Assembly (NCBI GenBank): GCA_050273025.1
Contig: CP158635.1
Coordinates: forward strand, 11,036,001 to 11,100,000
Direction of reading: 5' to 3'
DNA: 64,000 nucleotides
DNA from: Cenococcum geophilum
Taxonomy: Eukaryota
The notes beneath the pieces were generated by a model, which worked only from the letters and a program-made list of their open reading frames with translations, searched no databases and had not been told where the DNA came from. The stretch's first letter is position 1, and every line of letters starts with the position of its first letter. Below, in pieces: positions 1 through 64,000 of the stretch. The translations under genes were made by a program, and so were the position numbers.

Positions 1-3000
1 ATATTGTTAAGGCATACTATAATAAACTCATTAAGGTATTCTTCTAATACACTATTAATTCTTTTCTAAAATGTTATAGGTATATTTATTAGCCTAAATT
101 ATATAACTAATAGCTTATATAGTCCTTCTCTTAACCTAAAGGCTACCTTCTATTTATTACCTTCCTTAATTTTAATTTAATGGTACGCCTATCTTAGATC
201 TATCTTTATAAAGATTTGCGCGTTACCTATCTAATCTTAGATTTCGCTAATTAAGGGTAAAGGATACCTATCTTTCCGAGTAATGCTATTTAACTATCTA
301 TAGTTAATATATAGCCTAAGTTTTCTATTCTTTTTTAGTACGAATAATACTGGGTAACCTATTAATAACTATAATAGTCTAATATATCCCTTTTACAGGT
401 TCTCTTAGATAAACTCTTTAAGTACTCTAGACTCCTCTTAAGTAAGCTTATAGGTTAGAAAAAACCTTAGATTTATTCCTAGTTTTAACTCTATTTTATA
501 GTCCTATACTATATAATCTGCTAGCTTTTTACTTTCTAGGCTCTATAGTTTCTTACTATATTTATAGTATCTCTTTAGTACGTAACTTAAGCCTTACTTA
601 GTCTCTTTATATATTACTCTAACTTAGTATTATACTAACTTAGTTTACTATTATATTTTATATTATTAAGTATCTTTAATATTAACCTAACCTATAATCT
701 AATTAATCCTTAGGTTATATTCCTGTAACTAAGGTATACCTAATACTACCTTATCCTGTCCTAATAGTAGGATATTAAAAGACATCTTAATTTATCTTCC
801 TTTAATAGTTATCTAAATAGGTCCTTTTTTAAGATTAATAATCCCTCCTTTATAGGTTATTAGATCTCCTAAAATTGTAACTAATAGGTAAAGTTATTCC
901 TTCTATTTATAAGGTAATCCTATTTCTTTACTGCTATTAATAAAATATAGTTCCGTGTTACTCCACTATCTATTAGCGCTTTAAACTACTAATCTTACTA
1001 TTTAATCCTTAAATTTAGGTACTATCCTTAAATTCCTTTAAGGGTTTAAGGCTCTACTACTAGTTCCCTCTAGTCCTATAGGCCTTTACTTTTCCCAACT
1101 ATTAGCTGTTTAATCTTTATATACTTAGCTCGTTCTTTAACCAGTACTTAGTTTGCTTTTTATCTTCTATATACTATAGATATATATTCTTTAGGTATTC
1201 CTACTACTATTATTTATCTAAGTATTCTTCCGTAAAAAATCTTCCTAGTTAAAGTATTAGATCCCCAAACTCTTAGATCTCTATTAGATACTAGCTATAT
1301 ATATACTTAGCATTTCTATACTATTGCTCTTCTAGCGCCTAATATATCTTTATAGGGTATTTCCAATTCTTTTCTTTTAGATTTTTATGCATTTTATATA
1401 TATTGTCTATATATATAATCCATAATAGCGTATAATGTGCTAAGTGCTTTAGGTTAACTCTTAACTCGTCTTTATCTTTAAGTTTAAACCTCTATTATGT
1501 TAATCTAAACGTTATAACTTTATTTATAGGTACTAATATACACTTCTTACTTCTCTAGTCCTCTAATTATTCCTCTAAATTCTTTAACGTTATAATTAAG
1601 GCTCCTTTAATATAAGTTATGGCCTTCTCTATAATAGGGTAGTCCTAAATAACTTATTTATCCAACTACATATAAAAATCTTTTTATTTATTATTATGTC
1701 GTTACCTATACCACTTTTAGTACAGCTATTAGAGTATATATAGCTTATCTACAAGGAAGTATCTTCTTATTACTATATTATAACAGCCCTTTATATATCG
1801 TTTTTTAAACCTAGTAAGGATCCCTAGATCCTCTTTATTTTCCAGTTTAGTAAGCTACTTAGCTCTTAATATGCCTACTCTAAGCCTATTAGTAATTTTT
1901 TATATAGGTGCCCTATCCCTTATATAACCTAGTATACTAAATCTCTTATTTAGTTTCTATTCATGCTATACAATAATTCTTTACCTAAATTCTTCTATAG
2001 TTTCTTTTAGTTTAAGTCTTATAGATAGATCCTTAAAGTTATCCTGCTTCTTAATCTTAGTATTAATATTTTAATCCTCTTACTAAGCCTTACTCGCAAT
2101 TTCTTTAATAGTCCTTATTCTATTGCTAAAATCTTAGTCCTATAAGATTCTTAATCCTAAGCTTGCTTCCGTCTTAAGCTTTAATCCTATCTTAGTTTAA
2201 CTAGACTTTTGTGGTGTTCTTATCTCGTTTTAAGAGTCTTAAATCTCACTTATCTCGTCTTGAGAGTCTTATATTTTTAGGAAACTTCGTCCTAAGCTTA
2301 TTTATATATTACTAAACTGAGCCGTTACTCTACTCTATCGGTTATCGTCTATTATAGGTCCTTAAGCTTACTTTATCTTATCTTAAGAGTTTTAGTTATC
2401 TTATATCTCGTCTTAAGAATCTTAAGCCTTTGGCCTTTTGCCTTTATTAAGTGCCGAAGTAGTTTACTATCCTACTTCTCTTGCGTCTTATAAAGCAATA
2501 GATATTGTATCTAGTAGGGTCTTAATCCCTACTAATATTCCCTGTTCTATAGTGGAATTATCCTCTACCTCTTATATAATATCTCTAAGGTCTATATACT
2601 TTTAGTAAGCTGCCTTTATTACCTTATTATTACTAAATATTTCGCCTATATTAAATTTATTATCCTTAATGTCCGATTTACGAACTAGTTTATTAGTTCC
2701 TTTAAACTCTAATAATTTTAGCTCTTATGGCCAATAGCTTGCGCTATACTTAGCGTCTTTATAAATTTAGTATGCGTTATTATAATAGAACGCGAAACTT
2801 TTAATTAAACACTCTTTTGTTCCTTATAGTATATTATTATCCCTCTATATATATATATATATCGTCTACTAGTCTCGTTCCTTTTACTATATAGTAACTC
2901 TAACCACTCCTATAGTCTTTAACGTAATAACCCTATTTTTTGTAATTTATATAAACTCCTTCTTTAAACTATTTTTTTTATTATGGAGTCTGTCTAAATA

Positions 3001-3702
3001 TCTTCTGCTACTAAGATCCCTAGTTTAACCTCTGCTCCTTAGATCTTTAATTACTTAATCCTTATCCTCTAGGTTTCTATAATTTCTTATTTTACTTCTT
3101 AGATTCTTTAGTACTACTTAGGTCTATTAGCTCTGCGCTATACTATAGTTTTTAACTTTAACTTTATTAATGCGTATTCTGCGCCTTATATAACTATAAA
3201 ACTCTATCCTAACCCTTCTTAGTCTGCTCTCTTTAGTAGATCCTATTATTAATCTTAATTACTTAATTAATTAAATCTCTAAGAGTATCCGCATCTTCTA
3301 TTAGAATAATTACGTCCTAGACTTTTGCTTTAAGTCCCTACTTATACTGTGCCATAAGCGCTTTATTATTTTATTTGACCTATATTGCTAATATTTAAAA
3401 CTACGTTATATACTTAATTGCTAAAGTTCTTTATACTAGGTTTTAAAGCTTCCTTTTAGCCGTAGTAGTTACTTCTAGGTCCCTAAATATTTATATTAAT
3501 TATTCCATAAACCCGTTCTAACTTAAGAACATATACCGTACTTTTTGGTTAGTAGTTATTATGCCGTGCTCCTATACCTCCGTAAGGTAAGGTTTAAACT
3601 ACTTAAGTGCCCTTCCCGTTAAGAATAATCCTGCGTAAGCAACTTAATCCATAGGCGTTCCTAGCTTTACCCCTTCCTATATAACCTTAAAGTGCATTTA
3701 CG

Positions 3703-3889
3703 TATCACGGCACTGACCTAACACGTTGTTATAACTTAGTGTTGTCATGACACGAGCACGGACCTAACCCCTAAGCGACGTGTATATATACCGCCTCACC
3801 TCCTATATAGATCCTCACATGATACCGTTTGTCAATTATATACAGTTACCTCGTATATCGTACCTTAACAGTCCGCACGTACTATAACA
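3703..3889. mobile_element. Solo LTR (187 bp) inserted in the gag of A
   Basis: Ends TATCACGG...TATAACA (RIP'd TG..CA). TSD TTACG at 3698-3702 and 3890-3894. Absent from the homologous sites in B (~11550) and D (~31500). Confidence 0.85.
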
Positions 3890-4242
3890 TTACGTAAGGA
3901 ATCTTTTAAGCTTTAACTTCTCCCCTAAGAATTACTTAATTAAGGGTAACTTAACCTTAGCTACTCCGATCCCGTTAATCCTTTCTTTAAGTATCTTATT
4001 ATTGTCTATTAGTTAATTAACTATTTTCTATAGCTGTCTAATAGTAACTAGTTACGAGTTAGTATTTACTATACTGGTGTCATTACCTAATCCTAAGGTA
4101 GTCGCCGCTGTGGACGCCGTCGTAGCTACTACTTTTAGTGGCATATTATTTAACTTCTTTTACCGTAACCTTAGTAGTAAATATATAATAAAGCCTTATA
4201 GCAGGAACTATGGTGGGCTTATTAATAGGCTAGGTATATAGG

Positions 4243-7200
4243 TGTAACGGAACCTTGTAGTGGGAACTACGATGGGTTCTATTAATGGGCTAGGTGTGTA
4301 GGAAATGCAAGGCAGTAGTTAACAACGTAATAATAACTGGTGGAGTAGTTACCTAACAGATTAACTCCAATTATATTCTAAGAATTACTATAAGGAAGGA
4401 ACTATCTAGGTAGGGATTAAGGGTCCTTAAATACACAACCGTACTCCTATAAAATCCTTCTTATATATAATATACGTCTTATATATAAGGTACGTAAGTT
4501 CCTCTTGTTCCTCTCGTTTAATATATAGCATGTCATGTGACCTTAGTTACCATTCCTCGTTATATAGTTCTATGGGTTCTATCCTGGACTATGCTTATAT
4601 TAACTAACTAGCTTCTTCCAACTCCTTTCCTAGTAGTCGTAATATTGTACTTAAAGCGTCCGTAACACTATCTCCCTTCTCTTTATCTTTATCCTTAAAG
4701 ATTTAAAATATCTCTAAGTCGTTTACTAGAGGTGTAATATCTATCTAATTAATTTGGTTAATATTGTTACTTATTATACCTAAAGCAATTTCTTCTTTAC
4801 ACGCCCAACGTCGTGCCCGTACTATTGCTGCGATATTATCTTTTAGTAAGATTATGCCGTCTCCGTATTCTCGTTATACGAAAGAGGGGTTAGTCTATAT
4901 TGCGCTGGCGAGTCCTTCTTTATAGTAGCCGTCCTCTTACTCAGAGTGCACTAAAGCGAATATTTATTTGTCTTATAATGTTTACTTTACCTCTAATGCT
5001 AAATATACGCGATCTATTACTCTTAGTAGTCATCTAGTTCCCTAACTGATTTATTTTAAGGTCTTATATTTAATCTACTGCTATACGGCTAGATAGTGAA
5101 CTGTCTTAAGCCCTTATTAAGTTAGAACGTTCTTATAATGCGGAATAGAAGGCCCTAAATGCTCGCATCGCGGTGTCTACTTAATTACTTCGCCTTAAGA
5201 AGGTTTGTAAAAAGGTTTATTTTAAGGAGTAAAAGCTTATAGAACAAGGTCTTTAGGAACTGGGTAATAAGAGAACTGACTCTTCTCCTATAGTAAAGGG
5301 AATAACTCTAAGTAGTTCGGCAGTCGCTCTTTCTAGGTCCCCCTTAGGTGACTTATTCTTTAGCGATTCCCCTTTATTAATATTGCCTAACCTTTTTTCT
5401 TTTAATACTCCTATACCTTTTCTATAGCGTTTTTTAAATTTTCTAGTGGCTCCTAGGTAGTCTTATTATAGCCTATCCACTTTACCTTATACTATGTTTT
5501 ATCGTCGACGTCCTTATAGCTAACAATCTTTAAAACTTACCACTTGTCCTCTTCTTATCCTCTATACGTGTCTGCTTTATAGACTAGTAGCTTAACATCC
5601 CCATATACTGGCTCTAGTATCGCGATGTACTATATAGGGTAGATCTTCATTTTAGCTAGTAGGTTTAACTTAAACGTAACCGATAAAATCCTCTTTTTGA
5701 TTTTAAAAGGTCCTAGTCTAATATAGTCTAACTTCTTGCTTAGTTATTAACTCTTAAAATTTTTATATAGTAGCTATACTTTATCTCCCTCCTTAAGATC
5801 TGGTCCCTTAGATCTCTTAGCATTATAGTACCTTTTTATCCTTTGCTATACTACCTTTACTGTTTCCGTAAGGTCTATATAAAGATTCATTAATATCTCT
5901 ATCCTTTACTTAGCTGTGCTACTCGTCTTTTTTACTTAACGTGGCGATAATAAGGTCCTTGGCTTATATCTATAATTCGCCTTAAATAGTAACGTACCTA
6001 TTCCTTCTTATAGTGTCGCATTATATATAAATTATATAACCGGTAATAGCGATACCCAATTGTTTTATATATAATTAACGTAATACCTTAGATACTATTC
6101 TAGTGTCTAGTTTAATCTTTCTGTTTAACCATCTATCTGCGGATAATATGCGGTGGAAGTTACTACTTAAACTCCTTGCTCCGCTAAGAATACCTTCTAG
6201 AATATTGCTACGAATCTTAGATCTCTATCCAATATAATTTTACTTAGTACTCTATGTCTTATAAACACTTCTTTAATATAGATTCTAGCGATATCTTCCG
6301 CTAAGATTTCTTCCGTATATGCTATAAAGTATCCCCACTTCGTAAGCTTATCTACTATTACTAAGATTATATTGTAATCTTGTCCGGTAATAGGATCTCT
6401 TAACTTTAGTAACTTAATAATAAAGTCCTATAATATGACCTCCTATAGTCTTTCTAGTATTTTAACAGGTTGTAGCCCTCTATATGGCTTATGCCTTGTT
6501 GGTTTATTCCTTTAGTAATTTAGATACTCCTTAGTGACCTTCCTGGCTATCCTCCAGATTCCGTTAATAATGTACTCCTCCTAGAGTCTTAATACTAAGC
6601 CCGTAGCTCTATTATATTCTTAAGTTAGTCCCTTATAGAAGTCTTCCATAAACTACTCTGCTATACTCCTTAGGATGTACTTTACCTCTTAATTTTTATA
6701 TATATCTAACTATAGGTCTTCTAGCTATTCTTCTAAAATTCTCCGTGCCTAATAGCTTTTTAGTATCTCGTAGACTTTCTTTAATTTATTCTCTTAAGTT
6801 ACTGTAATCCTTAGATAATTGTACCTAATTAGTCTATCTATATCTTTTCGCAGTAAAGCCCCTAATGGCTTATCGTTATTTTATAATTTAGTCTTTTTAC
6901 TTAGAGCATCTGCTCGTGCATTCTCTATACCCTTAGTATACTAAATTTCGAAATGGTATTCTGTAAGCATCTCTACCCATCTAACCTGTCTTTAGTTAAG
7001 TTCCTTTATTATTAGGAATCCTATTAGGTTCTTATAATCCGTTTTAACTATAAATAGTTTCTCTATACCTTATAAGAATGCTTTCTATTTCTTTAATACT
7101 GTAACTATACTTAACAACTCCTTATTATAGATGTTATAGTTTAACTTTAGTAGTATTATCTTTCGACTATAATATGCCACTGGGTGCTATCTATCTGGAT

Positions 7201-10200
7201 GCCTTTATATAAAATATACTCCTAGTGTAAAGTCTAATATATCTATTTCTATAACCGTCTCTAGTCTTAGTTAATAGATCCTAAGAACTGGCTCCTAGGT
7301 AAATAACTCTTTAATTTTCTTAAAGAGTTCCTACTATTCCTCTCCCTATGCCTATAGTTCTTCTTTCTTTGTTAATCGCGTAAGTGGTTTAATATTTTTT
7401 AACCACTGCCCTATAAACCTTCTGTAGTAATTGCAAACCCCTAAAAACAATCTTAACTGCGTAATGTTCTCCGGTTCTTGCTAATTTACTATAGCCTCGA
7501 TCTTCTTTAGATCTATACTAAGTTGGCCTAGTTTAATAATAAATCTAACGAAATCGGTCTTCCTGATAAAGAACTCGTATTTCTTAATTGCTACTAGTAT
7601 CTATTCTTCCTATAGTCTCCTTAAGACCCATTTAACGTATTCCCCATATTCTTCCTTAGTTATTAAGTAGATAATAATATTATTAAGGTATACCATAACA
7701 AATTTATTTAAGTGTTCTCTTAATACATTATTAATACGCTTTTAGAACGTTGCTAGTACGTTTATAAGCCCGAATTACATAACCAATGGTTTATATAGTC
7801 CTTCCTTTAACCTAAAGGCTGCCTTCCATTCGTCGCCTTTCTTAATTCTAATCTAATAGTACGCCTATCTTAGATCTATCTTTATAAAGATTTGCGTGTT
7901 GCCTATTCTGTCTTAGATCTTACTAATTAAGGGTAAAGGATACCTATCCTTTCTGGTAATGCTGTTTAACTATCTATAGTTAATATATAGCCTTAGTTTA
8001 CCATCCTTTTTTGGTATAAATAGTACTAAATAACCCGCTAATGACTATAATGGTCTAATATATCCCTTTTATAAGTTTTCCTAGATAAACTCTTTTAATA
8101 CTCTACCTTCTTCTTCGGTAAGCTTATAGATTAAAAAGAACCTTAGACTTGTTCCTGGTTCCAATTCTATTTTATAGTCCTATACTGTATATTCTAACAG
8201 CTTTTCACTCTTAGGTAACTATAGTTTCTTACTATACTTATGGTATCTTTTTAGTATATAGCTTAGCCCTTTTTCCGTTTCTTCGTAGGTCACTCCTACT
8301 TAGTACCATACTATCTTGGCCTGTTGTCGTATTCTACAGCGTCAAGTATCCCTAATATTGACCTAACCTATAATCTAATCGATTTTTAGATTATATTCCT
8401 ATAACTAAGGCATTCCCAATACTGCCTTATTATTCCCTAATAGTAATATATTAAAAGACATCTTAATCTGTCTTCCTTTAATGGTTATCTAAATAGGTCC
8501 TATTTTGAGATTAATAATGCCTCCTCTATAGGTTATTGGATCTCCTAAAATTGTCACTAATAGGTAAGGACGTTCCTTCTATCTGTGCGGTAATCCTATT
8601 CTTTTAACTGCTATTAGTAAGATATAGTTCCTTATCGCTCCACTATCTATTAATGCCTTAAACTATTGATCTTGCCATTTAACTCGTAAATTTAGGTATT
8701 GTCCTTAAATTCCTTTAAGGGTCTAAGGCTCTACTACTAGCTCCCTCTAGTCCCGTGGGCCTCCACTTTTCCTAACTACTGGCTACTAGATCCTATTTAT
8801 ACTTAGTCTAACTTAGGCTAATACTTAGTTCGTTTTTTGTCTTTAATATACCATAGATAGGTGTTCTCTAGATATTCCCACCATTGTCGTCTATCTAGGC
8901 ATTCTTCCGTAAGGAATCTTCCTAGTTAAAGTATTAAGTCCCCTTATTCTTAAACTTCTACTAGGTACTAACTATGCATATACTTAGCGTTTTAATACTT
9001 TGCCTCGTCCATCATCCAATATATCCTTATTAGATACTTCCAATTTTTATCTTTTAGTGCTCTATATATATTATACGCATTATCCACATACGCTATCCAT
9101 AATAGTGTATAATATGCCTAATATCTTGGGTTAATTCTCGGCTTATCCTCGTCCTTAAGCTTAAACCTTTCTCATATTAATCTAAGCGTTACGACTTCGT
9201 TCGTAGGTACTAAGATACGCCTTTCGCTTCTCTAGTCCTCTAATTACTCCTCTAAATCCTTTAATATTATAATTAAGGCTCCCTTAATATAAGTTATAGC
9301 CTTCTCTATAATCGGGTAGTTCTAGATAACTTTTTCGTCTAACTACATATAGAAATCCTCCTACTTATTATTATGCTGTTGCCTATACCACTTTTAATAT
9401 AGCTGCTTAAGTATATACGGCTCGTCCGTAAGGAAATATCTCTTCATTACTACGTCGTAATAGCCTTTAGTATATTGTTCTTCAAACCTAGTAAGAATCC
9501 CTAGATCCTCTTCTTATTCTAGTTTAGTAAGCTACTTAGCTTTTAGTATGCCTATTCTAGGCCTATTAGTAATCCTTTATACTAGCGCTCTGTCCCTTAT
9601 ACGTCCTAATATACTAGATCTCTTATCTAGTTTCTATTCTTGCTATAAGGTAATTCTTACTCTAAATTCCTCCATGGTTTCTTTTACATCACATCTTATA
9701 AGTAGATCCTTAAAGTCCCTTTACTTTTTAATCTTAGTATTAACTTTTTAATCTTTAAGCTAAGCACTATACTCCCCTAGTAAATCCTCTGGGTCTATAT
9801 ATCTATCTCCCAGTTTAATTACTATTTATATTATAAATTCCCTAATCTATAAAGAAGCTCCTTATCTCTTATTTATAGGTATTCTAATTTATACTCCAAA
9901 TTCTTAACCCCTTAGATTCTTTAATCCTAAGCTTACTTCTATCTTAAGCCTAGCTCTAACCTTAGTTTAACTAGGCTTACTTAGTGTCCTCATCTTATCT
10001 TAAGAGTCCTAGATCTTACTTATCTCGTCTTAAGAATCTTATACCGTTAGGAATTCTTATCCCAAGCTTATTTGTATATCTTTAAACTAAGCTACTACCC
10101 TACTCTATCGGTTTTCGTCTGTTATAGGTCTTTAGGTATACCTTATCTCGTCTTAAGAATCTTAATTATTTCTTATCTCATCATAAGCATCTTAAGCCTT

Positions 10201-12269
10201 TAGCCTTTTACCTTTATCGAGTAGTAAGCTAGCACTAGCAGTCGTTTGCTTGCTTAATCATCTCTAGATATTACTCCTTCTATCTTATAAAGCAATAGAT
10301 ACTATATCTAATGGTGTTATAATACCCGTTACTAAACCTTGCTCTATAGCGGTCTTAGTCTCTACTTTTATTGCATTATTAAGGTTTAGATACCCCTAGT
10401 TGGTTTCCTTACTATCCTTATCGCTATTAATTAATAAGTGCTCTAACTTCATTATTATTATTGCTAATCGTTGTCCGTATATTGCTATAATATCTTAATC
10501 TAGCTTATAGAGTTAATCTTATTCTTTATCTAACTCTATAGTTCCTCTAAATCCTTTTAACTCTAGCTCCTATGGCCAATAGCTTACGCCGTACTTAGCG
10601 TCTTTATAAATTCGGTATACATTATTATAGCAGAACGCAAAACTTTTAATTAAACACTCTTTTGTTCCTCGTAGTATACTATTATCCCTCTATATGTATA
10701 TATCACATACTATTAGTCTAGTTCCCTTTATTATATAGTAACTCTAACCATCTTTATAATCCCTTATAAAGTAACCCTATTTTCCACAATTTATATAAGC
10801 TCTGTCTCTAAACCATTAACTTTATTATAGAGTCTACCTAAACATCTTCTGCTGTTAAGATCCCTAGTTTAGCCTCTACTCCCTAGTCCTATAATTACTA
10901 AATCCTTAACCTCTAAGTTTCTATAGTTTCTTACTCTATCTCTTATAGGCTTCTTTAGTACCACTTAGGTCTATTAGTTCTACGCCATACTATAGTTTTT
11001 AACTTAGCTTTGGTCATTACGTATTCTACGTCTTATATAACTATAAAACTCTATCTTAGCCCTTCTTAGCCTGTTCCCTTTAGAAGATCCTATTATTAAT
11101 CTTAATCGCTTAATCTATTAATTCCCTTAGGGTGTCCGCATCTTCTATTAGAATAATTATATCCTAGACTTTAGCCTTAAGTCCTTATTTATACTATACT
11201 ATAAGCGCCCTATCGTTCCACTTAACTTATATTACAAGTATTTAAAACTATATTATATACTCAATTGCTAAAGTTCGCTATATTAGGTCCTAAAGCTTTC
11301 TCTCTACTATAGTTATTACTTCCAGGTCCCTAAATATCTATATTAACCGTTCCGTAAATCCTACCTAGCTAGAAAATATAAATCATACTTCTTAATTAGT
11401 AGTAGTTATCCCATTAGCCTATATCTCTATTAAGTAGGGTTTAAACCATTTAAGTGCCTAACCCGTTAGGAATAGTCCCGCGTAGGCTATCTAGTCCATT
11501 ATTATGGCTAACTTAGCCCCTTCTTATATAACTTTAAAATGTATCTGCATTAGAAATCCTTTAAGCTTTAATCTCTCCCCTAAAAATCGTTCAATTAATA
11601 GTAACTTAACCTTTACTACTCCAATTCCATTAAGTCTATTTTTAAGTACTATATTATTTTCTGTTAATTAATCCACTATTTCTTATAATTGTCCTACCGT
11701 TACAGGTTGTTGCGAGTCAGTGTCCGCTATACTAGTGTCACCCCCTAACCTTAAAGTAGTTGCCGCCGTCAATGGCGTCGTAGTGGCTGCTTTTGGTGGT
11801 ATATTGTTTAACTCTACGTTAATACTATAACCGGGTAGTGATTATGTAACGGAACCTTGTAGTAGGAACTACGATAGGTTCTATTAATGGGCTAGGTATA
11901 TAGGAAATGCAAGGTAGTAGTTAATAACGTAATAACAACTAGTAGAGTAGTTGCCTAACAGATTAACTCCAATTATATTCTAAAAATTACTATAAGGAAG
12001 AAACTATCTAGGTAGGGACCGAGGGTCCTTAAATACACAACCATACTCCTATGAAATCCTTCTTATACGTGATATACGTCTTATACATAAGGTACATAAG
12101 TTCCTCTTATTCCTCTTGTTTAACACGTAGTATATTATATAACCTTAGTTACCATTCCTCGTTATATAGTTCTACGGATTTTATCCTAGACCGTGCTTAT
12201 ATTAACCAACTAGCTTCTTCCGACTCCTCTCCTAGTAGTTATAACATTGTACTTAAAGCGTCCGTAACA
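4243..12269 (-). mobile_element. Full-length RIP'd Ty3/Gypsy chromovirus B (gag-PR-RT-RH-IN-chromodomain)
   Basis: 425-bp LTRs at 4243-4667 and 11845-12269 (TGTAACGG..CCGTAACA). TSD ATAGG at 4238-4242 and 12270-12274. PPT next to 4668. YLDD-type motif ~7675-7695, integrase HPQTDGQTER ~6115-6150, chromodomain ~5430-5550. Confidence 0.95.
4776..5460 (+). pseudogene. Antisense two-exon gene in B: Zn2Cys6-like cluster plus coiled coil (~209 aa de-RIP)
   Basis: Exon 1 (4776-5004) reads de-RIP MPK..MPSPCSRCxKEGLVC..QPSSCSECTKANIRSSCDV. Putative 55-bp intron at 5005-5059. Exon 2 is in frame, and its internal stops are all TAA/TAG. Confidence 0.7.
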
Positions 12270-12828
12270 ATAGGTATAAAATAGTTAACAATATAAATAT
12301 AACTAGTGGAGTAGTTGCCTAATAGATTAACTCTAATTATATTCTAAGATTTACTAAAAAAAGAGAAGAACTATCTAGATAGGGACTATAGTCCTTTAAA
12401 TACATAACTATACTCCTAAGAAATCCTCCTTATAGGTAAAGTACGTCTTATATATAAGGTACGTAAGTTCCTCTTATTCCTTTTGTTTAATACGTAGCAT
12501 ATTATATAACCTTAGTTACCATTCCTCGTTATATAGTTCTATTAGCTCTGTTCTGGACCATGCCTTAATTAACTAACTAGCTGCTTCCAACTCCTCTCCT
12601 AGTAGTCGTAATATTGTACTTAAAGCGTCCGTAATAATAGACTTATATAAATATATAAAGATCTAGAATTAATAGTATATTACCATTTTGTTAAGGTACT
12701 AAGATCCTAAAGGCCTCCTAGTAGGATTTTAATTTTCTTAATTGTTTTAATAGCCTTAATAGGCTCCTAGCAGGCTTTTAGCAGGATTTTAATTTTCTAA
12801 TTATTCTAATCGTCCTAATTGTCCTAAT

Positions 12829-14249
12829 TATTATAGTACTGGTAAATTACTAGGCAAATTGCTATAGATTGCCGTAGATTATAGTTACGTAATATAAGGT
12901 TATATATAACATCGAGTAGCACTACCTATCCTTCCATTTCCTTTTTCTTAGCTTTAGATCCTCGTTAATAGACAATCTAATTATATAGGCTTGCATGCGT
13001 CCTTCTTGCTATGCGTATACCTTAATTAACTAAGTCGCTAACATTATCTAAAGCTTATACTACTTCTTCTTCCTAAAAAGGAACTTAAATATATCTATAA
13101 GATTATAAATAGGATAAGGATATAGAATAGGAACCTAAAGGACATTACTAGGACTATAAGGATAGGACTTAAAGGGAAAAAAATAGAACTCTAAGGAAAG
13201 GATCTATAAGCTAATACTAAAATTAAACAGCTATAAGAACTGCTTAAAACTAGAGACACCCTAATATCTTAAGATAGCCTATTAAACAGACTTACTATAG
13301 TCCTTAAGGCCCTAGCCTAATGTACCGTATTATTAAAATCTGTAAAAGTCGCGGACCCCCTATTACTTATAAATAGGACCAACCCTATATTTAATAATTA
13401 GAAGCTTTAACTATAGGATAAGCTTAAAGTTAATAAAGATTACTTCCCTAATAACTAAGCTAAGATGGCCTATTTCCTTAGCCGTACTAGTAGAGACGCC
13501 TAAATATATCTATATCTGCGATATACTATAGACTTAATAGACCCTTTTATCTTAGAAGAAGAAATAATTAACTACCTATCTTCTATTTATAAGGACCCCT
13601 TTAAGATATAAAATGCCCGCCTTAATTATAAAAGCCTAAATATAAAAATAATGGAGACCTTTTTAGCCTTTTAGACCCGCTTTTTAGACCTATTAGGCTA
13701 GGCCTAAATTCCCTATAAAGACTTAATACTAGACTTCTTTAACAAGCTTACTCTGGACCTATAGCGCGCTATACTACTAGTTTTTGCTTCTATATAGACG
13801 TTAAAGGAACTTATAGACTACTGCCTAACTATTAACTAAGGCCTTTGTTAAATTAAGGCACGAGCTAAGCGGTATAAAACTAGAAACTCTTTAAACTAGA
13901 CTATAAGCTCTATAAAAACGGCCTATAGTACCCTAGCATAATTTATAACTCCTATATCTCCTACTATATAGCCCGCCGTTAGTCTAGTAGCTAGTTAAAT
14001 AGCTAGTCCCTACTGTGGGCCTGGCACATACGCGGCCTATATACAGTAACCCCTATAAATAAGCCCTTAGTAATTAAGGAGCTTACTTTTTATATAGCTA
14101 TAAAGACTACTTTATAAAGGACTACCTAATAGCAATAAAGATAAACAAGGTCCTATTAATTTAGAAAAATAGTATAAAGTTAGAAAAAGTGGAACCTTAG
14201 AGGAAGACTCCTCTCTAGGGTTAAAAGGGATTAATATATTATATATTAA
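12829..14249 (+). mobile_element. Gypsy element E: 5' LTR (12829-13043) and gag, truncated
   Basis: LTR TATTATAG..GCTAACA resembles 22540-22806 in its 3' half. Gag-like frame with CCHC knuckle (de-RIP GACFxCGxxxHFxKDC) at ~14080-14125. Confidence 0.75.
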
Positions 14250-15548
14250 TGTTATGGGACTGCCCGTAATACGCGCTACGCGGTACGCGTAACTAGTTTC
14301 CTTTCCTTATTTAGTATTGCTTTGTAGATAGTTTATCTACCCCAACGCCCCTATATAAATTTAACAGCAGCTATATTCCTATTAAGCTCTCTAACAATCC
14401 TCTTAAGTCTTTATAACAGCTATATATAGCTATTAATTCTTTAAATCCGATACTTATTTATTTAGCGTTCGCATATAATATATCGTCCTTATAATATTAG
14501 GATTGCTTACCTAGCTAGCTAGACGTTAACGATAGCGTAGAGCTATTACAAACTCTTTATATAGTCTTTAACGTATCTAGTCTAGATTTTTTCTTCTTCC
14601 TTTTTTCTAGCCAGCTACTATATTTAACTTAGCTCTTCTTTTACTAGTATAGTAGCTATAGCAAGAGCTCTAGAACTAGTGTACTAAGATCTAGTTGTTC
14701 TAATTAGACCTTAACGCCTTACGTATTAATATCTACTAGCTCTAGCTTTAGCTCTAGACCTAAATCTACTCCGCCTTAACTACTTGCCTATGCCTTTTTA
14801 ATCCTTCTCGCTTTAATAGTAAGCTTCTTATATTATATATATAGCTCCTATTAGTTAGAGTAAAGCTCCAATTAACTAGCTTAATAGTGCTAACGCGTTC
14901 GACTATATATAGGATCGCCTTAAGTAGTCTCAGCAGGCTTCTATCCTATACATCCGTTAGTTAGCTAAAGATACCCAGTCCTAGGACCCAAAGGATATCT
15001 TCTCTTTTTTTTAGCGCCTTTATTATAACCTAAGAGAATAACAGGAGGCTATTTAGTACTTTTTATCTATACGCTAGAGAGAAGAGGAGCTACTTATTAC
15101 GTACCTTGCTCGCTTTAAGTAGTTTATATATAAGGTCGATACTTCCTCTTAACTAGACGTATTGCGCGTTATAGCACTCCACTATAGCTTCTGTCCTACC
15201 CTCTGCTAGTCTCTTAAGGAGTTAAGCGACTCCCTATTTAGCCTATTGTATAGTAAATACGTTAAGCTTATTTAGCGCCTTAATTGCCGCTTTTATTGCC
15301 CGCTAGTTTAGAACCTACTAGTTTAGAAACTAACCTAAAAACCTATCGCCGCCTATAAATCTATAGACGTTAACTACTAAATCTATACTGCTAACCTTAT
15401 CCCTACTCCCTAGTCTAGAAATAAGTTAAGAGCCCTACCTAGCTTTAGCTTTTGCCTACTATCCGCTACCTTATTGCGATCGCGATTATAATTTTCCTTT
15501 ATTAAGTATTATTTATATCGCCTAAGGACTAGATTTTACCTCTATTAT
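14250..15548 (+). mobile_element. LTR element G: LTR (14250-14418) and gag fragment, truncated by F
   Basis: TGTTATGGGAC..TTATAACA termini. Plus-strand gag-like peptide RQREEELLITYLARFE at ~15070-15120 and a PMDVD-like motif at ~15360. Confidence 0.6.
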
Positions 15549-18500
15549 TGTTATGGAACGAGGGCAGTGGCTATAGAGCGTATGTATTTAAGGAGTCTAT
15601 AAGACGTTACGCGATTAATCGTAAGGGTTAAAGGCGTAAGGAGGTGATATACCTACGCGTAGCTGATATAAGCTATATATAAGGTATATACGAGAGTACG
15701 GGGTTCTCCTATAGAGGCCCCTGCGGTGGGGTTCTATAACACTACCCCCCCCTCCTATAGAGGTGGAGCTCTGGCGACGCTGTGGTTACTATATATATAT
15801 AGAAGGGACACTTAAGGTATAGAAAAGAAGAAAGGGGGGTATTGCTAAAGGTTTAAAACAACGTTATGTAATAAGGCTTAGCATTTAAGAATTTAACTAA
15901 CTAGATAACTTTAACTGCTAGTTAAAGTTCCTAGATATCTTAATAATATTTCGGTTATATAATCGTACTTTACCGCAATCTAACGGTAATCTGCCCTTAT
16001 GTATTGATATATAATAGTTTAACTCTATAAGGGCTCCTATAGAGGATTGGGTATAAAATCTCTGCTTAGGCCTAGTTTCTATAGGTTTGCGTAGTAAAAG
16101 TCGCTAATTAGATCCTTTGCATTTTTAAAGTCTTCCTATAGTTGCTATTCTAGCTAATCTATATTAAATCCTGTGTATATAGCTCTATAGTAGAGCCGTT
16201 ATCCTCTACCTTTACTAAAGTATTTAGAGTTAATAATTTATTTAATAGTCTACTCCTTATAGTTCTTATCTTTATTCTTATCTTAAATTAGTATTAATAG
16301 GGGTTTAGGCTATATTTACCCTAGTAAGGGATTAGGCTAATAAAGGTATAGTAGCTATAGGTAAAATATAGGCCATATCCTACGGGTAACTAAGGTAGGT
16401 AGGAGTTCTAGCTTATATACGGCTCCCCTATTAATAACTTATTTAATTAAATAGGGGCTAAGGTTCTTATAATTAAGTAACTTTATAGGCCTCTATATAG
16501 AGATATTATGTATATTTAGCTATGCCTAGTTTCTAATACGTATCTCTAATAGTAGTGTACTATAGCGGTTAATAAAGTAGGCCTACTTTACTTAAGCCTA
16601 GACTATTTCTCCCTTATAGTAGTTAAGTAGATTTTTTATATAGTCTGCATGCTAGTTAGTAAGTAGTATCTTAAGGCGTTTTCTATATAGTAATTTCTTA
16701 TTAATAGGTTCTAGTGGCTCTATGCCGGATTAGGGGTAATAACCCTTATTTACAAAGAATGGGGTAAGTCCTATAGTAGTTAAGATATAGTTATTCGCTG
16801 TAAATTTACCTAGTGGGAGGTAATCTACCTAGTTATTTTAATTATAGGCGACTACTTATTATAGATACGCTTTTATACTGGCATTAGCGTTTTTTAGTTA
16901 CCTAGTAGTTTTATAGTAGAAGGATATAGATATCTTAACAAAGATGCTAAGGTGTTAGTAGATTCGTCTCTATATATTAGAGTTAAATTATATACCTTAG
17001 TCGGATATAATTAAGTTAGGTAACCTATATAGTTAGTAAACTTCGCGGAAGAAGGTATTAGTAATATTACTAACAGCTACGCCTTTAGTTAGGACATAGT
17101 GGCGCTCTTTTATAAGTTGGCATATTATTATAAGGATGTTCTTATAGGTACGGCCATGTTATTTATAGGGTGGTAGGTTAATAATAAAATTTATGGTAAT
17201 ATCTGCCTATTATTATATAGGTACTAGTAAAGGGTATAAGAGTCCTTAATACTTTATATTAAAGGCCTTAGCGGGCTTATAACTATAGTAGGCGCCTATA
17301 AAGCATTTAACTAAGTCTATTATTTTTTAGCTAGAAGTAGTATTAGCTAAGAAGCTTATAGGTTCCTTCTTTACCTAAATGGCCGCTTAATTAGAGGTTA
17401 TAGGCTATTTAGATTAGTTGCCGTTATAAATTTTCTAAGTTAGGGATAAATAGGCGACCTCTATAATAGAGCCTGTTCTCTTTTACTTTTAAAGCTGCTA
17501 TATTAATTTAGCCTAAGCTTTAGAGGTTAGTAGGTAGTATATAGGCGCTGGCGGTCTCTATGGTAATAAGTTAATATAGTAATAGGTTAATAGAGGTGTT
17601 ATATACCGTGGTAATAAGCTTATTAATTTTAGGAGGTAACTTTAGTTCTGTAGTATAAAGCTAAGGTATAGTTCGCTTTATTATAGGTAGTATGCCTAGG
17701 GCCAAATTTTGTGCTTTTAGAATCGTTTATTATTAGAACTAATTATAAGAATTATCTTTAAACTAAGGAAGGTCTTACGAGCGGTGTATTAGGCTATTAG
17801 GTTTAGTACCTTATACTTTTAGTCTATATATAATTTTAAAGTTAAAACTAGAGAGGAACTTATTCTAATATACTTAGTATTAGTTTAGCTACTTTATGGT
17901 TATAAAGTACTTAAGGTTGCGATGGTCTATAAGGACTTTAGTTAGCTAGTTAGGCTCTACTAAAGAGAGTTTTAGTTAGAATTTTTTAAACGCTTATATA
18001 ATTATAAGGAGTTCTTTATTATAGATCTTATAGTTATACTCTTATAGTATAAGCTTAGATAAGTAGAATATAACTAGGTAAAAAAGACCATTATTACCTA
18101 TCTAGAAAAGGACGCCTGCGTTAACATAGTTTAAGGAGTCGGTTTTAAGATAGAGTTATTGTCCTGGTGTAAAGTAAGCTAGGATAAGTATTTTAGTAAA
18201 GGCATTTTTAAGGTCTTAGAACGCCTTCTTATATTTAGGCGTCTAGGTAAAGCGTAAGTACGTTTTTCTTCCTTTTACAGAAAGGCCCTTCGTTTATATT
18301 ATTACTATAAGTAGTGCTACTACGTCTAAGAAGTTATATATAAATTTCTAATAGAAGTTAACAAAACTAAAAAAGGCTTATACGTCCTTAATATAGTTAG
18401 GGGCTTACTATTTAGTAATTATATATACCTTCTTAGGGTCTATACGGACACCCTTAGTAGTAATAATTAGTTTAAGGTATTTTACTTCTGTAACTAAGAA

Positions 18501-21500
18501 TTTATATTTCTTTAAATTAATATAAAGTCCTATATTCCTAAGGCGCTATAAAACCTTTTAAATATATTTAGTATGGTTAGAAGGGTTATTACTATAAATA
18601 AGTATATCGTCTAGGTACGTAGAGTAGAAGTTATTAAGGTAGTCCTATAAGGTGTTATTAATATAGCTTTAAAAGGTGCCTAGGCTGTTATATACGCTAA
18701 AGGGTATAATAGTATATTTAAATTGGCCGAAGCGCAATATAAATGCGATTTTCTATTTAATACCTTTTTTTATTTAGAGATAGTTAAAGGCGGCGATAAT
18801 ATCGAGCTTAGTATAGATTTTGGCTTAGGTAAGCCGCTTAAGGGTCTCCTATATAAGCGGTACTAGGTATTAGTTTTTAATTATAATAGCGTTAAGTCCT
18901 CTATAATTAATATATAATTAAATACCTCCTTCTAGCTTTTTAGCAAAAAGGATAGGAGTAGCTACTAATAATATGCTAGGACGAATAAACCCTTTATTAA
19001 GGTGCTCGTTAATATACTTTCTTATAACTAGAAGTTTATTTTTTAATATTAGTTAAGATCTTTTATAAGGTAGCGTTTTTCTTTATTTAATATTAATAGT
19101 ATAGTTATTAGGTTAATATAGGGGGAGTATATCTACGCCCTTTTTATAAGTATATGTTAATAAAGTCGTAGTACCTCTTAGGGAGGAGCTTATGGAGTTT
19201 TTTTATTAGTAAGTCCTTTTTTAAGTTTTATAAACTTTTTAAAGTCTAAAGGTAAAAGTCCGTAGAGTTCCACAGAGGCGTTATCTTCTAGAAAGTTAAC
19301 TATATCTATCCTATTACTATAAAGGACGTAGTTTTATTCTTTATTAAGCTTATATAGTTATAATTAGGAAGCTATAGCAACAGTCTAGCCTTTCCTATAT
19401 ATTATGCGGTAGAAGGCCGCGGCACTTATATAGTAGAAGTTAATCATAGATAGGGTAATAAGGGGTTACTTAGGTTAATATCCTAGTAAGTAAATAAAGG
19501 TGGCTAGGCTATATCCTAGGCAAGTCTCTCTATAGTATTTAAAGTTAAAGGTTGCTTCTCTCTTTTCCTAGTTAATAGTAGGGTTATATTATTCGAGCTA
19601 GCTTATTCTAAGGATAATAGGGTAGTTAGTAAGTAGTATAATATAGGCCTAAAGCTCTTTCTAGTGCCCGTTTATATTTAAGTAGAATTATACTATATAG
19701 GTAATCTTCTATATAGTATAACTACCGTTAGCGAGTTATAGGGCGCGGGCTTTAGTAAGGGGTAAGGTAGGTAGGTTATAAGTATATATAAGTTAGGTAT
19801 CTATAAATTAGTTAATAGCTTCGCAGTTAATTATAGAACGGCTTTTATATTATTTTATGGCAGTAGTTCCTATTATAGGTAAAACTATCTATTTCCGTCT
19901 ATTTATCTTTACTAAGTTATCTATTAAGTAGGCTAATATATAGATCCCTCTATTATTAGGGCGTTTTAACCTATAACTTAGGGCTAGGGCTTAATATTTT
20001 CCGCTTCTATATCCAATTCTACTGCTATTACTACATTTTTATCTTATATAGTAGTAGCGTGTAGTAATGTATTTAATATTTAGGGCATTAGGTTAGGTAT
20101 TAGGCGGTAGGTATTAAACCTAGCTATTAGGCAGTTTAGGTTATTATAATAATAGTCTTTTTAACGGCATCTATAGCAGCGTCCTAGTTTCTAAAGTAGC
20201 TCGCGCTTTTTATCTAGGAGTTTTTACAGAAAGGTTAGTATAGAGAGGTTAATATTAGCTCTAGTGGTACTTAAGGTAGTAGGTGTTGGTGGCTTAATAT
20301 ATATAGGTTTAGTAGGCCCAAAGGGCTTCTATAAAGAGGTCTTTAAATAAGGGTTAGTAGTAGCAATCTAATTTAGTTATTATTTAATCTTCTATAGGGC
20401 TACTACTATTTTATAAATATTGTTATAGTTATAGCTGGCGACTACGTAATTAAGGTAATAGGTAACTTTTTTAAGGAGATCCTTTTAGTTTTTAATATCG
20501 TCTTAGGCAAGGGCTCTGGTATATTCCTAGAATTTAATATAAAATTTATTAAATAATTAAGTAGGGCTTATCTTTAGGGTATATAGTTTAGCTTAATTAG
20601 TAGCTAGTAGGTTATAGTCGCGGTATATTAGGTTGAGATTATTAAGAACTTTTTAGTAAAACTACTACTTTTAGGGGCTACTAGTCTTTTATTAGGCGAA
20701 GATTCTATTAAATAGTATACCCTTTATTCGCCCAATAATATAGCTAATCTTAATATCTTCTGTAGGAAAAAAGTAGGCACTCTAAGTTAGTTTCTTGCGG
20801 ATTTATATCTTCTAGTAGCTATATTCCTTACAGTCTCCTTAAAAGACTAGGGGATTAAGGTAGCGTATATTAAACCCTATAGTAGTAGTTTAGGTCCAAT
20901 TATTATAGCTTTTATTATTGCTACTTTAGTAGGGGTTCCTATTAGGTAAAGCTGCTTAACGCTAACCCTCTATTAAGCGTTAAGTAGGTAAAGTTGCCTA
21001 GGGTATAAAAACTTAGGTAGCGTTATATATAGTAAAGAGGTATCTAGCGTTATTACAAATATGCTTATTAAGCCAAGATTATAGGTATTTAATTATACCT
21101 TCTTTTTTAGTAACTGTAGTAATTAGTGCAATTTTATTCTTCTTTAACTATTAAACGTCGCATTTAGACACATAGAGGTCATCTTTAGTTTCTTAATATA
21201 TATTATTAGCAAGCGCCTTATAAGCTTATAGGTCTTAAATAATATTGCGATCTTAGGTAGTACGCATCTTAGCTTATATAAGCTTTAAGTAGTAGTTCTA
21301 TAGAAGGCGGTAGTATTTATTAGAGTCTTGTGCTACTATTTTTATAAATATCTTAGCGTCTTATATTTTAATTTTAATAGGTAATAGCCCTTTTATTTAC
21401 TTGTCTATAGTTATATAGTTAATAAAAAAATAAGATATTATTGGTGTCCATCTCCTTAGGGGTTAAGGCTAGGGCTAATAAATTAAATTCTCTTAGGATT

Positions 21501-21903
21501 AATTAGCGTTATAAGTTAAGTATAGGTATTAAATTATTCTTTAGGTTTAATATAGTAGCTAGTAAGGAATATTATCTTACTATTATAGGTTCCTTAGAAG
21601 TATAAAGTAAGGTAATTTATAGATACGCTACTTTTAGTAGCGCCTACAGTATTATAAAGATATAGAATTAGTTATAGGCTAAGCATTAGTAGTAAAAAGG
21701 CGTAACGTAATGTTATAGGACGGGGGCAGTGGCTATAAAGCGTATGTATTTAAGGAGTTTATAAGACGTTGCGCGATCGATTGTAAGGGTTAAGGGCGTA
21801 AGGAGGTGATATACCTACGCGTAGCTAATATAAGCTGTACGCGAGGTGTATATAAGAGCACGGGGCTCTCCTATGGAGGCCCTTCCGGTGGGATTCCATG
21901 ACA
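15549..21903 (-). mobile_element. Ty3/Gypsy chromovirus F, full length, RIP'd
   Basis: 193-bp LTRs at 15549-15741 and 21711-21903. G-rich PPT at 15742-15755 (minus strand). TYLDDILIYS at ~18592-18620. Chromodomain ~16090-16260. Flanks ATTAT/ATAAA do not match. Confidence 0.92.
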
Positions 21904-22806
21904 ATAAATCTAAAAAAGGCCTAGAAATTAATATAATAATAGGCTAATAAGTATAGGCGAGAGCCTAACTTTGCTATAGGAGATATAGTTTAGGTTATAA
22001 CAAAAAACTAAAAAATGGAACGACTTAGTTATAAGCTAGACTATTAAATAGTAGGACTATATAAGGTTCTTAAGGGAATAGGCAACGTATATAAAGTAAA
22101 GCTCTTAAATTTAATTAAAGTTTACCCTATTTTTTTGAGATAAACTATAGAAAGTCGTAAACGGCCTATTACCTAGATAAAAGAATAAACCTCCCCTACC
22201 GATTTAAGTTAATAGTAACAATAAATAGGAAATTAAAGAAATACTGGCCTATAAGCTTGTAAGGGGAACGTTAAAATATTGTATTAGTTAGAGAGGGTAT
22301 AACCTAGACCCTACTTAATACCCTATATAGAACTTTATAGGTAGTCCCTATAGGCTTTAAGAGTTTTATAGTTATTACCCTAATAAACCTAAACCCCTAA
22401 AGTACCTTAATAAGTAGATAAAGTGCTAGAATAGCGAAGATAATAAGCTGCCTATTAAGTATAAAGATAAGAATACCCTATAGATATAATATAGACGTAT
22501 AAAGCCTAAGGGTAGGTTTTTTTAGAGGGGGGGGGGTAATATTACAGCGCTAGTGGAAACTGGTAAATTATAGCTAATAGATATTGGTAGATTATAGTAA
22601 ATAGTTATAGATAGTCGTAGATAGTTTTATATAGTTCTAGACAATTGCCGTTATATAACTAGAGGATTTTATATAACGTTAAGCGGCGCTACCCTCCGTC
22701 TCCTTTTCTTTCTTTAGCTTTAGATCCTCGTTTATAGACTACTAATCGTATAGGCTTACGCGTCCCTTTTGCCGTACTTATACCTTAACTAACTAAGTTA
22801 CTAACA
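21904..22806 (+). mobile_element. E-family Gypsy 3' end: integrase tail, chromodomain, PPT and 3' LTR (22540-22806)
   Basis: De-RIP RPSxKLDYQMAGPY at ~22020-22065 and EWEIEEIL..VSWRGYDPDPTWYP at ~22225-22325. Poly-G PPT at 22525-22536. Confidence 0.85.
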
Positions 22807-23584
22807 TCTAATTAATTCTAAGTTACTAGAGGGGGAAAACGTCGCTATTATACCGGAGGACGGTAGTAAGAAAGAGGTAGTTAATAAAGATAAGGCTCTA
22901 TCTTCTATAGAGCAACGTTAGCTAGATTCCTTAGCTAGTAATAATAACTTACTAGGCGAGCGCTCAACTATACCTTTTAGCTAGTAATTGTCGTTCTTAG
23001 TAAATCCTAGCCCTTATTATACCCTTCTACTATATATGCTTAAGCTACGCCGCTAACTATAAGAAAACGCGCTATTAAATAAGCTACCTAAATAAGTAAG
23101 AAAGATGCACAATATTAGCGTAGAAAGAAAAGAACTGTAAATAGGCTAAAAGAGAGTATTAGACCTTATATCGCAAGAGATTAGGGCTGCGCAAGAACTG
23201 CTTAGTTAAAAGCCGCCTCTAAAAAAAGCTTTAATAGAGTTTATAAAGGAGTTTAAAGAAATGGACCTTAACAACTAGGTGCTTACTCTATAAGCCTTTA
23301 TAGTAAAAATAATAATAAGATCTTTTTTAGTTATAACTAAGGAGCTACGGAAGAGGCTAATTAATAAAATCCTAGTAATAATAAAGAAGAAGGAAGAAGT
23401 TAAGGTTAGTAGAGGAAGTAGTAATTAAAGTTTAAGGTTAATATAAGCTACTACTTCTACTTTACTTTACTAATTTCTTTGCTACCTAGATAAGAATATA
23501 TTTTATATATTTTATATATATAAATTAAATTAGATCTTAGGGCCGCTAAAAAGCCTATAGGTAAAGCTAAAGCAACCGTACTCT
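22807..23584 (+). pseudogene. RIP'd coding remnant resembling the C-terminus of a Myb/SANT-like accessory protein of PIF/Harbinger elements
   Basis: De-RIP LEKALMEFMKEFEEMDLDDQVLALQAF..KIFLVMTKELRKRLIDEIL at ~23220-23375. Family assigned from motif resemblance only. Confidence 0.35.
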
Positions 23585-24251
23585 GTACGTAATTAATTAG
23601 TAAAAGGATAAATAGCGTATTACCTATAGATAGACGGTTAAATAAAAAAGATTAAATTAGATACTAGAGCAGTATTTAAGGTATTATATTAATTATATAT
23701 AGAATAATTAAGTATTATTATTACTAGTTATATAGTTTATATATAACGTAATACTACAGAAAGGTATAGAGATATTACCATTTTATGCGAATTATAGATA
23801 TAAGCTTAAAATATTATTATTACTAAAATAAGTAAAGAAAATAAGTAAAATAGCTAAGTAAAAAAATTAAGACTTTAATAAATCTTTATAAAGACCTTTA
23901 TTTTATAGTAAAGTTAATATTAAAAAAATAATAAAGTATTATAATACTAAGAGATTTAAGGGGTTAGATCTTAAGGAGGGGTATTATAAACGCTTTAAGT
24001 ACAATATTACAACTACTTAGAGAGGAGTTAGAAGAAGCTAGTTAATTAATTTAGGTACGGTCTAGAATGGAGCCGATAGAACTATATAACGAGGAATAGT
24101 AACTAAGGTTATATAACGTGATCTATATAATCTATAGGATCTATATAATCTATAATAGAGTAGATAAAGTATACGTACCTTACGTATAAAGGGGATTTCT
24201 TAGAAGTACGGTTGTGTATTTAAAGGACCATAGTCCCTACCTAGATAGTTC

Positions 24252-27200
24252 TGTCAGATAACTCATATAGAGCTATTCATTAATGAAATGGGTTAATTGA
24301 TTAATAATCTTAATCGTTTATTGACCTCGGGCCCCTAGGGCTCTATAAAGATATTAACGATGCACAACCCTATGCACGTGACTCGTGCACGTCCTATGCT
24401 ACCGAGAATATAGATTATCTAACAGCAATATCTGCAATATCTGCAATATCTGCAATATCTACAATATCTGCAATATCTGCAATATCTATAATATCTGCAA
24501 TATCTGCAATATTACAAATATCTAACATACCCCCTTAGCTTTAACCTGGTCGAGGACAAAGCTAGCCACCTTCTTGTGTCCGTCCATGCGTTAATTAAAC
24601 CGTAATCTTATCTAAATCCTTCCGTCTCGCCCTAATCTTCTCTCTTAGGTCTTCCAGTTGCTTCTCCTCATTTAGCCGCTCCTTAATATCTACTATTCTA
24701 ATTATATTAACAAAGCTCTTAAACCTCTGCTTAGGCAGGGCCTTCGTAAGTCCATCAGCGATTATCTCCTTTATCGCTTTTTATTATAATAGCACTTGTC
24801 TTATTACATATTCTTAACGCAACTAGTATTAATAGATGTTAACATATTAGAGCTCTGTGATTAGCTTTGCCGTATCTTTTATAATTAGTTAGAGTGTCTA
24901 GACGTTGTCGCAGTTAATAATTAAGGGCTTGTTTAGGTGTAATATTATTACTTTAAATAGCCTGCTAATAAAGATAGCTTCCTTTACTATCTGTAATAGG
25001 GCTAATAACTTAGCTTCTGTGCTTAACGTCGTAACAGTACCCTGCTTATTTGCTCTCCAGGCGATCGGTCCCCTAAATAGCTTTATAATATATCCTTATA
25101 AGCTCTTTCTGTCGACAGAGTTATCCGTAAATAATGCGTCACTAGCATAGATAAATAATTACGCTTTACTTCTACCGTCTCTTCCATCGTCTTGTCCTTT
25201 GTCATATATTCCTTTATCTCTCCCTCTACCGTTTATTCCTTCCTTGTCTCCTCTATAGTAGATTACTCTACTCCTCGTGCTATATAGGTACTGGAGTACT
25301 CTATCTACCGCTTAATAGTGCTTATAGCTTGGGTTCTAATTAAACCTTACCAGCCGTAATACTGTAAAAGCAATATCTAGACGCGTTATAGTGGCTATAT
25401 AGAGTACTAAACCCAGTTTTCTCTAATATAGCATTGTAGAAGCTAGTAGGGATATAGGACGGACTAATAGGTCTGTATTAGAGGACGGACGCGTTAGACG
25501 GATTATACGGTAATCGGTAGGGAGGAGTTCCAATTCTGCCATAGGAGTGTCTAAAAAACGCCCTCTAAAATCTATCTTATACTAATTAGCTATCTTCTTA
25601 ATATAGGCTTTCTAGGATAGCTATAAAAGCCTTTAGGTATAATTATATAGCACGTAGATTCCTAGGAACCATTTTAGCTCGCTAAGGGTACTTATCTAAT
25701 ATTCCTTACTTAGCTCCTTAATTACTTCTTAAGCTTTCTTCTTATCTATCTTTTAGTAGTAGAAGACAATATCATTAACATAGAAGAAGACAACTATTCT
25801 ACCTTTTAGCATGATATATGGCTCCTAGGGTACTTCTTTAAAACCCAATTCGTTTAATAAGCTTGTAAGATTCTTTTACTATAATAGTGGTAATTATTAT
25901 AGTCTGTATAGGGCTTTTCTTAAGCGCAGTACTTTGTCTATCTTTCTTTTATTAAACCCTAGCGGTAGCTTTATATAGATAACCTCGTTAAAATCGCAAT
26001 AGACAAACGCATTAACTGCATTTATCTATATCGTCTCTAGGTCGAATTTTATAGTAATCGCTATAAGGGTTTGGAAGGTCGTACTAGCTAATATAGTGGC
26101 TCTTATAGGTAGGTCTCCTAGGGCCTATTAATTTCCGTAAACTACTAAGCGTGCCTTATATTTCTAGAGAAATCCATACTTATCTATCTTGTAGACGAAT
26201 ACCTACATTAAGCTAAGGACCTACTATCCCTTTATATACTTCTTATCTGTTTCTTAAAACGACCTTATTTAATAATAAGATTGGAGATAGGCTCGTTAAG
26301 CCTCTTAGAACTAATCTTAAAGAGGATACGTATTAAGGTCCCAGATTAACTAGGGTGGCGAAGGTAGATTCTTCCTATATAATCTAACATCGCGTATTCT
26401 GCCTAATTTCAGCTTACTATCGTTAAGTTGATTATTAAGGTTAAACTTCTTTCCTACTAAGAAGGCGCCGTAATAGGCTAACGTAATCCTTTTAGTAATA
26501 AAGTCTTTAAACCTATTATCGCTAGCTTCCTTAAATAAGTCTTTAACTAAGTTATTAAACACCCCCTAAGTGTTAAACGCATCTCCTACTTAATAAGTAA
26601 TGTTTTAATTAGTACCTTATACATTTAACTTTATAGGATACTTAACATAAAAAGCATATAGAGATTCTTTATCTTCTTCTATTAGAGGTGGTGTATAGTA
26701 TATATCTTTAAGAGCTCTTGCAAGCTTAAGATCTGCTAACTTATTAAAGGCTTAAACTGGCTTATTAACGTCATTGTCTTCCTCTTAAATTAACGGTTTA
26801 AATACTTCTTTATTGTCTTCCAGAAGGACCTTGTTCTTAGTCTAGGTATTAAGTAGTTAAATCTTCTTAATTAGTGTATCTAATTTAGCGTATAGGTCCT
26901 CTAAGATATCCGTTTACTTACCGTTAAAGAATGTCTTTTTATTAAAGATGACATCCCTTATAGAGATGATAATACCCTTATATAGGATCTAGATCCTATA
27001 GATATTGGTAGAGTTATAGCCGACAAGATAGCTAATATAGGCTTGCAGATCTAGCTTGCTTAGCCTTTTCTTCCTTAGCTAGGCGTCTAATATCATTGCA
27101 TACGCCCTACAGCCGTAGGCTTTTAGGTGCGCTAGTTGCGGCTTTCTTAATCTCCTATTGGCTAGGAAGGTATAGAACCTCTTATATAGTAATATCCAAC

Positions 27201-29976
27201 CATTACTTTCCCGTGGCGTTTAATCTCAAAGGTAGACTATATAGTCGACTATCTCGTTCTATAGGTTATGTAGTAGATTAGCAGCAATTCTTATTACTTA
27301 TACTCTCTTAATAATTATACCCCCTAAGCGTTTGGCGGTACCGTTCTAAGCTTAGGTATATGGCGCTAAAGGCTTAAATATAATCCCTTAAGTCCGTAGC
27401 CATTTAAGGGTTCTCCTTTTCCCTAGCTCGTTGTCTAATCTAATAGTATTAACTTTAAGGTTATACCTTAGACGAATCTACTAGACGAAATCTTTAAGCA
27501 CCTATAGTGTCTCCTTCTTTTTACTATGCGTTATTATAAAGTACGGGAAGGATCTTCCTAAGTAGGTGTTGTATATAAGTATAACTTATATAAATCCGGT
27601 ATACGCTTCCTTAAGATTAGTCTAGTTAATATAGAGGTTAAGATAGGGTTTATTAATCTTTTATTTTAAAAACCTTCTTAAGACCTAACGCTTAATTTTA
27701 GCGAGACTGCAATGTTAACATTCTATTATCTTTAGGCCTTAAAGCTTAACTCCTAGGGCGTTAAGACCTAAATAATAAAGGCTTATAGGTCCTGGATAAC
27801 CTAGACGCAAATACTATAGACGTATATCTCCTTTTAAATCTAGATAAGCGTCTCTTAATAATGCTCTACGCTTCCGTTAGCATAGTAGTCAGCTTATATT
27901 AAACGCTAATAGACTTCCTAGTTAGACGTATTTAATAGTCTATTATCTATAACGTTCTTCCATTTAATATAGGACTAAGTTATCCTTTTAAACTAGAAGA
28001 TTGTTCTCTCCTTTATTGTCCTAGTAGTACCCTTATTTTTAAAGTAGATAGAATAACACTAGATTTATATTAAAGTCCGTATAAAAGGTAACGTCCTTAA
28101 GACGTAGGATTCCCTTACTCTTGTCTAGTTTTATAACTTAAATAGTAATATCGCCGTAGCCTAGTATAGGCACTTCTGAGCTGCCGGCGATAACGTATTT
28201 AAGTTTTAGAGCTTTCCTAAAGTTATAAAAATAAGAGAGGTTATTAAAGATATAGAGAGTGGTTCCTAAGTTAAGAATAGTTAATAGCTTTAGTGGATGG
28301 ATTTAACCTGTGTAATACGATTCTAGGAATATCATATTAGCTTCTCCCTTAATCTTAACTTTCTAACTCTTGTCCTATTGTTATTAAGCCTTATCTTCCT
28401 ATTCTTTAAGTCTAATCTTCGCAACTTAGTTAGCGAGATTCTTATTCTTTTCTACTTTCTTTAGTGCCCTATTAATGCGCGTATTTCTTATTATAACTCC
28501 TATAGGTTTTTTATCTTTAAATAAACACTAATAGTCCTATAGGGAGTATCCTTATATTCCGCACGCTAAGCACTTAGGCGTTAGCTTCTTATAGGACGTC
28601 TCCTTATCTACTAGTGTCCCGGCTCTCTTTAAGCGTCTATTATATACTAAGGCTCTTCCTCTTTATAAACCTTTAGTAGTATTAGAGTGATCCTTAATAG
28701 CTTGCTCTGCGAAGTCTATATTAAAGGTACTCCCTCTTATAGTAGTATTGGCTTTCTTTAAGGGTATTCTAAGTCCTTCTTATAGCTCCTTTACTACTCT
28801 ACGGTATTTAGAAGATCTTAACTTCTGCGGGTTATTTAACTTGGTAGTGTACTTTATATAGTTGGCGTTGCTAAAAGGTTAAATAACTTCTGCTAAATCT
28901 TAAAGCTAGATTCCATCGGATATTTAAGGGATCTTATACTTCTCTCCTAGTACTATTTCGTGTTCCCATTAATTTAGCCACTAATTTAATTTTAATAAGT
29001 ATTTAAACCCCTTAAGGGCTTCTGTATACTAGTGTTGTACCTTCTTCCTAACGAATAATAAGGTAGGTTCTGTGTTCTCCTTTAATTAGGATAGCTATTC
29101 TTTAACTATTAAGGAAGGGTTAAGCAGTAGCTTCTTCTAAATTAATACTGTGGTCGTAATCTAGGTGCGTATCTATTATAGATGCTCTTCCTATCTTAGG
29201 AAGTACTTTATGTCCTAGTCATAGTATCGTCTGCTATTCTTATACGCTTTCTGTTAATTTGACGAGAGCTATATATATAAGGTTGCATTCTTATTAAAAT
29301 CTATAACCTTTAGATAAGGTGGTTTTTCAAGTAGACCTTCTTAAGGTGCTTTTATAGCTAGGTTAACGTGGGCCCAAATTTACTAATCCACGAGGGCTCG
29401 GAGTTGCCAGATCCATTGCTCCCAGTCTTCTGGCTTATTAAGGATGATTGTGGTAGACGAACTTGACGTCGGTGGAGTTATTTAACTAATAGGCAGATGG
29501 GAATTGAGATGGAATTCGTCGTCAGGATCGTCCTTGTCGCAGGATCGTCCTTGTCATCAGGATCGTCCTTGTCGTCAGGATCGTCCTTTGACGATTAAGG
29601 TGGAGTCTCGTGGAATCTCGTGGAATCTCGTGGAATCTCGTCCTGTGACAATTGAGGTAGGATTTCGATCAGGGTCGTCTTATGACGATGAGGTGTTAGA
29701 GTCTGACGATGAGGTAGAATTTCTTTAAATAATTAAGTAATAGCTGAATAGCTTCTTGTGTCGGCGGACTGGGCTTATAACTATCAGATAACTCATATAG
29801 AGCTATTCATTGATGAAATGGGTTAATTGATTGATAATCTTAATCGTTTATTAACCTCGGGCCCCTAGGGCTCTATGAAGATATTAACGATACACGACCC
29901 CGTGCACGTGACTCGTGCACGTCCTACGCCACCGAGAATACAGATTATCTGACTGCAATATTGCAAATATCTGACA
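24252..29976 (-). mobile_element. Ty1/Copia element I (gag-PR-IN-RT-RH), inserted in the 5' LTR of D
   Basis: LTRs at 24252-24527 and 29782-29976 (TGTCAGATA..TATCTGACA). TSD AGTTC at 24247-24251 and 29977-29981. Copia-type PBS GTTATAAGCCC (minus, 29771-29781). LRLGHPG ~27790-27812, FFYVDDIVF ~25762-25790. Confidence 0.95.
24425..24505. repeat. 9-bp tandem repeat (GCAATATCT)x9 within the 3' LTR of Copia I
   Basis: Counted directly; accounts for the 81-bp length difference between the two LTRs. Confidence 0.95.
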
Positions 29977-30377
29977 AGTTCTTTCTTTTGTAGTAAATCT
30001 TAGAATACAATTAGAGTTAATCTATTAGGCAACTACTTTACTAGTTATTATTACGTTATTAACTTCTTATTTACCTATATACCTAGCCTATTAATAAGTC
30101 TACCATAGTTCCTACTACAAGGCTTTGTTATACATTTACTACTAAAGTTACGGTATTAATAAAGTTAAACAATATGCCATTAAAAGCACTAGCTACGACG
30201 CCATTAACGGCGGTAACTACTTTAAGATTAGGTAATAACACTAGTATAGCAGATATTAACTTATAGTAACTAGTAACGGTTGGATAACTATAAGAAATAG
30301 TTAACTAACTAACAGAAAATAATATAATATTAAAAAATAAGATTAACGGGATTGGAGAAGCGAAGATTAAGCTACTA

Positions 30378-31448
30378 CAGCCGTTTCAATATTATCGGTA
30401 AAAATCGCCAAGCCGCACGACGCGCATCGCCCGCTCGATCAAAACAATATACCCCCTTATAGTCCCACCAATATAGCTCTATATTTTATAAATAGAGGCC
30501 TATTTTATAGCTTTATTCTAGGGCTATAAAATAAGCCCTTATTTATATAATTTAGGGCTATTTTGGTAGAGTTATTGGGGGTACTTATTTCTAGGAATGG
30601 AGGGGTCGGATTAGTCAGCGCAGAGCCTCAATTTAAGTTTTACAGCCACCCCCTATAGCCTTACTAATACAGCTCTATATTTAATAAATAAAGTCCTATT
30701 TTATAGCCCTAGAATAGAGCTATAAAATAAGCCTTTATTTATAAAATATAGAGCTATATTAGTGGAGCTAGAGGGGGTATAATGCCGTTTTGGACATATT
30801 GGTAAAAATCGCCAAGCCGCAGCAGCACATCACCTTCTTATTAAAACAATCCACCCCATATAATTCCACCAATATTAATCCAATTTATATATATAGGGGC
30901 CTATTTTATAGCCCTAGAATAGGGCTATAAAATAGGTCTTTATTTATTAAATATGGAGCTGTATTAGTAGGGCTATATAGGGTATACTGCTGTTTTAGAA
31001 AAATTAATAAAAATCACCGAGCCGCAACAGCACATTACCCCCATATAATTCCACCAATATTAATCCAATTTATATATATAGAGGCCCATATTATAGCTCT
31101 ATTCTAGGGCTATAAAATAGGACTTTATTTATTAAATATAGAGCTATATTAGTAGGGCTATAGGGGGTGCTTTGCAATGGCCGCAAAATCTAAATTGAGG
31201 CTCTGCGCTGACTAATCCGACCCCTCTATTCCTAGAAATAAGTACCCCCAATAACTCTACCAAAATAGCCCTAAATTATATAAATAAGGGCTTATTTTAT
31301 AGCCCTAGAATAAAGCTATAAAATAGGCCTCTATTTATAAAATATAGAGCTATATTGGTGGGACTATAAGGGGGTATATTGTTTTGATCGAGCGGGCGAT
31401 GCGCGTCGTGCGGCTTGGCGATTTTTACCGATAATATTGAAACGGCTG
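30378..31448. mobile_element. Non-coding foldback-type DNA transposon (1071 bp, TA TSD) in the gag of D
   Basis: 258-bp near-perfect TIRs at 30378-30635 and 31191-31448, starting CAGCCGTTTC. TA at 30376-77 and 31449-50. Removing it restores the gag frame. Confidence 0.92.
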
Positions 31449-34400
31449 TATTAATTGAAAGGTACTTAGGGGAAAGATTAAAACTTAAAGGATTCCTTAT
31501 ATAAATGCACTTTAAAGTTATATAAGAAGGGGCAAAGCTACTAATACCTATAGATTGAATAGCGTATGCGGGACTATTCCTATTAAAAAGGGCACTTAAA
31601 TAGTTTAAACCTTACCTTATAGAAATATAAGCGAATAGTATAATAACTACTAATTAAGAAGTACGGTTTATATTTATAAGCTAGAAAGGGTTTATAGAAT
31701 AATTAATATAGATATTTAGAGACCTAGAGGCAGTAACCATAGCGGAAAGAAAACTCTAAAACATTATATAATAAACCTTAGTAATTAAGTATATAACACA
31801 GTTCCAGACGTTAGTAATATAAGTAAAGTGGAATAATAAGGCGCTTATGGCATAATATAAGCAAGGACTTAAGGCTAAAGTCTAGAATGTAATTATCCTA
31901 ATAGAAAATATAGATACCCTAAGGGAACTAATAGATTAAGTAATTAAGATTAATAATTAGATCTACTAAAGGGAACAGGCTAAGAGAGGCTAGAATAGAG
32001 TTTTATAGTCGTATAAGGCGCAGAGTACGCAATAACTAAAGCTAAGTTAAAAAATTATGGTATAGTGTAGAGCTAATAGACCTAAGTGGTACTGAAGAAT
32101 TTAAGAAGTAAAATAAGAAATTATAGAAACCCAGAGGATAAAGATTAAGTAATTAAAGGTTTAAAGAGCAGAGGCTAAACTAGGGATCTTAGTAGCAGAA
32201 AACGTTTAGGCGGATTCTATAGTAAGAAAAATGGTTTAAAGAGGGAGCTTATATAAATTGCGGAAAATAGGGTTATTATATTAGAGATTATAGAAGTGGT
32301 TAAAGTTACTATATAGTAAAAGGAATAAGACTAGTAGATAATATATACGTATAAAGGGACAATAATATACTGCGAGGAATAAAAGAATGTTTAATTAAAA
32401 GTTTTGCGTTTTGTTACAATAACATATACTAAATTTATAAGGATGCTAAGTATGGCGCAAGCTATTAGCTATAGGAGCTAGCACCTATAAAATATAGAGG
32501 AACTAACGAACTAGTTTACAGATTGGATATTAAGGATAATAAATTTAATATAGGCGAAACATTTTATAACGATAAGGCGATAAAGTCCGCTTACTAGGAG
32601 CGAGTAGACCTTAGAAATATTATACTAGAGGTAGAGGATAATTCTACTACAGAATAGGGAATATTAGTAGGGATTAAAACCCTACTAGACACAATGTCTA
32701 TTGCTTCGCGAGATGTAAGAGAAGTAGGACAGCGAGCTACTTCGGCACTCAATAAAGGCAAAAGGCTAAAAGCTTAAGATTCTTAAAACGAGATATAAAA
32801 CGACTAAGATTCTTAAGACGAGATAAGGTAAGCTTAAGGACCTATAATAGACGATAACCGATAAAGCAGAGCAATGGCTTAGTTTAGTAATATATAAATA
32901 AGCTTAGGATAAAGTTTCCTAAAGGTATAAGATTCTTAAGACAAGATAAGTAAGATTTAAGACTCTTAAGATAAGATAAGAATACTAATAAAGCCTAGTT
33001 GGACTAAAGCTAGAGTAAGGCTTAAGATAGAAGTAAGCTTAGGATTAAGAATCTAAAGGGGTTAGGAATTCGGAGTATAAATAAAAACACCTATAACTAA
33101 GAGGTAAGAGGCTTCTTTACAGATTAGAGAATCTATAGTATAAATAGTAACTAGATTAGGAGATAGGTATATAGACCTAGAAGACTTACTAGGAGAATAT
33201 AGTATTTAGCCTAAAGATTAAAACGTTAATACTAAGATTAAGAAGTAAGAAGACTTTAAGGATCTATCTACGAGATATAAACCAAAAGAAACTATAGAAG
33301 AATTTAGACGAAGAATTATTGCATAGTAGGAATAGAAACTAGATAAGAGATCTAGTATATTAGGACGTATAAGGGACAGAGCGCTAGTATAAAGAATTAC
33401 TAATAGGCTTAGGGCAGGCACATTAAGAGCTAAGTAGCTTACCGAATTGGAAGACAAAGAGGATTTAGGGATCCCTACTAGGTTTAAGGAACAATATATA
33501 AAAAGCTATTACAACGTAGTAATAAGAAGATACTTCCTTACGGACAAGCCGTATATACTCTAGTAGCTATACTAAAAGTAGTATAGACAACGATATAACA
33601 ATAAGTAGGAAGATTTCTATATATAGTTAGATAAAAGAGTTATCTAAAACCACCTAATTATAGAGAAGGCTATAACTTATATTAAAGGAGCCTTAATTAT
33701 AACGTTAAAGGATCTAAAGGAACGATTAGAGGACTAAAGAAGTAAAAGACGCATTTTAGTACCTGCGAATAAAGTTATAACGTTTAGATTAGTATAATAA
33801 AGGTTTAAACTTAAAGATAAAGACAAGTTAAGAGTTAACCTAAAGCACCTAGTATACTATACGCTATTATAAATTATATATATAGATAATATATACGAAA
33901 TATATAATAATTTAAAAAAAAATTGAAAATACCTTATAAGGATATATTAGATAATAGATAAATAATAATATAGGAATGCTAAGTATATATATAAATGGCA
34001 TCTAGTAAAAGCCTAAGAGGAAGGGGATTTAATACTTTAGCTAGGAAGATTCCTTATGGAAAAATACTTAGATAAATAATAGTAGTAAGAATACCTAGAG
34101 AATATATATCTATAATATATTAAAGATAAAAAGCAAATTAGGTATTGGCTAAAGAGTAAGCTAAGTATAATAGGATTAAGTAGCTAATAGTTAGGAAAAG
34201 TAAAGGCCTATAGAACTAAAGGGAGCTAGTAGTAGAGCCTTAAACCCTTAAAGGAATTTAAGGATAACACCTAAATCTATAAGTTAAATAATAAGATTAG
34301 CAGTTTAAAGCGCTAATAGATAGTAGAGTAACGCGGAACTATATCTTACTAATAGTAGTTAAGAGAATAGAATTACCTTATAGATAGAAGAAATAACCTT

Positions 34401-37400
34401 ACCTATTAGTTATAATTTTAGGAGATCTAATAGCCTATAGAGGAGGGATTATTAATCTTAAAACAGGACCTATTTAGATAACTATTAAAGGAAGATAAAT
34501 TAAGATGTTTTTTAATATCCTACTATTAGGACGGGATAAGGTAGTATTAGGCATGCCTTAGTTACAGGAATATAATCTAAAAATCAATTAAATTACAGGT
34601 TAGGTTAATATTAGAAATACTTAATACTATAAGATGCGATAGCAAACTAAGTTAGTATAGTACTAAGTTAGAGTAATATATAAAGAGACTAAGCGAGGCT
34701 TAAGTTATATACTAAAGAGATACTATAAGTATGGTAAGAAACTATAGAGCCTAAAAAGTAAAAAGCTAGTAGATTATGCAGCATAGGACTATAAAATAGA
34801 GTTAGAACTAGAAATAAATCTAAGGTTCTTTCTAACCTATAAGCTTACTTAAGAGGAGGCAAGCGTACTTAAAAAGTTTATCTAGGAAAACTTATAAAAA
34901 GGATACATTAGACTATCACAGTTATTGGTAGGTTATTTAGTACTATTCGTACTAAAGAAAAATAAAAAGCTTAGGTTATGCATTAACTATAAGCAGTTAA
35001 ATAGCATTACTTAAAAGGATAGGTATCCTTTACCCTTAATTAGCAAAATCTAAGATTAGATAAGTAACGCGTAAATCTTTATAAAGATAGATTTAAGATA
35101 GGCGTACCATCAGATTAGAATTAAGGAAGGCAATAAATAAAAGGCAGCTTTTAGGTTAAGAGAAGGACTATATAAACTATTAGTTATATAATTTAGATTA
35201 ATAAATATACTAGTAACGTTTTAGAAACGAATTAATAGTATATTAGGAGAACATCTTAATAAGTTTATTATAGCATACCTTAACGATATTATTATTTACT
35301 TAATAACTAAGGAAAAATATAGAGAACACGTTAAATGGGTTTTAAAAAGACTATAAGAAGAATAGATGCTAGTAGTAATTAAGAAATGCGAGTTCTTTAT
35401 AAGGAAGACTAATTTTATTAAATTTATTATTAAACTAGGTTATATTAGTATAAACCTAAAGAAAATTAAAGCTATAGTAAGTTGGCAAGAACTAGAGAAT
35501 GTAATATAGTTAAGGTTATTTTTAGGGTTTTGCAACTACTATAAAAGGTTTATAGTATAGTAGTTAAAGAATATTAAACCATTTACTAGGCTTATAAAGA
35601 AAGAGAAACTATAGGCATAGGGAGACGAATAAAAGAAGTTATTTAAAGAACTTAAGGAATTGTTTACCTAGGAGCTAATCCTTAAAATCTATTAACTAGG
35701 GTTAGACACGGTTGTAGAAACAGATGTATTAGACTACGCACTAGGAGTATATTTACTATAGAAGTATAAGGACGCATAGCATCCAGTAGCATATTATAGT
35801 AGAAAGATAACACTACTAGAGTTAAATTACGACGTCTATAACAAGGAGTTATTAGGTATAATTATAGTACTTAAGAAATAGAGAGCATTCTTATAAGGCG
35901 TAGAAAAACTATTTATAGTTAAAACAGATTATAAAAACCTAACGGGGTTCCTAACGATAAAAGAACTTAACTAAAGATAAGTTAGACAGGCAGAGATGCT
36001 TATAGAATACTATTTTAAAATTTAGTATACTAAGGGAACTAAGAATATAAGAGTAGATGCACTTAGTAAAAGAGCTAAACTATAAAATAGCGAGAAACTA
36101 TTAGGAGCAATGCTACGCAGAGATAAGGATAGATTAATTAGATATAATCACCCTAAACTAGTAGTAACTTAAGAGGATAATAAACTAGGAAGAGTCTATA
36201 AAACACCAGAAAGCTTTTAAATATAGAAAATTCTAAAAGTATAGCTAGAAGATCTATAGACGGATATATATAAGAATTAAGAAGTAAAGTATATCCTAAG
36301 AAGCATAGTAGAGTATTTTATAAAAGATTTTTATAAGGGAATAACTTAAGGACATAATGGAGCAATAGGCTTAGTATTAAGACTTTAAGAAGAATACATT
36401 ATTAATAGAATCTGGAATATTATAAGGAAAGTAATAAAGGAATATCTAAACTGTTAAAGAAATAAACTAACGAGGTATAAGCTATATAGAGGGCTATAAC
36501 CTATTAAAATACCAGAGAGACTATAGGAGGTTATATTATAGGACTTTATTATTAAGTTACTAAAGTTAAGAGATCCTATTACCAGATAAGATTATAACGT
36601 AATCTTAGTAATAGTGGATAAGCTTATAAAGTGGGGATATTTTATAGTATGCATAAAAGAAATCTTAGCGGAGGATATCGCTAAAATCTATATTAAAGAA
36701 GTGTTCGCAAGATATAGAGTACTAAGTAAAATTATATTGGATAGAGATTTAAGATTTATAGTAGTATTCTAGGAGGTATTCTTAGCGGAGTAGGGAGTTA
36801 GAGTAGTAACTTTTACCGTATATTATTCGCAGATAGACGGTTAAATAGAAAGATTAAATTAGATGCTAGAATAGTATCTAAGATATTATATTAATTATAT
36901 ACAGAATAATTAGGTATCGTTATTACTAGTTATATAGTTTATATATAATATAACACTATAAAAAGAAATAGGTACATTACTATTTAAGGCAAACTATAGA
37001 TATAAGCTAAGAATATTGTTATTACTAAGGCAAGTAAAGAAGACAAGTAATATAGTAAAAGAAAGAATAAAGATATTAATAAATCTTTATATAAACCTTA
37101 TAGAATTAGTAAAGAAAGTATAAAAGAGAATAAAAAAGTACTATAATGCTAAGAGATCTAAGGGACTATATTTTAAGGAGGGAGATAAATTATAGCTACT
37201 ATATAAAAATTTTAAGAGTTAACGACTAAGTAAGAAGTTAGACTACGTTAGACTAGGACCTTTTAAAATTATTTAAAGGATTTTACTAGTTACGTTTAAG
37301 CTAAACCTACCAGCTAGAATAAAGATCTACCCTATATAGCATATTATAATACTAGAGCTAGTATATAGGAATATTAAGCCACTAGGCTATAAAGCAGACA

Positions 37401-37508
37401 TATATAGAGGATAGGAAGAAGATAAATGGTAAGTTTTAAAGATCGTTAGTTATAAGGACATTAACGATAAAATATAGTATAAGGTTAAGTAGATAGGCTA
37501 TACTAAGA

Positions 37509-38215
37509 CTACCTAGGAACCACTAAAAATTTTAAAAAAACGCTATAGGAAAGGTACAGGAGTATTAAAAGAGATTAGGTTAGGCAGTATTAATAAAAAA
37601 GGATTACTAAAAAATAAATTACCTAAGGAGGACCTAAGAAGAGCAGTTACTAAACTACTTAAATCTATTTCCTTCTTAAATAGAGGAAAATCCGTTCTTT
37701 TGTCACTAAGTTCCTATAAACCTTATTCTATAAGTTTCTACTTCTTAAAACAGACCTTCTTACAAACCTTCTTAAGATAGATTAACTGAGTGGACGCCGC
37801 AAAATAAGACTTAAGGGCCCGTTACTAAGCATTGGCAGCCTCTTATTTAGTATTATAAGAACAACACAGTTCTACTAGGGTAACTAATAGTTTATTATCT
37901 AGCCGAGCAGCAGTAGATTAAACATAAAACCCTAAGATAAATTAATTAAGGAACTAGACAACTATTAAGAGTAATAGGTTGCGTATATTTAGTATTAGAG
38001 ATAAAGCAAACGTTATAGGACGAACGAATATTCGCTTTAGTGCACTCTAAGTAAGAGGACGGTTATTGTGAAGATAGACTCGCTAATATAATATAAACTA
38101 ACCCCTCTTTTAAACAATAAGAACATAGAGACGGTATAATCTCACCTAGAGATAATATTGCAGTAATAGTGTAAGTATAATAAGCGGTTAAGGAAGTAGA
38201 AGAAGCTTTAGGTAT
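37509..38215 (-). pseudogene. Antisense Zn2Cys6-like/coiled-coil gene, copy in D
   Basis: Homologous to 4776-5460. Cys1 and Cys2 (TGT) and Cys5 (TGC) are intact. Intron acceptor TCTTAG|GG intact at ~37930. Confidence 0.7.
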
Positions 38216-39059
38216 AATAAGTAACAATATTAACCAAATTAATTAGATGGATATTATACCTCTAGTAAACGACTTAGAGATATTTAGAATCTTTAAGGAT
38301 AAAGATAAAAAGGAGGGAGATAGTGTTACGGACGCTTTAAGTACAATATTATAACTACTTAGAAAGGAGTTAGAAGAAGCTAGTTAGTTAATTTAGGCAT
38401 AGTCTAAAATAGAGCTAATAGAACTATATAATAAGGAATAGTAACTAAGGTTATATAACGTAATCTATATAATCTATAGGATCTATATAATCTATAATAG
38501 AGTAGATAAAATATATATACCTTGTGTATAAAGGGGATTTCTTAAGAGTATAGTTGTATATTTAAAGGACCATAGTCCCTACCTAGATAGTTCTCTCCTT
38601 TATAGTAAATCTTAGAATATAATTAGAGTTAATCTATTAGGCAACCACTCCACTAGTTATTATTACGTTGTTAACTTCTTATTTACCTATATACCTAGCC
38701 CATTAACAAGTCCACCGTAGTTCTTACTATAAGGCTTCGTTATAAGGGGGATAAAGTATAGCTATTATATAAAAAAATTTACAAGTTAATAACTAAGTAA
38801 AAAGTTAGATTATATTAGACTAGGACTATTTAAAATTATAGCTAAGATTTTAAAAGTTATATATAGACTTAACTTACTAGTAAATATAAAGATCTACTCT
38901 ATATAGTATATTATAATACTAAAGCTAGCATATAAAGATATAGAGCTATTAGTTTATAAAGTAGATATATATAAAGAATAAGAGAAAGATAAATAGTAAG
39001 TTTTAAGGATATTAATAATAGAATATAATATAAAGTAAAGTAGATAGGCTATAATAAGA

Positions 39060-39752
39060 CTACCTAAAAACTACTATAGAATTTAGAAAAAGCTATTAAA
39101 AAGGTATAAAAGTATTAGAAGAGAATAGGTTAAGTAATATTAAAAAGGAGCTAGAGATAAAAGGATTAGTTAAAGGTAATAAATAAGCTAGATTATCTAA
39201 AGGATCTACTACTAGCGTATAAACTTTTTCCGCCTTTTCTAAATTAGAATTCTTTTTAGCTTCCTTAGCCTTAAGCTTATAAAGACCTTACTCTATAAAA
39301 TATAACTCTTTTAAATAAACCTTCTTATAACCCTTTATAAGACGGCTTAGTTAAGTATAAATATCTATTTAAGCTTTTAGAGCCTAAGACGCCTTATTAA
39401 AATAACGCTAAACCTTAGTAAAGGCCTTAGCTAGCTTACCCTCTAGTCTTTTGGCCGCTACTAATATATAAAACCCTAAAATAAATTAGATAAAGTATTA
39501 AAGAATTATAAAGAATTATAAAACGTATATACTTAGCGTTAGAGATAGATTAAATATTATAGGATAACTATATATTTGCTTATATATACTTAGTATAAAA
39601 AAAGGTTAGTAATTAGATAGAGCTATAATTATAGTATATACTAACCTTTTCTTTATATAATAAGAATAGAATAATATAACTTTACTAAGTAATAAAATAA
39701 ATATTACTAGCTAGTTATAATAATTAAATATAGAAGATTTAATAAAAGGTAT
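39060..39752 (-). pseudogene. Antisense Zn2Cys6-like gene, diverged copy in H
   Basis: Same Cys spacing after de-RIP and same intron position (TTTTAG|GG at ~39475). Boundaries approximate. Confidence 0.55.
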
Positions 39753-40280
39753 TAGGAATAATAAAGGTTATTAAAATAAAAATAAAAATACTATACCTTT
39801 AATAGATAACTTAAAAATAAGAGATATCTTTAAGAATAAAAATAAAGATAAAGGGGATAGTATTACGGACCTTATATTAGCAGTAGTAGAACTACAAAAA
39901 GAGATATAAATAGGTTAGTTAAAATAGTATAAAAGGCACTAGAGTTAATTAAGATATAAAATAAGGGGTAGCTAAGTTATATAGTTAGTTATATTATAAG
40001 TTTAGAATATAGAAATATAGAAATATAGGAATATAATATACTAACGTACTAACGTACTAATATACTTGGTATATTTCTTAGACGCAGTATTATATATTTA
40101 AAGAACTATATTCTTTGCCTAAATAGTTCTCTTCTTTATAGTAAATCTTAGAATATAATTAGAGTTAATCTATTAGGCAACCTACTCTACTAGTTATATT
40201 TACTTATTTAACTATTCTATACCTATATACCTAGCCTATTAATAAGCCTAATATAGTATTTCCTATAAGGCTTTATTATA

Positions 40281-40751
40281 AAAGTAGCTTATAAGCGGTA
40301 TAGAAGTTTAGACGGCGTTTAGTAGGATTAGTAATAGCTATAAGCTAGTATAAATAATACTTATAAAAGGCCCGCTAATAGGCAAACTAGTAGCTTAATA
40401 CTTACAATCTATAGCTAATTGGAAATTATAAAGAAGATAAATTATATTATATTATATTATATATTTCTTATTTAGTAAAAGATAATAATAATACTCTTAT
40501 TATATAATAGCGTTAACTAAAAACAGCCGCTTAAAAAAGGGGGGGAATTATTAGGCTATAAAGACGCACTTACTATAAACGGCTTGGCGTAAGCAAGGCG
40601 TAAGCAAGGCGCCTATAAAATATAGTTATCCCGTACTAAAGAATAACAGAATTTAATTTTATAATTTTACTTTATTAAGAACTAGATACTTATTATATTC
40701 CGCTACTATTATTATATTACTATAAACCCTAAGGGCCTTAGCGCCCTAATA
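40281..40751 (+). mobile_element. 3' end of another LTR element K: PPT and LTR 40549-40751
   Basis: Purine tract AAAAAAGGGGGGGAA followed by TATTAGGC..GCCCTAATA inverted termini. Confidence 0.6.
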
Positions 40752-41413
40752 GGCCGTATATATATATAAGGGCGCGAAGAGACTTTATAGAAGATTTAAA
40801 GGAATAATATAAATTCTATCTAAATCTAAGGGTATATAGCTCTCGCTAAGGATAAGACGTTGCGTAAAGAAGAGAAAAGAATAATAAGAGAATTATATAA
40901 TTAAATAGTTAGGGGCTTGGTGGTCGATACATGCGTATATACACACGCGGTCTTTAACGGACTTTAGTAGAATTTAATTAATATAGTAGAATTTAGCAGA
41001 AGTTAATTAAGCTAGTAGAATTTGGTAGAATTTAGTTAAAGCATTAGAATTTATCTATTAAGTGTTTTACTAAGACATTCCTATTATAACTGGGCTAGTC
41101 TTATTATAGTAACCCCCCTTTAGCTAAAGGTCCAAATAATTTAATTTAGTTAAGACTTTATAACTTATTACGTTTTTATATATTTATATTAAGTAGTAGT
41201 ATAGCGTTTTACTAGTTCTAATCGTAAATAGACTAATTAGGATTTTCTATCCCTAAAATAGAAAATCGCTATTAGCTTAGTTAAGGCGGTAAGCAGAACT
41301 AATATCTTTATAGTAGGTCTTGGCAAGGCAAATCCAACTAATTAGATAACTTTAACCGCTGGTTAAAGTTCCTTAATATCTTATATATTATATAACCGTA
41401 TTATAAACGTTAT

Positions 41414-44400
41414 TGTTCGTACCAATTTAATGGTACGAGTGAGTTAGATCTAGGGGCACGAAATACGTATAATATTATATGCTCTTTTAGATAATGGTGA
41501 CTGTCTCTTATATTAAGGTAGACTACGTAGTCTATATACTAATGCGTTCTTTCCCTAATTAGTTAGTGCTTTATAAGTGCACTAAACGCGTAAGTAAGTA
41601 GTTGGTATACTAAACGCGTAAACGCGTACCTGGCGTACCGAACGCGTAGGCACGCAGTTAGTATGATAGGTGCTATAATTATATACTAGCGGTACTTAAA
41701 AAATAAAACCACCTGTGTATAGCCTCCGTAATTACTCTAATAAAACTATAAAATATAAAAGAAAATATATAGGAAATAGAACTATAAAATGCAAAGAAAG
41801 TATATAGAAAACCCCCCCCCCCTAAGGTGCCTTCTGGGCTGCCTCCAAACGGCGCTCTAAGCTAGCCGTAAGTTAGATCTTAAGGGCCGCTAAGGCGCTA
41901 GTGCTAAGCGAGCCAATGGCGATTTTCCGTGCCCGGTATGGAAAATTATAATTAGTTAATTTAACTACTGTGGCAGAATATAGTAGAATTTAGCAGGTTA
42001 CGTGAGTCTACTAAGTTCTACTGCAGCTTTCTACCGTTTTCTACTTAATAGCTTATGGTCCGTAGAATAGGCCGTATAATAAGCCGTACGGCCTTCTAAC
42101 GGGCTGTAGGCGTACCATAGGTACTCCGCTAGTCCCATTCTACCCATTCTATAACTTTTAGGTTAAGCTTATTCGTGTTAATTAGGGTTTTAAGGGCTTA
42201 ACACGGCTTTACCTTAGTTATGGCGTCTACTAGGTTGTTTCCACCGCTAATCTATTTAACCTCCGTAATCTCGCGTCGTTCGTAGGCTTAATGTAAGCAC
42301 ATTAGGTTAACCATAAGCCTCTTCTCTTATGTTATACCTAGCTTAACTAAGTAGTCGTAGAGGGACTTTAAATCGGTATATAAGATTAGGAGTAACTACT
42401 CCAATTATAGAATCTTCTAGACTATTAATTTAATTGCGGCTGCTATATTAAAGCTATAGGCTAGTATATATAGTTTAGAAGCTAGTATACTTCGGGTTAC
42501 TTATTTACACTTAATTAAAGACTAATATAGTATATTTGCGTCTTAATTGCGGTCCGTAAGTACAATTATAAAGCCGATTTATAATAATAGGTCTTTGTTA
42601 TTAGCGAAGGAGGCATCCATAAATACTAATAGGCTAAGGGAGTTTAGGTCTAGTGGTATAAAAGTAAGTCCCCTTACTGCATTATTAATTTACTACTAAA
42701 TGCGCTTATTAAGCTGCTTAACATTTTCCTCTTATAGATTTATTGCCTAGGCCGCAAAGGATAAATTATAGGCAGATTTAGGTTGACAGACCGTAGTAAT
42801 ATAGGCGCCTCTTACGCGCTAGGCGACGTATTAGTCCTTTATATTTACAGTCTTACGGGTCTCTTTATAGGAGCTAGTAAGGTCCATAGGCTTCGCTGCA
42901 ACGGGCTTTAGGTTTTAGGCTTGGCGTTCTTAAGTTAGCTTAATTAGGTTACCCTTTTAGGTAATTAGGCCTCTATTAAACTTAATTAGATTCTGCTTAG
43001 TTAACTGCTCTTATAGCTTTGCTAAAAACTTAGCCTTTTATAGTTTAGTTTCTTTAGCGTCTATAAAGGTCTAGTCTACTAAGAATAGGGTATTATCTAT
43101 TTAGAGTCCAATAATACTAAGGCCGTTTAATAGGCTGTATAGGAGGCAGGGGTTGTAGGTTAACTATTCTATTTTAAGTTTACTAATATAGTGCTAGTGG
43201 TATATTTTAAACCAATAGTTTCCGGCTTTTGGTACTCCGTAGAGAGGTTTTATAACCTATAAAATTGTTTTTAGTTATAGGTTAAGCTCGCGGGGTAGTT
43301 ATATAAAGATATCCCTACTTAGGTAGATATTAGACTGCACGTAGGCTTATAAGATGTCCCGTAAGTATAGGGCTATAGGCTTAGTTTGCTATAGTCCAGG
43401 CATAAGTATAAGTATAATCCGTTAACTAACTTGTTAAATTATAGGCGATTACATAAGGACTAAGTTCTTTCCCTAGTCGTTATAAGCTTATATAATAAGC
43501 CTTAACTTTTTAAAGGCTTTATTAGTACCAGGGTGCTTAATTTTGTTAATAAAGCGTAAGTTAAATATACGGACACCTTACGGAACGTCTTTCTCCATTA
43601 TAACTGTAAAGACGCCCTTCTTAAGTAGTCCGTTAATCTCTTTACGTCATAAGTCCGTAAAAGGGGTTTTCTATACTAGAACTAATATATTTATAGGCGG
43701 AGATTACCTTACGGATATTCCTGTGGAGGTTAGGTAATTCTCTATTATAGGGTTCTTAGTTACGGGGTGCTTTTAAGGGCGTCCTCGGCCACGCTTTACT
43801 ATAGGTTTAGTAGGTTTAGTGGGTTTCTAAGGGACTTCTAGGGTAGGCAAGGGTGCTTCCAGTTCGTCTAGTTTGGCGGTTACTTCTAGTTCGTCTAGTT
43901 TAGCGGTTGCTTCTAGTTCGTCTAGCTTGACGTTATAGGTATTTTTGGGCCGAAAGTAGGGTTTTACGGACGTACTCCTAAAGCTGGTCGGTCCGCTAGG
44001 GAGTTATATATAGTATGTTTTGTTTTCTACGGCTAGTAAACGGTAAGGTCCCGTCTAATTGCCGCTTTTACGCTATATAAGGACTTTAGAATTAAGCGAG
44101 AGGTTATAAACTAAGGTTGTATCTAGTTTGTTGCGGTAATATAGGGCGTTATTAACTGCTTATTTGGCCCGTAATTTGACTATTTTAGCTATTGCCTTCC
44201 GTATTATAGCTACTTATTCCGTAATAGATAGGGCAGGAGGGCCTAGGTTGCTTATCCTTAGGTAGGCTTTATAGACCAAAAGGGTAGGTACTAGTCCGTC
44301 TAGGCTAGCAGTATTATTAACGGCTTTTACAGCCATCTATAGAGCTAGTTCCTTTTAGATGTCCTTATATTCGTCTATAATAATCTAGTAAGCTCTCTAT

Positions 44401-47400
44401 AAGGCTAGGTAAGCTCGCTTAATAAGCCTAACGGATCAATACGCCTTAACTAGAATAGCTTTTGTTAATATAGCCATGGCTATAGCATACTACTAAAATT
44501 CCTTACTAATGAAGTTCCTACCAGCGTTGTAGGTAATATACTTAGGAGGTCTAACGTACGTATCAATCTAGCAGGTCTGTAAAATATCCTAAGTATGCTT
44601 TACGGATATATTTTACAACTAATAGGCGGCTTAGTAGCGGGTTACCTTATCAATTATATATAATACTGGGCTGCCGTTAATATACATAATATCTACGTAC
44701 ACTAAATGGTTAAAGTTAAGATCCTTATAAAGGGTGAACTTAAATCGGCCTAGAGAACGTCCGTATTTCTAGCAAAAGGAGTAGTATTTAGTTAGGTGGT
44801 CGATTACCTTCCTATTAATGTTGTTGTATCCAAAGCGTTTAAGGACTCTATATAGCTTTTCGGCTAATAGGTGGCCGAAACGGCGGTATAGGTGGTAGAT
44901 TTTAGTACTAGTAAGGTAGCACGGGTTATAGTTAAAAGATTCCTAAATATAGGTCTATAGAGTCTCTCCCTATATAAGGAACGGGTGTCTAAATCGTCGT
45001 ATAATTGGTAGGGTAATATACTTGCTTCCTAGGGTAGTTATAGGGCTAATTAAGGTGTCTGTAACGTTGTTATAGTAGACCTATAACCTATTTATGTCCG
45101 CAAGGCAGAGTAGGAAAGTGGTATCCGCTTTTACTATGTGGAAGTTAACTAGGCTAATTAGAGTCTTAACTTTAACTAATCTAATTAATACGGTTGAGCC
45201 AATGCCGAATTAGACGTTTACGGCCCTAGTTTACATAGTATTAATATCCATATTATTATTTGTAGTAGTCTTATATATAAGGTATTATCCGTAACCTATA
45301 GTAGACTTCTTAGAGGTACCTATGTCGATTATAACACCGTAGAATTCCTTAGGGGTATAGCGTTCTGTGGTAATATATACAAATAGGTCCTGCTTATAAT
45401 CTATAATATCTATAACGGGGGTGCTTACGAAATGGTTTTTAGGCGCAATTAAGTGTATAAAGGAACGGTTAGCTAATATGGTCGTAATATTAAAGGCTTA
45501 GCTGTCCGTAAAAGGTCTAAAAGTGGTTAGAAATGTCTCTAAGGTCTCTTATTCCTAAGCGTCTAAGTTAAAGTCAATTATAAGGGCTTCTATTAACTTA
45601 TTAGGGGGCTCTTCTACTTCCTCTCCTTTATATTCTGAAATAAACTGGTTAATATAGCTATTAAGTCTCTTTCTAGACTTATTACGTTCTTTTTAGGTAT
45701 ACCTTATAGACCAATATTCTTTCTTACCGCACATAAAGCACTTCTAGCTGGTTTGTCTACGGGGGTATATTTTTATATAGGAGTTGCTATAGGGGTTATA
45801 GGTGGGACTTAGTCGGTACGGGTGCTGCTAGCAATAGCGGCGGTCCGTAAAGTAGACGTCTAAGTCTATTTACGGATATTAAATATCCGTAATAAAGGCT
45901 CAAGTGCTGCCTAGTGGGTTTAAGACTTCGTACGTTATAATAGAGGAGCGTAGATTATTAATAAGGCCAGCTAAGGTGTCTATAGGCTTATAATAGGCGT
46001 ACTTGCAGAGCTCTACTTCTTAATAGGCCGTAATAAGTTTGTTATACAGGAAGTCGTCTATTTAAAGCTTGGCGTTAAGGCCGTGCTATAGGTGCTAAAG
46101 GTCTTTGATAAGAATTTGTAGGCACTCTATAGTCGATTTTTTAGTGTTCTTATTAATTACGGTCCGTAGCTTAGTCGCATTCTATTAGGTAAGAATATTA
46201 CGCTTATATTCCGGTCCTTTAAAGTAGTTACGCGTAGCTTTATATAGCTTATTAAAGGGAATACTAAGGGGGTTACTCTTAAGGTTGGTGTAGTAGTGGT
46301 TAAGTACTAAGCCGCGTAGTATAGTGGAATAGGCTTGGCTAAATTCCTATTTAGGAATATTAGCCTTCCGACAGAGGTCCGTAAAGATAGTAAGTTTAAA
46401 GTTAAAGTTATCGTTTTTACCGCTATACTTAGATTTGTCGGTATAGAGCTTAGCTAAGTTGGCTAGCTTCTTGCCGTAAGTCTTTACTTAAGTGGGTTGC
46501 GGATTTATAACTTAGGTAGGTTGCAGATCTATAGCTTGGGCGATAGGAGGGTTTTAGTCCGTATTTTGGTTTACGGGGGTATTATGGTCCGTAACTTAAG
46601 TACTACGTATGCTTTAGCCCGTAAGATTAATTCCGAAATCGCTTAGGTTTATAGGACGAATTTGGTTAAATAGGTTAGGTATAAGGCTAGCAATACTATT
46701 AAGTTTGGGAGAAGTAAAGAGTTTATTAGTGGCTTTAACCTAGTCTAGGATTTCCTCTTTAGTCTATTCCGTTTGGTCCTCCTCCTATATTATATTATAT
46801 AAGGACCGTGCAATAGTGACTTATTTATCCTTTTTAACCTATATACCTTAGTAACGTAAAAGGGTTCGTAGGTTATAGACGGTAGTAGGGTTATAAGCCT
46901 TAAGAATAGCTTCCGTAAAGTCCGCAAAGTCTTCCTTATATTGCTCCCATAGGTCGTTGTTTAGAAGCTTATAGTGTCCGTATTTAAGGATTTTAAAATT
47001 AATATAGTTGTTAACGCCGTCCGTAGACGTAAGGTCGACTCCCTAACTCTACTTCTTTTAACCTTTACTAATTTGCTTAGTTATATCTGCCATATTATAT
47101 AGCGTAGTATATCTGTATAAGCTATAGTAGGTAGTAGTAGCTTATAGCGGGTGGAGGAGGTCTTGTAACGGTTTGTAAAATTAATTAGTGGGTCCGTAAC
47201 AGTTTAAGAGGTCTTATAGTGGTCTGTAAGGGCGATTAACGGGTCCGTAATAGTTTATAGGAGGGTAAGGGGTTTCCGTAAAAGGTCCGAAAGGGTTGGA
47301 GGTATTAGGGGAGGGTGTAGTAGGAATAGGGGTTTAAGGTTTAAAGGAGGGTAGGGGGTTCCGTATAGGTCTGTATTCGCGTTTATAACTTCTAGTAAAC

Positions 47401-47836
47401 TGTACTAAGACTTAAATAAGTATATAGAGTTAGTGATAAGTCCGTAATCCCCGACTTCCGACCTTCTAGTAGGTCGTACTAGGAGTCTAAACGGGTGGTC
47501 GCTGTTAAGTATTGCTCAGGGGAGGTATCGAGTGATTGCTAATCTGTGCGCGCTCACTAATTAGTGTTCGTACCAATTTAATAGCACGAGTGAGTTAGAT
47601 CCAGGGGCACGAAATACGTATAGTATTATATGCTCTTTTGGATGATGGTGACTGTCTCTTATATTAAGGTAGACTACGTAGTTTATATACTAATGCGTCC
47701 TTCCCCTAATTAGTCAGTGCTTTATAAGTGCACTAGATGCGTAAGCGAGTGGTTGGTATACTAAACGCGTAAATGCGTACCTGGCGTACCGAACGCGTAG
47801 GCACGCGGTTAGTATGACAGGTGCTATAATTATACA
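41414..47836 (-). mobile_element. Ty1/Copia element J, GalEa-like
   Basis: 272-bp LTRs at 41414-41685 and 47565-47836. TSD GTTAT at 41409-13 and 47837-41. HRRFGHP ~44870-44892, KPLYGVP ~43228-43252, RT motif de-RIP GLQTDDTLF ~43083-43110. CTAATTAGT immediately inside the 5' LTR. Confidence 0.9.
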
Positions 47837-49936
47837 GTTATAATATATTTTAAGTCCTTTTTAATTTTAAGCTTTCTGCTATCGTATTTTATATATTTGT
47901 ATTAAGTAGTAATTATTTACTTTTATATCGTGTCTATCTGGCTAGAGTAGGCCGCAAAGGATAGTCCTTATGGAATTCTTTTACTAGGGAAGGTGTATTA
48001 GTCTTAATTTACTTATAAGGTTCCTAGGTTTATATCTTATATCTTTTCTATTTAATAAGAAGTTTAAATTATTTAAACTATATCTTCTATTATATATTAT
48101 TAATTAAATTAATAAAGTAAAAACCGCTACTATTGTTAACAATTATAAAAGGTAGTAGTGGTACTTTATAAGTTATAGGTTTACCTTTTAAAGGTTATAG
48201 TAAGTTTATATAAAATATTAGATATATTTTTATTTTAGTTAATAGTTTAAACTTATAAGTATATGGGCTTAATTTCTTCTTAATTTAGTATAGGCCTGCA
48301 AACTTCTAATCTAGTTTCTTTAAGGGTTATTAAGTCTTTAGGTTTTATATATTTGGGTAAACTATATTACCTTCCTTAAAGTCCTATATAAAAGCTCGTC
48401 CTTTATTTATATACTATTCCTATACTATTTAAGCGTACGCTAATTTACTTTATAATAGTTTTATTAACTACTTTATTTAATTAGCGAAGTTATATATATT
48501 AATTAGTTAAATCCTTTTAATTTTAGGTTATAGCCTAAACCTAAGTTAAGGGTCTTATCTATAGGTTACGTAGAACGGCATTACGCCTATTAATTCGTTT
48601 CTTATATTATTTACAGTAAAATTAGCTAAAATTAGCTACTTTTCCTAGTTACCTTATAGGTAGGAGTAGTATATTTATAGGTATTATTCTATAATTATAT
48701 TCGCAATTTTAGTTTAACTATCTATCTCTAAATAAAATATAGTTAAAAGTTATATTTATATACTTAATTATTTATATAGGGCTTACTAAAAGTCTAAAAT
48801 AAACTAGCTTCCGTAGTTAGATATTATTAAATTAAAAAGTCTATATATCTTAAAGACGTACTTAATAAAACATTTAGCTACTAATATTATATTAATTAAG
48901 TCTATAGGAATTATATATCGCATTTTTATAAGGCGGTTAATAACTACTATAATATTTATAAACCTATTACTATTAGGTAGGTTAACTATAAAGTTAATTA
49001 AAATATCTCGCCATCTTTATATTAGAATTGGCAATGGTTAAAGTACTCCTTACTTCTTTATATAAGAGGTCTTCCTACGCATATATATTCTATATACTTA
49101 AACATATTTTTATACATAGTTATATATTATAGGCTAGTAATATACTTATTAGATAATCTTATAGGTCTTTATATAGCTAGGATACCTTACTATAGGGGAA
49201 TTATATATAAATTTAAGTATTTTAAATCGTAAGGGTTTGGAATTTAGAACTACTATCTTCTATTAATAGTATAACCAATTATTACGGATTTCGCATTTAG
49301 CGAGTATAATATCCTTATATTGCTATTTCCCTATTTAAATTACTTTTATTATATTTACTATTTAGGGGTTATTCTTATATTTATATTCTATTAATTTATT
49401 AATTTCTATATCCCACTTATTAATTTCTAATTTATTCCTATTAAGCTCCGCATTTAAAAATATAGGGTGTAGTTTCTTAAAGTATTTAGGAGGCAGTAGA
49501 ATTTATAATTAATTTATAATCCGTTTATTAGGGGCGTTTATAAATAAGTCCTATAATTATTATATTAATAAGTCTAGCTTTTAATTAAGTTTGCTATATT
49601 AATATATAATCTTAAAGTTAAATTATAAAAGGTATTTAGTATAATAAATTTAGTATTATATTAATTGCTTTATAGTTATAAAGTACTATAGGTTTTTATA
49701 GTCCGTTAATACGTGTATTAGGAATAATAATCCTTTAAGTTCTGGACGCTATTATTTAAAGTATCTAATAATTATAAGCAGTTCCTTATTATATATCTTA
49801 TAGTTTAATTTAATAGGAGTAGGTTTTTGGGAGAGAAAGGCTACTAATTATAGCTCGCCGTTCTTATTATATTGTAATAACACTCCTCCTAGTATATAAT
49901 TAGACGAGTATATTTTAACAATATATTTAAGGTTTA

Positions 49937-50393
49937 CAGCGATGTGCACGACCAGCTTCCACCCCCCTCTGGAAAAATATTATTTCGCTTCGGCATGCGA
50001 GCTCGCTAAATCGCCACCAACTGTATATAGTAATTGTAGCGAACGCATGTGCCTGCACGCAACAGTGGTTGCCCTGGAGAATCGCCTTGGTTGGCCAGGA
50101 GAAACGCACGCGCCCTCCCCTTCCCCTTAACTGGGCCCCCCTACTATGGCCGCCAAAACGCGAATACAAAGCTGTTCCTGCAATTGCCGATGAAATTTGG
50201 TGATATCGTACGGGTGAAAACCTTGTGTACGATATTTGACAAAGATCACGACACTGCGGAGGAAGGCCGATTGCGAAGTCTGCCAGAAGTAAAGTTCTTG
50301 CAGCCAAGCATGGGCGTTCGCTATGATTGCTAGCGAGCCCGCGTACCGAAGCGAAATAATATTTTTCCAGAGGGGTGGTCGTGCACATCGCTG
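49937..50393. mobile_element. Tc1/mariner-type MITE, 457 bp, essentially un-RIP'd
   Basis: TIRs CAGCGATGTGCACGACCA..CCCCTCTGGAAAAATATTATTTCGCTTCGG (~63 bp, with an indel). TA TSD at 49935-36 and 50394-95. Confidence 0.92.
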
Positions 50394-50547
50394 TAGATTA
50401 AAATAGGTAAGAATTAAAGCAGTTATAAAATAATATTTTAGGTCGTTAAAAGCTTATTTATATTTAGTAGTCTATTTAAATCTTATCCCTTGCATAGATG
50501 GTGTAGATGCGACTATAGCCCGTGCACGACGTTAAAGAATATCAATA

Positions 50548-51923
50548 CAAGGGGGCCTCATGAGCGGGCTGCTCGCCCTCCCTGCTAGCGCTGGCGTGGC
50601 TTTAGCTATATGCAGCGTATGAATAATCCACAGAAGCCACCAGAATACACCAGACTAGCTAGATAACATATAAAACAACGGCAGGGGGGCCTTGTATCTT
50701 GTATCATAAAAATGCCGAATCTTGTACGCCGGTAGCGAGGCCACCATCCACCAAAAATCCAATACCCAATTCTTCGAGATCTAGGCACCCGTCTCTCTTA
50801 CCGTGAGCGTAATATTGCTTATTCCCTCTCTCAATACGCTAGTTGGAATCACCACAGGATTGGTGCCTCCCTTGGTATACCTTATAGAACTATATTAAAT
50901 TCTCTCCAGAATCCATAGACCCCTTAAAAGCAGAGGGGAAGGAAGCCGAATATTGATACCCTAGCACGACAGCGTCTAATTGCACGAGCGAAGCAGGACC
51001 GTTGGCACCGACAGAAATCCTTCGAGGAGATTGCATTTCTTGAAGGAATCTCTGCCTGCAAGCGATCTTTATATAAGGCCTTTGAAAAGGAGGGCTACTT
51101 CCGCCGCGTTGCAACAGAGAAGCCCCTTATTACGCCTAAACAACGAGAGGCCCGTCTTAAATGGGCCTATTCTCATCTAGAATGGACTCCCGAGATATGG
51201 GCAGCAGTAATTTGGACAGGTGAAGCGTCCGTTCGAACTGGTGGAGGCCAGATTTTTGTTACTAGAAGCGCCGAGGAGAAATACAATATTAATTGCTGTG
51301 TCCCCAAATTTAGGGGGTATTTAAGCTGGATAATCCACGGTAGTATTTCCCATGGGAATAAAGGACCTCTAGTTGTTTTTGAGAAGGACTAGTTAATTAA
51401 GCTGGGATACAAGAAAAAGACAATAAATGGCGACGTCTACTGTACCTATATATGCCCCAAAATTAAGACTTTTGCATGGGAATTATGGCAGACACTATAA
51501 CACCAGCCTATTCTTGTGGAGGATAATGCCTTAATTTACTCAGCAAAAGTAACGCGCCTTGGCTGGGAACAGAACGGCATGCTAGTAATGGAATGGCCAG
51601 CGAATTCCCCTGATTTGAATCCAATTGAGAACGTCTGGAGGCTATTAAAGGGGAGGATACAACGCCGGTTCCCTAAAACAAATGAGGAAGTACGGTAGTA
51701 CGCTAAGGAGGAATGGGAGAAGCTCGAACCTGAAGAATTTGAAAAGTATACAGGCAATATGAGGGAGCGCTGCTTGGCTGTAATTGCTGCAGATGGCGGC
51801 CCAACGAAATATTAGTTATTGGTTACTGAATAAGCACTGTTTTCATGTGGCGATGTGGCAATTGTAAGCACTAATGGAGGCGCTAGCAGGGAGGGCGAGC
51901 AGCCCGCTCATGAGGCCCCCTTG
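50548..51923 (+). mobile_element. Tc1-family (DD34E) transposon, 1376 bp
   Basis: Perfect 44-bp TIRs at 50548-50591 and 51880-51923. TA TSD at 50546-47 and 51924-25. Confidence 0.96.
50712..51815 (+). pseudogene. Tc1 transposase (367 codons) with about six premature stops
   Basis: One frame, including supplied ORF 51516-51698: EDNA..WPANSPDLNPIENVW (34 residues between D and E), ending DGGPTKY*. Confidence 0.93.
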
Positions 51924-54852
51924 TAGTATGTCCACGGTTCGATTTGTATGGCTAAATCAGCCACTAAGTCACGATTTGGCAGGCAGGAGGCCCGTGCGCT
52001 TAGCGGTATATAGATATTACCCCATGTCCACAGTCGATCTATAATTACTAGTAACGCCGCGCTCTTAACACCTATTAAGTGCTATGCGTAGAGCCGGCTA
52101 AGAGCTCTCTGCTCGCATTAGAATGGTAAGAATTAGCCGTAGGTTAATAGAGATATTTACGTTTTAGATTAGGCGCTGCTATTATATAAGTACTTTATTA
52201 AACTTATACTGCACTAAAATAAGCCCCTAAGGGGCTATAGATAAAGGCTTTAAGAGGACTCCTTAGAAGTTAGATATATATACTATTTTAAAGCTTTTTT
52301 ACCCGCTTAAAGCCGTTTATAAAGCTAATCTAGCGAGCACTATATCCGCTCCTGCTATTAATTAACCTACTATATAGCCGCTTCCTTACTAACCCTTTAG
52401 GCCTACGCAACCTACTTAATCTCCTTAATAACCTTAAGCTGTAGGGAGTACTATTGGAGCTTATTCTACTGGCTAGCCCGCTATTTACTGCCCTATTTAG
52501 AATCTAGCGCTACTATAGAAGGATTACCTCTAAGCCCTTTAGTCCACTCGCGCTAAAGGGCCCGTATAGACTTTACTGTATAGTATATATAATATGCTAG
52601 CGACTACTTAGGCGGCTGCTTGGGCTTAGGCCCTTACTACAGCTATAGCTATAGCTATAGCTATAGCGGCGCTAGCGAAGGGGAAGCTACAGCGCTTACC
52701 TAGGCCGATATATTCTAGTTTAATTCCGCGACAAATAGAGGCGCTAGTGGATATACCATTAGTAGACGTACCGTTAGGAGGTATGTTATTAAACGTAAAT
52801 ATATAGATGCTAAAGGGACCTTAAGCTAAAAGGTAAGGCTACCGGACGTAAGCAATTAAAGCTGCAAAGACTGCGCCTACTAGGACTCGGCTATACGGTT
52901 AAATAACGCCTATAGCTCGCGTATTTAGGCGTCTATAGTCTTTAGGCGGTTCGCGATAGCTAGTACAGCCTAGTAGAGTATTAATAGCTAGCTAGGGCCT
53001 TTTTCCTCCTACTATAGGCAGGCTTCGACCTTCTGCGCGAAGGGTAGATAGGCCTTATACTAGAAGACCAGGTGGTTTTATATAGGGCTACTTAGGAACA
53101 TCTTGCGAAGGACTACTAAGTCCTATAGGATAACCTCCTAGAGATAAAATAGGAGGTTTATAGCGCCTATAGCCGCGAGGTTATTAACCTAGCTAACCTA
53201 AGGGCTAAACTGGCCCTTCTAGATATCCAGCTCTGGCTAGATCGTCGACAGTAGTACATTAAGGGGGGCGACGCTTGCCCTGTAAATCTTAAAGCAGCCT
53301 ATCTATAGTAAATGGCCAGCTATTGTCCGTATAAACTCCCGCGGTAGTAAATTTAAGTAATAGCTAACTATTTACTTCTGGTTTTACCTACTAGCGCGTT
53401 TAATCTAGTCCTCGCTAACCCCTTTTAGCTCCGCTATTTTAGCGCTAGCGCTTTGCCTATTATAGGTCTTTTTCTATAAAAAGATGCCGATGGCCTAGAA
53501 TGCCTTAGCAATTTACTCCCGCTATAAGTTATATAAGAAGGCCGTCTTATAGTCCCTAGCGCTGCTTTTAATTAGGCGGATATTATACCACACTAACCGC
53601 TTGCTAAAGTTTAGAAATAGCTTATTATTAAGGTCCTAGTGGTATAAGAGGTAGAAAGCTAGCCCGCTAAGTATATAGATAAGCGGCTTCTTATTATATA
53701 GAGCTCTAATAGTCTTAAGGCGGCTATACTGGTTCTACTTACTGGCGCGTATAGTAAATATTAGGGGCATATAGCGCGTAGGACCTTTCCCCTTAAACTT
53801 AAAGGTAAATAGGTCTAAGATCTCGGCGGAGCGCCTATTGCTGCCGTAGGTAAGTATATAGTGGCCTAGTAGGATATCTATAAGCGTATGGAGGTAGTAT
53901 TTTGGTAAGGAGTCTCCGCGGGCCTATAGCTTATAGTAGACGCTCTTAAACTCGTCCTCTATATATCCGTTAAGTAGTATATTCCTACCCTTATTTATAA
54001 ACTACTTCTTTTCCTACTGCGCGTCCCTCTATTATAAAACCTTTAGGTAATCCCTAATATTATCCTCCTGTAGGAACTAGTGGCTATTTATCCCTATATC
54101 CTTTTACGTTCGGTAAAGGTCCGTTAGGGTAGTAATATAGCCGCGAACTAAGCGCTAGGAGAGCCGCGTCTCGTCCTAAGGTACGTTATTACTAGCCTTA
54201 CGGCTTTTTACTTTTAGTAGCTGGCCTATAACCTTCTTAATAAGGAAAAGAAGTAGCTTCTCTTCTATAATGGTATTGCTATTATAGTACTACTTCCGCT
54301 TATAAAAGGCCTAGAAAGACGCGCGTTAGTTATAAGTATATTACTTTATAAAGCACCTACCTATTTACCTTAAACTCTTTCTACTTCGGCTTATAATTTA
54401 AAGATATATTTTTAGGTCTCTTAAAACGCGTAAGGGTAAGGATACTCTGCGCATTAGCGCGTAGTTTGGCATTATTTACAACGTTAATCTTTACGCAACT
54501 AATTAATAGCATTTTTAAGATATATAGGACGCTGCTAGAGAAGCTATACCCTAAGGGGGGATTCCTATTTTCCTATATACGTAGATATAAACTAGGGAGG
54601 AAAGGTAGAGAGAGCATACCTACTAGATAAGTAATTTTACTATATAGGGTAAATAAACGGGCGTATGGCTGGGCCAATAGGCTAATAGTACGCGCGCATT
54701 AGCAACTTAATTAGTAGGGGTAAAGACATTTAAAGATATCCACGGCTTAGTTATAGGCTTAGCCATAGACATCCGCGAATATTAATAGGGGTTATATATA
54801 TTATATACGGCTTAGTAACTAATCGGGCGCTTAGCTAAGCCGTAAATACCAA
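51924..54852 (-). mobile_element. Crypton (tyrosine recombinase) element, copy 1 (2929 bp)
   Basis: Direct repeat of 54853-57781. Bounded by AATAYCAA direct repeats; its left end is interrupted by Tc1. Confidence 0.88.
52283..54512 (-). pseudogene. Crypton YR/NDC10-II-like protein with C-terminal GCR1_C-like domain, copy 1
   Basis: Same motifs as copy 2; intron at 54311-54368. Confidence 0.82.
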
Positions 54853-57781
54853 TAGTATATCCACGGTTTGATTTATATAGCTAAATTAGCCGCTAAGTCA
54901 CGATTTGGCAGGCAGGAGGCCCGTGCGCTCAGTGGCATATAAATATTACCCTATATTTACGGTTAATCTATAATTACTAGTAACGCCGCGCTCTTAATAC
55001 CTATTAAGCGCTATACGTAGAGCCGGCCAAGAGCTCTTTGCTCGTACTAGAATGGTAAAAATTGGCTATAAGTTAATAGAAATATTTATGTTTTAGATTA
55101 GGCGCTACTATTATATAAGTACCCTACTAAACTTATACCGCACTAAAATAAGCCCCTAAGGGGCTATAGATAAAGGCTTTAAAAGGACTCCTTAGAAGTT
55201 AGATATATATACTATTTTAAAGCTTTTCTATTTACTTAAAGCCGTTTATAAAGCTAATCTAGTAAACACTATATCTGCTTCTGCTGTTAATTAACCTACT
55301 ATATAGCCGCTTCCTTACTAACCCTTTAGGCCTACGCGACTTACCTAATCTCCTTAATAACCTTAAGCCGTAGGGAGTCCTATTAGAGCTCGTTCTACCG
55401 GCTAGCCCGCTATTTACTGCCCTATTTAGAATCTAGCGCTACTATAAAAGGATTACCTCTAAGCCCTTTAATCTACTCGCGCCAAAGGGCCCGTATAAAC
55501 TTTACTATATAGTATATATAATATATAGGCGGCTACTTAGGCGGCTGCTCGGGCTTAGGCCCTTACTGCGGCTATAGCTATAGCTATAGCTACGGCGGCG
55601 CTAGTAAAGGGGAAGCTATAGCGCTTACCTAGGCCGATATATCCTAGCTTAATTCCGTAATAAATAAAGGCGCTAGTAAACGTGCCGTTAGTAAACGTGC
55701 CGTTAGTAGGTATACTATTAGATATAAATATACAGATACTAAAGGGACCTTAAGCCGAAAGGTAAGGCTACTAAACGTAAGTAATTAAAGCTATAAAGAC
55801 TGCGCCTACTAGGACTTGGCTATACGGTTAAACGACACCTATAGCTCGCGTGCTTAGGCGTCTATAGTCTTTAGGCGGTTCGCAATAGCTAGTACAGCCT
55901 AGTAGAGTATTAATAGCTAGCTAGGGCCTTCTTCCTTCTATTATAAGTAGGCTTCAACCTTCTGTATAAAGGGTAGATAGGCCTTATACTAGAAGACCAG
56001 GTAGTTATATATAGGGCTGCTTAGAAATATTTCGCGAAGGACTATTAAGTCCTATAGGATAACCTCCTAGAGATAAAACAGAAGGTTTATAGCGCTTATA
56101 GCTATAAGGTCGTTAACCTAGCTAACCTAAGGGCTAAACTGGCCCTTTTAGACGTCTAGCTCTGGCTAGATTGTCAACAGTAGTATATTAGGAGGGGCGA
56201 CGCTTGCCCTATAAATCTTAAAGCAGCCTATCTGCGGCGAATAGCCGGCCATTATCCGTATAAACTCCTATAGTAGTAAGTTTAAGTAATAGCCGACCAT
56301 TTACTCCTAGTTTTACCTACTAACGTATCTAATCTAGTCCTTACTAACCCCTTTTAGCTCCGCTATCTTAGCGCTAGCGCTTCGCCTAATATAGGTCTTC
56401 TTCTGCGAAAAGACGCTAACAGCCTAGAATGCCTTAGTAACTTACTCCCACTACGAGTTATATAAGAAGGCCGTCTTATAGTCCCCAGCGCTGCTCTTAA
56501 TTAGGTGGATATTATACTATACTAACCGCTTACTAAAGTCTAGGAATAGCTCGTTGCTAAAGTTCTAGTAGTATAAGAGGTAGAAAGCTAGCCCGCTAAG
56601 TATATAAATAAGCGGCTTCTTATTATGTAGAGCTCTAATAGTTTTAAGGCGGCTATACTAGTTCTACTTACTGGCACGTATAGTAAATATTAGGGGCATA
56701 TAGCGCGTAGGACCTTTCCCCTTAAACTTAAAGGTAAATAGGTCTAAGATCTCGGCGGAGTACCTATTGCCGCTATAGGTAAGTATATAGTGGCCTAGTA
56801 GGATATCTATAAGCGTGCGGAGGTAGTATTTTAGTAAGGAGTTTTTATAGGCCTATAGCTTGCGGCAGACGCTCTTAAACTCGTCCTCTATATATCCGTC
56901 GAGTAGTATATCTCTACCCTTATTTATAAACTGCTTCTTTTTCTACTGCGCGTCCCTCCGTTATAGAACCTTTAAGTAATCCCTAATATTATCCTCCTAT
57001 AGGGACTAGTGGCTATTTATCTCTATACCCTTCTGCGTCCGGTAAAGGTCTATTAGGGTAGTAATATAGCTATAAACTAAGCACTAGGAGAGCCGCGTCT
57101 TGTCCTAGAGCACGTCGTCACTAGCCTTACGGCTTTTTACTTTTAGTAGCTGGCCTATAACCTCCTTAATAAGGAAAAGAAGTAGCTTCTTTTCCGTAAC
57201 GGTATTGCTGTTATAGTACTGCTTCCGCTTACAAAAGGCCTAGGAAGACGCGCGTTAGTTATAAGTATACTACTCCGTAAAGTACCTACCTACTTACCTT
57301 AAACTCTTTCTGCTTTGGCTTATAATTTAGAGACGTGTTTTTAGGTTTTTTGGAACGCGTAAGGGTAAGGATACTCTGCGTATTAGCGCGTAGTTCGGCA
57401 TTATTTATAACGTTAATCTTTACGCGACTAATTAACGGCATTTTTAAGATATGTAGGACGCTGCTAGAGAAGCTACACCCTAAGGGGGGATTCCTATTTT
57501 CCTATATACGCAGATATAGACTGGGGAAAAGAGGTAGAGAAAGCATACCTACCGGATAAGTAATCTTACCGCATAGGGTAAATAAACGGGCGCACGGCTG
57601 GGCCAATAGGCCAATAGTACGCGCGCATCAGCGACTTAATTAGTAGGGGTAAAGACATTTAAAGATGTCCACGGCTTAGCTATAGGCTCGACTATAGATA
57701 TCCGCGAATGTTAATGGGGGTTGTATATATTATATACGGCTCAGCGACTAATCGGGCGCTTAGCCGAGCCGTAAATACCAA
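54853..57781 (-). mobile_element. Crypton element, copy 2 (2929 bp)
   Basis: Head-to-tail with copy 1; same 2929-bp offset at every landmark checked. Confidence 0.88.
55212..57441 (-). pseudogene. Crypton YR/NDC10-II-like protein with GCR1_C-like domain, copy 2
   Basis: De-RIP RGGNRRSAEISDLF..GEGPTRCMPL..KQNQ; KTHIGR..DQIRRAGRW..GCYL (HxxR, W, Y); LWREWTEGL..LDSKWG. Intron 57240-57297 with GTAAGT..ACTAAC..TAG. In-frame upstream ATG at 57546. Confidence 0.82.
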
Positions 57782-57835
57782 CTTCTTTAACACTAATGTA
57801 AACAATTAACTTTATTAATTGGATAAACCACTATA

Positions 57836-59796
57836 ATGGTCCGAAATCGTGCATCTAATGACGAGGACTTTGTTCCACCTACCTAATATCTTAAACTGCC
57901 GCGTTAAATAAAGAAAAAACGACCACCAGAGCCCAAACCAGCGCCTCCTTTTGATCCTCTCCCTATCCTTAATAAAAACACCTATAGCACCCCCAATCTT
58001 CCTTCCCACATCGACCCTAGCAATCCCTATTAAATATTTAAGCTATTTTAGACGGATAAGTTGCTAAATTAGCTTATAGAGTATATAAATAGGAACGTAG
58101 AGCTAAACCTAATATCCAAAGAGAAGAAATAAAAGAACTGTTTAAGGCTATAGAAACTAATATATAGGCTTAAGCTTCATATATACTTAGCAGTGCTTAT
58201 TTATATAGGCTTGTATATAGAACTAACCATTAAGGATTACTAGCACGAAGACTTTAGCCATAGAATGATATATATTGTTAGATAGTATATTTTATGCGAC
58301 CGGTAGCAGCAAATTAATTGCTATTTTTACTACACTAAACTAAGAAAATAAGACGATAAGGTCTTCTAAAATACCTTTAAGAGGATATAGGACCTTAGTA
58401 AGTCCCTCCGCCTTTATTGCCGGAAGTTTTATTAGCTAGGAATTAACCTTACTGTTAATAAGACGATTAAGCGCTTTACTGGCCGCGTATTTAAAATTGT
58501 TAATATTCTAACTAAGCCAATACTAGAAGGCTTTAAGATATAGGTATTAGGCAATTAGGGCTACATACTTAACTAGATATTTTACTTAAAAGGCAATAAG
58601 GGAGGCCTATATAATTTAGACCTATTCTAGTGTAAAAAGGAAGGCTTTTCAAAGACGCAGGCAGTTATACTTAATTTTCTTACCTAGCGAGACAATAGCA
58701 CCGGCGAACTCCTTTACCCACTAAACATGCACATAGTTTGGCTCGATAACCTCTTTATATCTATCTATCTTCTTTAGAGACTCTATAAGCTTGGAATTGG
58801 CGCTATAGGAACGGTTAGGATAACTAGAACAAAGCGTAGAAAACAAGAGGATTTAAGTAAGGAAAAAGAGGTTAAGAATAAGAAAATAGCTTATCGCTAG
58901 TGGACCTTAAATTAATCTATAATAGCCAGATTTTATAGGGTACGCTATATACGGAGACTTTAGAGGATAGTACGGTAATGGAGTTTGCCTAGAAGGATGC
59001 TTAGTTGGTCCTATTTATAAGTACTATTACCAACGGTAAGTTAGTTCGATTTTAAAATATTAACACTATAGGCCTATACTAATAATGTTATACATCGCCA
59101 GTTTCTAAAAAAGTAAAACGGCTTCAAAAACGCCTAACTATAACGTCTACTGGCGCTATACAGACTCGGAAGGTGTTTGGCAACAAGGTAAGGAAGTAGT
59201 TATAGATTCTAGCGTTTATTAACTACTATAATCGCTTTATAAAAGGCGTTGATACCGCTAACTAGATAAAATCCTATTATACTTCCCTTAAGCGTCACCA
59301 GAAGACCTAGAAACCACTACTTCACTTCCTACTTAATACAGTTGTTACTAACTACTTTAAGCTATCCTTCTTCGCTAATTAAGGCTGGCCAAACAAGGCT
59401 GGCTATAAAGCCTTTATTAAACGCCTTGTTAACTCCCTCTTCCAAAACTTAATCCGCGTCGCTAAAATATATAAACCTTATATTCCTATAAGCCGAATCA
59501 AACGGTACCCGGTAGTGGAGCATGGATATAAACTAAAGAGGATAAATAGTAAAGTAGTTGCTTGCTTAGCATGCTTTAAGGTAAAAAAACGAGGTACGGT
59601 TAAGAGGCTATCGCAAAGGAAACCTCTAGTAGAGCTTTTTAATAATACAGTGCGGAAATTGCGCGATAATAGGAGTTAAAAGAGGCCTAAACAGGTGCCA
59701 AGAACTCAATTTAGCTATAGGCTCTATAAAATACCACTCTATAAAATAGGGTCGTGCTAGAAGACCTATATCAAGCAGGTTAACACTATAAATTAA
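57836..59796 (+). pseudogene. piggyBac-like transposase, RIP'd
   Basis: De-RIP VDETIERFTGR..IPTKPTPEGFKIW at ~58455-58545, VWLDNLF at ~58735, YNRFMKGVDTADQ at ~59227-59265, Cys-rich C-terminus. End approximate. Confidence 0.85.
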
Positions 59797-62700
59797 ATAT
59801 AGATAGGCCTTTTTAATGTATATTTAAAGCTTTAGGCAAATATTTGGTATATGGTAGAAAGCCTTACCAAAGCAATATAATTGGCTGAGCACGGGCCATA
59901 CTTTTAAGCACGGATCCATCTATACAAGGGATATTTTTCCTTATTAAGTTTACTAATAGCTAAACAATTTTTAAGAAGTAATTAATAAATTAATAATAGA
60001 AATTTGCAAATTTTAAAAATCCTTAAAAATCTTATATACTATTAGGACTTTCCTATTTTATAATTATAGCAATTTTTTTAGGATCTATTTTAATTTTATT
60101 ACGGGATATAATTAGGCCTAAGTATATAACTTTAAACGTATAGAACTTATATTTCTTAATATTATATTATAAGCCCGTGTCTTATAGGCGTTTAAGGACT
60201 ATTTAGATATACTTTTAATACTTAAAAAGTAAAGATAAATAAATTAAGATATTATTAATATACGCGGTAATAAATATATTAAGAAATTCACGAAGCTTAT
60301 TATTAACGTATTACTAAAACGTACTAGGACTATTTTTTATACTAAATAGTATAACTAGGTATTTAAAAAGTCCCTATTATATACGGAAAGCTATATACTT
60401 TTTATCTCCTTTATAAACACGGATTTAATTAAAGGCAGTAACTATATTAAGCTTTATAAAGTATTATACTTTTATTAAGTAGTTAAGCGTTTCTTAAAGT
60501 AGAGGAATTAGATATTAGTTTTAAATTATAATTATATTTAGGGCTTAATAATTAATATAAAACCTTAAGCCTCCTTTAGGTTTCTTAATAAATAGTATAG
60601 GTAAGGTAAATAGTAATTAACTAGGGCAAACAAATCCTTTCTCTAGGTGCTCTTTAAGGTATTATTATATTATAAGTAGCTCTTCTTATAATATACTATA
60701 TAATAGGCTAAACTTTAGCGTTATACTAGGTTTAAGTTCTATCTTAAAATTATACTTATCTTAATATAGGGGTAGTTAATCTATAAATTATTTCTTAAAC
60801 GTATTAATTAAATTATAATATTTTTTAGGTATAAGAGGTTAGGGGTTAATATATTACTTTAGTTCTAACGCCTTTATAACACCTTCTAGTATTATAGTAA
60901 AGATTTTATAGTTTTATTTTCTTACTAATAAATAAAAGGGTGCGGCTTATATTATATAAATTTTAAGGGGTTTTAATATATTATCTTTGCATTCTTTACC
61001 GCAATTAGCAGTTATAACTTTATTATATTAGTTTAAGATTTATAGTAAGGGTAATTTATATTATATTAAATTTAAATAGTTATATATATGTTTATAGAGC
61101 AAGTAATATTTTAAGTAATAACTTTAGTAGTAAGTTATACGGAATTTTAGTATTTCTTTAATCTAGCTAATTAAAGGGTCGTGTTATTTTAGCTATCTAT
61201 ATCTAAGTATTACCTTATAATGCTTTAAGGGTATTATAAATAGGGAAACGTATTTAAGGTATTTACCTATTTATATCTTTATAAGAGCGTAGTGCGTTAG
61301 TTCGCTATATATTAAAGGCTTACTATTAAAGCTTTATAGGCCTTAGGGCTTATTAAGTTTCTTTAAATTTAAGCGTTAAGTTTTTATATAGTTTATATTA
61401 ATAAAGCCTATACTAGTAGCTCCGCTATCTATAAAGATTTATACTTCCTTTTATTTTTTAAGTATTTAAATTTCACTAAGTATATTAAGGGAGTTATATT
61501 ATATATTATCGCTAAAAGAGCCTAAATACTTATACTCTTCCACTTTTTATTTTAAGGCGCGACTTAGCCCTAAAATAATTTATTTTCTAAATTAATTAAA
61601 AGTAAAATGCTTTATAGTAACTAAGTATAATTTATAGAATAAGTATAATTTAAGGATTAAGAGAAACTACAGTAGACCTTTTTAAAAGGGTAAGTTTAGC
61701 AATTCCTTTAAATATATCCCTTTTTACCGCATTTAAAGCATTCTCTATTTATAGCTTAAGTTCTTTATTTATTAGTTCCTAAGGGTATAAAGAATTAGGT
61801 GGTATTAAGGTCTATAGGGTTATATATAGGGCTTTTAGGTCTTAAAAACGGATCGCGCTTTAGGGTATATATTAGTTTCGTAAAGTTTTAAATATAAAGT
61901 ATAGTTAGCTTTAGAGAATAAGTCTGCTTATTATATTAGAGGTCTTTATTAATTCGTTAATATATTATAGCAAATTTAGGTAAGTCTTTTAGTAAATCCC
62001 TACCTACTAACTAGGCTCTAATTTTGTCTAAAATAGCTTAATAAAAAGCGGTAACTTTAGCGGCTTTATTCTAATCTAGCTTGCTAATAAGGCCTAAAAA
62101 TTCCAAACAGAAGCTAGTAAAGTCTTAGTTCCGTTATTATAGGTTTTTAAGTTTAGTAATCGCTATATATTCGTGGCTAGCGTTATTATATATTTATTCT
62201 AGCAGAGAGATAAGGGTTTTAAAATTAATAAAAGTGCCGTTATAAAAGAATAGGTCTATAGTTTATATAGCGTCTTTACTTAAATAAGATATTCTATAGT
62301 TAATCTTGCTAGCTTTAGTAAGGTATTAGTTATAGTTTATTAAAAGTTTAAGATAAAGCTTAGTTATAAAGGGATATAGGTTATTTTAATTTCTATTAAA
62401 CATTAGAGGGTTAGGGAGCTTTTTAGATTTTATAGTAGGTATTAAGTTCGTTATAAGTATAAGTTAAGCTACTATTACTAGTTTAGGGTTCGTATTTAAT
62501 AGGCCGGGTTATATATAGTTATTTTAATTTCGTTTATAGGTGTTACTATTAGGGTTTTTAATATAAGTGCTTTAAGGTTATAGAGTTCTTTATAGATTAC
62601 TCCTATTAATTACTAGTACTAAGCTTCTAATATCGCTTACTATTAGGCTAAAGCATCCGTAAAGAATTATTATATTATAGTTAACTATTCCCTAACCAGG

Positions 62701-63126
62701 GCTATAATGCTTATAGTTAATATAGTAGGTTTAAGTTTATTTACTATTTTAATAGTAGTTATTTTAACGCAACGTAATATAAGGGCGCGAAGCGACTTCG
62801 TAGAAGATTTAAAGGAATAATATAAATTCTATCTAAATTTAAGGGTATATAGCTCTTGCTAAGAACAAGACGTTGTATAAAGAAGAGAAAAGAATAATAA
62901 GAGAATTATATAATTAAATAGTTAGGGGCTTAGTGATTAATGCATGCGTATATATACACGCGGTCTTTAACAGACTTTAATAAAATTCGATTAATCTAGC
63001 AGAATTTAGCAGAAGTTAATTAAGCTAGTAAAATTCGGCAGAATTTGGTTAAAGCGTCGGAATTTATCTATTAAGTGTTTCACTAAGACATTCCTACTGT
63101 AACTAGGCTAGTCCCGTTATAATATA

Positions 63127-63962
63127 TTAGGCCTATAGTAGGGGTAGCTACGCAGCTAGCTATTAGGTTAACTATAGGTTATATAGCTAGTATTATAGGA
63201 GCTACAGATTATATTAAAGCACTATAGGCCGTTTTTCTAGTACTTATAGTCTAGTTAAAGAGGTTTTTGGTTTTTAACTAATTAGCGCGTATTTTAATTT
63301 AATAAAGGCCTTAGTTAATAGCTAGACATTAGTTTATAAGTTTCTGTAATATCTATATAGTAGCAAAAACTAGTAATATAGCCTACTATAGGTTTAGTGT
63401 AAGCTTATTAAAGAGTTCTAGTAATAGGTCTTTCTAAGGGAATTAGGTCTAGCCTACTAGGTATAAAAAGCGGGTCTAAAAGGTTAAAAAGGTCTCTATT
63501 ATTTTTATATTTAGGCTCTTATAGTTAAGGTATGCGTTTTATACCTTAAAGGGGTCCTTATAAATAGAAGATTAGTAATTAATTATTTCTTCTTTAAAGA
63601 TAAAGGGTTTACTAAGCCCTTAGTATATTATAGGCGTATATATATCTAAGTATCTCCGCTAGTATAGTTAAAGATGTAGGTTATTTTAGCTCAAGGCGTA
63701 GAGAAGTAATTAGTATTAACTTTAAGCTTATCCTATAATTAGAGCTTCTAGTTATTAAATATAGGGTTTATTTTATCTATAAGTTATAAAGGGTCCGCAA
63801 CCTCTATAGATTATAATAGTGCTATATAGGCCTTAACGGGTTTTCTAAGGCGCTAGAATAGAGCCTAAAGAACTATAATAAGCCTATTTAATAGGTTATT
63901 GCTAAATATAGGAGTGCTTTTAGTTTTAAGTAATTCTTATAGCTGTTTAATTTTAGTATTAG
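63127..63962 (-). mobile_element. E-family gag fragment M, the host of L
   Basis: Reverse-complement homologue of ~13210-14035. A 13-bp continuation lies on the other side of L at 40752-40764. Confidence 0.8.
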
Positions 63963-64000
63963 TATAATAAAGCCTTATAGGAAATACTATGGTAAACTTA
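63963..64000 (-). mobile_element. Start of an H-family LTR (runs off the window)
   Basis: TATAATAAAGCCTTATAGGAAATACTAT is the reverse complement of the H LTR end at ~40253-40280. Confidence 0.7.

Follow-up and report, generated by a model that had tools for sequence, protein, structure and literature searches.

A probable spliced antisense gene for a six-cysteine, long-helix protein in a RIP-degraded fungal chromovirus lineage

We found that a chromovirus lineage present in a 64,000-nucleotide stretch of the Cenococcum geophilum genome (contig CP158635.1, positions 11,036,001 to 11,100,000 of the forward strand; the window, in whose coordinates all positions are given) very probably carries a genuine accessory gene, the third of the element, that is conserved, spliced and encoded on the strand opposite gag-pol. 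The initial annotation had proposed a spliced antisense gene in one element, here copy A, with a helical exon and a tail rich in Ser, Pro, Asp and Phe, and this proposal was borne out by conserved reading frames, a conserved intron, naturally joined proteins and the periodicity of transversions. One metagenome scan, in which 329 relatives were confirmed and 80 loci were kept, allowed the gene to be followed beyond the window. The cysteine motif, the position of the intron and both reading frames were also conserved in two other copies within the window and in 88 from outside it.

Gag-pol of copy A lies on the minus strand, and the element is a Ty3/gypsy chromovirus degraded by RIP. When positions 5249-9499 were translated with stops read through as X, Pfam analysis identified protease, RVT_1, RT_RNaseH and SH3_Tf2-1 domains together with a weak Chromo match. 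The 3′ LTR (4243-4670, minus strand) forms a direct repeat with 11845-12272 at 89% identity, and it doubles as an LTR for the adjoining element of the tandem (1-4242). Directly before the LTR on the minus strand stands AAAGATAAAGAGAAGGGAGA (4671-4690), whose position and composition suggest that it served as the polypurine tract. The end of pol, made up of the chromodomain (about 5430-5575; Pfam Chromo, weak, and SH3_Tf2-1) and a C-terminal tail, occupies 5195-5575 on the minus strand and overlaps the second antisense exon. In codon tables of 83 copies, conservation of the pol frame extended to a TAA found in 78 of 82 copies, indicating that the pol stop is most likely the TAA at 5195-5197 (minus strand). 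With this stop, exon 2 would overlap pol by about 233 nt, or roughly its last 76 codons; the overlap between the antisense tail and the end of pol described earlier is present, and its extent is larger than had been claimed. A minus-strand ORF of 69-72 residues at 5253-5462 was considered as part of pol and rejected, its frame being different from that of the chromodomain and its openness mirroring the open tail of exon 2.

The antisense gene of copy A spans 4776-5427 on the plus strand and consists of two exons around a single intron of 55 nt. Exon 1 (4776-5004) begins with a relic ATA start at 4776, where many relatives have the ATG of an 'MPK..' N-terminus; a second ATG occurs within it at 4854, a pair of TAG stops occupies 4923-4928, and its last base is T5004. 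This exon matched 52 database ORFs and also the database proteins P0086 and P0092. Exon 2 (5060-5427), for which 27 database relatives were found at E≤0.001, encodes a long helix and then the Ser/Pro/Asp/Phe tail, terminates in a TAG at 5425-5427 and is interrupted in copy A by six internal TAA/TAG stops. Bearing eight stops and mutations in both splice sites, the antisense gene of copy A is dead. The gene of copy B lies on the minus strand at 37543-38215 (exon 1, 38215-37987; intron, 37986-37932, AT..AG; exon 2, 37931-37543), opposite a plus-strand gag-pol, and carries seven stops across the matched parts. Copy C (38960-39860, minus strand, defined by an alignment at 66% identity) is the relic of a more distant and heavily RIP-mutated relative, and its frame-1 translation ends ..LVVDP..LLNLFSSNTFIPF, the same as P0057. 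All three window copies are dead relics, and an intact genomic copy was not found among the relatives, where 60 of 60 complete pairs of exon 1 and exon 2 carried 2-13 stops.

The product of the gene could be described from its intact relatives, in which it is about 190-220 residues long (<220). A short basic N-terminus is followed by a six-cysteine module, a linker of about 10 residues, a helix of about 100 residues and a tail that is acidic, hydrophobic and rich in Ser, Pro, Asp and Phe. The helix as read from the window after reversal of RIP agreed with the natural intact proteins P0058, P0085 and P0086, and in the AlphaFold model of P0092 a single helix extends over residues ~100-195, with pLDDT values of 95-99. 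Heptad a/d occupancy of the helix was 0.625, compared with 0.548 after shuffling, in a weak test in which 35 of 500 shuffles reached the observed value.

The six-cysteine module, C-x2-C-x6-C-x13-C-x2-C-x8-C, was located at 4866-4976 on the plus strand (codons at 4866, 4875, 4896, 4938, 4947 and 4974), with six TAY/TGY codons at the spacing that had been reported for it. The codons of copy A are TAT, TAT, TAT, TAC, TGC and TAT, which read Y,Y,Y,Y,C,Y in the plus-strand frame starting at 4701, and the same positions in copy B read C,C,Y,Y,C,Y. We read the TAY codons as ancestral Cys; the change from TpG to TpA is the direction of RIP. When 90 copies were compared (88 from metagenome loci and two from the window), five of the positions had TGY or TAY only in 90/90 copies; the first had TGY/TAY in 73 copies and Leu in 17, readings that we attribute to slippage of the alignment next to an indel of one residue. 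All six cysteines are kept in 19 of the 90 copies, and the open proteins P0086 and P0092 carry all six at the 2/6/13/2/8 spacing. Both the restriction to TGY/TAY and these intact proteins argue for Cys rather than Tyr, so that, by comparison of the copies, the six codons are ancestral cysteines. The module presumably binds zinc.

The intron (5005-5059, plus strand, phase 1) reads AT..AA in copy A, starts with ATACGC and contains CTAAC at 5042-5046. Its removal brings together T5004, G5060 and G5061 to form TGG (Trp) across the junction. The 55-bp intron described in the initial annotation was thus recovered in its position, donor, CTAAC element and Trp junction, but its acceptor in copy A is AA, not AG. 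An intron was found at the same codon in 79 of 79 copies, being 55 nt in 75 of them, 127 nt in three and longer in one. The donor is GT in 18 of these copies and AT in 61; the acceptor is AG in 75 of the 79 and in copy B, and 17/79 read GT..AG. Exons joined exactly as predicted (..AEW running directly into SRV..) were present in eight database proteins (P0086, P0092, P0057, P0063 and P0088-P0091). Joined and unjoined forms occur side by side: P0084, from a 120,785-nt contig, begins inside the intron, P0088, from contigs of ~1 kb, is joined, and the two belong to the same 90%-identity cluster and share 125 of the 126 residues encoded by exon 2. All of the open joined forms derive from short contigs, 941-1,629 nt in length, that may be RNA or DNA; in six joined forms the first residue is an internal Met located behind the fifth Cys, and P0097 has an odd, unexplained junction. 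Splicing cannot take the intron out of the sense-strand genomic RNA, and it is therefore passed on to every new copy.

In AT-rich mutated DNA an open frame could be produced by chance if TAA/TAG are read as Gln/Trp and TAY as Cys, and this reading of the data was weighed. Nearly every stop in RIP-mutated DNA can be explained away in such a manner, the pol frame can likewise be read as open far past its likely end, and raw translations of the window copies, with stops read through as X, matched no Pfam family. Transversion polymorphism offers a test that is independent of RIP because RIP cannot make transversions. Among 83 aligned copies, such polymorphism was most frequent at the third codon position: variable columns in the exon-1 frame were distributed 25/14/45 over the three codon positions (p=2.9e-6), and those in the non-overlapping part of exon 2 were distributed 26/21/43 (p=1.8e-5, with a second p value of 0.0013 for the exon-2 periodicity). 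The intron had no period (p=0.94), and the phase of the transversions moved by one base across it, placing the change of frame exactly at the intron. In addition, exon-2 indels of 4, 11 and 15 residues were all in frame. As judged from these alignments, purifying selection was shown to act on both exon frames. Together with the existence of natural open proteins of the predicted sequence, the transversion periodicity refutes the chance open frame, to which we give next to no credence.

The tail of the protein has to be considered separately. Over the region encoding it (reference positions 700-843) the antisense frame showed no periodic conservation (p=0.25), and the conservation there is better explained by pol on the other strand. 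The arrangement of the two genes was itself constant: the C-terminal part of pol was found just downstream of the antisense gene on the opposite strand, tail-to-tail, in 69 of 69 testable copies, 19 of the 88 copies having been left out of this test for want of sufficient flank.

We examined transcription of copy A in one raw RNA run and three contig sets with the same species labels over 4200-6200. Depth at 4736-5405 was at most 1.65 per bin, only parts of the LTR were covered, and the same run and contig sets contained no joint between 5004 and 5060, so that the splice junction expected from the earlier proposal was not recovered over copy A. The window copies are not visibly transcribed. 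In the mechanism that we propose, an antisense mRNA would start inside the 3′ LTR and would then be spliced, and the spliced mRNA would yield a nuclear protein, putatively one that binds zinc and associates with itself, by which the element would be regulated. In P0092 the frame stays open upstream, across the strand complementary to the polypurine tract and for ~30 nt within the LTR (window bases 4658-4669), from which we infer a transcript start within the LTR.

A transcript of this kind might also matter as RNA and not as the template of a protein, if the antisense RNA from the 3′ LTR paired with genomic RNA to give small RNAs or copy-number control. The overlap of exon 2 with pol would suit such pairing, the 1,423-nt contig of P0092 must reach ~700 nt past the stop, and Botrytis gypsy elements are described as rich sources of small RNAs (PMC8365987). 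The periodicity in both exon frames, the in-frame indels and the six invariant cysteines point instead to selection on the protein, and we consider an explanation by RNA in place of protein improbable; the RNA could have a role in addition to that of the protein.

We then considered what kind of protein the gene encodes. The initial annotation had described a Gal4-like Zn2Cys6/coiled-coil protein, and of this description the six ancestral cysteines and the long helix behind them stood, while the identity with the Gal4 family was placed in question by profile scores below the cut-off, a third loop of 13 residues and solved structures without a zinc-cluster match. A true Gal4-type Zn(II)2Cys6 factor in miniature would combine a binuclear cluster with a coiled coil for dimerisation and an acidic tail for activation, and would bind the LTR of its own element. 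The antisense protein resembles Gal4-type proteins (PF00172) in its N-terminal six cysteines (CxxC-x6-C...CxxC-x8-C), its short linker and its long helix, which starts ~10 residues past the last Cys of the 2/6/13/2/8 module, and its tail is both acidic and hydrophobic. Pfam Zn_clus (PF00172) was the most frequent weak Pfam match, being found at E≤10 in 18 of 19 intact domains with a best E of 0.0017, in a tally made without bit scores. The bit scores that were shown (P0086, 13.6; the L001 domain, 13.8; P0092, 8.1; P0097, 9.4) all fell below the gathering cut-off of 21 bits. Where the passing stretch was shown, it covered only positions 18-37 of the 39 in the profile, with the first Cys triad of the module placed on the profile's second half.

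Further comparisons also weighed against assignment to the Gal4 family. The third loop, at 13 residues, is one residue longer than the x5-12 of the consensus, and when the 80 loci and the window were scanned strictly in all six frames for C-x2-C-x6-C-x5-12-C-x2-C-x6-8-C, there were 0 matches. Gal4-type clusters carry a run of basic residues between Cys2 and Cys3, and the corresponding loop of the antisense protein contains one or two (AKEGLV, AEKKLV). Profile searches of solved structures (PDB) returned 0 and 5 rows, with no zinc-cluster protein among them. AlphaFold gave the module pLDDT values of 50-60, and the Cys domain modelled alone had a mean of 52.4, too poor for a fold search; Foldseek with the full model found nothing at E≤0.001. 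GAL4(Cd) (1aw6) did appear in the Foldseek output and to that extent favours the family assignment, though as the second of two rows with E=9.6 and a probability of 0.02. Compared with Gal4-type proteins, the antisense protein is without the fungal middle-homology region, is shorter than 220 residues and is encoded by a retrotransposon. On balance we regard a true Gal4-type mini factor as doubtful. That the protein binds DNA as zinc-cluster factors do is conceivable, and we would sooner expect that it does not. The complete sequence of events, in which a spliced antisense mRNA from the 3′ LTR gives a minimal zinc-cluster factor, with a six-Cys head that binds DNA, a helix that associates with itself and a tail of acidic character, and this factor acts on the element's own LTR, seems to us unlikely.

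In another reading the gene is real and its cysteine module is a transposon-associated Cys domain of a different kind, perhaps one related to DUF3716, in a protein that would serve the element without specific DNA binding, for example through element RNA, Gag, integrase or a host silencing factor. We know of no function for DUF3716. In 6 of the 19 intact domains DUF3716 (PF12511) was matched at E≤10 (best E 0.004), and in the matches shown, those of P0094 and L001, the alignment took in all 59 positions of the profile and the complete Cys module. Their scores of 15.4 and 12.5 bits, respectively, lie under the gathering cut-off of 22 bits, and DUF3716 matches fewer members than Zn_clus does. 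The nearest Atlas clusters consist of Ascomycota proteins without a Pfam family, at scores of 0.87-0.88 (<0.9), and offer a lead only. PMC8232023 describes DUF3716 proteins as accessory genes of a Zymoseptoria Class II transposon; REP9-1 and REP9-2 are comparable with the antisense protein as a fungal Cys domain carried by a transposon, and differ in that their host element belongs to another class. We consider a domain of this type a serious possibility, if one short of an even chance.

The antisense gene was next compared with known systems. HBZ of HTLV-1 is a regulator translated from an antisense mRNA that is initiated in the 3′ LTR and spliced. The fungal gene resembles it as a spliced antisense gene of a retroelement, with an LTR start that for the fungal gene is only inferred, and has no sequence relation to HBZ, which belongs to the bZIP proteins and comes from an animal retrovirus. 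Among fungi, the brtn gene of Boty elements is said to have been described by Zhao in Virology 417:248 in 2011. Other papers (PMC7264820, PMC8365987 and PMC4227169) cite brtn as an additional antisense gene of Boty-like gypsy elements, located between pol and the 3′ LTR. The gene described here likewise adds to an ascomycete chromodomain gypsy element a gene that faces gag-pol from the other strand and sits in the interval from pol to the 3′ LTR, and the likeness to brtn drawn here is one of position. The shared position, on the opposite strand and flanked by the pol end and the 3′ LTR, was found in copies A and B and in the 69/69 testable relatives, and conservation like that of the element's other proteins was seen across 329 relatives, with both exons under purifying selection. 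Antisense ORFs in the same slot and orientation, conserved within families, are listed for the plant Ty3/gypsy elements Grande1, RIRE2, Retand and PvRetro13 in a 2020 review (PMC7264820); they too are likened by position, and they differ in belonging to plant lineages without a chromodomain.

The arrangement itself is therefore not new, an antisense gene in this slot having its precedent in brtn. The earlier statement that nothing of the sort had been functionally described goes too far: brtn, from 2011, occupies the same slot. The 2020 review gives the function of such antisense ORFs as not known (PMC7264820). In full-text literature searches, no paper turned up on a fungal retrotransposon that encodes a protein resembling zinc clusters. 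For LTR retrotransposons of plants, additional antisense genes have been on record for 25 years, and for those of fungi since 2011; new here are the gene model with two exons and a conserved intron, selection detected independently of RIP, and natural intact proteins that combine six cysteines with a 100-residue helix. The model makes it testable whether a retrotransposon carries its own DNA-binding regulator. If the protein were a zinc-cluster factor of the element's own, fungal retrotransposons would have a regulator with a logic like that of HBZ or Tax, and they would be a possible source of new zinc-cluster factors of the host.

The gene also falls into a blind spot of annotation, and both repeat annotation and gene finding will go on overlooking it or calling it wrongly. 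According to PMC8365987, brtn is missing from the current annotation of Botrytis B05.10. Database fragments of the gene described here are entered as unnamed or 'hypothetical' ORFs, and one is labelled as a V-ATPase subunit.

On the plus strand of copy A, a gypsy-type element of the window, a two-exon gene with six cysteine positions lies opposite pol, between the polypurine tract (4671–4690) and the chromodomain. The initial annotation had proposed this spliced antisense gene from the sequence alone. Its cysteines, its intron and the periodicity of its transversions bore that observation out, and we consider it very likely that this is a genuine gene, conserved and spliced. Self-comparison placed copy A in a minus-strand tandem array with shared LTRs (1–12640), consisting of an internal part (1–4242), the 3′ LTR of copy A (4243–4670), its internal part (4671–11844) and its 5′ LTR (11845–12272). 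An additional minus-strand LTR copy (12282–12640, 85% identical) directly adjoins the latter. With stops read as X, the minus-strand frame of copy A matched gag-asp_proteas, RVT_1, RT_RNaseH and SH3_Tf2-1, and Chromo weakly; these domains mark it as a Ty3/gypsy chromovirus. A second full element, copy B, occupies 29977–38742 with gag-pol on the plus strand. AT-rich DNA makes up the first 48 kb of the window (GC 0.22–0.40 per kb), and the elements carry the RIP dinucleotide signature (TpA/ApT 1.6–1.7; (CpA+TpG)/(ApC+GpT) 0.10–0.46), read against the thresholds in common use for these indices.

In copy A, six TAY/TGY codons with the spacing C-x2-C-x6-C-x13-C-x2-C-x8-C were found at 4866, 4875, 4896, 4938, 4947 and 4974, where they read Y, Y, Y, Y, C and Y. 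The proposed start at 4776 is ATA in this copy, and relatives have the ATG of 'MPK..' there. Exon 1 ends at T5004, which forms the predicted Trp with GG at 5060–5061, and exon 2 stops at TAG 5425–5427. The 55-nt intron-like segment between them (5005–5059) has the described ATACGC at its 5′ end and CTAAC at 5042, but ends in AA rather than AG. The gene carries eight stops and two mutated splice sites in copy A and seven stops across the matched parts of copy B, and none of 60 complete genomic copies was open, each having 2–13 stops. In the window it is a relic only. On the pol strand, a 69-residue stop-free frame outside the pol frame (5253–5462, minus) mirrors the open exon 2 tail; the same frame is open in the metagenome locus L003 (5460–5678).

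A tyrosine consensus at the six positions would have told against the proposal; the comparisons showed instead that the Tyr codons are former Cys codons. The first two TAT codons of copy A correspond to TGT in copy B, and in an alignment of the 52 database ORFs found with exon 1 of copy B, both Cys and Tyr occurred at each of the six positions. Among 90 exon-1 matches (88 in metagenome loci and two in the window), positions 2–6 were exclusively TGY or TAY. Position 1 was Leu in 17 rows, which we attribute to misalignment at an adjacent one-residue indel (PS-C versus PSPC/PSLY). Because TpG to TpA is the direction of RIP, cysteine is ancestral at all six positions. All six were kept in 19 of the 90 copies, and the open database proteins P0086 and P0092 carry the complete C-x2-C-x6-C-x13-C-x2-C-x8-C pattern. 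By the same RIP logic, the seventh 'Cys' that some copies show (NVC) derives from an Arg codon (CGY to TGY).

We then compared the intron in 79 copies, comprising 77 exon-1/exon-2 pairs from loci and window copies A and B. It was 55 nt long in 75, 127 nt in three and ~130 nt in one (L066), always at the same codon position. Eighteen copies had a GT donor and 61 an AT donor, the donor G being preceded by T and thus a RIP target; acceptors were AG in 75 and AA in three, the remaining one (L066) being mis-detected by the search pattern. The predicted fusion of exon 1 to exon 2 (..DAEW/SRVQ..) was present in eight database proteins (P0086, P0092, P0057, P0063 and P0088–P0091). The clearest case comes from a single 90%-identity cluster, in which P0084, from a 120,785-nt contig, begins within the intron (..LSVVG/SRVQ..), whereas P0088, from contigs of ~1 kb, has the exons fused; the two share 125 of 126 residues in exon 2. 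Splicing of the sense genomic RNA cannot remove an antisense intron, which the copies therefore inherit. The most plausible reading of the exon-joined forms is that they stem from spliced antisense transcripts. Six of them (P0057, P0063 and P0088–P0091) share a start at a Met downstream of the fifth Cys (..N-M-R-S-x-C..), so that the complete Cys module is absent from them as called; this start may be due to the contigs ending there, to a stop further upstream or to a second form of the transcript. The junction of P0097 is one residue longer (..DAEC-TFH-VRS.. versus the usual ..DAEW-SRVQS..), as if the intron had been mostly deleted or another splice site used.

Since RIP produces transitions only, transversion polymorphism was used as the measure of selection, counting variable columns at codon positions 1/2/3 in 83 aligned copies. 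The counts were 25/14/45 (p=2.9e-6) in the exon-1 frame, including 30 codons before the internal ATG, 26/21/43 (p=1.8e-5) in the part of exon 2 without pol overlap and 6/4/16 (p=0.0013) in its next 86 nt, as against 7/7/6 (p=0.94) in the intron. The favoured genomic phase moved one base exactly across the intron, and exon 2 indels of 4, 11 and 15 residues were all in frame. This periodicity, phase shift and indel pattern therefore indicate that both exons were under purifying selection as protein during diversification of the family. For the final 144 nt of exon 2, counts were 8/12/15 (p=0.25), and the pol-frame residues on the opposite strand were nearly invariant. The C-terminal part of pol lay just downstream on that strand in 69 of 69 testable copies (19 of 88 had too little flank and were left out). 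A TAA shared by 78 of 82 copies (window 5195–5197) suggests that pol ends there and that its tail is overlapped by ~76 codons of the antisense gene.

P0092 has 239 residues as called and ~189 counted from the Met of 'MPSC'. Its fold, predicted from a 35-row alignment, showed a single helix from ~100 to 195 (pLDDT 95–99), with the Cys module (pLDDT 50–60) and the tail poorly defined. The helical nature claimed for exon 2 was thus recovered in the model, but the heptad test was weak (observed value reached by 35 of 500 shuffles), and a coiled coil is therefore plausible only. Asp, Ser, Pro, Phe and Leu are abundant in the tail. Upstream, the open frame extends through the polypurine-tract complement and ~30 nt into the LTR (window 4658–4669); if the P0092 contig represents a transcript, the antisense start site would lie in the 3′ LTR. 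P0077, a helix fragment of the same family, is labelled 'vacuolar-type H+-ATPase subunit I/STV1' in its source, which looks like a mis-annotation from helical repeat composition.

The architecture resembles a miniature Gal4, with a Cys head, short linker, long helix and acidic tail. Among 19 intact domains, 18 gave a Pfam Zn_clus match at E≤10 (best E 0.0017), but the scores shown (13.6 bits for P0086, 8.1 for P0092, 9.4 for P0097 and 13.8 for the L001 domain) stayed below the cut-off of 21. In the Zn_clus rows shown with a passing stretch, the first Cys triad was aligned to the profile's second half. By one residue, the third loop exceeds the length allowed in the consensus quoted by the initial annotation, so the strict zinc-cluster pattern matched no copy. 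Profile searches found no zinc-cluster protein among solved structures; a model of the Cys domain only had a mean pLDDT of 52.4, and Foldseek returned nothing significant, with GAL4 (1aw6) listed at E=9.6. DUF3716 matched six of the 19 domains (best E 0.004), with the scores shown below cut-off and the whole profile covered in the two rows shown; according to PMC8232023, this domain occurs in accessory genes carried by a DNA transposon of Zymoseptoria. We regard a Gal4-type zinc cluster as doubtful, and the protein as the element's own Gal4-like regulator as an attractive hypothesis that is now testable.

PMC7264820 lists ORFs on the antisense strand between pol and the 3′ LTR for Grande1, RIRE2, Retand, PvRetro13 and Boty of Botrytis/Sclerotinia, their function being given there as not known. 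PMC8365987 and PMC4227169 cite brtn, published in 2011, in BcGypsy1/Boty-like elements; our gene is likened to it by slot and strand as these citing papers describe them. In the full-text literature searched, the original brtn report excepted, no paper described a fungal retrotransposon that encodes a zinc-cluster-like protein. The antisense gene is a further case of the known antisense accessory genes of gypsy elements.

Adjoining the end of copy B, copy C (38745–40244) is the 3′ end of a less closely related element (66% identity), with a GC of 0.22 and a RIP signature stronger than elsewhere in the window; a relic of the antisense gene is still recognisable in it, of the P0057 subtype. In a GC-richer block, a 154-residue open frame (50928–51392, plus) matched HTH_Tnp_Tc3_2, a Tc1/mariner-type transposase domain (E 2.9e-8), and a DNA transposon therefore lies next to the retrotransposon field.

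Follow-up and report, generated by a model that had tools for sequence, protein, structure and literature searches.

A spliced antisense gene with a predicted zinc-cluster-like product in a fungal chromovirus, probably exchanged together with U3

The window and its antisense genes

The window, a stretch of 64,000 nucleotides of Cenococcum geophilum DNA (contig positions 11036001-11100000), is an AT-rich block of nested repeats in which only four frames of at least 100 codons are free of stops. Three of the elements that it holds, designated B, D and H, carry a gene on the strand opposite gag-pol, situated between the terminal chromodomain of pol and the PPT and 3' LTR; the end of this antisense gene overlaps the tail of pol. 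Its six cysteine sites are spaced C-x2-C-x6-C-x13-C-x2-C-x8-C. The features concerned, in positions of the window, are as follows.

23982-38744, plus strand: element D, a Ty3/Gypsy chromovirus with nested insertions
23977-23981 and 38745-38749: target duplication of element D (5 bp, AGGGG)
38324-38744: 3' LTR of element D, with the PPT directly before it
37543-38215, minus strand: antisense gene in D, broken by RIP; start at 38215, stop at 37545-37543
38215-37987, minus strand: exon 1 in D
37986-37932, minus strand: intron in D, 55 nt, phase 1; donor lost, TAG acceptor kept
37931-37543, minus strand: exon 2 in D
38015-38125, minus strand: six cysteine sites in D, at 38125, 38116, 38095, 38053, 38044 and 38017
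38216-38259, minus strand: start of a putative upstream intron, AG|GT, with the G at 38259 (4732 in B, 39796 in H)
38745-40280, plus strand: 3' part of element H, comprising the integrase end, chromodomain, antisense gene and LTR (39861-40280)
about 23615-23981: upstream piece of element H, split off by the insertion of D
39093-39752, minus strand: antisense gene in H, broken by RIP; intron 39530-39476
4776-5427, plus strand: antisense gene in B, the element itself being on the minus strand; intron 5005-5059

The host element has the makings of a chromovirus: LTRs and a target duplication, a PPT, reverse transcriptase before integrase, and a chromodomain ending pol. Pfam recognizes RVT_1 (E 1.7e-15) and SH3_Tf2-1 (E 1.7e-7) in D; the chromodomain was recognized by eye in the translations and has no Pfam Chromo match at E≤0.01. 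D sits within the integrase of H, with AGGGG duplicated on both sides, and H is therefore the older of the two. The LTR pair of D differs by 41 transitions and no transversions across 419 sites. Divergence by transitions only is the signature of fungal RIP; transitions are thus uninformative, and all tests reported here were made on transversions. The element copies in the window were destroyed by RIP after inserting.

Some further features touch these elements. The 5' LTR of D is interrupted by an element of 5.7 kb (24251-29973) whose ends are short direct repeats (about 194 nt, 92%), degenerate tandem repeats of about 195 nt lie between that LTR and gag (30393-31381), and two more LTR copies of the B/D type stand head to tail inside another element (11847-12640).

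Cysteine codons and splice sites across copies

The genome was sampled by taking the best 30 matches each to D, B and H, 90 copies in all, window copies included; 80 metagenome loci were also available. An earlier reading of the window, made from the sequence only, had noted that D retains TGT at Cys1 and Cys2 (38125 and 38116) where B has TAT (4866 and 4875), that D keeps a TAG|GG acceptor (37934-37930) where B has TAA|GG (5057), and that H shares the spacing of the six sites and the position of the intron. All of this is correct: the six-site spacing in H is identical, and its 55-nt intron lies in the same place (39530-39476) and ends in TAG|GG. The sequence-only reading went on to take the TGT codons and TAG acceptor of D as a sign of conservation, and here the larger sample tells otherwise. 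Cys1 is TGT in eight of the 30 D-like copies as against 17 of the 30 B-like ones, the TAG acceptor is present in 25 of 30 copies in both groups alike, and the G+C content of the gene is 0.318 in D versus 0.361 in B. D is no better preserved than B, and its intact TGT codons and acceptor survived RIP after insertion by chance and are no sign of selection on D.

What is held across copies is the set of sites. Of the 540 codons that the 90 genome copies have there, 539 are TGY or TAY (133 are TGY), and in 64 metagenome loci the same is true of 384 of 384. D retains cysteine at sites 1, 2 and 5; H reads TAT at all six sites, leaving no cysteine, and none of the 30 H-like copies has TGY at Cys1, Cys3 or Cys4. 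In 89 of the 90 genome copies the intron measures 55 nt. A GT donor is absent from B, D and H; it is kept in three of the 90 genome copies and in 26 of the 80 metagenome loci.

Codon positions, intron and selection

To count as inherited, a transversion had to be common to at least two copies or fixed between groups. Over the stretch used for the codon test (exon 1 plus the beginning of exon 2), inherited transversions occupy 65 of 144 third-position columns versus 49 of 290 columns at positions 1 and 2 (P=9e-10). Among the metagenome loci, the 57 whose intron is 55 nt long, representing 50 distinct patterns, give 55/126 versus 40/252 (P=2e-8). Before the 55-nt intron the excess lies in phase 2 and after it in phase 0, and the family-level differences in exon length (-6, -21 and -6 nt) are all multiples of three. 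The last part of exon 2 has little codon-position bias.

It had been proposed that the interior of the intron is more diverged than the exons, and that conservation of exon over intron marks a gene under purifying selection. The first proposition fails. Between D and H the intron interior has an identity of 0.59 with 0.172 transversions, and exon 1 has 0.59 and 0.171; between D and B there are no transversions over 55 intron sites. Inherited transversions fall in seven of 55 intron columns in the genome copies and in nine of 55 in the metagenome loci, in both sets like positions 1 and 2 and below position 3 (for the genome copies 7/55 vs 49/290, P=0.55, and P=1e-5, respectively). A codon-position comparison thus delivers the predicted third-position excess, while the intron proves to be as conserved as positions 1 and 2. 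Splice signals together with a pyrimidine-rich interior (0.62-0.69) may be enough to account for the constraint on a 55-nt intron; the frame that reads through the intron has no phase pattern of coding (3, 3 and 3 columns). The main length classes of the intron, 55, 61, 127 and 130 nt, all leave a remainder of one on division by three (loci L091-L170).

The antisense gene is, we are confident, real, protein-coding and spliced. Purifying selection on it stands on the codon bias, the shift of phase, the in-frame length differences and the uninterrupted natural homologues described below; the exon-over-intron argument originally given for it does not. The alternative, that the frame arose by chance opposite the 3' untranslated region of a retrotransposon, would fit the absence of an open copy from the window, the missing GT donors of B, D and H and the fact that no RNA was seen. 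A chance frame is at odds with the codon pattern and with natural proteins spanning the junction, and is rejected by the codon-position tests; we give it almost no credence.

Natural relatives and RNA

A profile of 20 exon-1 copies retrieved 243 protein clusters at E≤0.001 and 22 longer proteins. Most of these relatives look decayed by RIP, and many begin at the same methionine. Two of them, P0174 (239 aa) and P0175 (152 aa), possess all six cysteines and run through SDAEWSRV directly into the helix of exon 2. The junction is the one predicted by a phase-1 T|GG splice; the contigs from which the two proteins derive are either RNA or intron-less DNA. P0174 matches exon 1 of D (E 1e-18), exon 2 of D (E 2e-8) and exon 2 of H (E 4e-13), and the likeness extends to the last residues before the stop. 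A further natural protein, P0088, joins exon 1 to exon 2 at another junction (AECTFHVRS), possibly by a deletion within the intron.

The N-terminus of P0174 matches the stretch at the LTR end and PPT and then jumps into exon 1. On the evidence of this one protein a second, upstream intron is possible, with its acceptor just past the start site; the upstream AG|GT is kept in 88 of the 90 copies.

With the junction fixed, the intron of the 80 metagenome loci is 55 nt long in 56, 61 nt in four, 127-131 nt in twelve and 54 nt in one, seven being unscorable; the loci, drawn from three assemblies, are not independent of one another. In 69 of the 70 loci with room, integrase or chromodomain sequence lies just downstream on the opposite strand.

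The RNA search gave, among the matches listed, small word shares only (0.04-0.05), in 20 of 24 runs. In four of four runs mapped to locus L050 at 80% likeness there was no RNA depth over the intron, and neither of the two RNA joints listed for that locus lay at the predicted splice sites. On L050 the contigs of three RNA-type runs accumulate at 2563-2739 only (LTR TATA-R-U5) and continue into unrelated sequence; they are perhaps LTR-driven transcripts of other loci, or library DNA.

The predicted product

The layout predicted for the product is a short basic arm, a Zn2Cys6-like cluster, a helix of 70 residues and an acidic low-complexity tail. P0175 and the B/D type (AKEGLV) have a weakly basic loop between Cys2 and Cys3, and in this loop Gal4 differs. 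The spacing x2, x6, x13, x2, x8 is present in P0174 and P0175 and also in P0019, P0042 and P0072 (three of 173 proteins). It agrees with the zinc-cluster signature CX2CX6CX5-16CX2CX6-8C as worded in a passage of PMC1183520; a passage of PMC11534201 gives the spacer as X5-24, and one of PMC5082525 gives a narrower form, X5-9, outside which x13 falls. According to the latter passage, a cluster followed by a coiled coil is the usual layout of dimeric zinc-cluster regulators, which bind CGG repeats (PMC5082525).

Domain searches place the cluster beneath the accepted threshold. Scores for Pfam Zn_clus (PF00172) lie below its gathering score of 21 bits (13.8 bits, 1/20; 13.6 bits for P0175, with two of 40 members matched), and neither P0174 nor any of 15 others matched it; a weak match to DUF3716 (E 0.018) came from one of 40 members. 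In the ESM Atlas, ascomycete proteins of 192-214 aa make up the nearest clusters, the top one (0.92, 204 aa, Ascomycota) carrying the automatic name Zn(2)-C6 fungal-type, which we treat as a lead. AlphaFold predicts a long helix with confidence (residues 77-144), and a cleaner alignment brings out short helices of modest confidence at 35-39 and 58-67; the cluster region attains a pLDDT of 44-75 only. Neither model had a Foldseek match at E≤0.001, VIA-align yielded nothing but generic coiled coils (Z≤7.0), the long helix having filled the fold searches, and sequence searches of the PDB gave nothing meaningful.

H as a probable mosaic

The sequence-only reading had treated H as an independently diverged element with a clearly different LTR. 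A comparison of the H family with D over ten longer stretches, each region being covered by three to ten of them, does not bear out independent divergence. Transversions amount to 1.1-2.6% in gag, PR, RT, RH, IN and TATA-R-U5, less than the 1.5-4.8% that separate B from D in gag-pol, so that H is nearer to D than B is in gag-pol and close to it in R-U5 also. In the antisense gene and U3 the values are 14.8% and 19.6%, respectively, in ten of ten stretches. For B versus D the gene stands at 4.4% against 1.5-3.6% in pol, and U3 at 10.3%. The difference in the LTR is confined accordingly: between the D and H groups transversions are 0.13-0.34 over 38326-38605 and fall to 0.03-0.05 over 38606-38744, and the LTR of H is thus clearly different in U3 and not beyond it. 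Within U3 a segment at 38466-38535 is hypervariable, with 0.30 transversions between D-like and B-like copies as against 0.01-0.045 elsewhere in the LTR.

The part in which H departs from D can be delimited.

37575-38570, in coordinates of D: putative exchanged cassette, comprising the gene, the PPT region and U3 as far as the TATA-like box at 38557

This is the only part where the H family differs strongly from D, and its borders are abrupt: differences start near 37575 and thin past 38551-38570, at the TATA-like box. At third positions H and D differ by 0.028 in pol versus 0.29-0.36 in the gene (71 of 90 loci cover the stretch of pol used as control). Purine/pyrimidine trees were built from 78 loci, L002, L073, L119, L151, L152 and L164 having been dropped from 84 as outliers or incomplete. 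Metagenome loci that are nearer to D than H is number 0 of 60 in the tree of pol and 60 of 60 in that of the gene. In an AU test, run with too few replicates, the pol and gene alignments each reject the other's tree.

These comparisons of sequence suggest that H very probably acquired its gene and U3 by exchange of a cassette between element lineages. The borders are what two template switches would leave, and we therefore infer that the exchange would have taken place by template switching in reverse transcription, with one switch at the R/TATA end and another in the tail of pol. Linkage alone accounts for the joint divergence of gene and U3.

Could H have reached the same state with no exchange, its gene and U3 evolving about ten times faster than pol on a single shared history? 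The gene does exceed pol in variability everywhere, B and D included (median pairwise transversions over 84 loci 0.107 in the gene versus 0.021 in pol), and no donor that combines the H cassette with another pol was found, the 12 mirror pairs all involving L002 or L073, whose pol is an outlier even against their own group. For both of these reasons faster evolution of the gene contributes too. As the whole explanation it is improbable, given the gulf between third positions in gene and pol, the order of relatives that flips between the two trees and the abruptness of the change at about 37575 and at 38551-38570.

Proposed function and its alternatives

The overall account that we favor, with some reserve, is of a real antisense gene, carried in an exchanged cassette and encoding a Gal4-like regulator of the element. 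By analogy with zinc-cluster regulators the product may be a dimeric DNA-binding protein acting on the element's own LTR, although we advance this part tentatively. Transcription of the gene would start at an antisense promoter within the 3' LTR, and the intron would survive retrotransposition because the packaged sense RNA would contain no intron in splice orientation. Tallies of CGG and CCG in U3 differ between groups, define no binding site and are blurred by RIP. A bolder extension, which we consider rather unlikely as a whole, is that ascomycete chromoviruses of one widespread lineage encode an antisense Gal4-type factor of their own, and that factor and cognate U3 enhancer form one cassette, shuffled by reverse transcription onto near-identical gag-pol bodies. 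Subfamilies would thereby gain private regulator-promoter pairs, comparable to the accessory regulators of complex retroviruses.

Two other functions deserve consideration. The protein could be an accessory factor with no part in transcription: a coiled-coil adaptor with bound zinc for the RNA or integration complex (in nuclear import or export, or particle assembly), or an agent of anti-silencing. A cluster scoring under the Pfam threshold, with a weakly basic loop from Cys2 to Cys3, would suit such a factor, the far faster divergence of the gene than of pol (0.107 vs 0.021) is expected of one that faces the host, and nuclear and integration-complex roles have been suggested for plant antisense ORFs in a passage of a review (PMC7264820). 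Against this, the six sites and their spacing are held in all copies examined, and the order of cluster and then coiled coil is usual for zinc-cluster regulators in the passage concerned (PMC5082525). We think an adaptor unlikely overall, while still a serious contender to the Gal4-like regulator. It is also conceivable that the active part is the antisense RNA, pairing with genomic RNA to damp the element, and that the protein is secondary. The unexpected conservation of the intron and upstream stretch suggests constraint at the level of RNA, the gene end overlaps the pol tail, and silencing by dsRNA has been raised for such transcripts, again in a passage of PMC7264820; however, the bias at third positions, the indels that keep the frame and the fixity of all six cysteine sites demand selection on a protein, which makes this proposal very improbable.

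Relation to known antisense genes

The closest known counterpart is brtn, reportedly described by Zhao in 2011 (said to be Virology 417:248). The gene is reported to be spliced, alternatively spliced and driven by the 3' LTR. Like the gene described here, brtn is an extra antisense gene in the same position and type of element, the two being compared by position alone. Passages in several sources place brtn between pol and the 3' LTR of Boty elements, which are fungal chromodomain Gypsy elements of Botrytis and Sclerotinia (PMC7264820, PMC4227169, PMC5987419, bioRxiv 2021.04.13.439636). The citing passages mention neither a zinc cluster nor an exchange of gene and U3, and a further difference is that the copies in the window are dead through RIP. 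Neither brtn nor Boty is named among the protein-search matches, and brtn did not occur in the supplementary files searched.

Plant Grande, RIRE2, Retand and PvRetro13 likewise have an antisense ORF that lies between pol and the 3' LTR and is conserved across copies, as stated in a passage of PMC7264820; these are plant elements, and the word "zinc" is absent from the main text of that review. To Gal4-type Zn(II)2Cys6 proteins (PF00172) the likeness is of another kind, namely six cysteines near the N-terminus, spaced x2, x6, x13, x2, x8 and followed by a long helix. In contrast to them, the product here has about 200 residues, lacks the regulatory middle domain, scores under the Pfam cut-off and is encoded by a retrotransposon; it is known here from sequence alone. 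No description of a zinc-cluster antisense gene was found in the open literature, the portions of PMC3248453 and PMC10799480 consulted having no matching passage; subscription papers or preprint supplements may describe one. The arrangement is thus known from brtn, and the zinc-cluster-like product is apparently undescribed. What the window adds is the probable exchange of a gene-plus-U3 cassette in H and an intron that has not diverged beyond the exons.

A passage of PMC7264820 calls it an open question what antisense 3' ORFs do in LTR retrotransposons. A zinc-cluster-like protein beside its candidate target, intact natural homologues and probably exchanged pairs of gene and U3 would render the question testable. 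Some of the small "Zn2Cys6" genes in fungal annotations would, moreover, be retrotransposon cargo.

Other features of the window

Elsewhere in the window a tandem duplication of 2.9 kb, 89% identical, occupies 51924-57781. Close to it, on the plus strand at 50928-51392, an open frame of 154 codons contains a transposase domain of the Tc1/mariner type (HTH_Tnp_Tc3_2, E 2.9e-8), in a stretch that is less AT-rich.

Follow-up and report, generated by a model that had tools for sequence, protein, structure and literature searches.

The published model of Crypton movement is integration at a short match between donor and target (Goodwin 2003, as quoted in PMC3212892 and PMC9977147). Within the CryptonF group (Kojima and Jurka 2011, PMC3212892), CryptonF-2_CGlo of Chaetomium globosum is described as an element of about 3 kb with a recombinase-like domain and a GCR1_C domain and without terminal inverted repeats, and TTGRTA is given as its terminal direct repeat in Additional file 1 of that paper. 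The central part of Cbf2/Ndc10 is reported there to resemble the CryptonF recombinase domain. For CryptonF-1_cRei of Chlamydomonas, insertion and clean excision have been observed and a rise in copy number was noted (Lopez-Cortegano et al. 2023, PMC9977147). Literature titles yielded neither palindromic Crypton targets nor Crypton tandem arrays, which is not proof of their absence. In this study, we analyzed an element of the same kind in the window, i.e. the whole 64-kb stretch of DNA under consideration. It shares with CryptonF-2_CGlo the domain pair, the size, the lack of terminal inverted repeats and the terminal repeat, which equals the core of the window element on the coding strand, this likeness being drawn from published features; unlike CryptonF-2_CGlo as described, the copies in the window are dimeric in head-to-tail order, heavily mutated by RIP and nested in a piggyBac-like element.

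The element is a CryptonF transposon present as two dead head-to-tail copies. Both units lie on the minus strand, are 2,929 bp long and RIP-degraded: unit 1 occupies 51924..54852, with the 3' terminal motif at 51924-51937, a protein remnant at about 52316-54280 and the 5' terminal motif, together with the core, at 54840-54852; unit 2 occupies 54853..57781, where the corresponding positions are 54853-54866, about 55245-57209 and 57769-57781. Their head-to-tail junction (54840..54866, minus strand) shows the recombination site that a circular form of the element would carry. The units align without gaps over the full 2,929 bp at 88.8% identity, 322 of the 327 differences being transitions, and the changes private to each unit run in the direction of RIP (C>T/G>A in 139/149 for unit 1 and 149/172 for unit 2). 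Twelve frames, six per unit, were scanned for protein domains. NDC10_II was matched by one minus-strand frame in each unit (E 8e-42 and 3e-40), accompanied by GCR1_C with E 5e-9 in unit 1 and with E 6.5e-4 in unit 2, where the 20.4 bits fall under the Pfam cut-off of 23 bits; the remaining ten frames gave no domain match. An intact homologue (P0001) matches GCR1_C at E 1e-19, and CHGG_10966 of C. globosum shares 47% identity with the mutated translation. A tyrosine-recombinase-like domain, a C-terminal GCR1_C DNA-binding domain and short terminal direct repeats (4-8 bp) matching the target, with no terminal inverted repeats, thus all agree with membership of CryptonF, and the identification as a Crypton made in the initial annotation is borne out by the domains of both units. 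The units are collinear with intact homologues, with no frameshift, and contain in-frame stops by the dozen. The homologues retain RR, an H-x-x-R motif (KTHIGR) and GCY, from which the tetrad R-H-R-Y was assigned by motif pattern; since the H of KTHIGR has become Y in both units and its R has become Q in unit 1, both copies are considered inactive.

The locus is nested in the order Gypsy > piggyBac > Crypton dimer > Tc1. The 5' end of the piggyBac-like host (50487..50545, plus strand) consists of the terminal inverted repeat CCCTTGCATAGATGG and a 5' leader reaching to the Crypton insertion point, and its remainder with a RIP-degraded transposase follows at 57782..59930 (plus strand), where a mirror copy of the terminal repeat, differing by one transition, fills 59916-59930 and closes the element at 59930. 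Its membership of piggyBac is indicated by DDE_Tnp_1_7, matched in two frames (E 1.3e-15 and 1.6e-3), together with CCC...GGG terminal inverted repeats. The TTAA target duplication is missing, the flanks being TTAT and ATAT, possibly through post-insertion mutation. In related Gypsy copies, contigs jump from 50484-6 to 59931-41 in four runs among the joints listed, and the join in these copies empty of piggyBac carries a 2-base ambiguity. Among the 15 of 223 joints and 24 of about 3,500 loose ends listed from these short contigs, the empty Crypton site (50545>57782) and loose Crypton ends were not represented, which is evidence neither for nor against them. The Tc1/mariner element (50546..51923 with one copy of the TA duplication, 50546-51925 with the duplication included; plus strand) has perfect inverted ends of 46 bp and matches DDE_3 (E 1.9e-10) and HTH_Tnp_Tc3_2 (E 1.5e-7), so that transposase, inverted ends and TA duplication all place it in this family. 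It sits in the TA of the Crypton 3' terminal ACTA and probably arrived after the Crypton; it has in-frame stops and is free of the RIP composition of its surroundings (TA/AT 1.00 vs about 2.0 in the Crypton). No further copies of the Crypton, Tc1 or piggyBac element were found elsewhere in the 64-kb window. Summed word depth was 10-30 times higher for the Crypton than for piggyBac or Tc1, such depth not being a copy number.

An 8-bp core with one mismatch, AATA(T/C)CAA, is present at both Crypton ends and at the dimer junction (50538-45 with T, 54845-52 with C and 57774-81 with C), exactly where it had been placed in the initial annotation, and reads TTGRTATT in coding orientation. The proposal of a short direct repeat at the element boundaries is likewise upheld, the repeat being that of CryptonF-2_CGlo; this part of the interpretation is correct yet not new, because TTGRTA is already published and the short match belongs to the established Crypton model. 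The copy at 50538..50545 (minus strand), which forms the 3' junction, is target-derived and reads TTGATATT in Crypton orientation.

The comparison sample comprised 76 related metagenome loci, with 13 5' junctions, 29 3' junctions and, counting that of the window, eight sites with both flanks; these eight span several sub-lineages, and all comparison sites come from outside the window's own genome. The 5' boundaries of three loci (L002, L007 and L011) are defined by a profile match and an xTGGTA motif rather than by several copies. When the flanks of the related insertions were aligned, the core T-T-G-n-T-r-T was all that the 13 5' and 29 3' junctions had in common, and flank conservation past core position 8 was not found in either set; among the eight both-flank sites, only that of the window was palindromic. 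The 3' junctions (n = 29) show T27, T28, G28, A20/C4/G4/T1, T28, A14/G10/C5, T23 and C14 at positions 1 to 8. At the 5' junctions (n = 13), position 1 is variable (T5/C3/A3/G2), TG follows in 12, and positions 4 and 5 are G and T in all 13. Position 4 is thus G in 13/13 5' junctions vs 4/29 3' junctions (Fisher 9e-8), position 1 also differs between the two ends (Fisher 4e-4), and at each of the seven both-flank sites (of eight) where position 4 is informative, a G at the 5' junction is paired with an A at the 3' junction. The distribution at position 4 places the exchange within TTG. The target-side copy in the window, with A at position 4, the most frequent base there among 3' junctions (20/29), matches this general pattern. 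A resemblance of many 3' flanks to a mirrored element arm (TTGATGTC vs GACAT) was rejected; the enrichment is limited to positions 5-8 and, since it equals the element's own 5' end, is taken to widen the core preference rather than to form a second arm. Downstream flanks were also considered as hidden Crypton 5' ends and dismissed, those of L013 and L015 matching nothing else.

Taken as a whole, the locus is probably best explained by site-specific integration of a CryptonF at a short match, followed by dimer formation, RIP and a Tc1 insertion, the palindrome described below being incidental. A CryptonF of 2.93 kb that lacks terminal inverted repeats and codes for an NDC10_II domain of tyrosine-recombinase-like type and a DNA-binding GCR1_C domain would have entered the piggyBac-like element, at a point 59 bp inside it, by conservative site-specific recombination. 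The donor partner would have been the joined ends of an excised circle (...GTGGAYATACTA-TTGGTR-TTCACGG...) and the target partner would have shared with it only a short match (TTG-A-T-A-T). Exchange within TTG would leave the bases to its right element-derived at the 5' junction and target-derived at the 3' junction. The dimer may have arisen by recombination between the junction of the resident copy and another circle (or a circular dimer), or by homologous recombination between a circle and that copy. RIP would then have struck the duplicated DNA and killed both recombinase genes, and Tc1 would later have inserted in the TA at the left junction.

Removal of Tc1 and both Crypton units joins 50531-50545 (GTTAAAGAATATCAA) to 57782-57791 (CTTCTTTAAC) and restores, as had been claimed, an empty site with perfect 9-bp inverted arms GTTAAAGAA and TTCTTTAAC around the 7-bp spacer TATCAAC (score 9/9); the left arm lies at 50531..50539 and the last base of the spacer plus the right arm (C + TTCTTTAAC) at 57782..57791, both unstranded. 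When the flanks were shuffled 2,000 times at constant composition, 9/9 was never reached, and among 261 TTGNT sites in the insert-free window (56.8 kb), which holds 22 such palindromes, the only one within 6 nt of a palindrome is the site used. Chance is therefore an improbable source of the palindrome (about 0.4% in a single test), with the reservation that it was spotted post hoc. One explanation is that it is functional: a sub-lineage whose own junction is dyad-symmetric would prefer dyad-symmetric, cruciform-prone targets, a recombinase dimer binding the two arms or the structure and exchanging strands in the spacer, as in Cre/loxP. Besides the low chance probability, this is favoured by the closest both-flank relative (L003, of the same sub-lineage and less mutated), whose target scores 7/9 with the same dyad-axis offset of +0.5 and whose element junction has 8/9 arms, a value reached by 7/500 shuffles, and by the palindromic target context reported for the tyrosine-recombinase element Enterprise (PMC8092012). 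The eight both-flank sites score 9 (the window), 7, 6, 6, 6, 5, 5 and 5, against a null of 56 mismatched flank pairs (score 4 in 8, 5 in 24, 6 in 20, 7 in 3 and 8 in 1). Six of the seven other sites, at 5-6/9, are thus no better than mismatched flanks, and the 7/9 of L003, whose flank is a low-complexity TTGATA-like simple repeat, is met by 4/56 of the mismatched pairs. The target has perfect 9-bp arms and a 7-bp spacer, as compared with a spacer of 6-8 bp and longer arms (11-13 bp, as quoted in PMC3212892) in loxP/FRT-type sites. The arms do not recur at the other junctions compared and do not resemble the partner site, GTTAAAGAA being unlike the element terminal motif CCGTGGAYA. The dyad axes are also out of register, at +0.5 for the target and -2.5 for the element junction counted from the G of TTG, i.e. 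3 bp apart. A function of the palindrome is unlikely in our judgement. The recombinase probably does not use it for recognition, and we infer that it is a property of the piggyBac leader that happened to carry a good TTGATAT core. The attP x attB-type integration put forward in the initial annotation survives in part: the junctions fit an element site recombined with a target site, but loxP-like recognition arms find no support at the seven other both-flank sites (5-7/9, like the controls). Specific targeting of this piggyBac also finds no support, none of the 76 loci matching it.

The end-to-end junction of the element had also been called quasi-symmetric. The dimer junction of the window does have 7/9 inverted arms, but 56/500 shuffles reach the same, so that it does not exceed chance by itself, and a palindromic element junction as a general feature was rejected, seven of nine junctions being no better than shuffles. 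The dimer could instead be a local tandem duplication of a single inserted copy: the 8-bp core brackets the unit and might have seeded an unequal exchange or allowed slippage during replication; circular or terminally redundant contigs were absent among the 76 loci, and the circle itself was not observed. Against this, the junction is precisely end to end with a core of element type (G at position 4), homologous unequal exchange would have very little to work with in 8 bp, and a second, independent head-to-tail array with transition-type divergence was found in another sub-lineage (L064), an arrangement that fits integration of a circular form. Both routes yield an identical product, about which sequence alone cannot decide; we regard tandem duplication as improbable. 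Far less probable still is that the arms delimit a larger composite element, or mark a TTAA-type (piggyBac-like) insertion, with the Crypton merely carried along. TTAA does occur inside each arm, but a target duplication outside the arms is absent, the head-to-tail repeat units end precisely at the core, and related elements share conserved termini within unrelated flanks; both forms of this idea are contradicted by the junction comparison.

The locus is a well-resolved case of nested transposons that illustrates the accepted model of Crypton integration and adds little new to it. What the comparison sharpens is the picture of CryptonF ends, with conserved asymmetric termini, a target preference for T-T-G-n-T-r-T, an exchange point within 2-3 bp in every informative case and two independent head-to-tail arrays. 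If upheld, so confined an exchange point would be unusual for a tyrosine recombinase and could bear on the question of Crypton copy gain raised in PMC9977147. Two bolder readings, which we think quite unlikely, are that targets are chosen by shape or that one pair of strands is exchanged. In the first, the sub-lineage of the window, in which the joined element ends form an inverted repeat of 8/9, may respond to the shape of dyad-symmetric, cruciform-prone targets and not to their arm sequence, which would make the 9-7-9 palindrome a true attB-like site; in the second, with inherited exchange restricted to TTG, the recombinases of CryptonF may exchange a single strand pair and leave the rest to be resolved by replication, which, if true, would also explain tandem copies and the gain in copy number. 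With a defined donor junction and target, a recombination assay using an intact natural homologue would be straightforward.

Among described systems, CryptonF-1_cRei (PMC9977147) offers a close parallel, its terminus CACCG and target CAYCG with a degenerate middle base corresponding to TTGGT and TTGNT here; it differs in core and host and in being active, the copies of the window being dead. Cre/loxP and Flp/FRT resemble the window Crypton in the tyrosine-recombinase type of enzyme, the conservative exchange and, for the sub-lineage of the window, an element site with imperfect inverted arms. They differ in that the Crypton recombines two distinct sites, whose arms show no relationship to each other and which share only about 7 bp with a tolerated mismatch, and in that the inherited exchange point of CryptonF lies within 2-3 bp instead of being spread over a spacer of 6-8 bp. 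The Starship Enterprise (Vogan et al. 2021, PMC8092012) is, as described there, likewise a fungal element with a tyrosine recombinase, flanked by a short repeat in a partly palindromic target; it differs in its DUF3435 recombinase, its giant cargo and a palindrome that recurs at several insertions, a recurrence not seen among the Crypton sites compared here.

The nested structure proposed in the initial annotation was upheld in all its coordinates when positions 50300-58100 were read. A minus-strand Gypsy-type pol is the host interrupted by a piggyBac-like element, with RNase H and integrase remnants to the left of it and RT to the right; the piggyBac terminal repeat begins at 50487 and is mirrored at 59916-59930. 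On sequence reading, the plus-strand 5' end of piggyBac runs to the target-side string GTTAAAGAATATCAA, ending at 50545, and is followed by a Tc1/mariner element (50546-51925, with TA bounds, 46-bp perfect inverted ends and matches to DDE_3 and HTH_Tnp_Tc3_2), by two minus-strand repeat units, each 2,929 bp long and arranged head to tail (unit 1, 51924-54852; unit 2, 54853-57781), and by CTTCTTTAAC and the remaining plus-strand piggyBac to 59930, which matches DDE_Tnp_1_7 (E 1.3e-15). Gypsy copies without piggyBac were represented by public-run contigs skipping from 50484-50486 to 59931-59941. Likewise, copies without a small TA-flanked element within pol (49937-50397, 461 bp, 74-bp inverted ends, 84% complementary) were represented by contigs skipping from 49933/4 to 50394/5 in runs X1 and X3, the 49934 to 50395 variant being found additionally in X5 and X6.

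Several features of these neighbours were also recorded. The piggyBac flanks are TTAT (50483-50486) and ATAT (59931-59934), with no TTAA duplication, and the joint in the piggyBac-free Gypsy copies is ambiguous by 2 bases. The 461-bp element is GC-rich and apparently free of RIP mutation, and the Tc1 copy does not share the RIP composition of the DNA around it. Of the words sampled from the query, about 14%, a share equal to the Tc1 length fraction, were found in many other runs (X6-X20), including root and soil metagenomes, and on this count the Tc1 family may be widespread and recently active.

Translations of the two units in twelve frames (six per unit, stops as X) bore out the assignment to Cryptons. 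One minus-strand frame of each unit matched NDC10_II (8e-42 in unit 1, 3e-40 in unit 2) and, in the same frames, GCR1_C (5e-9 in unit 1; 6.5e-4 in unit 2, under the cut-off), while the remaining ten frames gave no domain matches. Kojima and Jurka (PMC3212892) take a tyrosine recombinase together with GCR1_C as the definition of CryptonF, and liken the central portion of Cbf2/Ndc10 to its recombinase. Among the 29 homologues obtained in a protein search, identity to the mutated translation was 65% for the best and 47% for a protein of Chaetomium globosum. Both units are collinear with intact homologues, with no frameshift and dozens of stops; in the KTHIGR motif, which like the others was assigned to the R-H-R-Y tetrad by pattern alone, H is changed to Y in both units and R to Q in unit 1. 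The units align without gaps at 88.8% identity, and transitions make up 322 of the 327 differences (TA/AT ~2.0). Compared with the related metagenome locus L003, a whole-unit match of 82% identity with both flanks present and itself degraded (no ORF of at least 150 aa), private changes were in the RIP direction in 139/149 cases for unit 1 and 149/172 for unit 2, and shared changes in 274/305. Among the 322 transitions, 137 fell in CpG versus 93 in CpA/TpG, an excess which may reflect CpA sites already exhausted in both copies or a broader RIP context in this fungus.

The core AATA(T/C)CAA, confirmed at the left end (50538-50545), unit junction (54845-54852) and right end (57774-57781), reads TTG(A/G)TATT on the coding strand. 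Metagenome contigs were scanned with an alignment of 17 homologues, which yielded 76 loci. Junctions were placed by conserved terminal features, giving 29 at the 3' end (28 loci and the window) and 13 at the 5' end (12 loci and the window). Neither set includes the tandem junctions from the window or L064; L023, L050 and L056 were excluded from the 3' set because their 3' ends were off the common pattern, and L058 (TCA) and L020 (TTGGGG) were retained there despite deviating from the consensus. The element's 3' end is ...GTGGAYAT(A/C)CT(A/G), after which core positions 1-3 are T (27/29), T (28) and G (28), position 4 is A20/C4/G4/T1, position 5 is T (28), position 6 is A14/G10/C5, and positions 7 and 8 are T (23) and C (14), with no conservation beyond position 8 in the 29 junctions. 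At the 5' junctions, position 1 is T5/C3/A3/G2, positions 2-3 are TG in 12/13 (TA in the RIP-mutated L046), and positions 4 and 5 are G and T in 13/13 each; the 12 bases upstream showed no pattern.

Position 4 differs between 5' and 3' junctions (Fisher 9e-8), and position 1 behaves oppositely (Fisher 4e-4). Since G is invariant at the 5' junctions and the 3' bases are mixed, position 4 is of element type at the 5' and of target type at the 3' junction, a rule which also accounts for the T/C difference in the window core. Copies within a single family carry different 3' bases at this position, namely C in L013 and A in L015 (99.8% identical), and A in L008 and C in L053 (97.5% identical). Of eight sites with both flanks, all seven informative at position 4 paired G at the 5' with A at the 3' junction, and the three informative at position 1 all showed the converse. 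The two patterns together place the inherited exchange point in T2-G3; the junctions fit the attP x attB-type integration envisaged earlier. Both configurations are expected if a canonical staggered exchange of 6-8 bp is followed by random heteroduplex segregation, and on that expectation the one-sided probability of seven out of seven in one configuration is 0.008; the bias may come from a short exchange region, from directed repair, or from single-strand exchange resolved by replication.

Removal of Tc1 and the dimer in silico rejoins 50531-50545 with 57782-57791 into 9-bp inverted arms around a 7-bp spacer, which had been read as a loxP-like target. Empty sites were rebuilt for the eight both-flank sites, and the best 9-bp inverted arms were scored, with spacers of 3-11 allowed and the axis no more than 6 nt from TG. 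The window scored 9/9, a value reached by 0/2,000 flank shuffles. The insert-free window (56.8 kb) holds 22 such palindromes, and of its 261 TTGNT sites only 1 lies at one; the palindrome is therefore real and unlikely by chance (~0.4%). The other seven sites scored 7/9 (L003, whose flank is a TTGATA-like simple repeat), 6/9 (L006, L046 and L007) or 5/9 (L008, L002 and L011), and 56 mismatched flank pairs gave scores of 4 (8 pairs), 5 (24), 6 (20), 7 (3) and 8 (1), so that the palindrome does not recur and flanking symmetry is not shared with the other insertions. Three further observations count against a loxP-like role. The target arms have no likeness to the element's terminal motif, and the dyad axes, at +0.5 from G3 in the target and -2.5 in the element junction, are 3 bp out of register. 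The reported quasi-symmetry of the element's own junction was clear only in L003 (8/9; shuffles 7/500) and was marginal in the window (7/9; 56/500), the other seven element junctions showing none above shuffles. None of the 76 loci matched piggyBac by blastn or tblastn, so nothing points to targeting specific to piggyBac. The palindrome at the target is real but peculiar to this single site, and a functional reading of it appears improbable.

Units 1 and 2 meet in the exact order 3' end, core, 5' end, and the core there has the element-type G. A second array was found in L064 (2227-7355), where a 5'-truncated copy precedes a full one in head-to-tail order (identity 93.4%, differences mostly transitions, high RIP indices). 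Such arrays would arise if a circle integrated into the junction of a resident copy; the same dimer sequence would result if a circle recombined homologously with that copy or if an unequal exchange took place, and no circular contigs were found among the 76 loci.

Other motifs were noted near the ends. A palindromic motif conserved among CryptonF sub-lineages, GCYGCTGAWTCAGCC, is present in the window (51950-51964 and 54879-54893) and about 25 loci, 12-26 nt ahead of the 3' GTGGAYAT arm and at a distance of 26-40 nt from the element's 3' end. The GTGGAYAT arm has a further, direct copy ~100 nt upstream of the 3' terminal one, and L046 and L006 end at this inner copy as though the intervening stretch were deleted; the 5' region has an inverted pair of the arm ~75-125 nt from the end. 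GCYGCTGAWTCAGCC and the extra GTGGAYAT copies may be accessory binding sites. In L053, the Crypton 3' flank opens with ~70-bp repeats (1509-1641, 1.9 copies), each holding a sequence similar to the Crypton 3' end, AACCGTGGTCTACTTATTGG, and 4.9 inverted copies lie ~1.3 kb beyond (2860-3201); these could be another element's subterminal repeats or a target mimic. The sequence coding for the conserved VDILLGHY motif, GTGGAYATCCTGCTGGG (L006 3604, L070 1267 and other loci), looks like GTGGAYATACTATTGG, the 3' terminal arm together with the core; this likeness is probably a coincidence.

Integration of this kind has precedents. In PMC9977147, CryptonF-1_cRei was observed to insert and excise de novo, with CACCG versus CAYCG, which backs the Crypton integration model. 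The terminal repeats of CryptonF-2_CGlo are TTGRTA (PMC3212892, Additional file 1), with which the window's TTG(A/G)TATT begins. The repeat unit adds a new, dead member to a known family, and both its insertion mechanism and its core are familiar ones.
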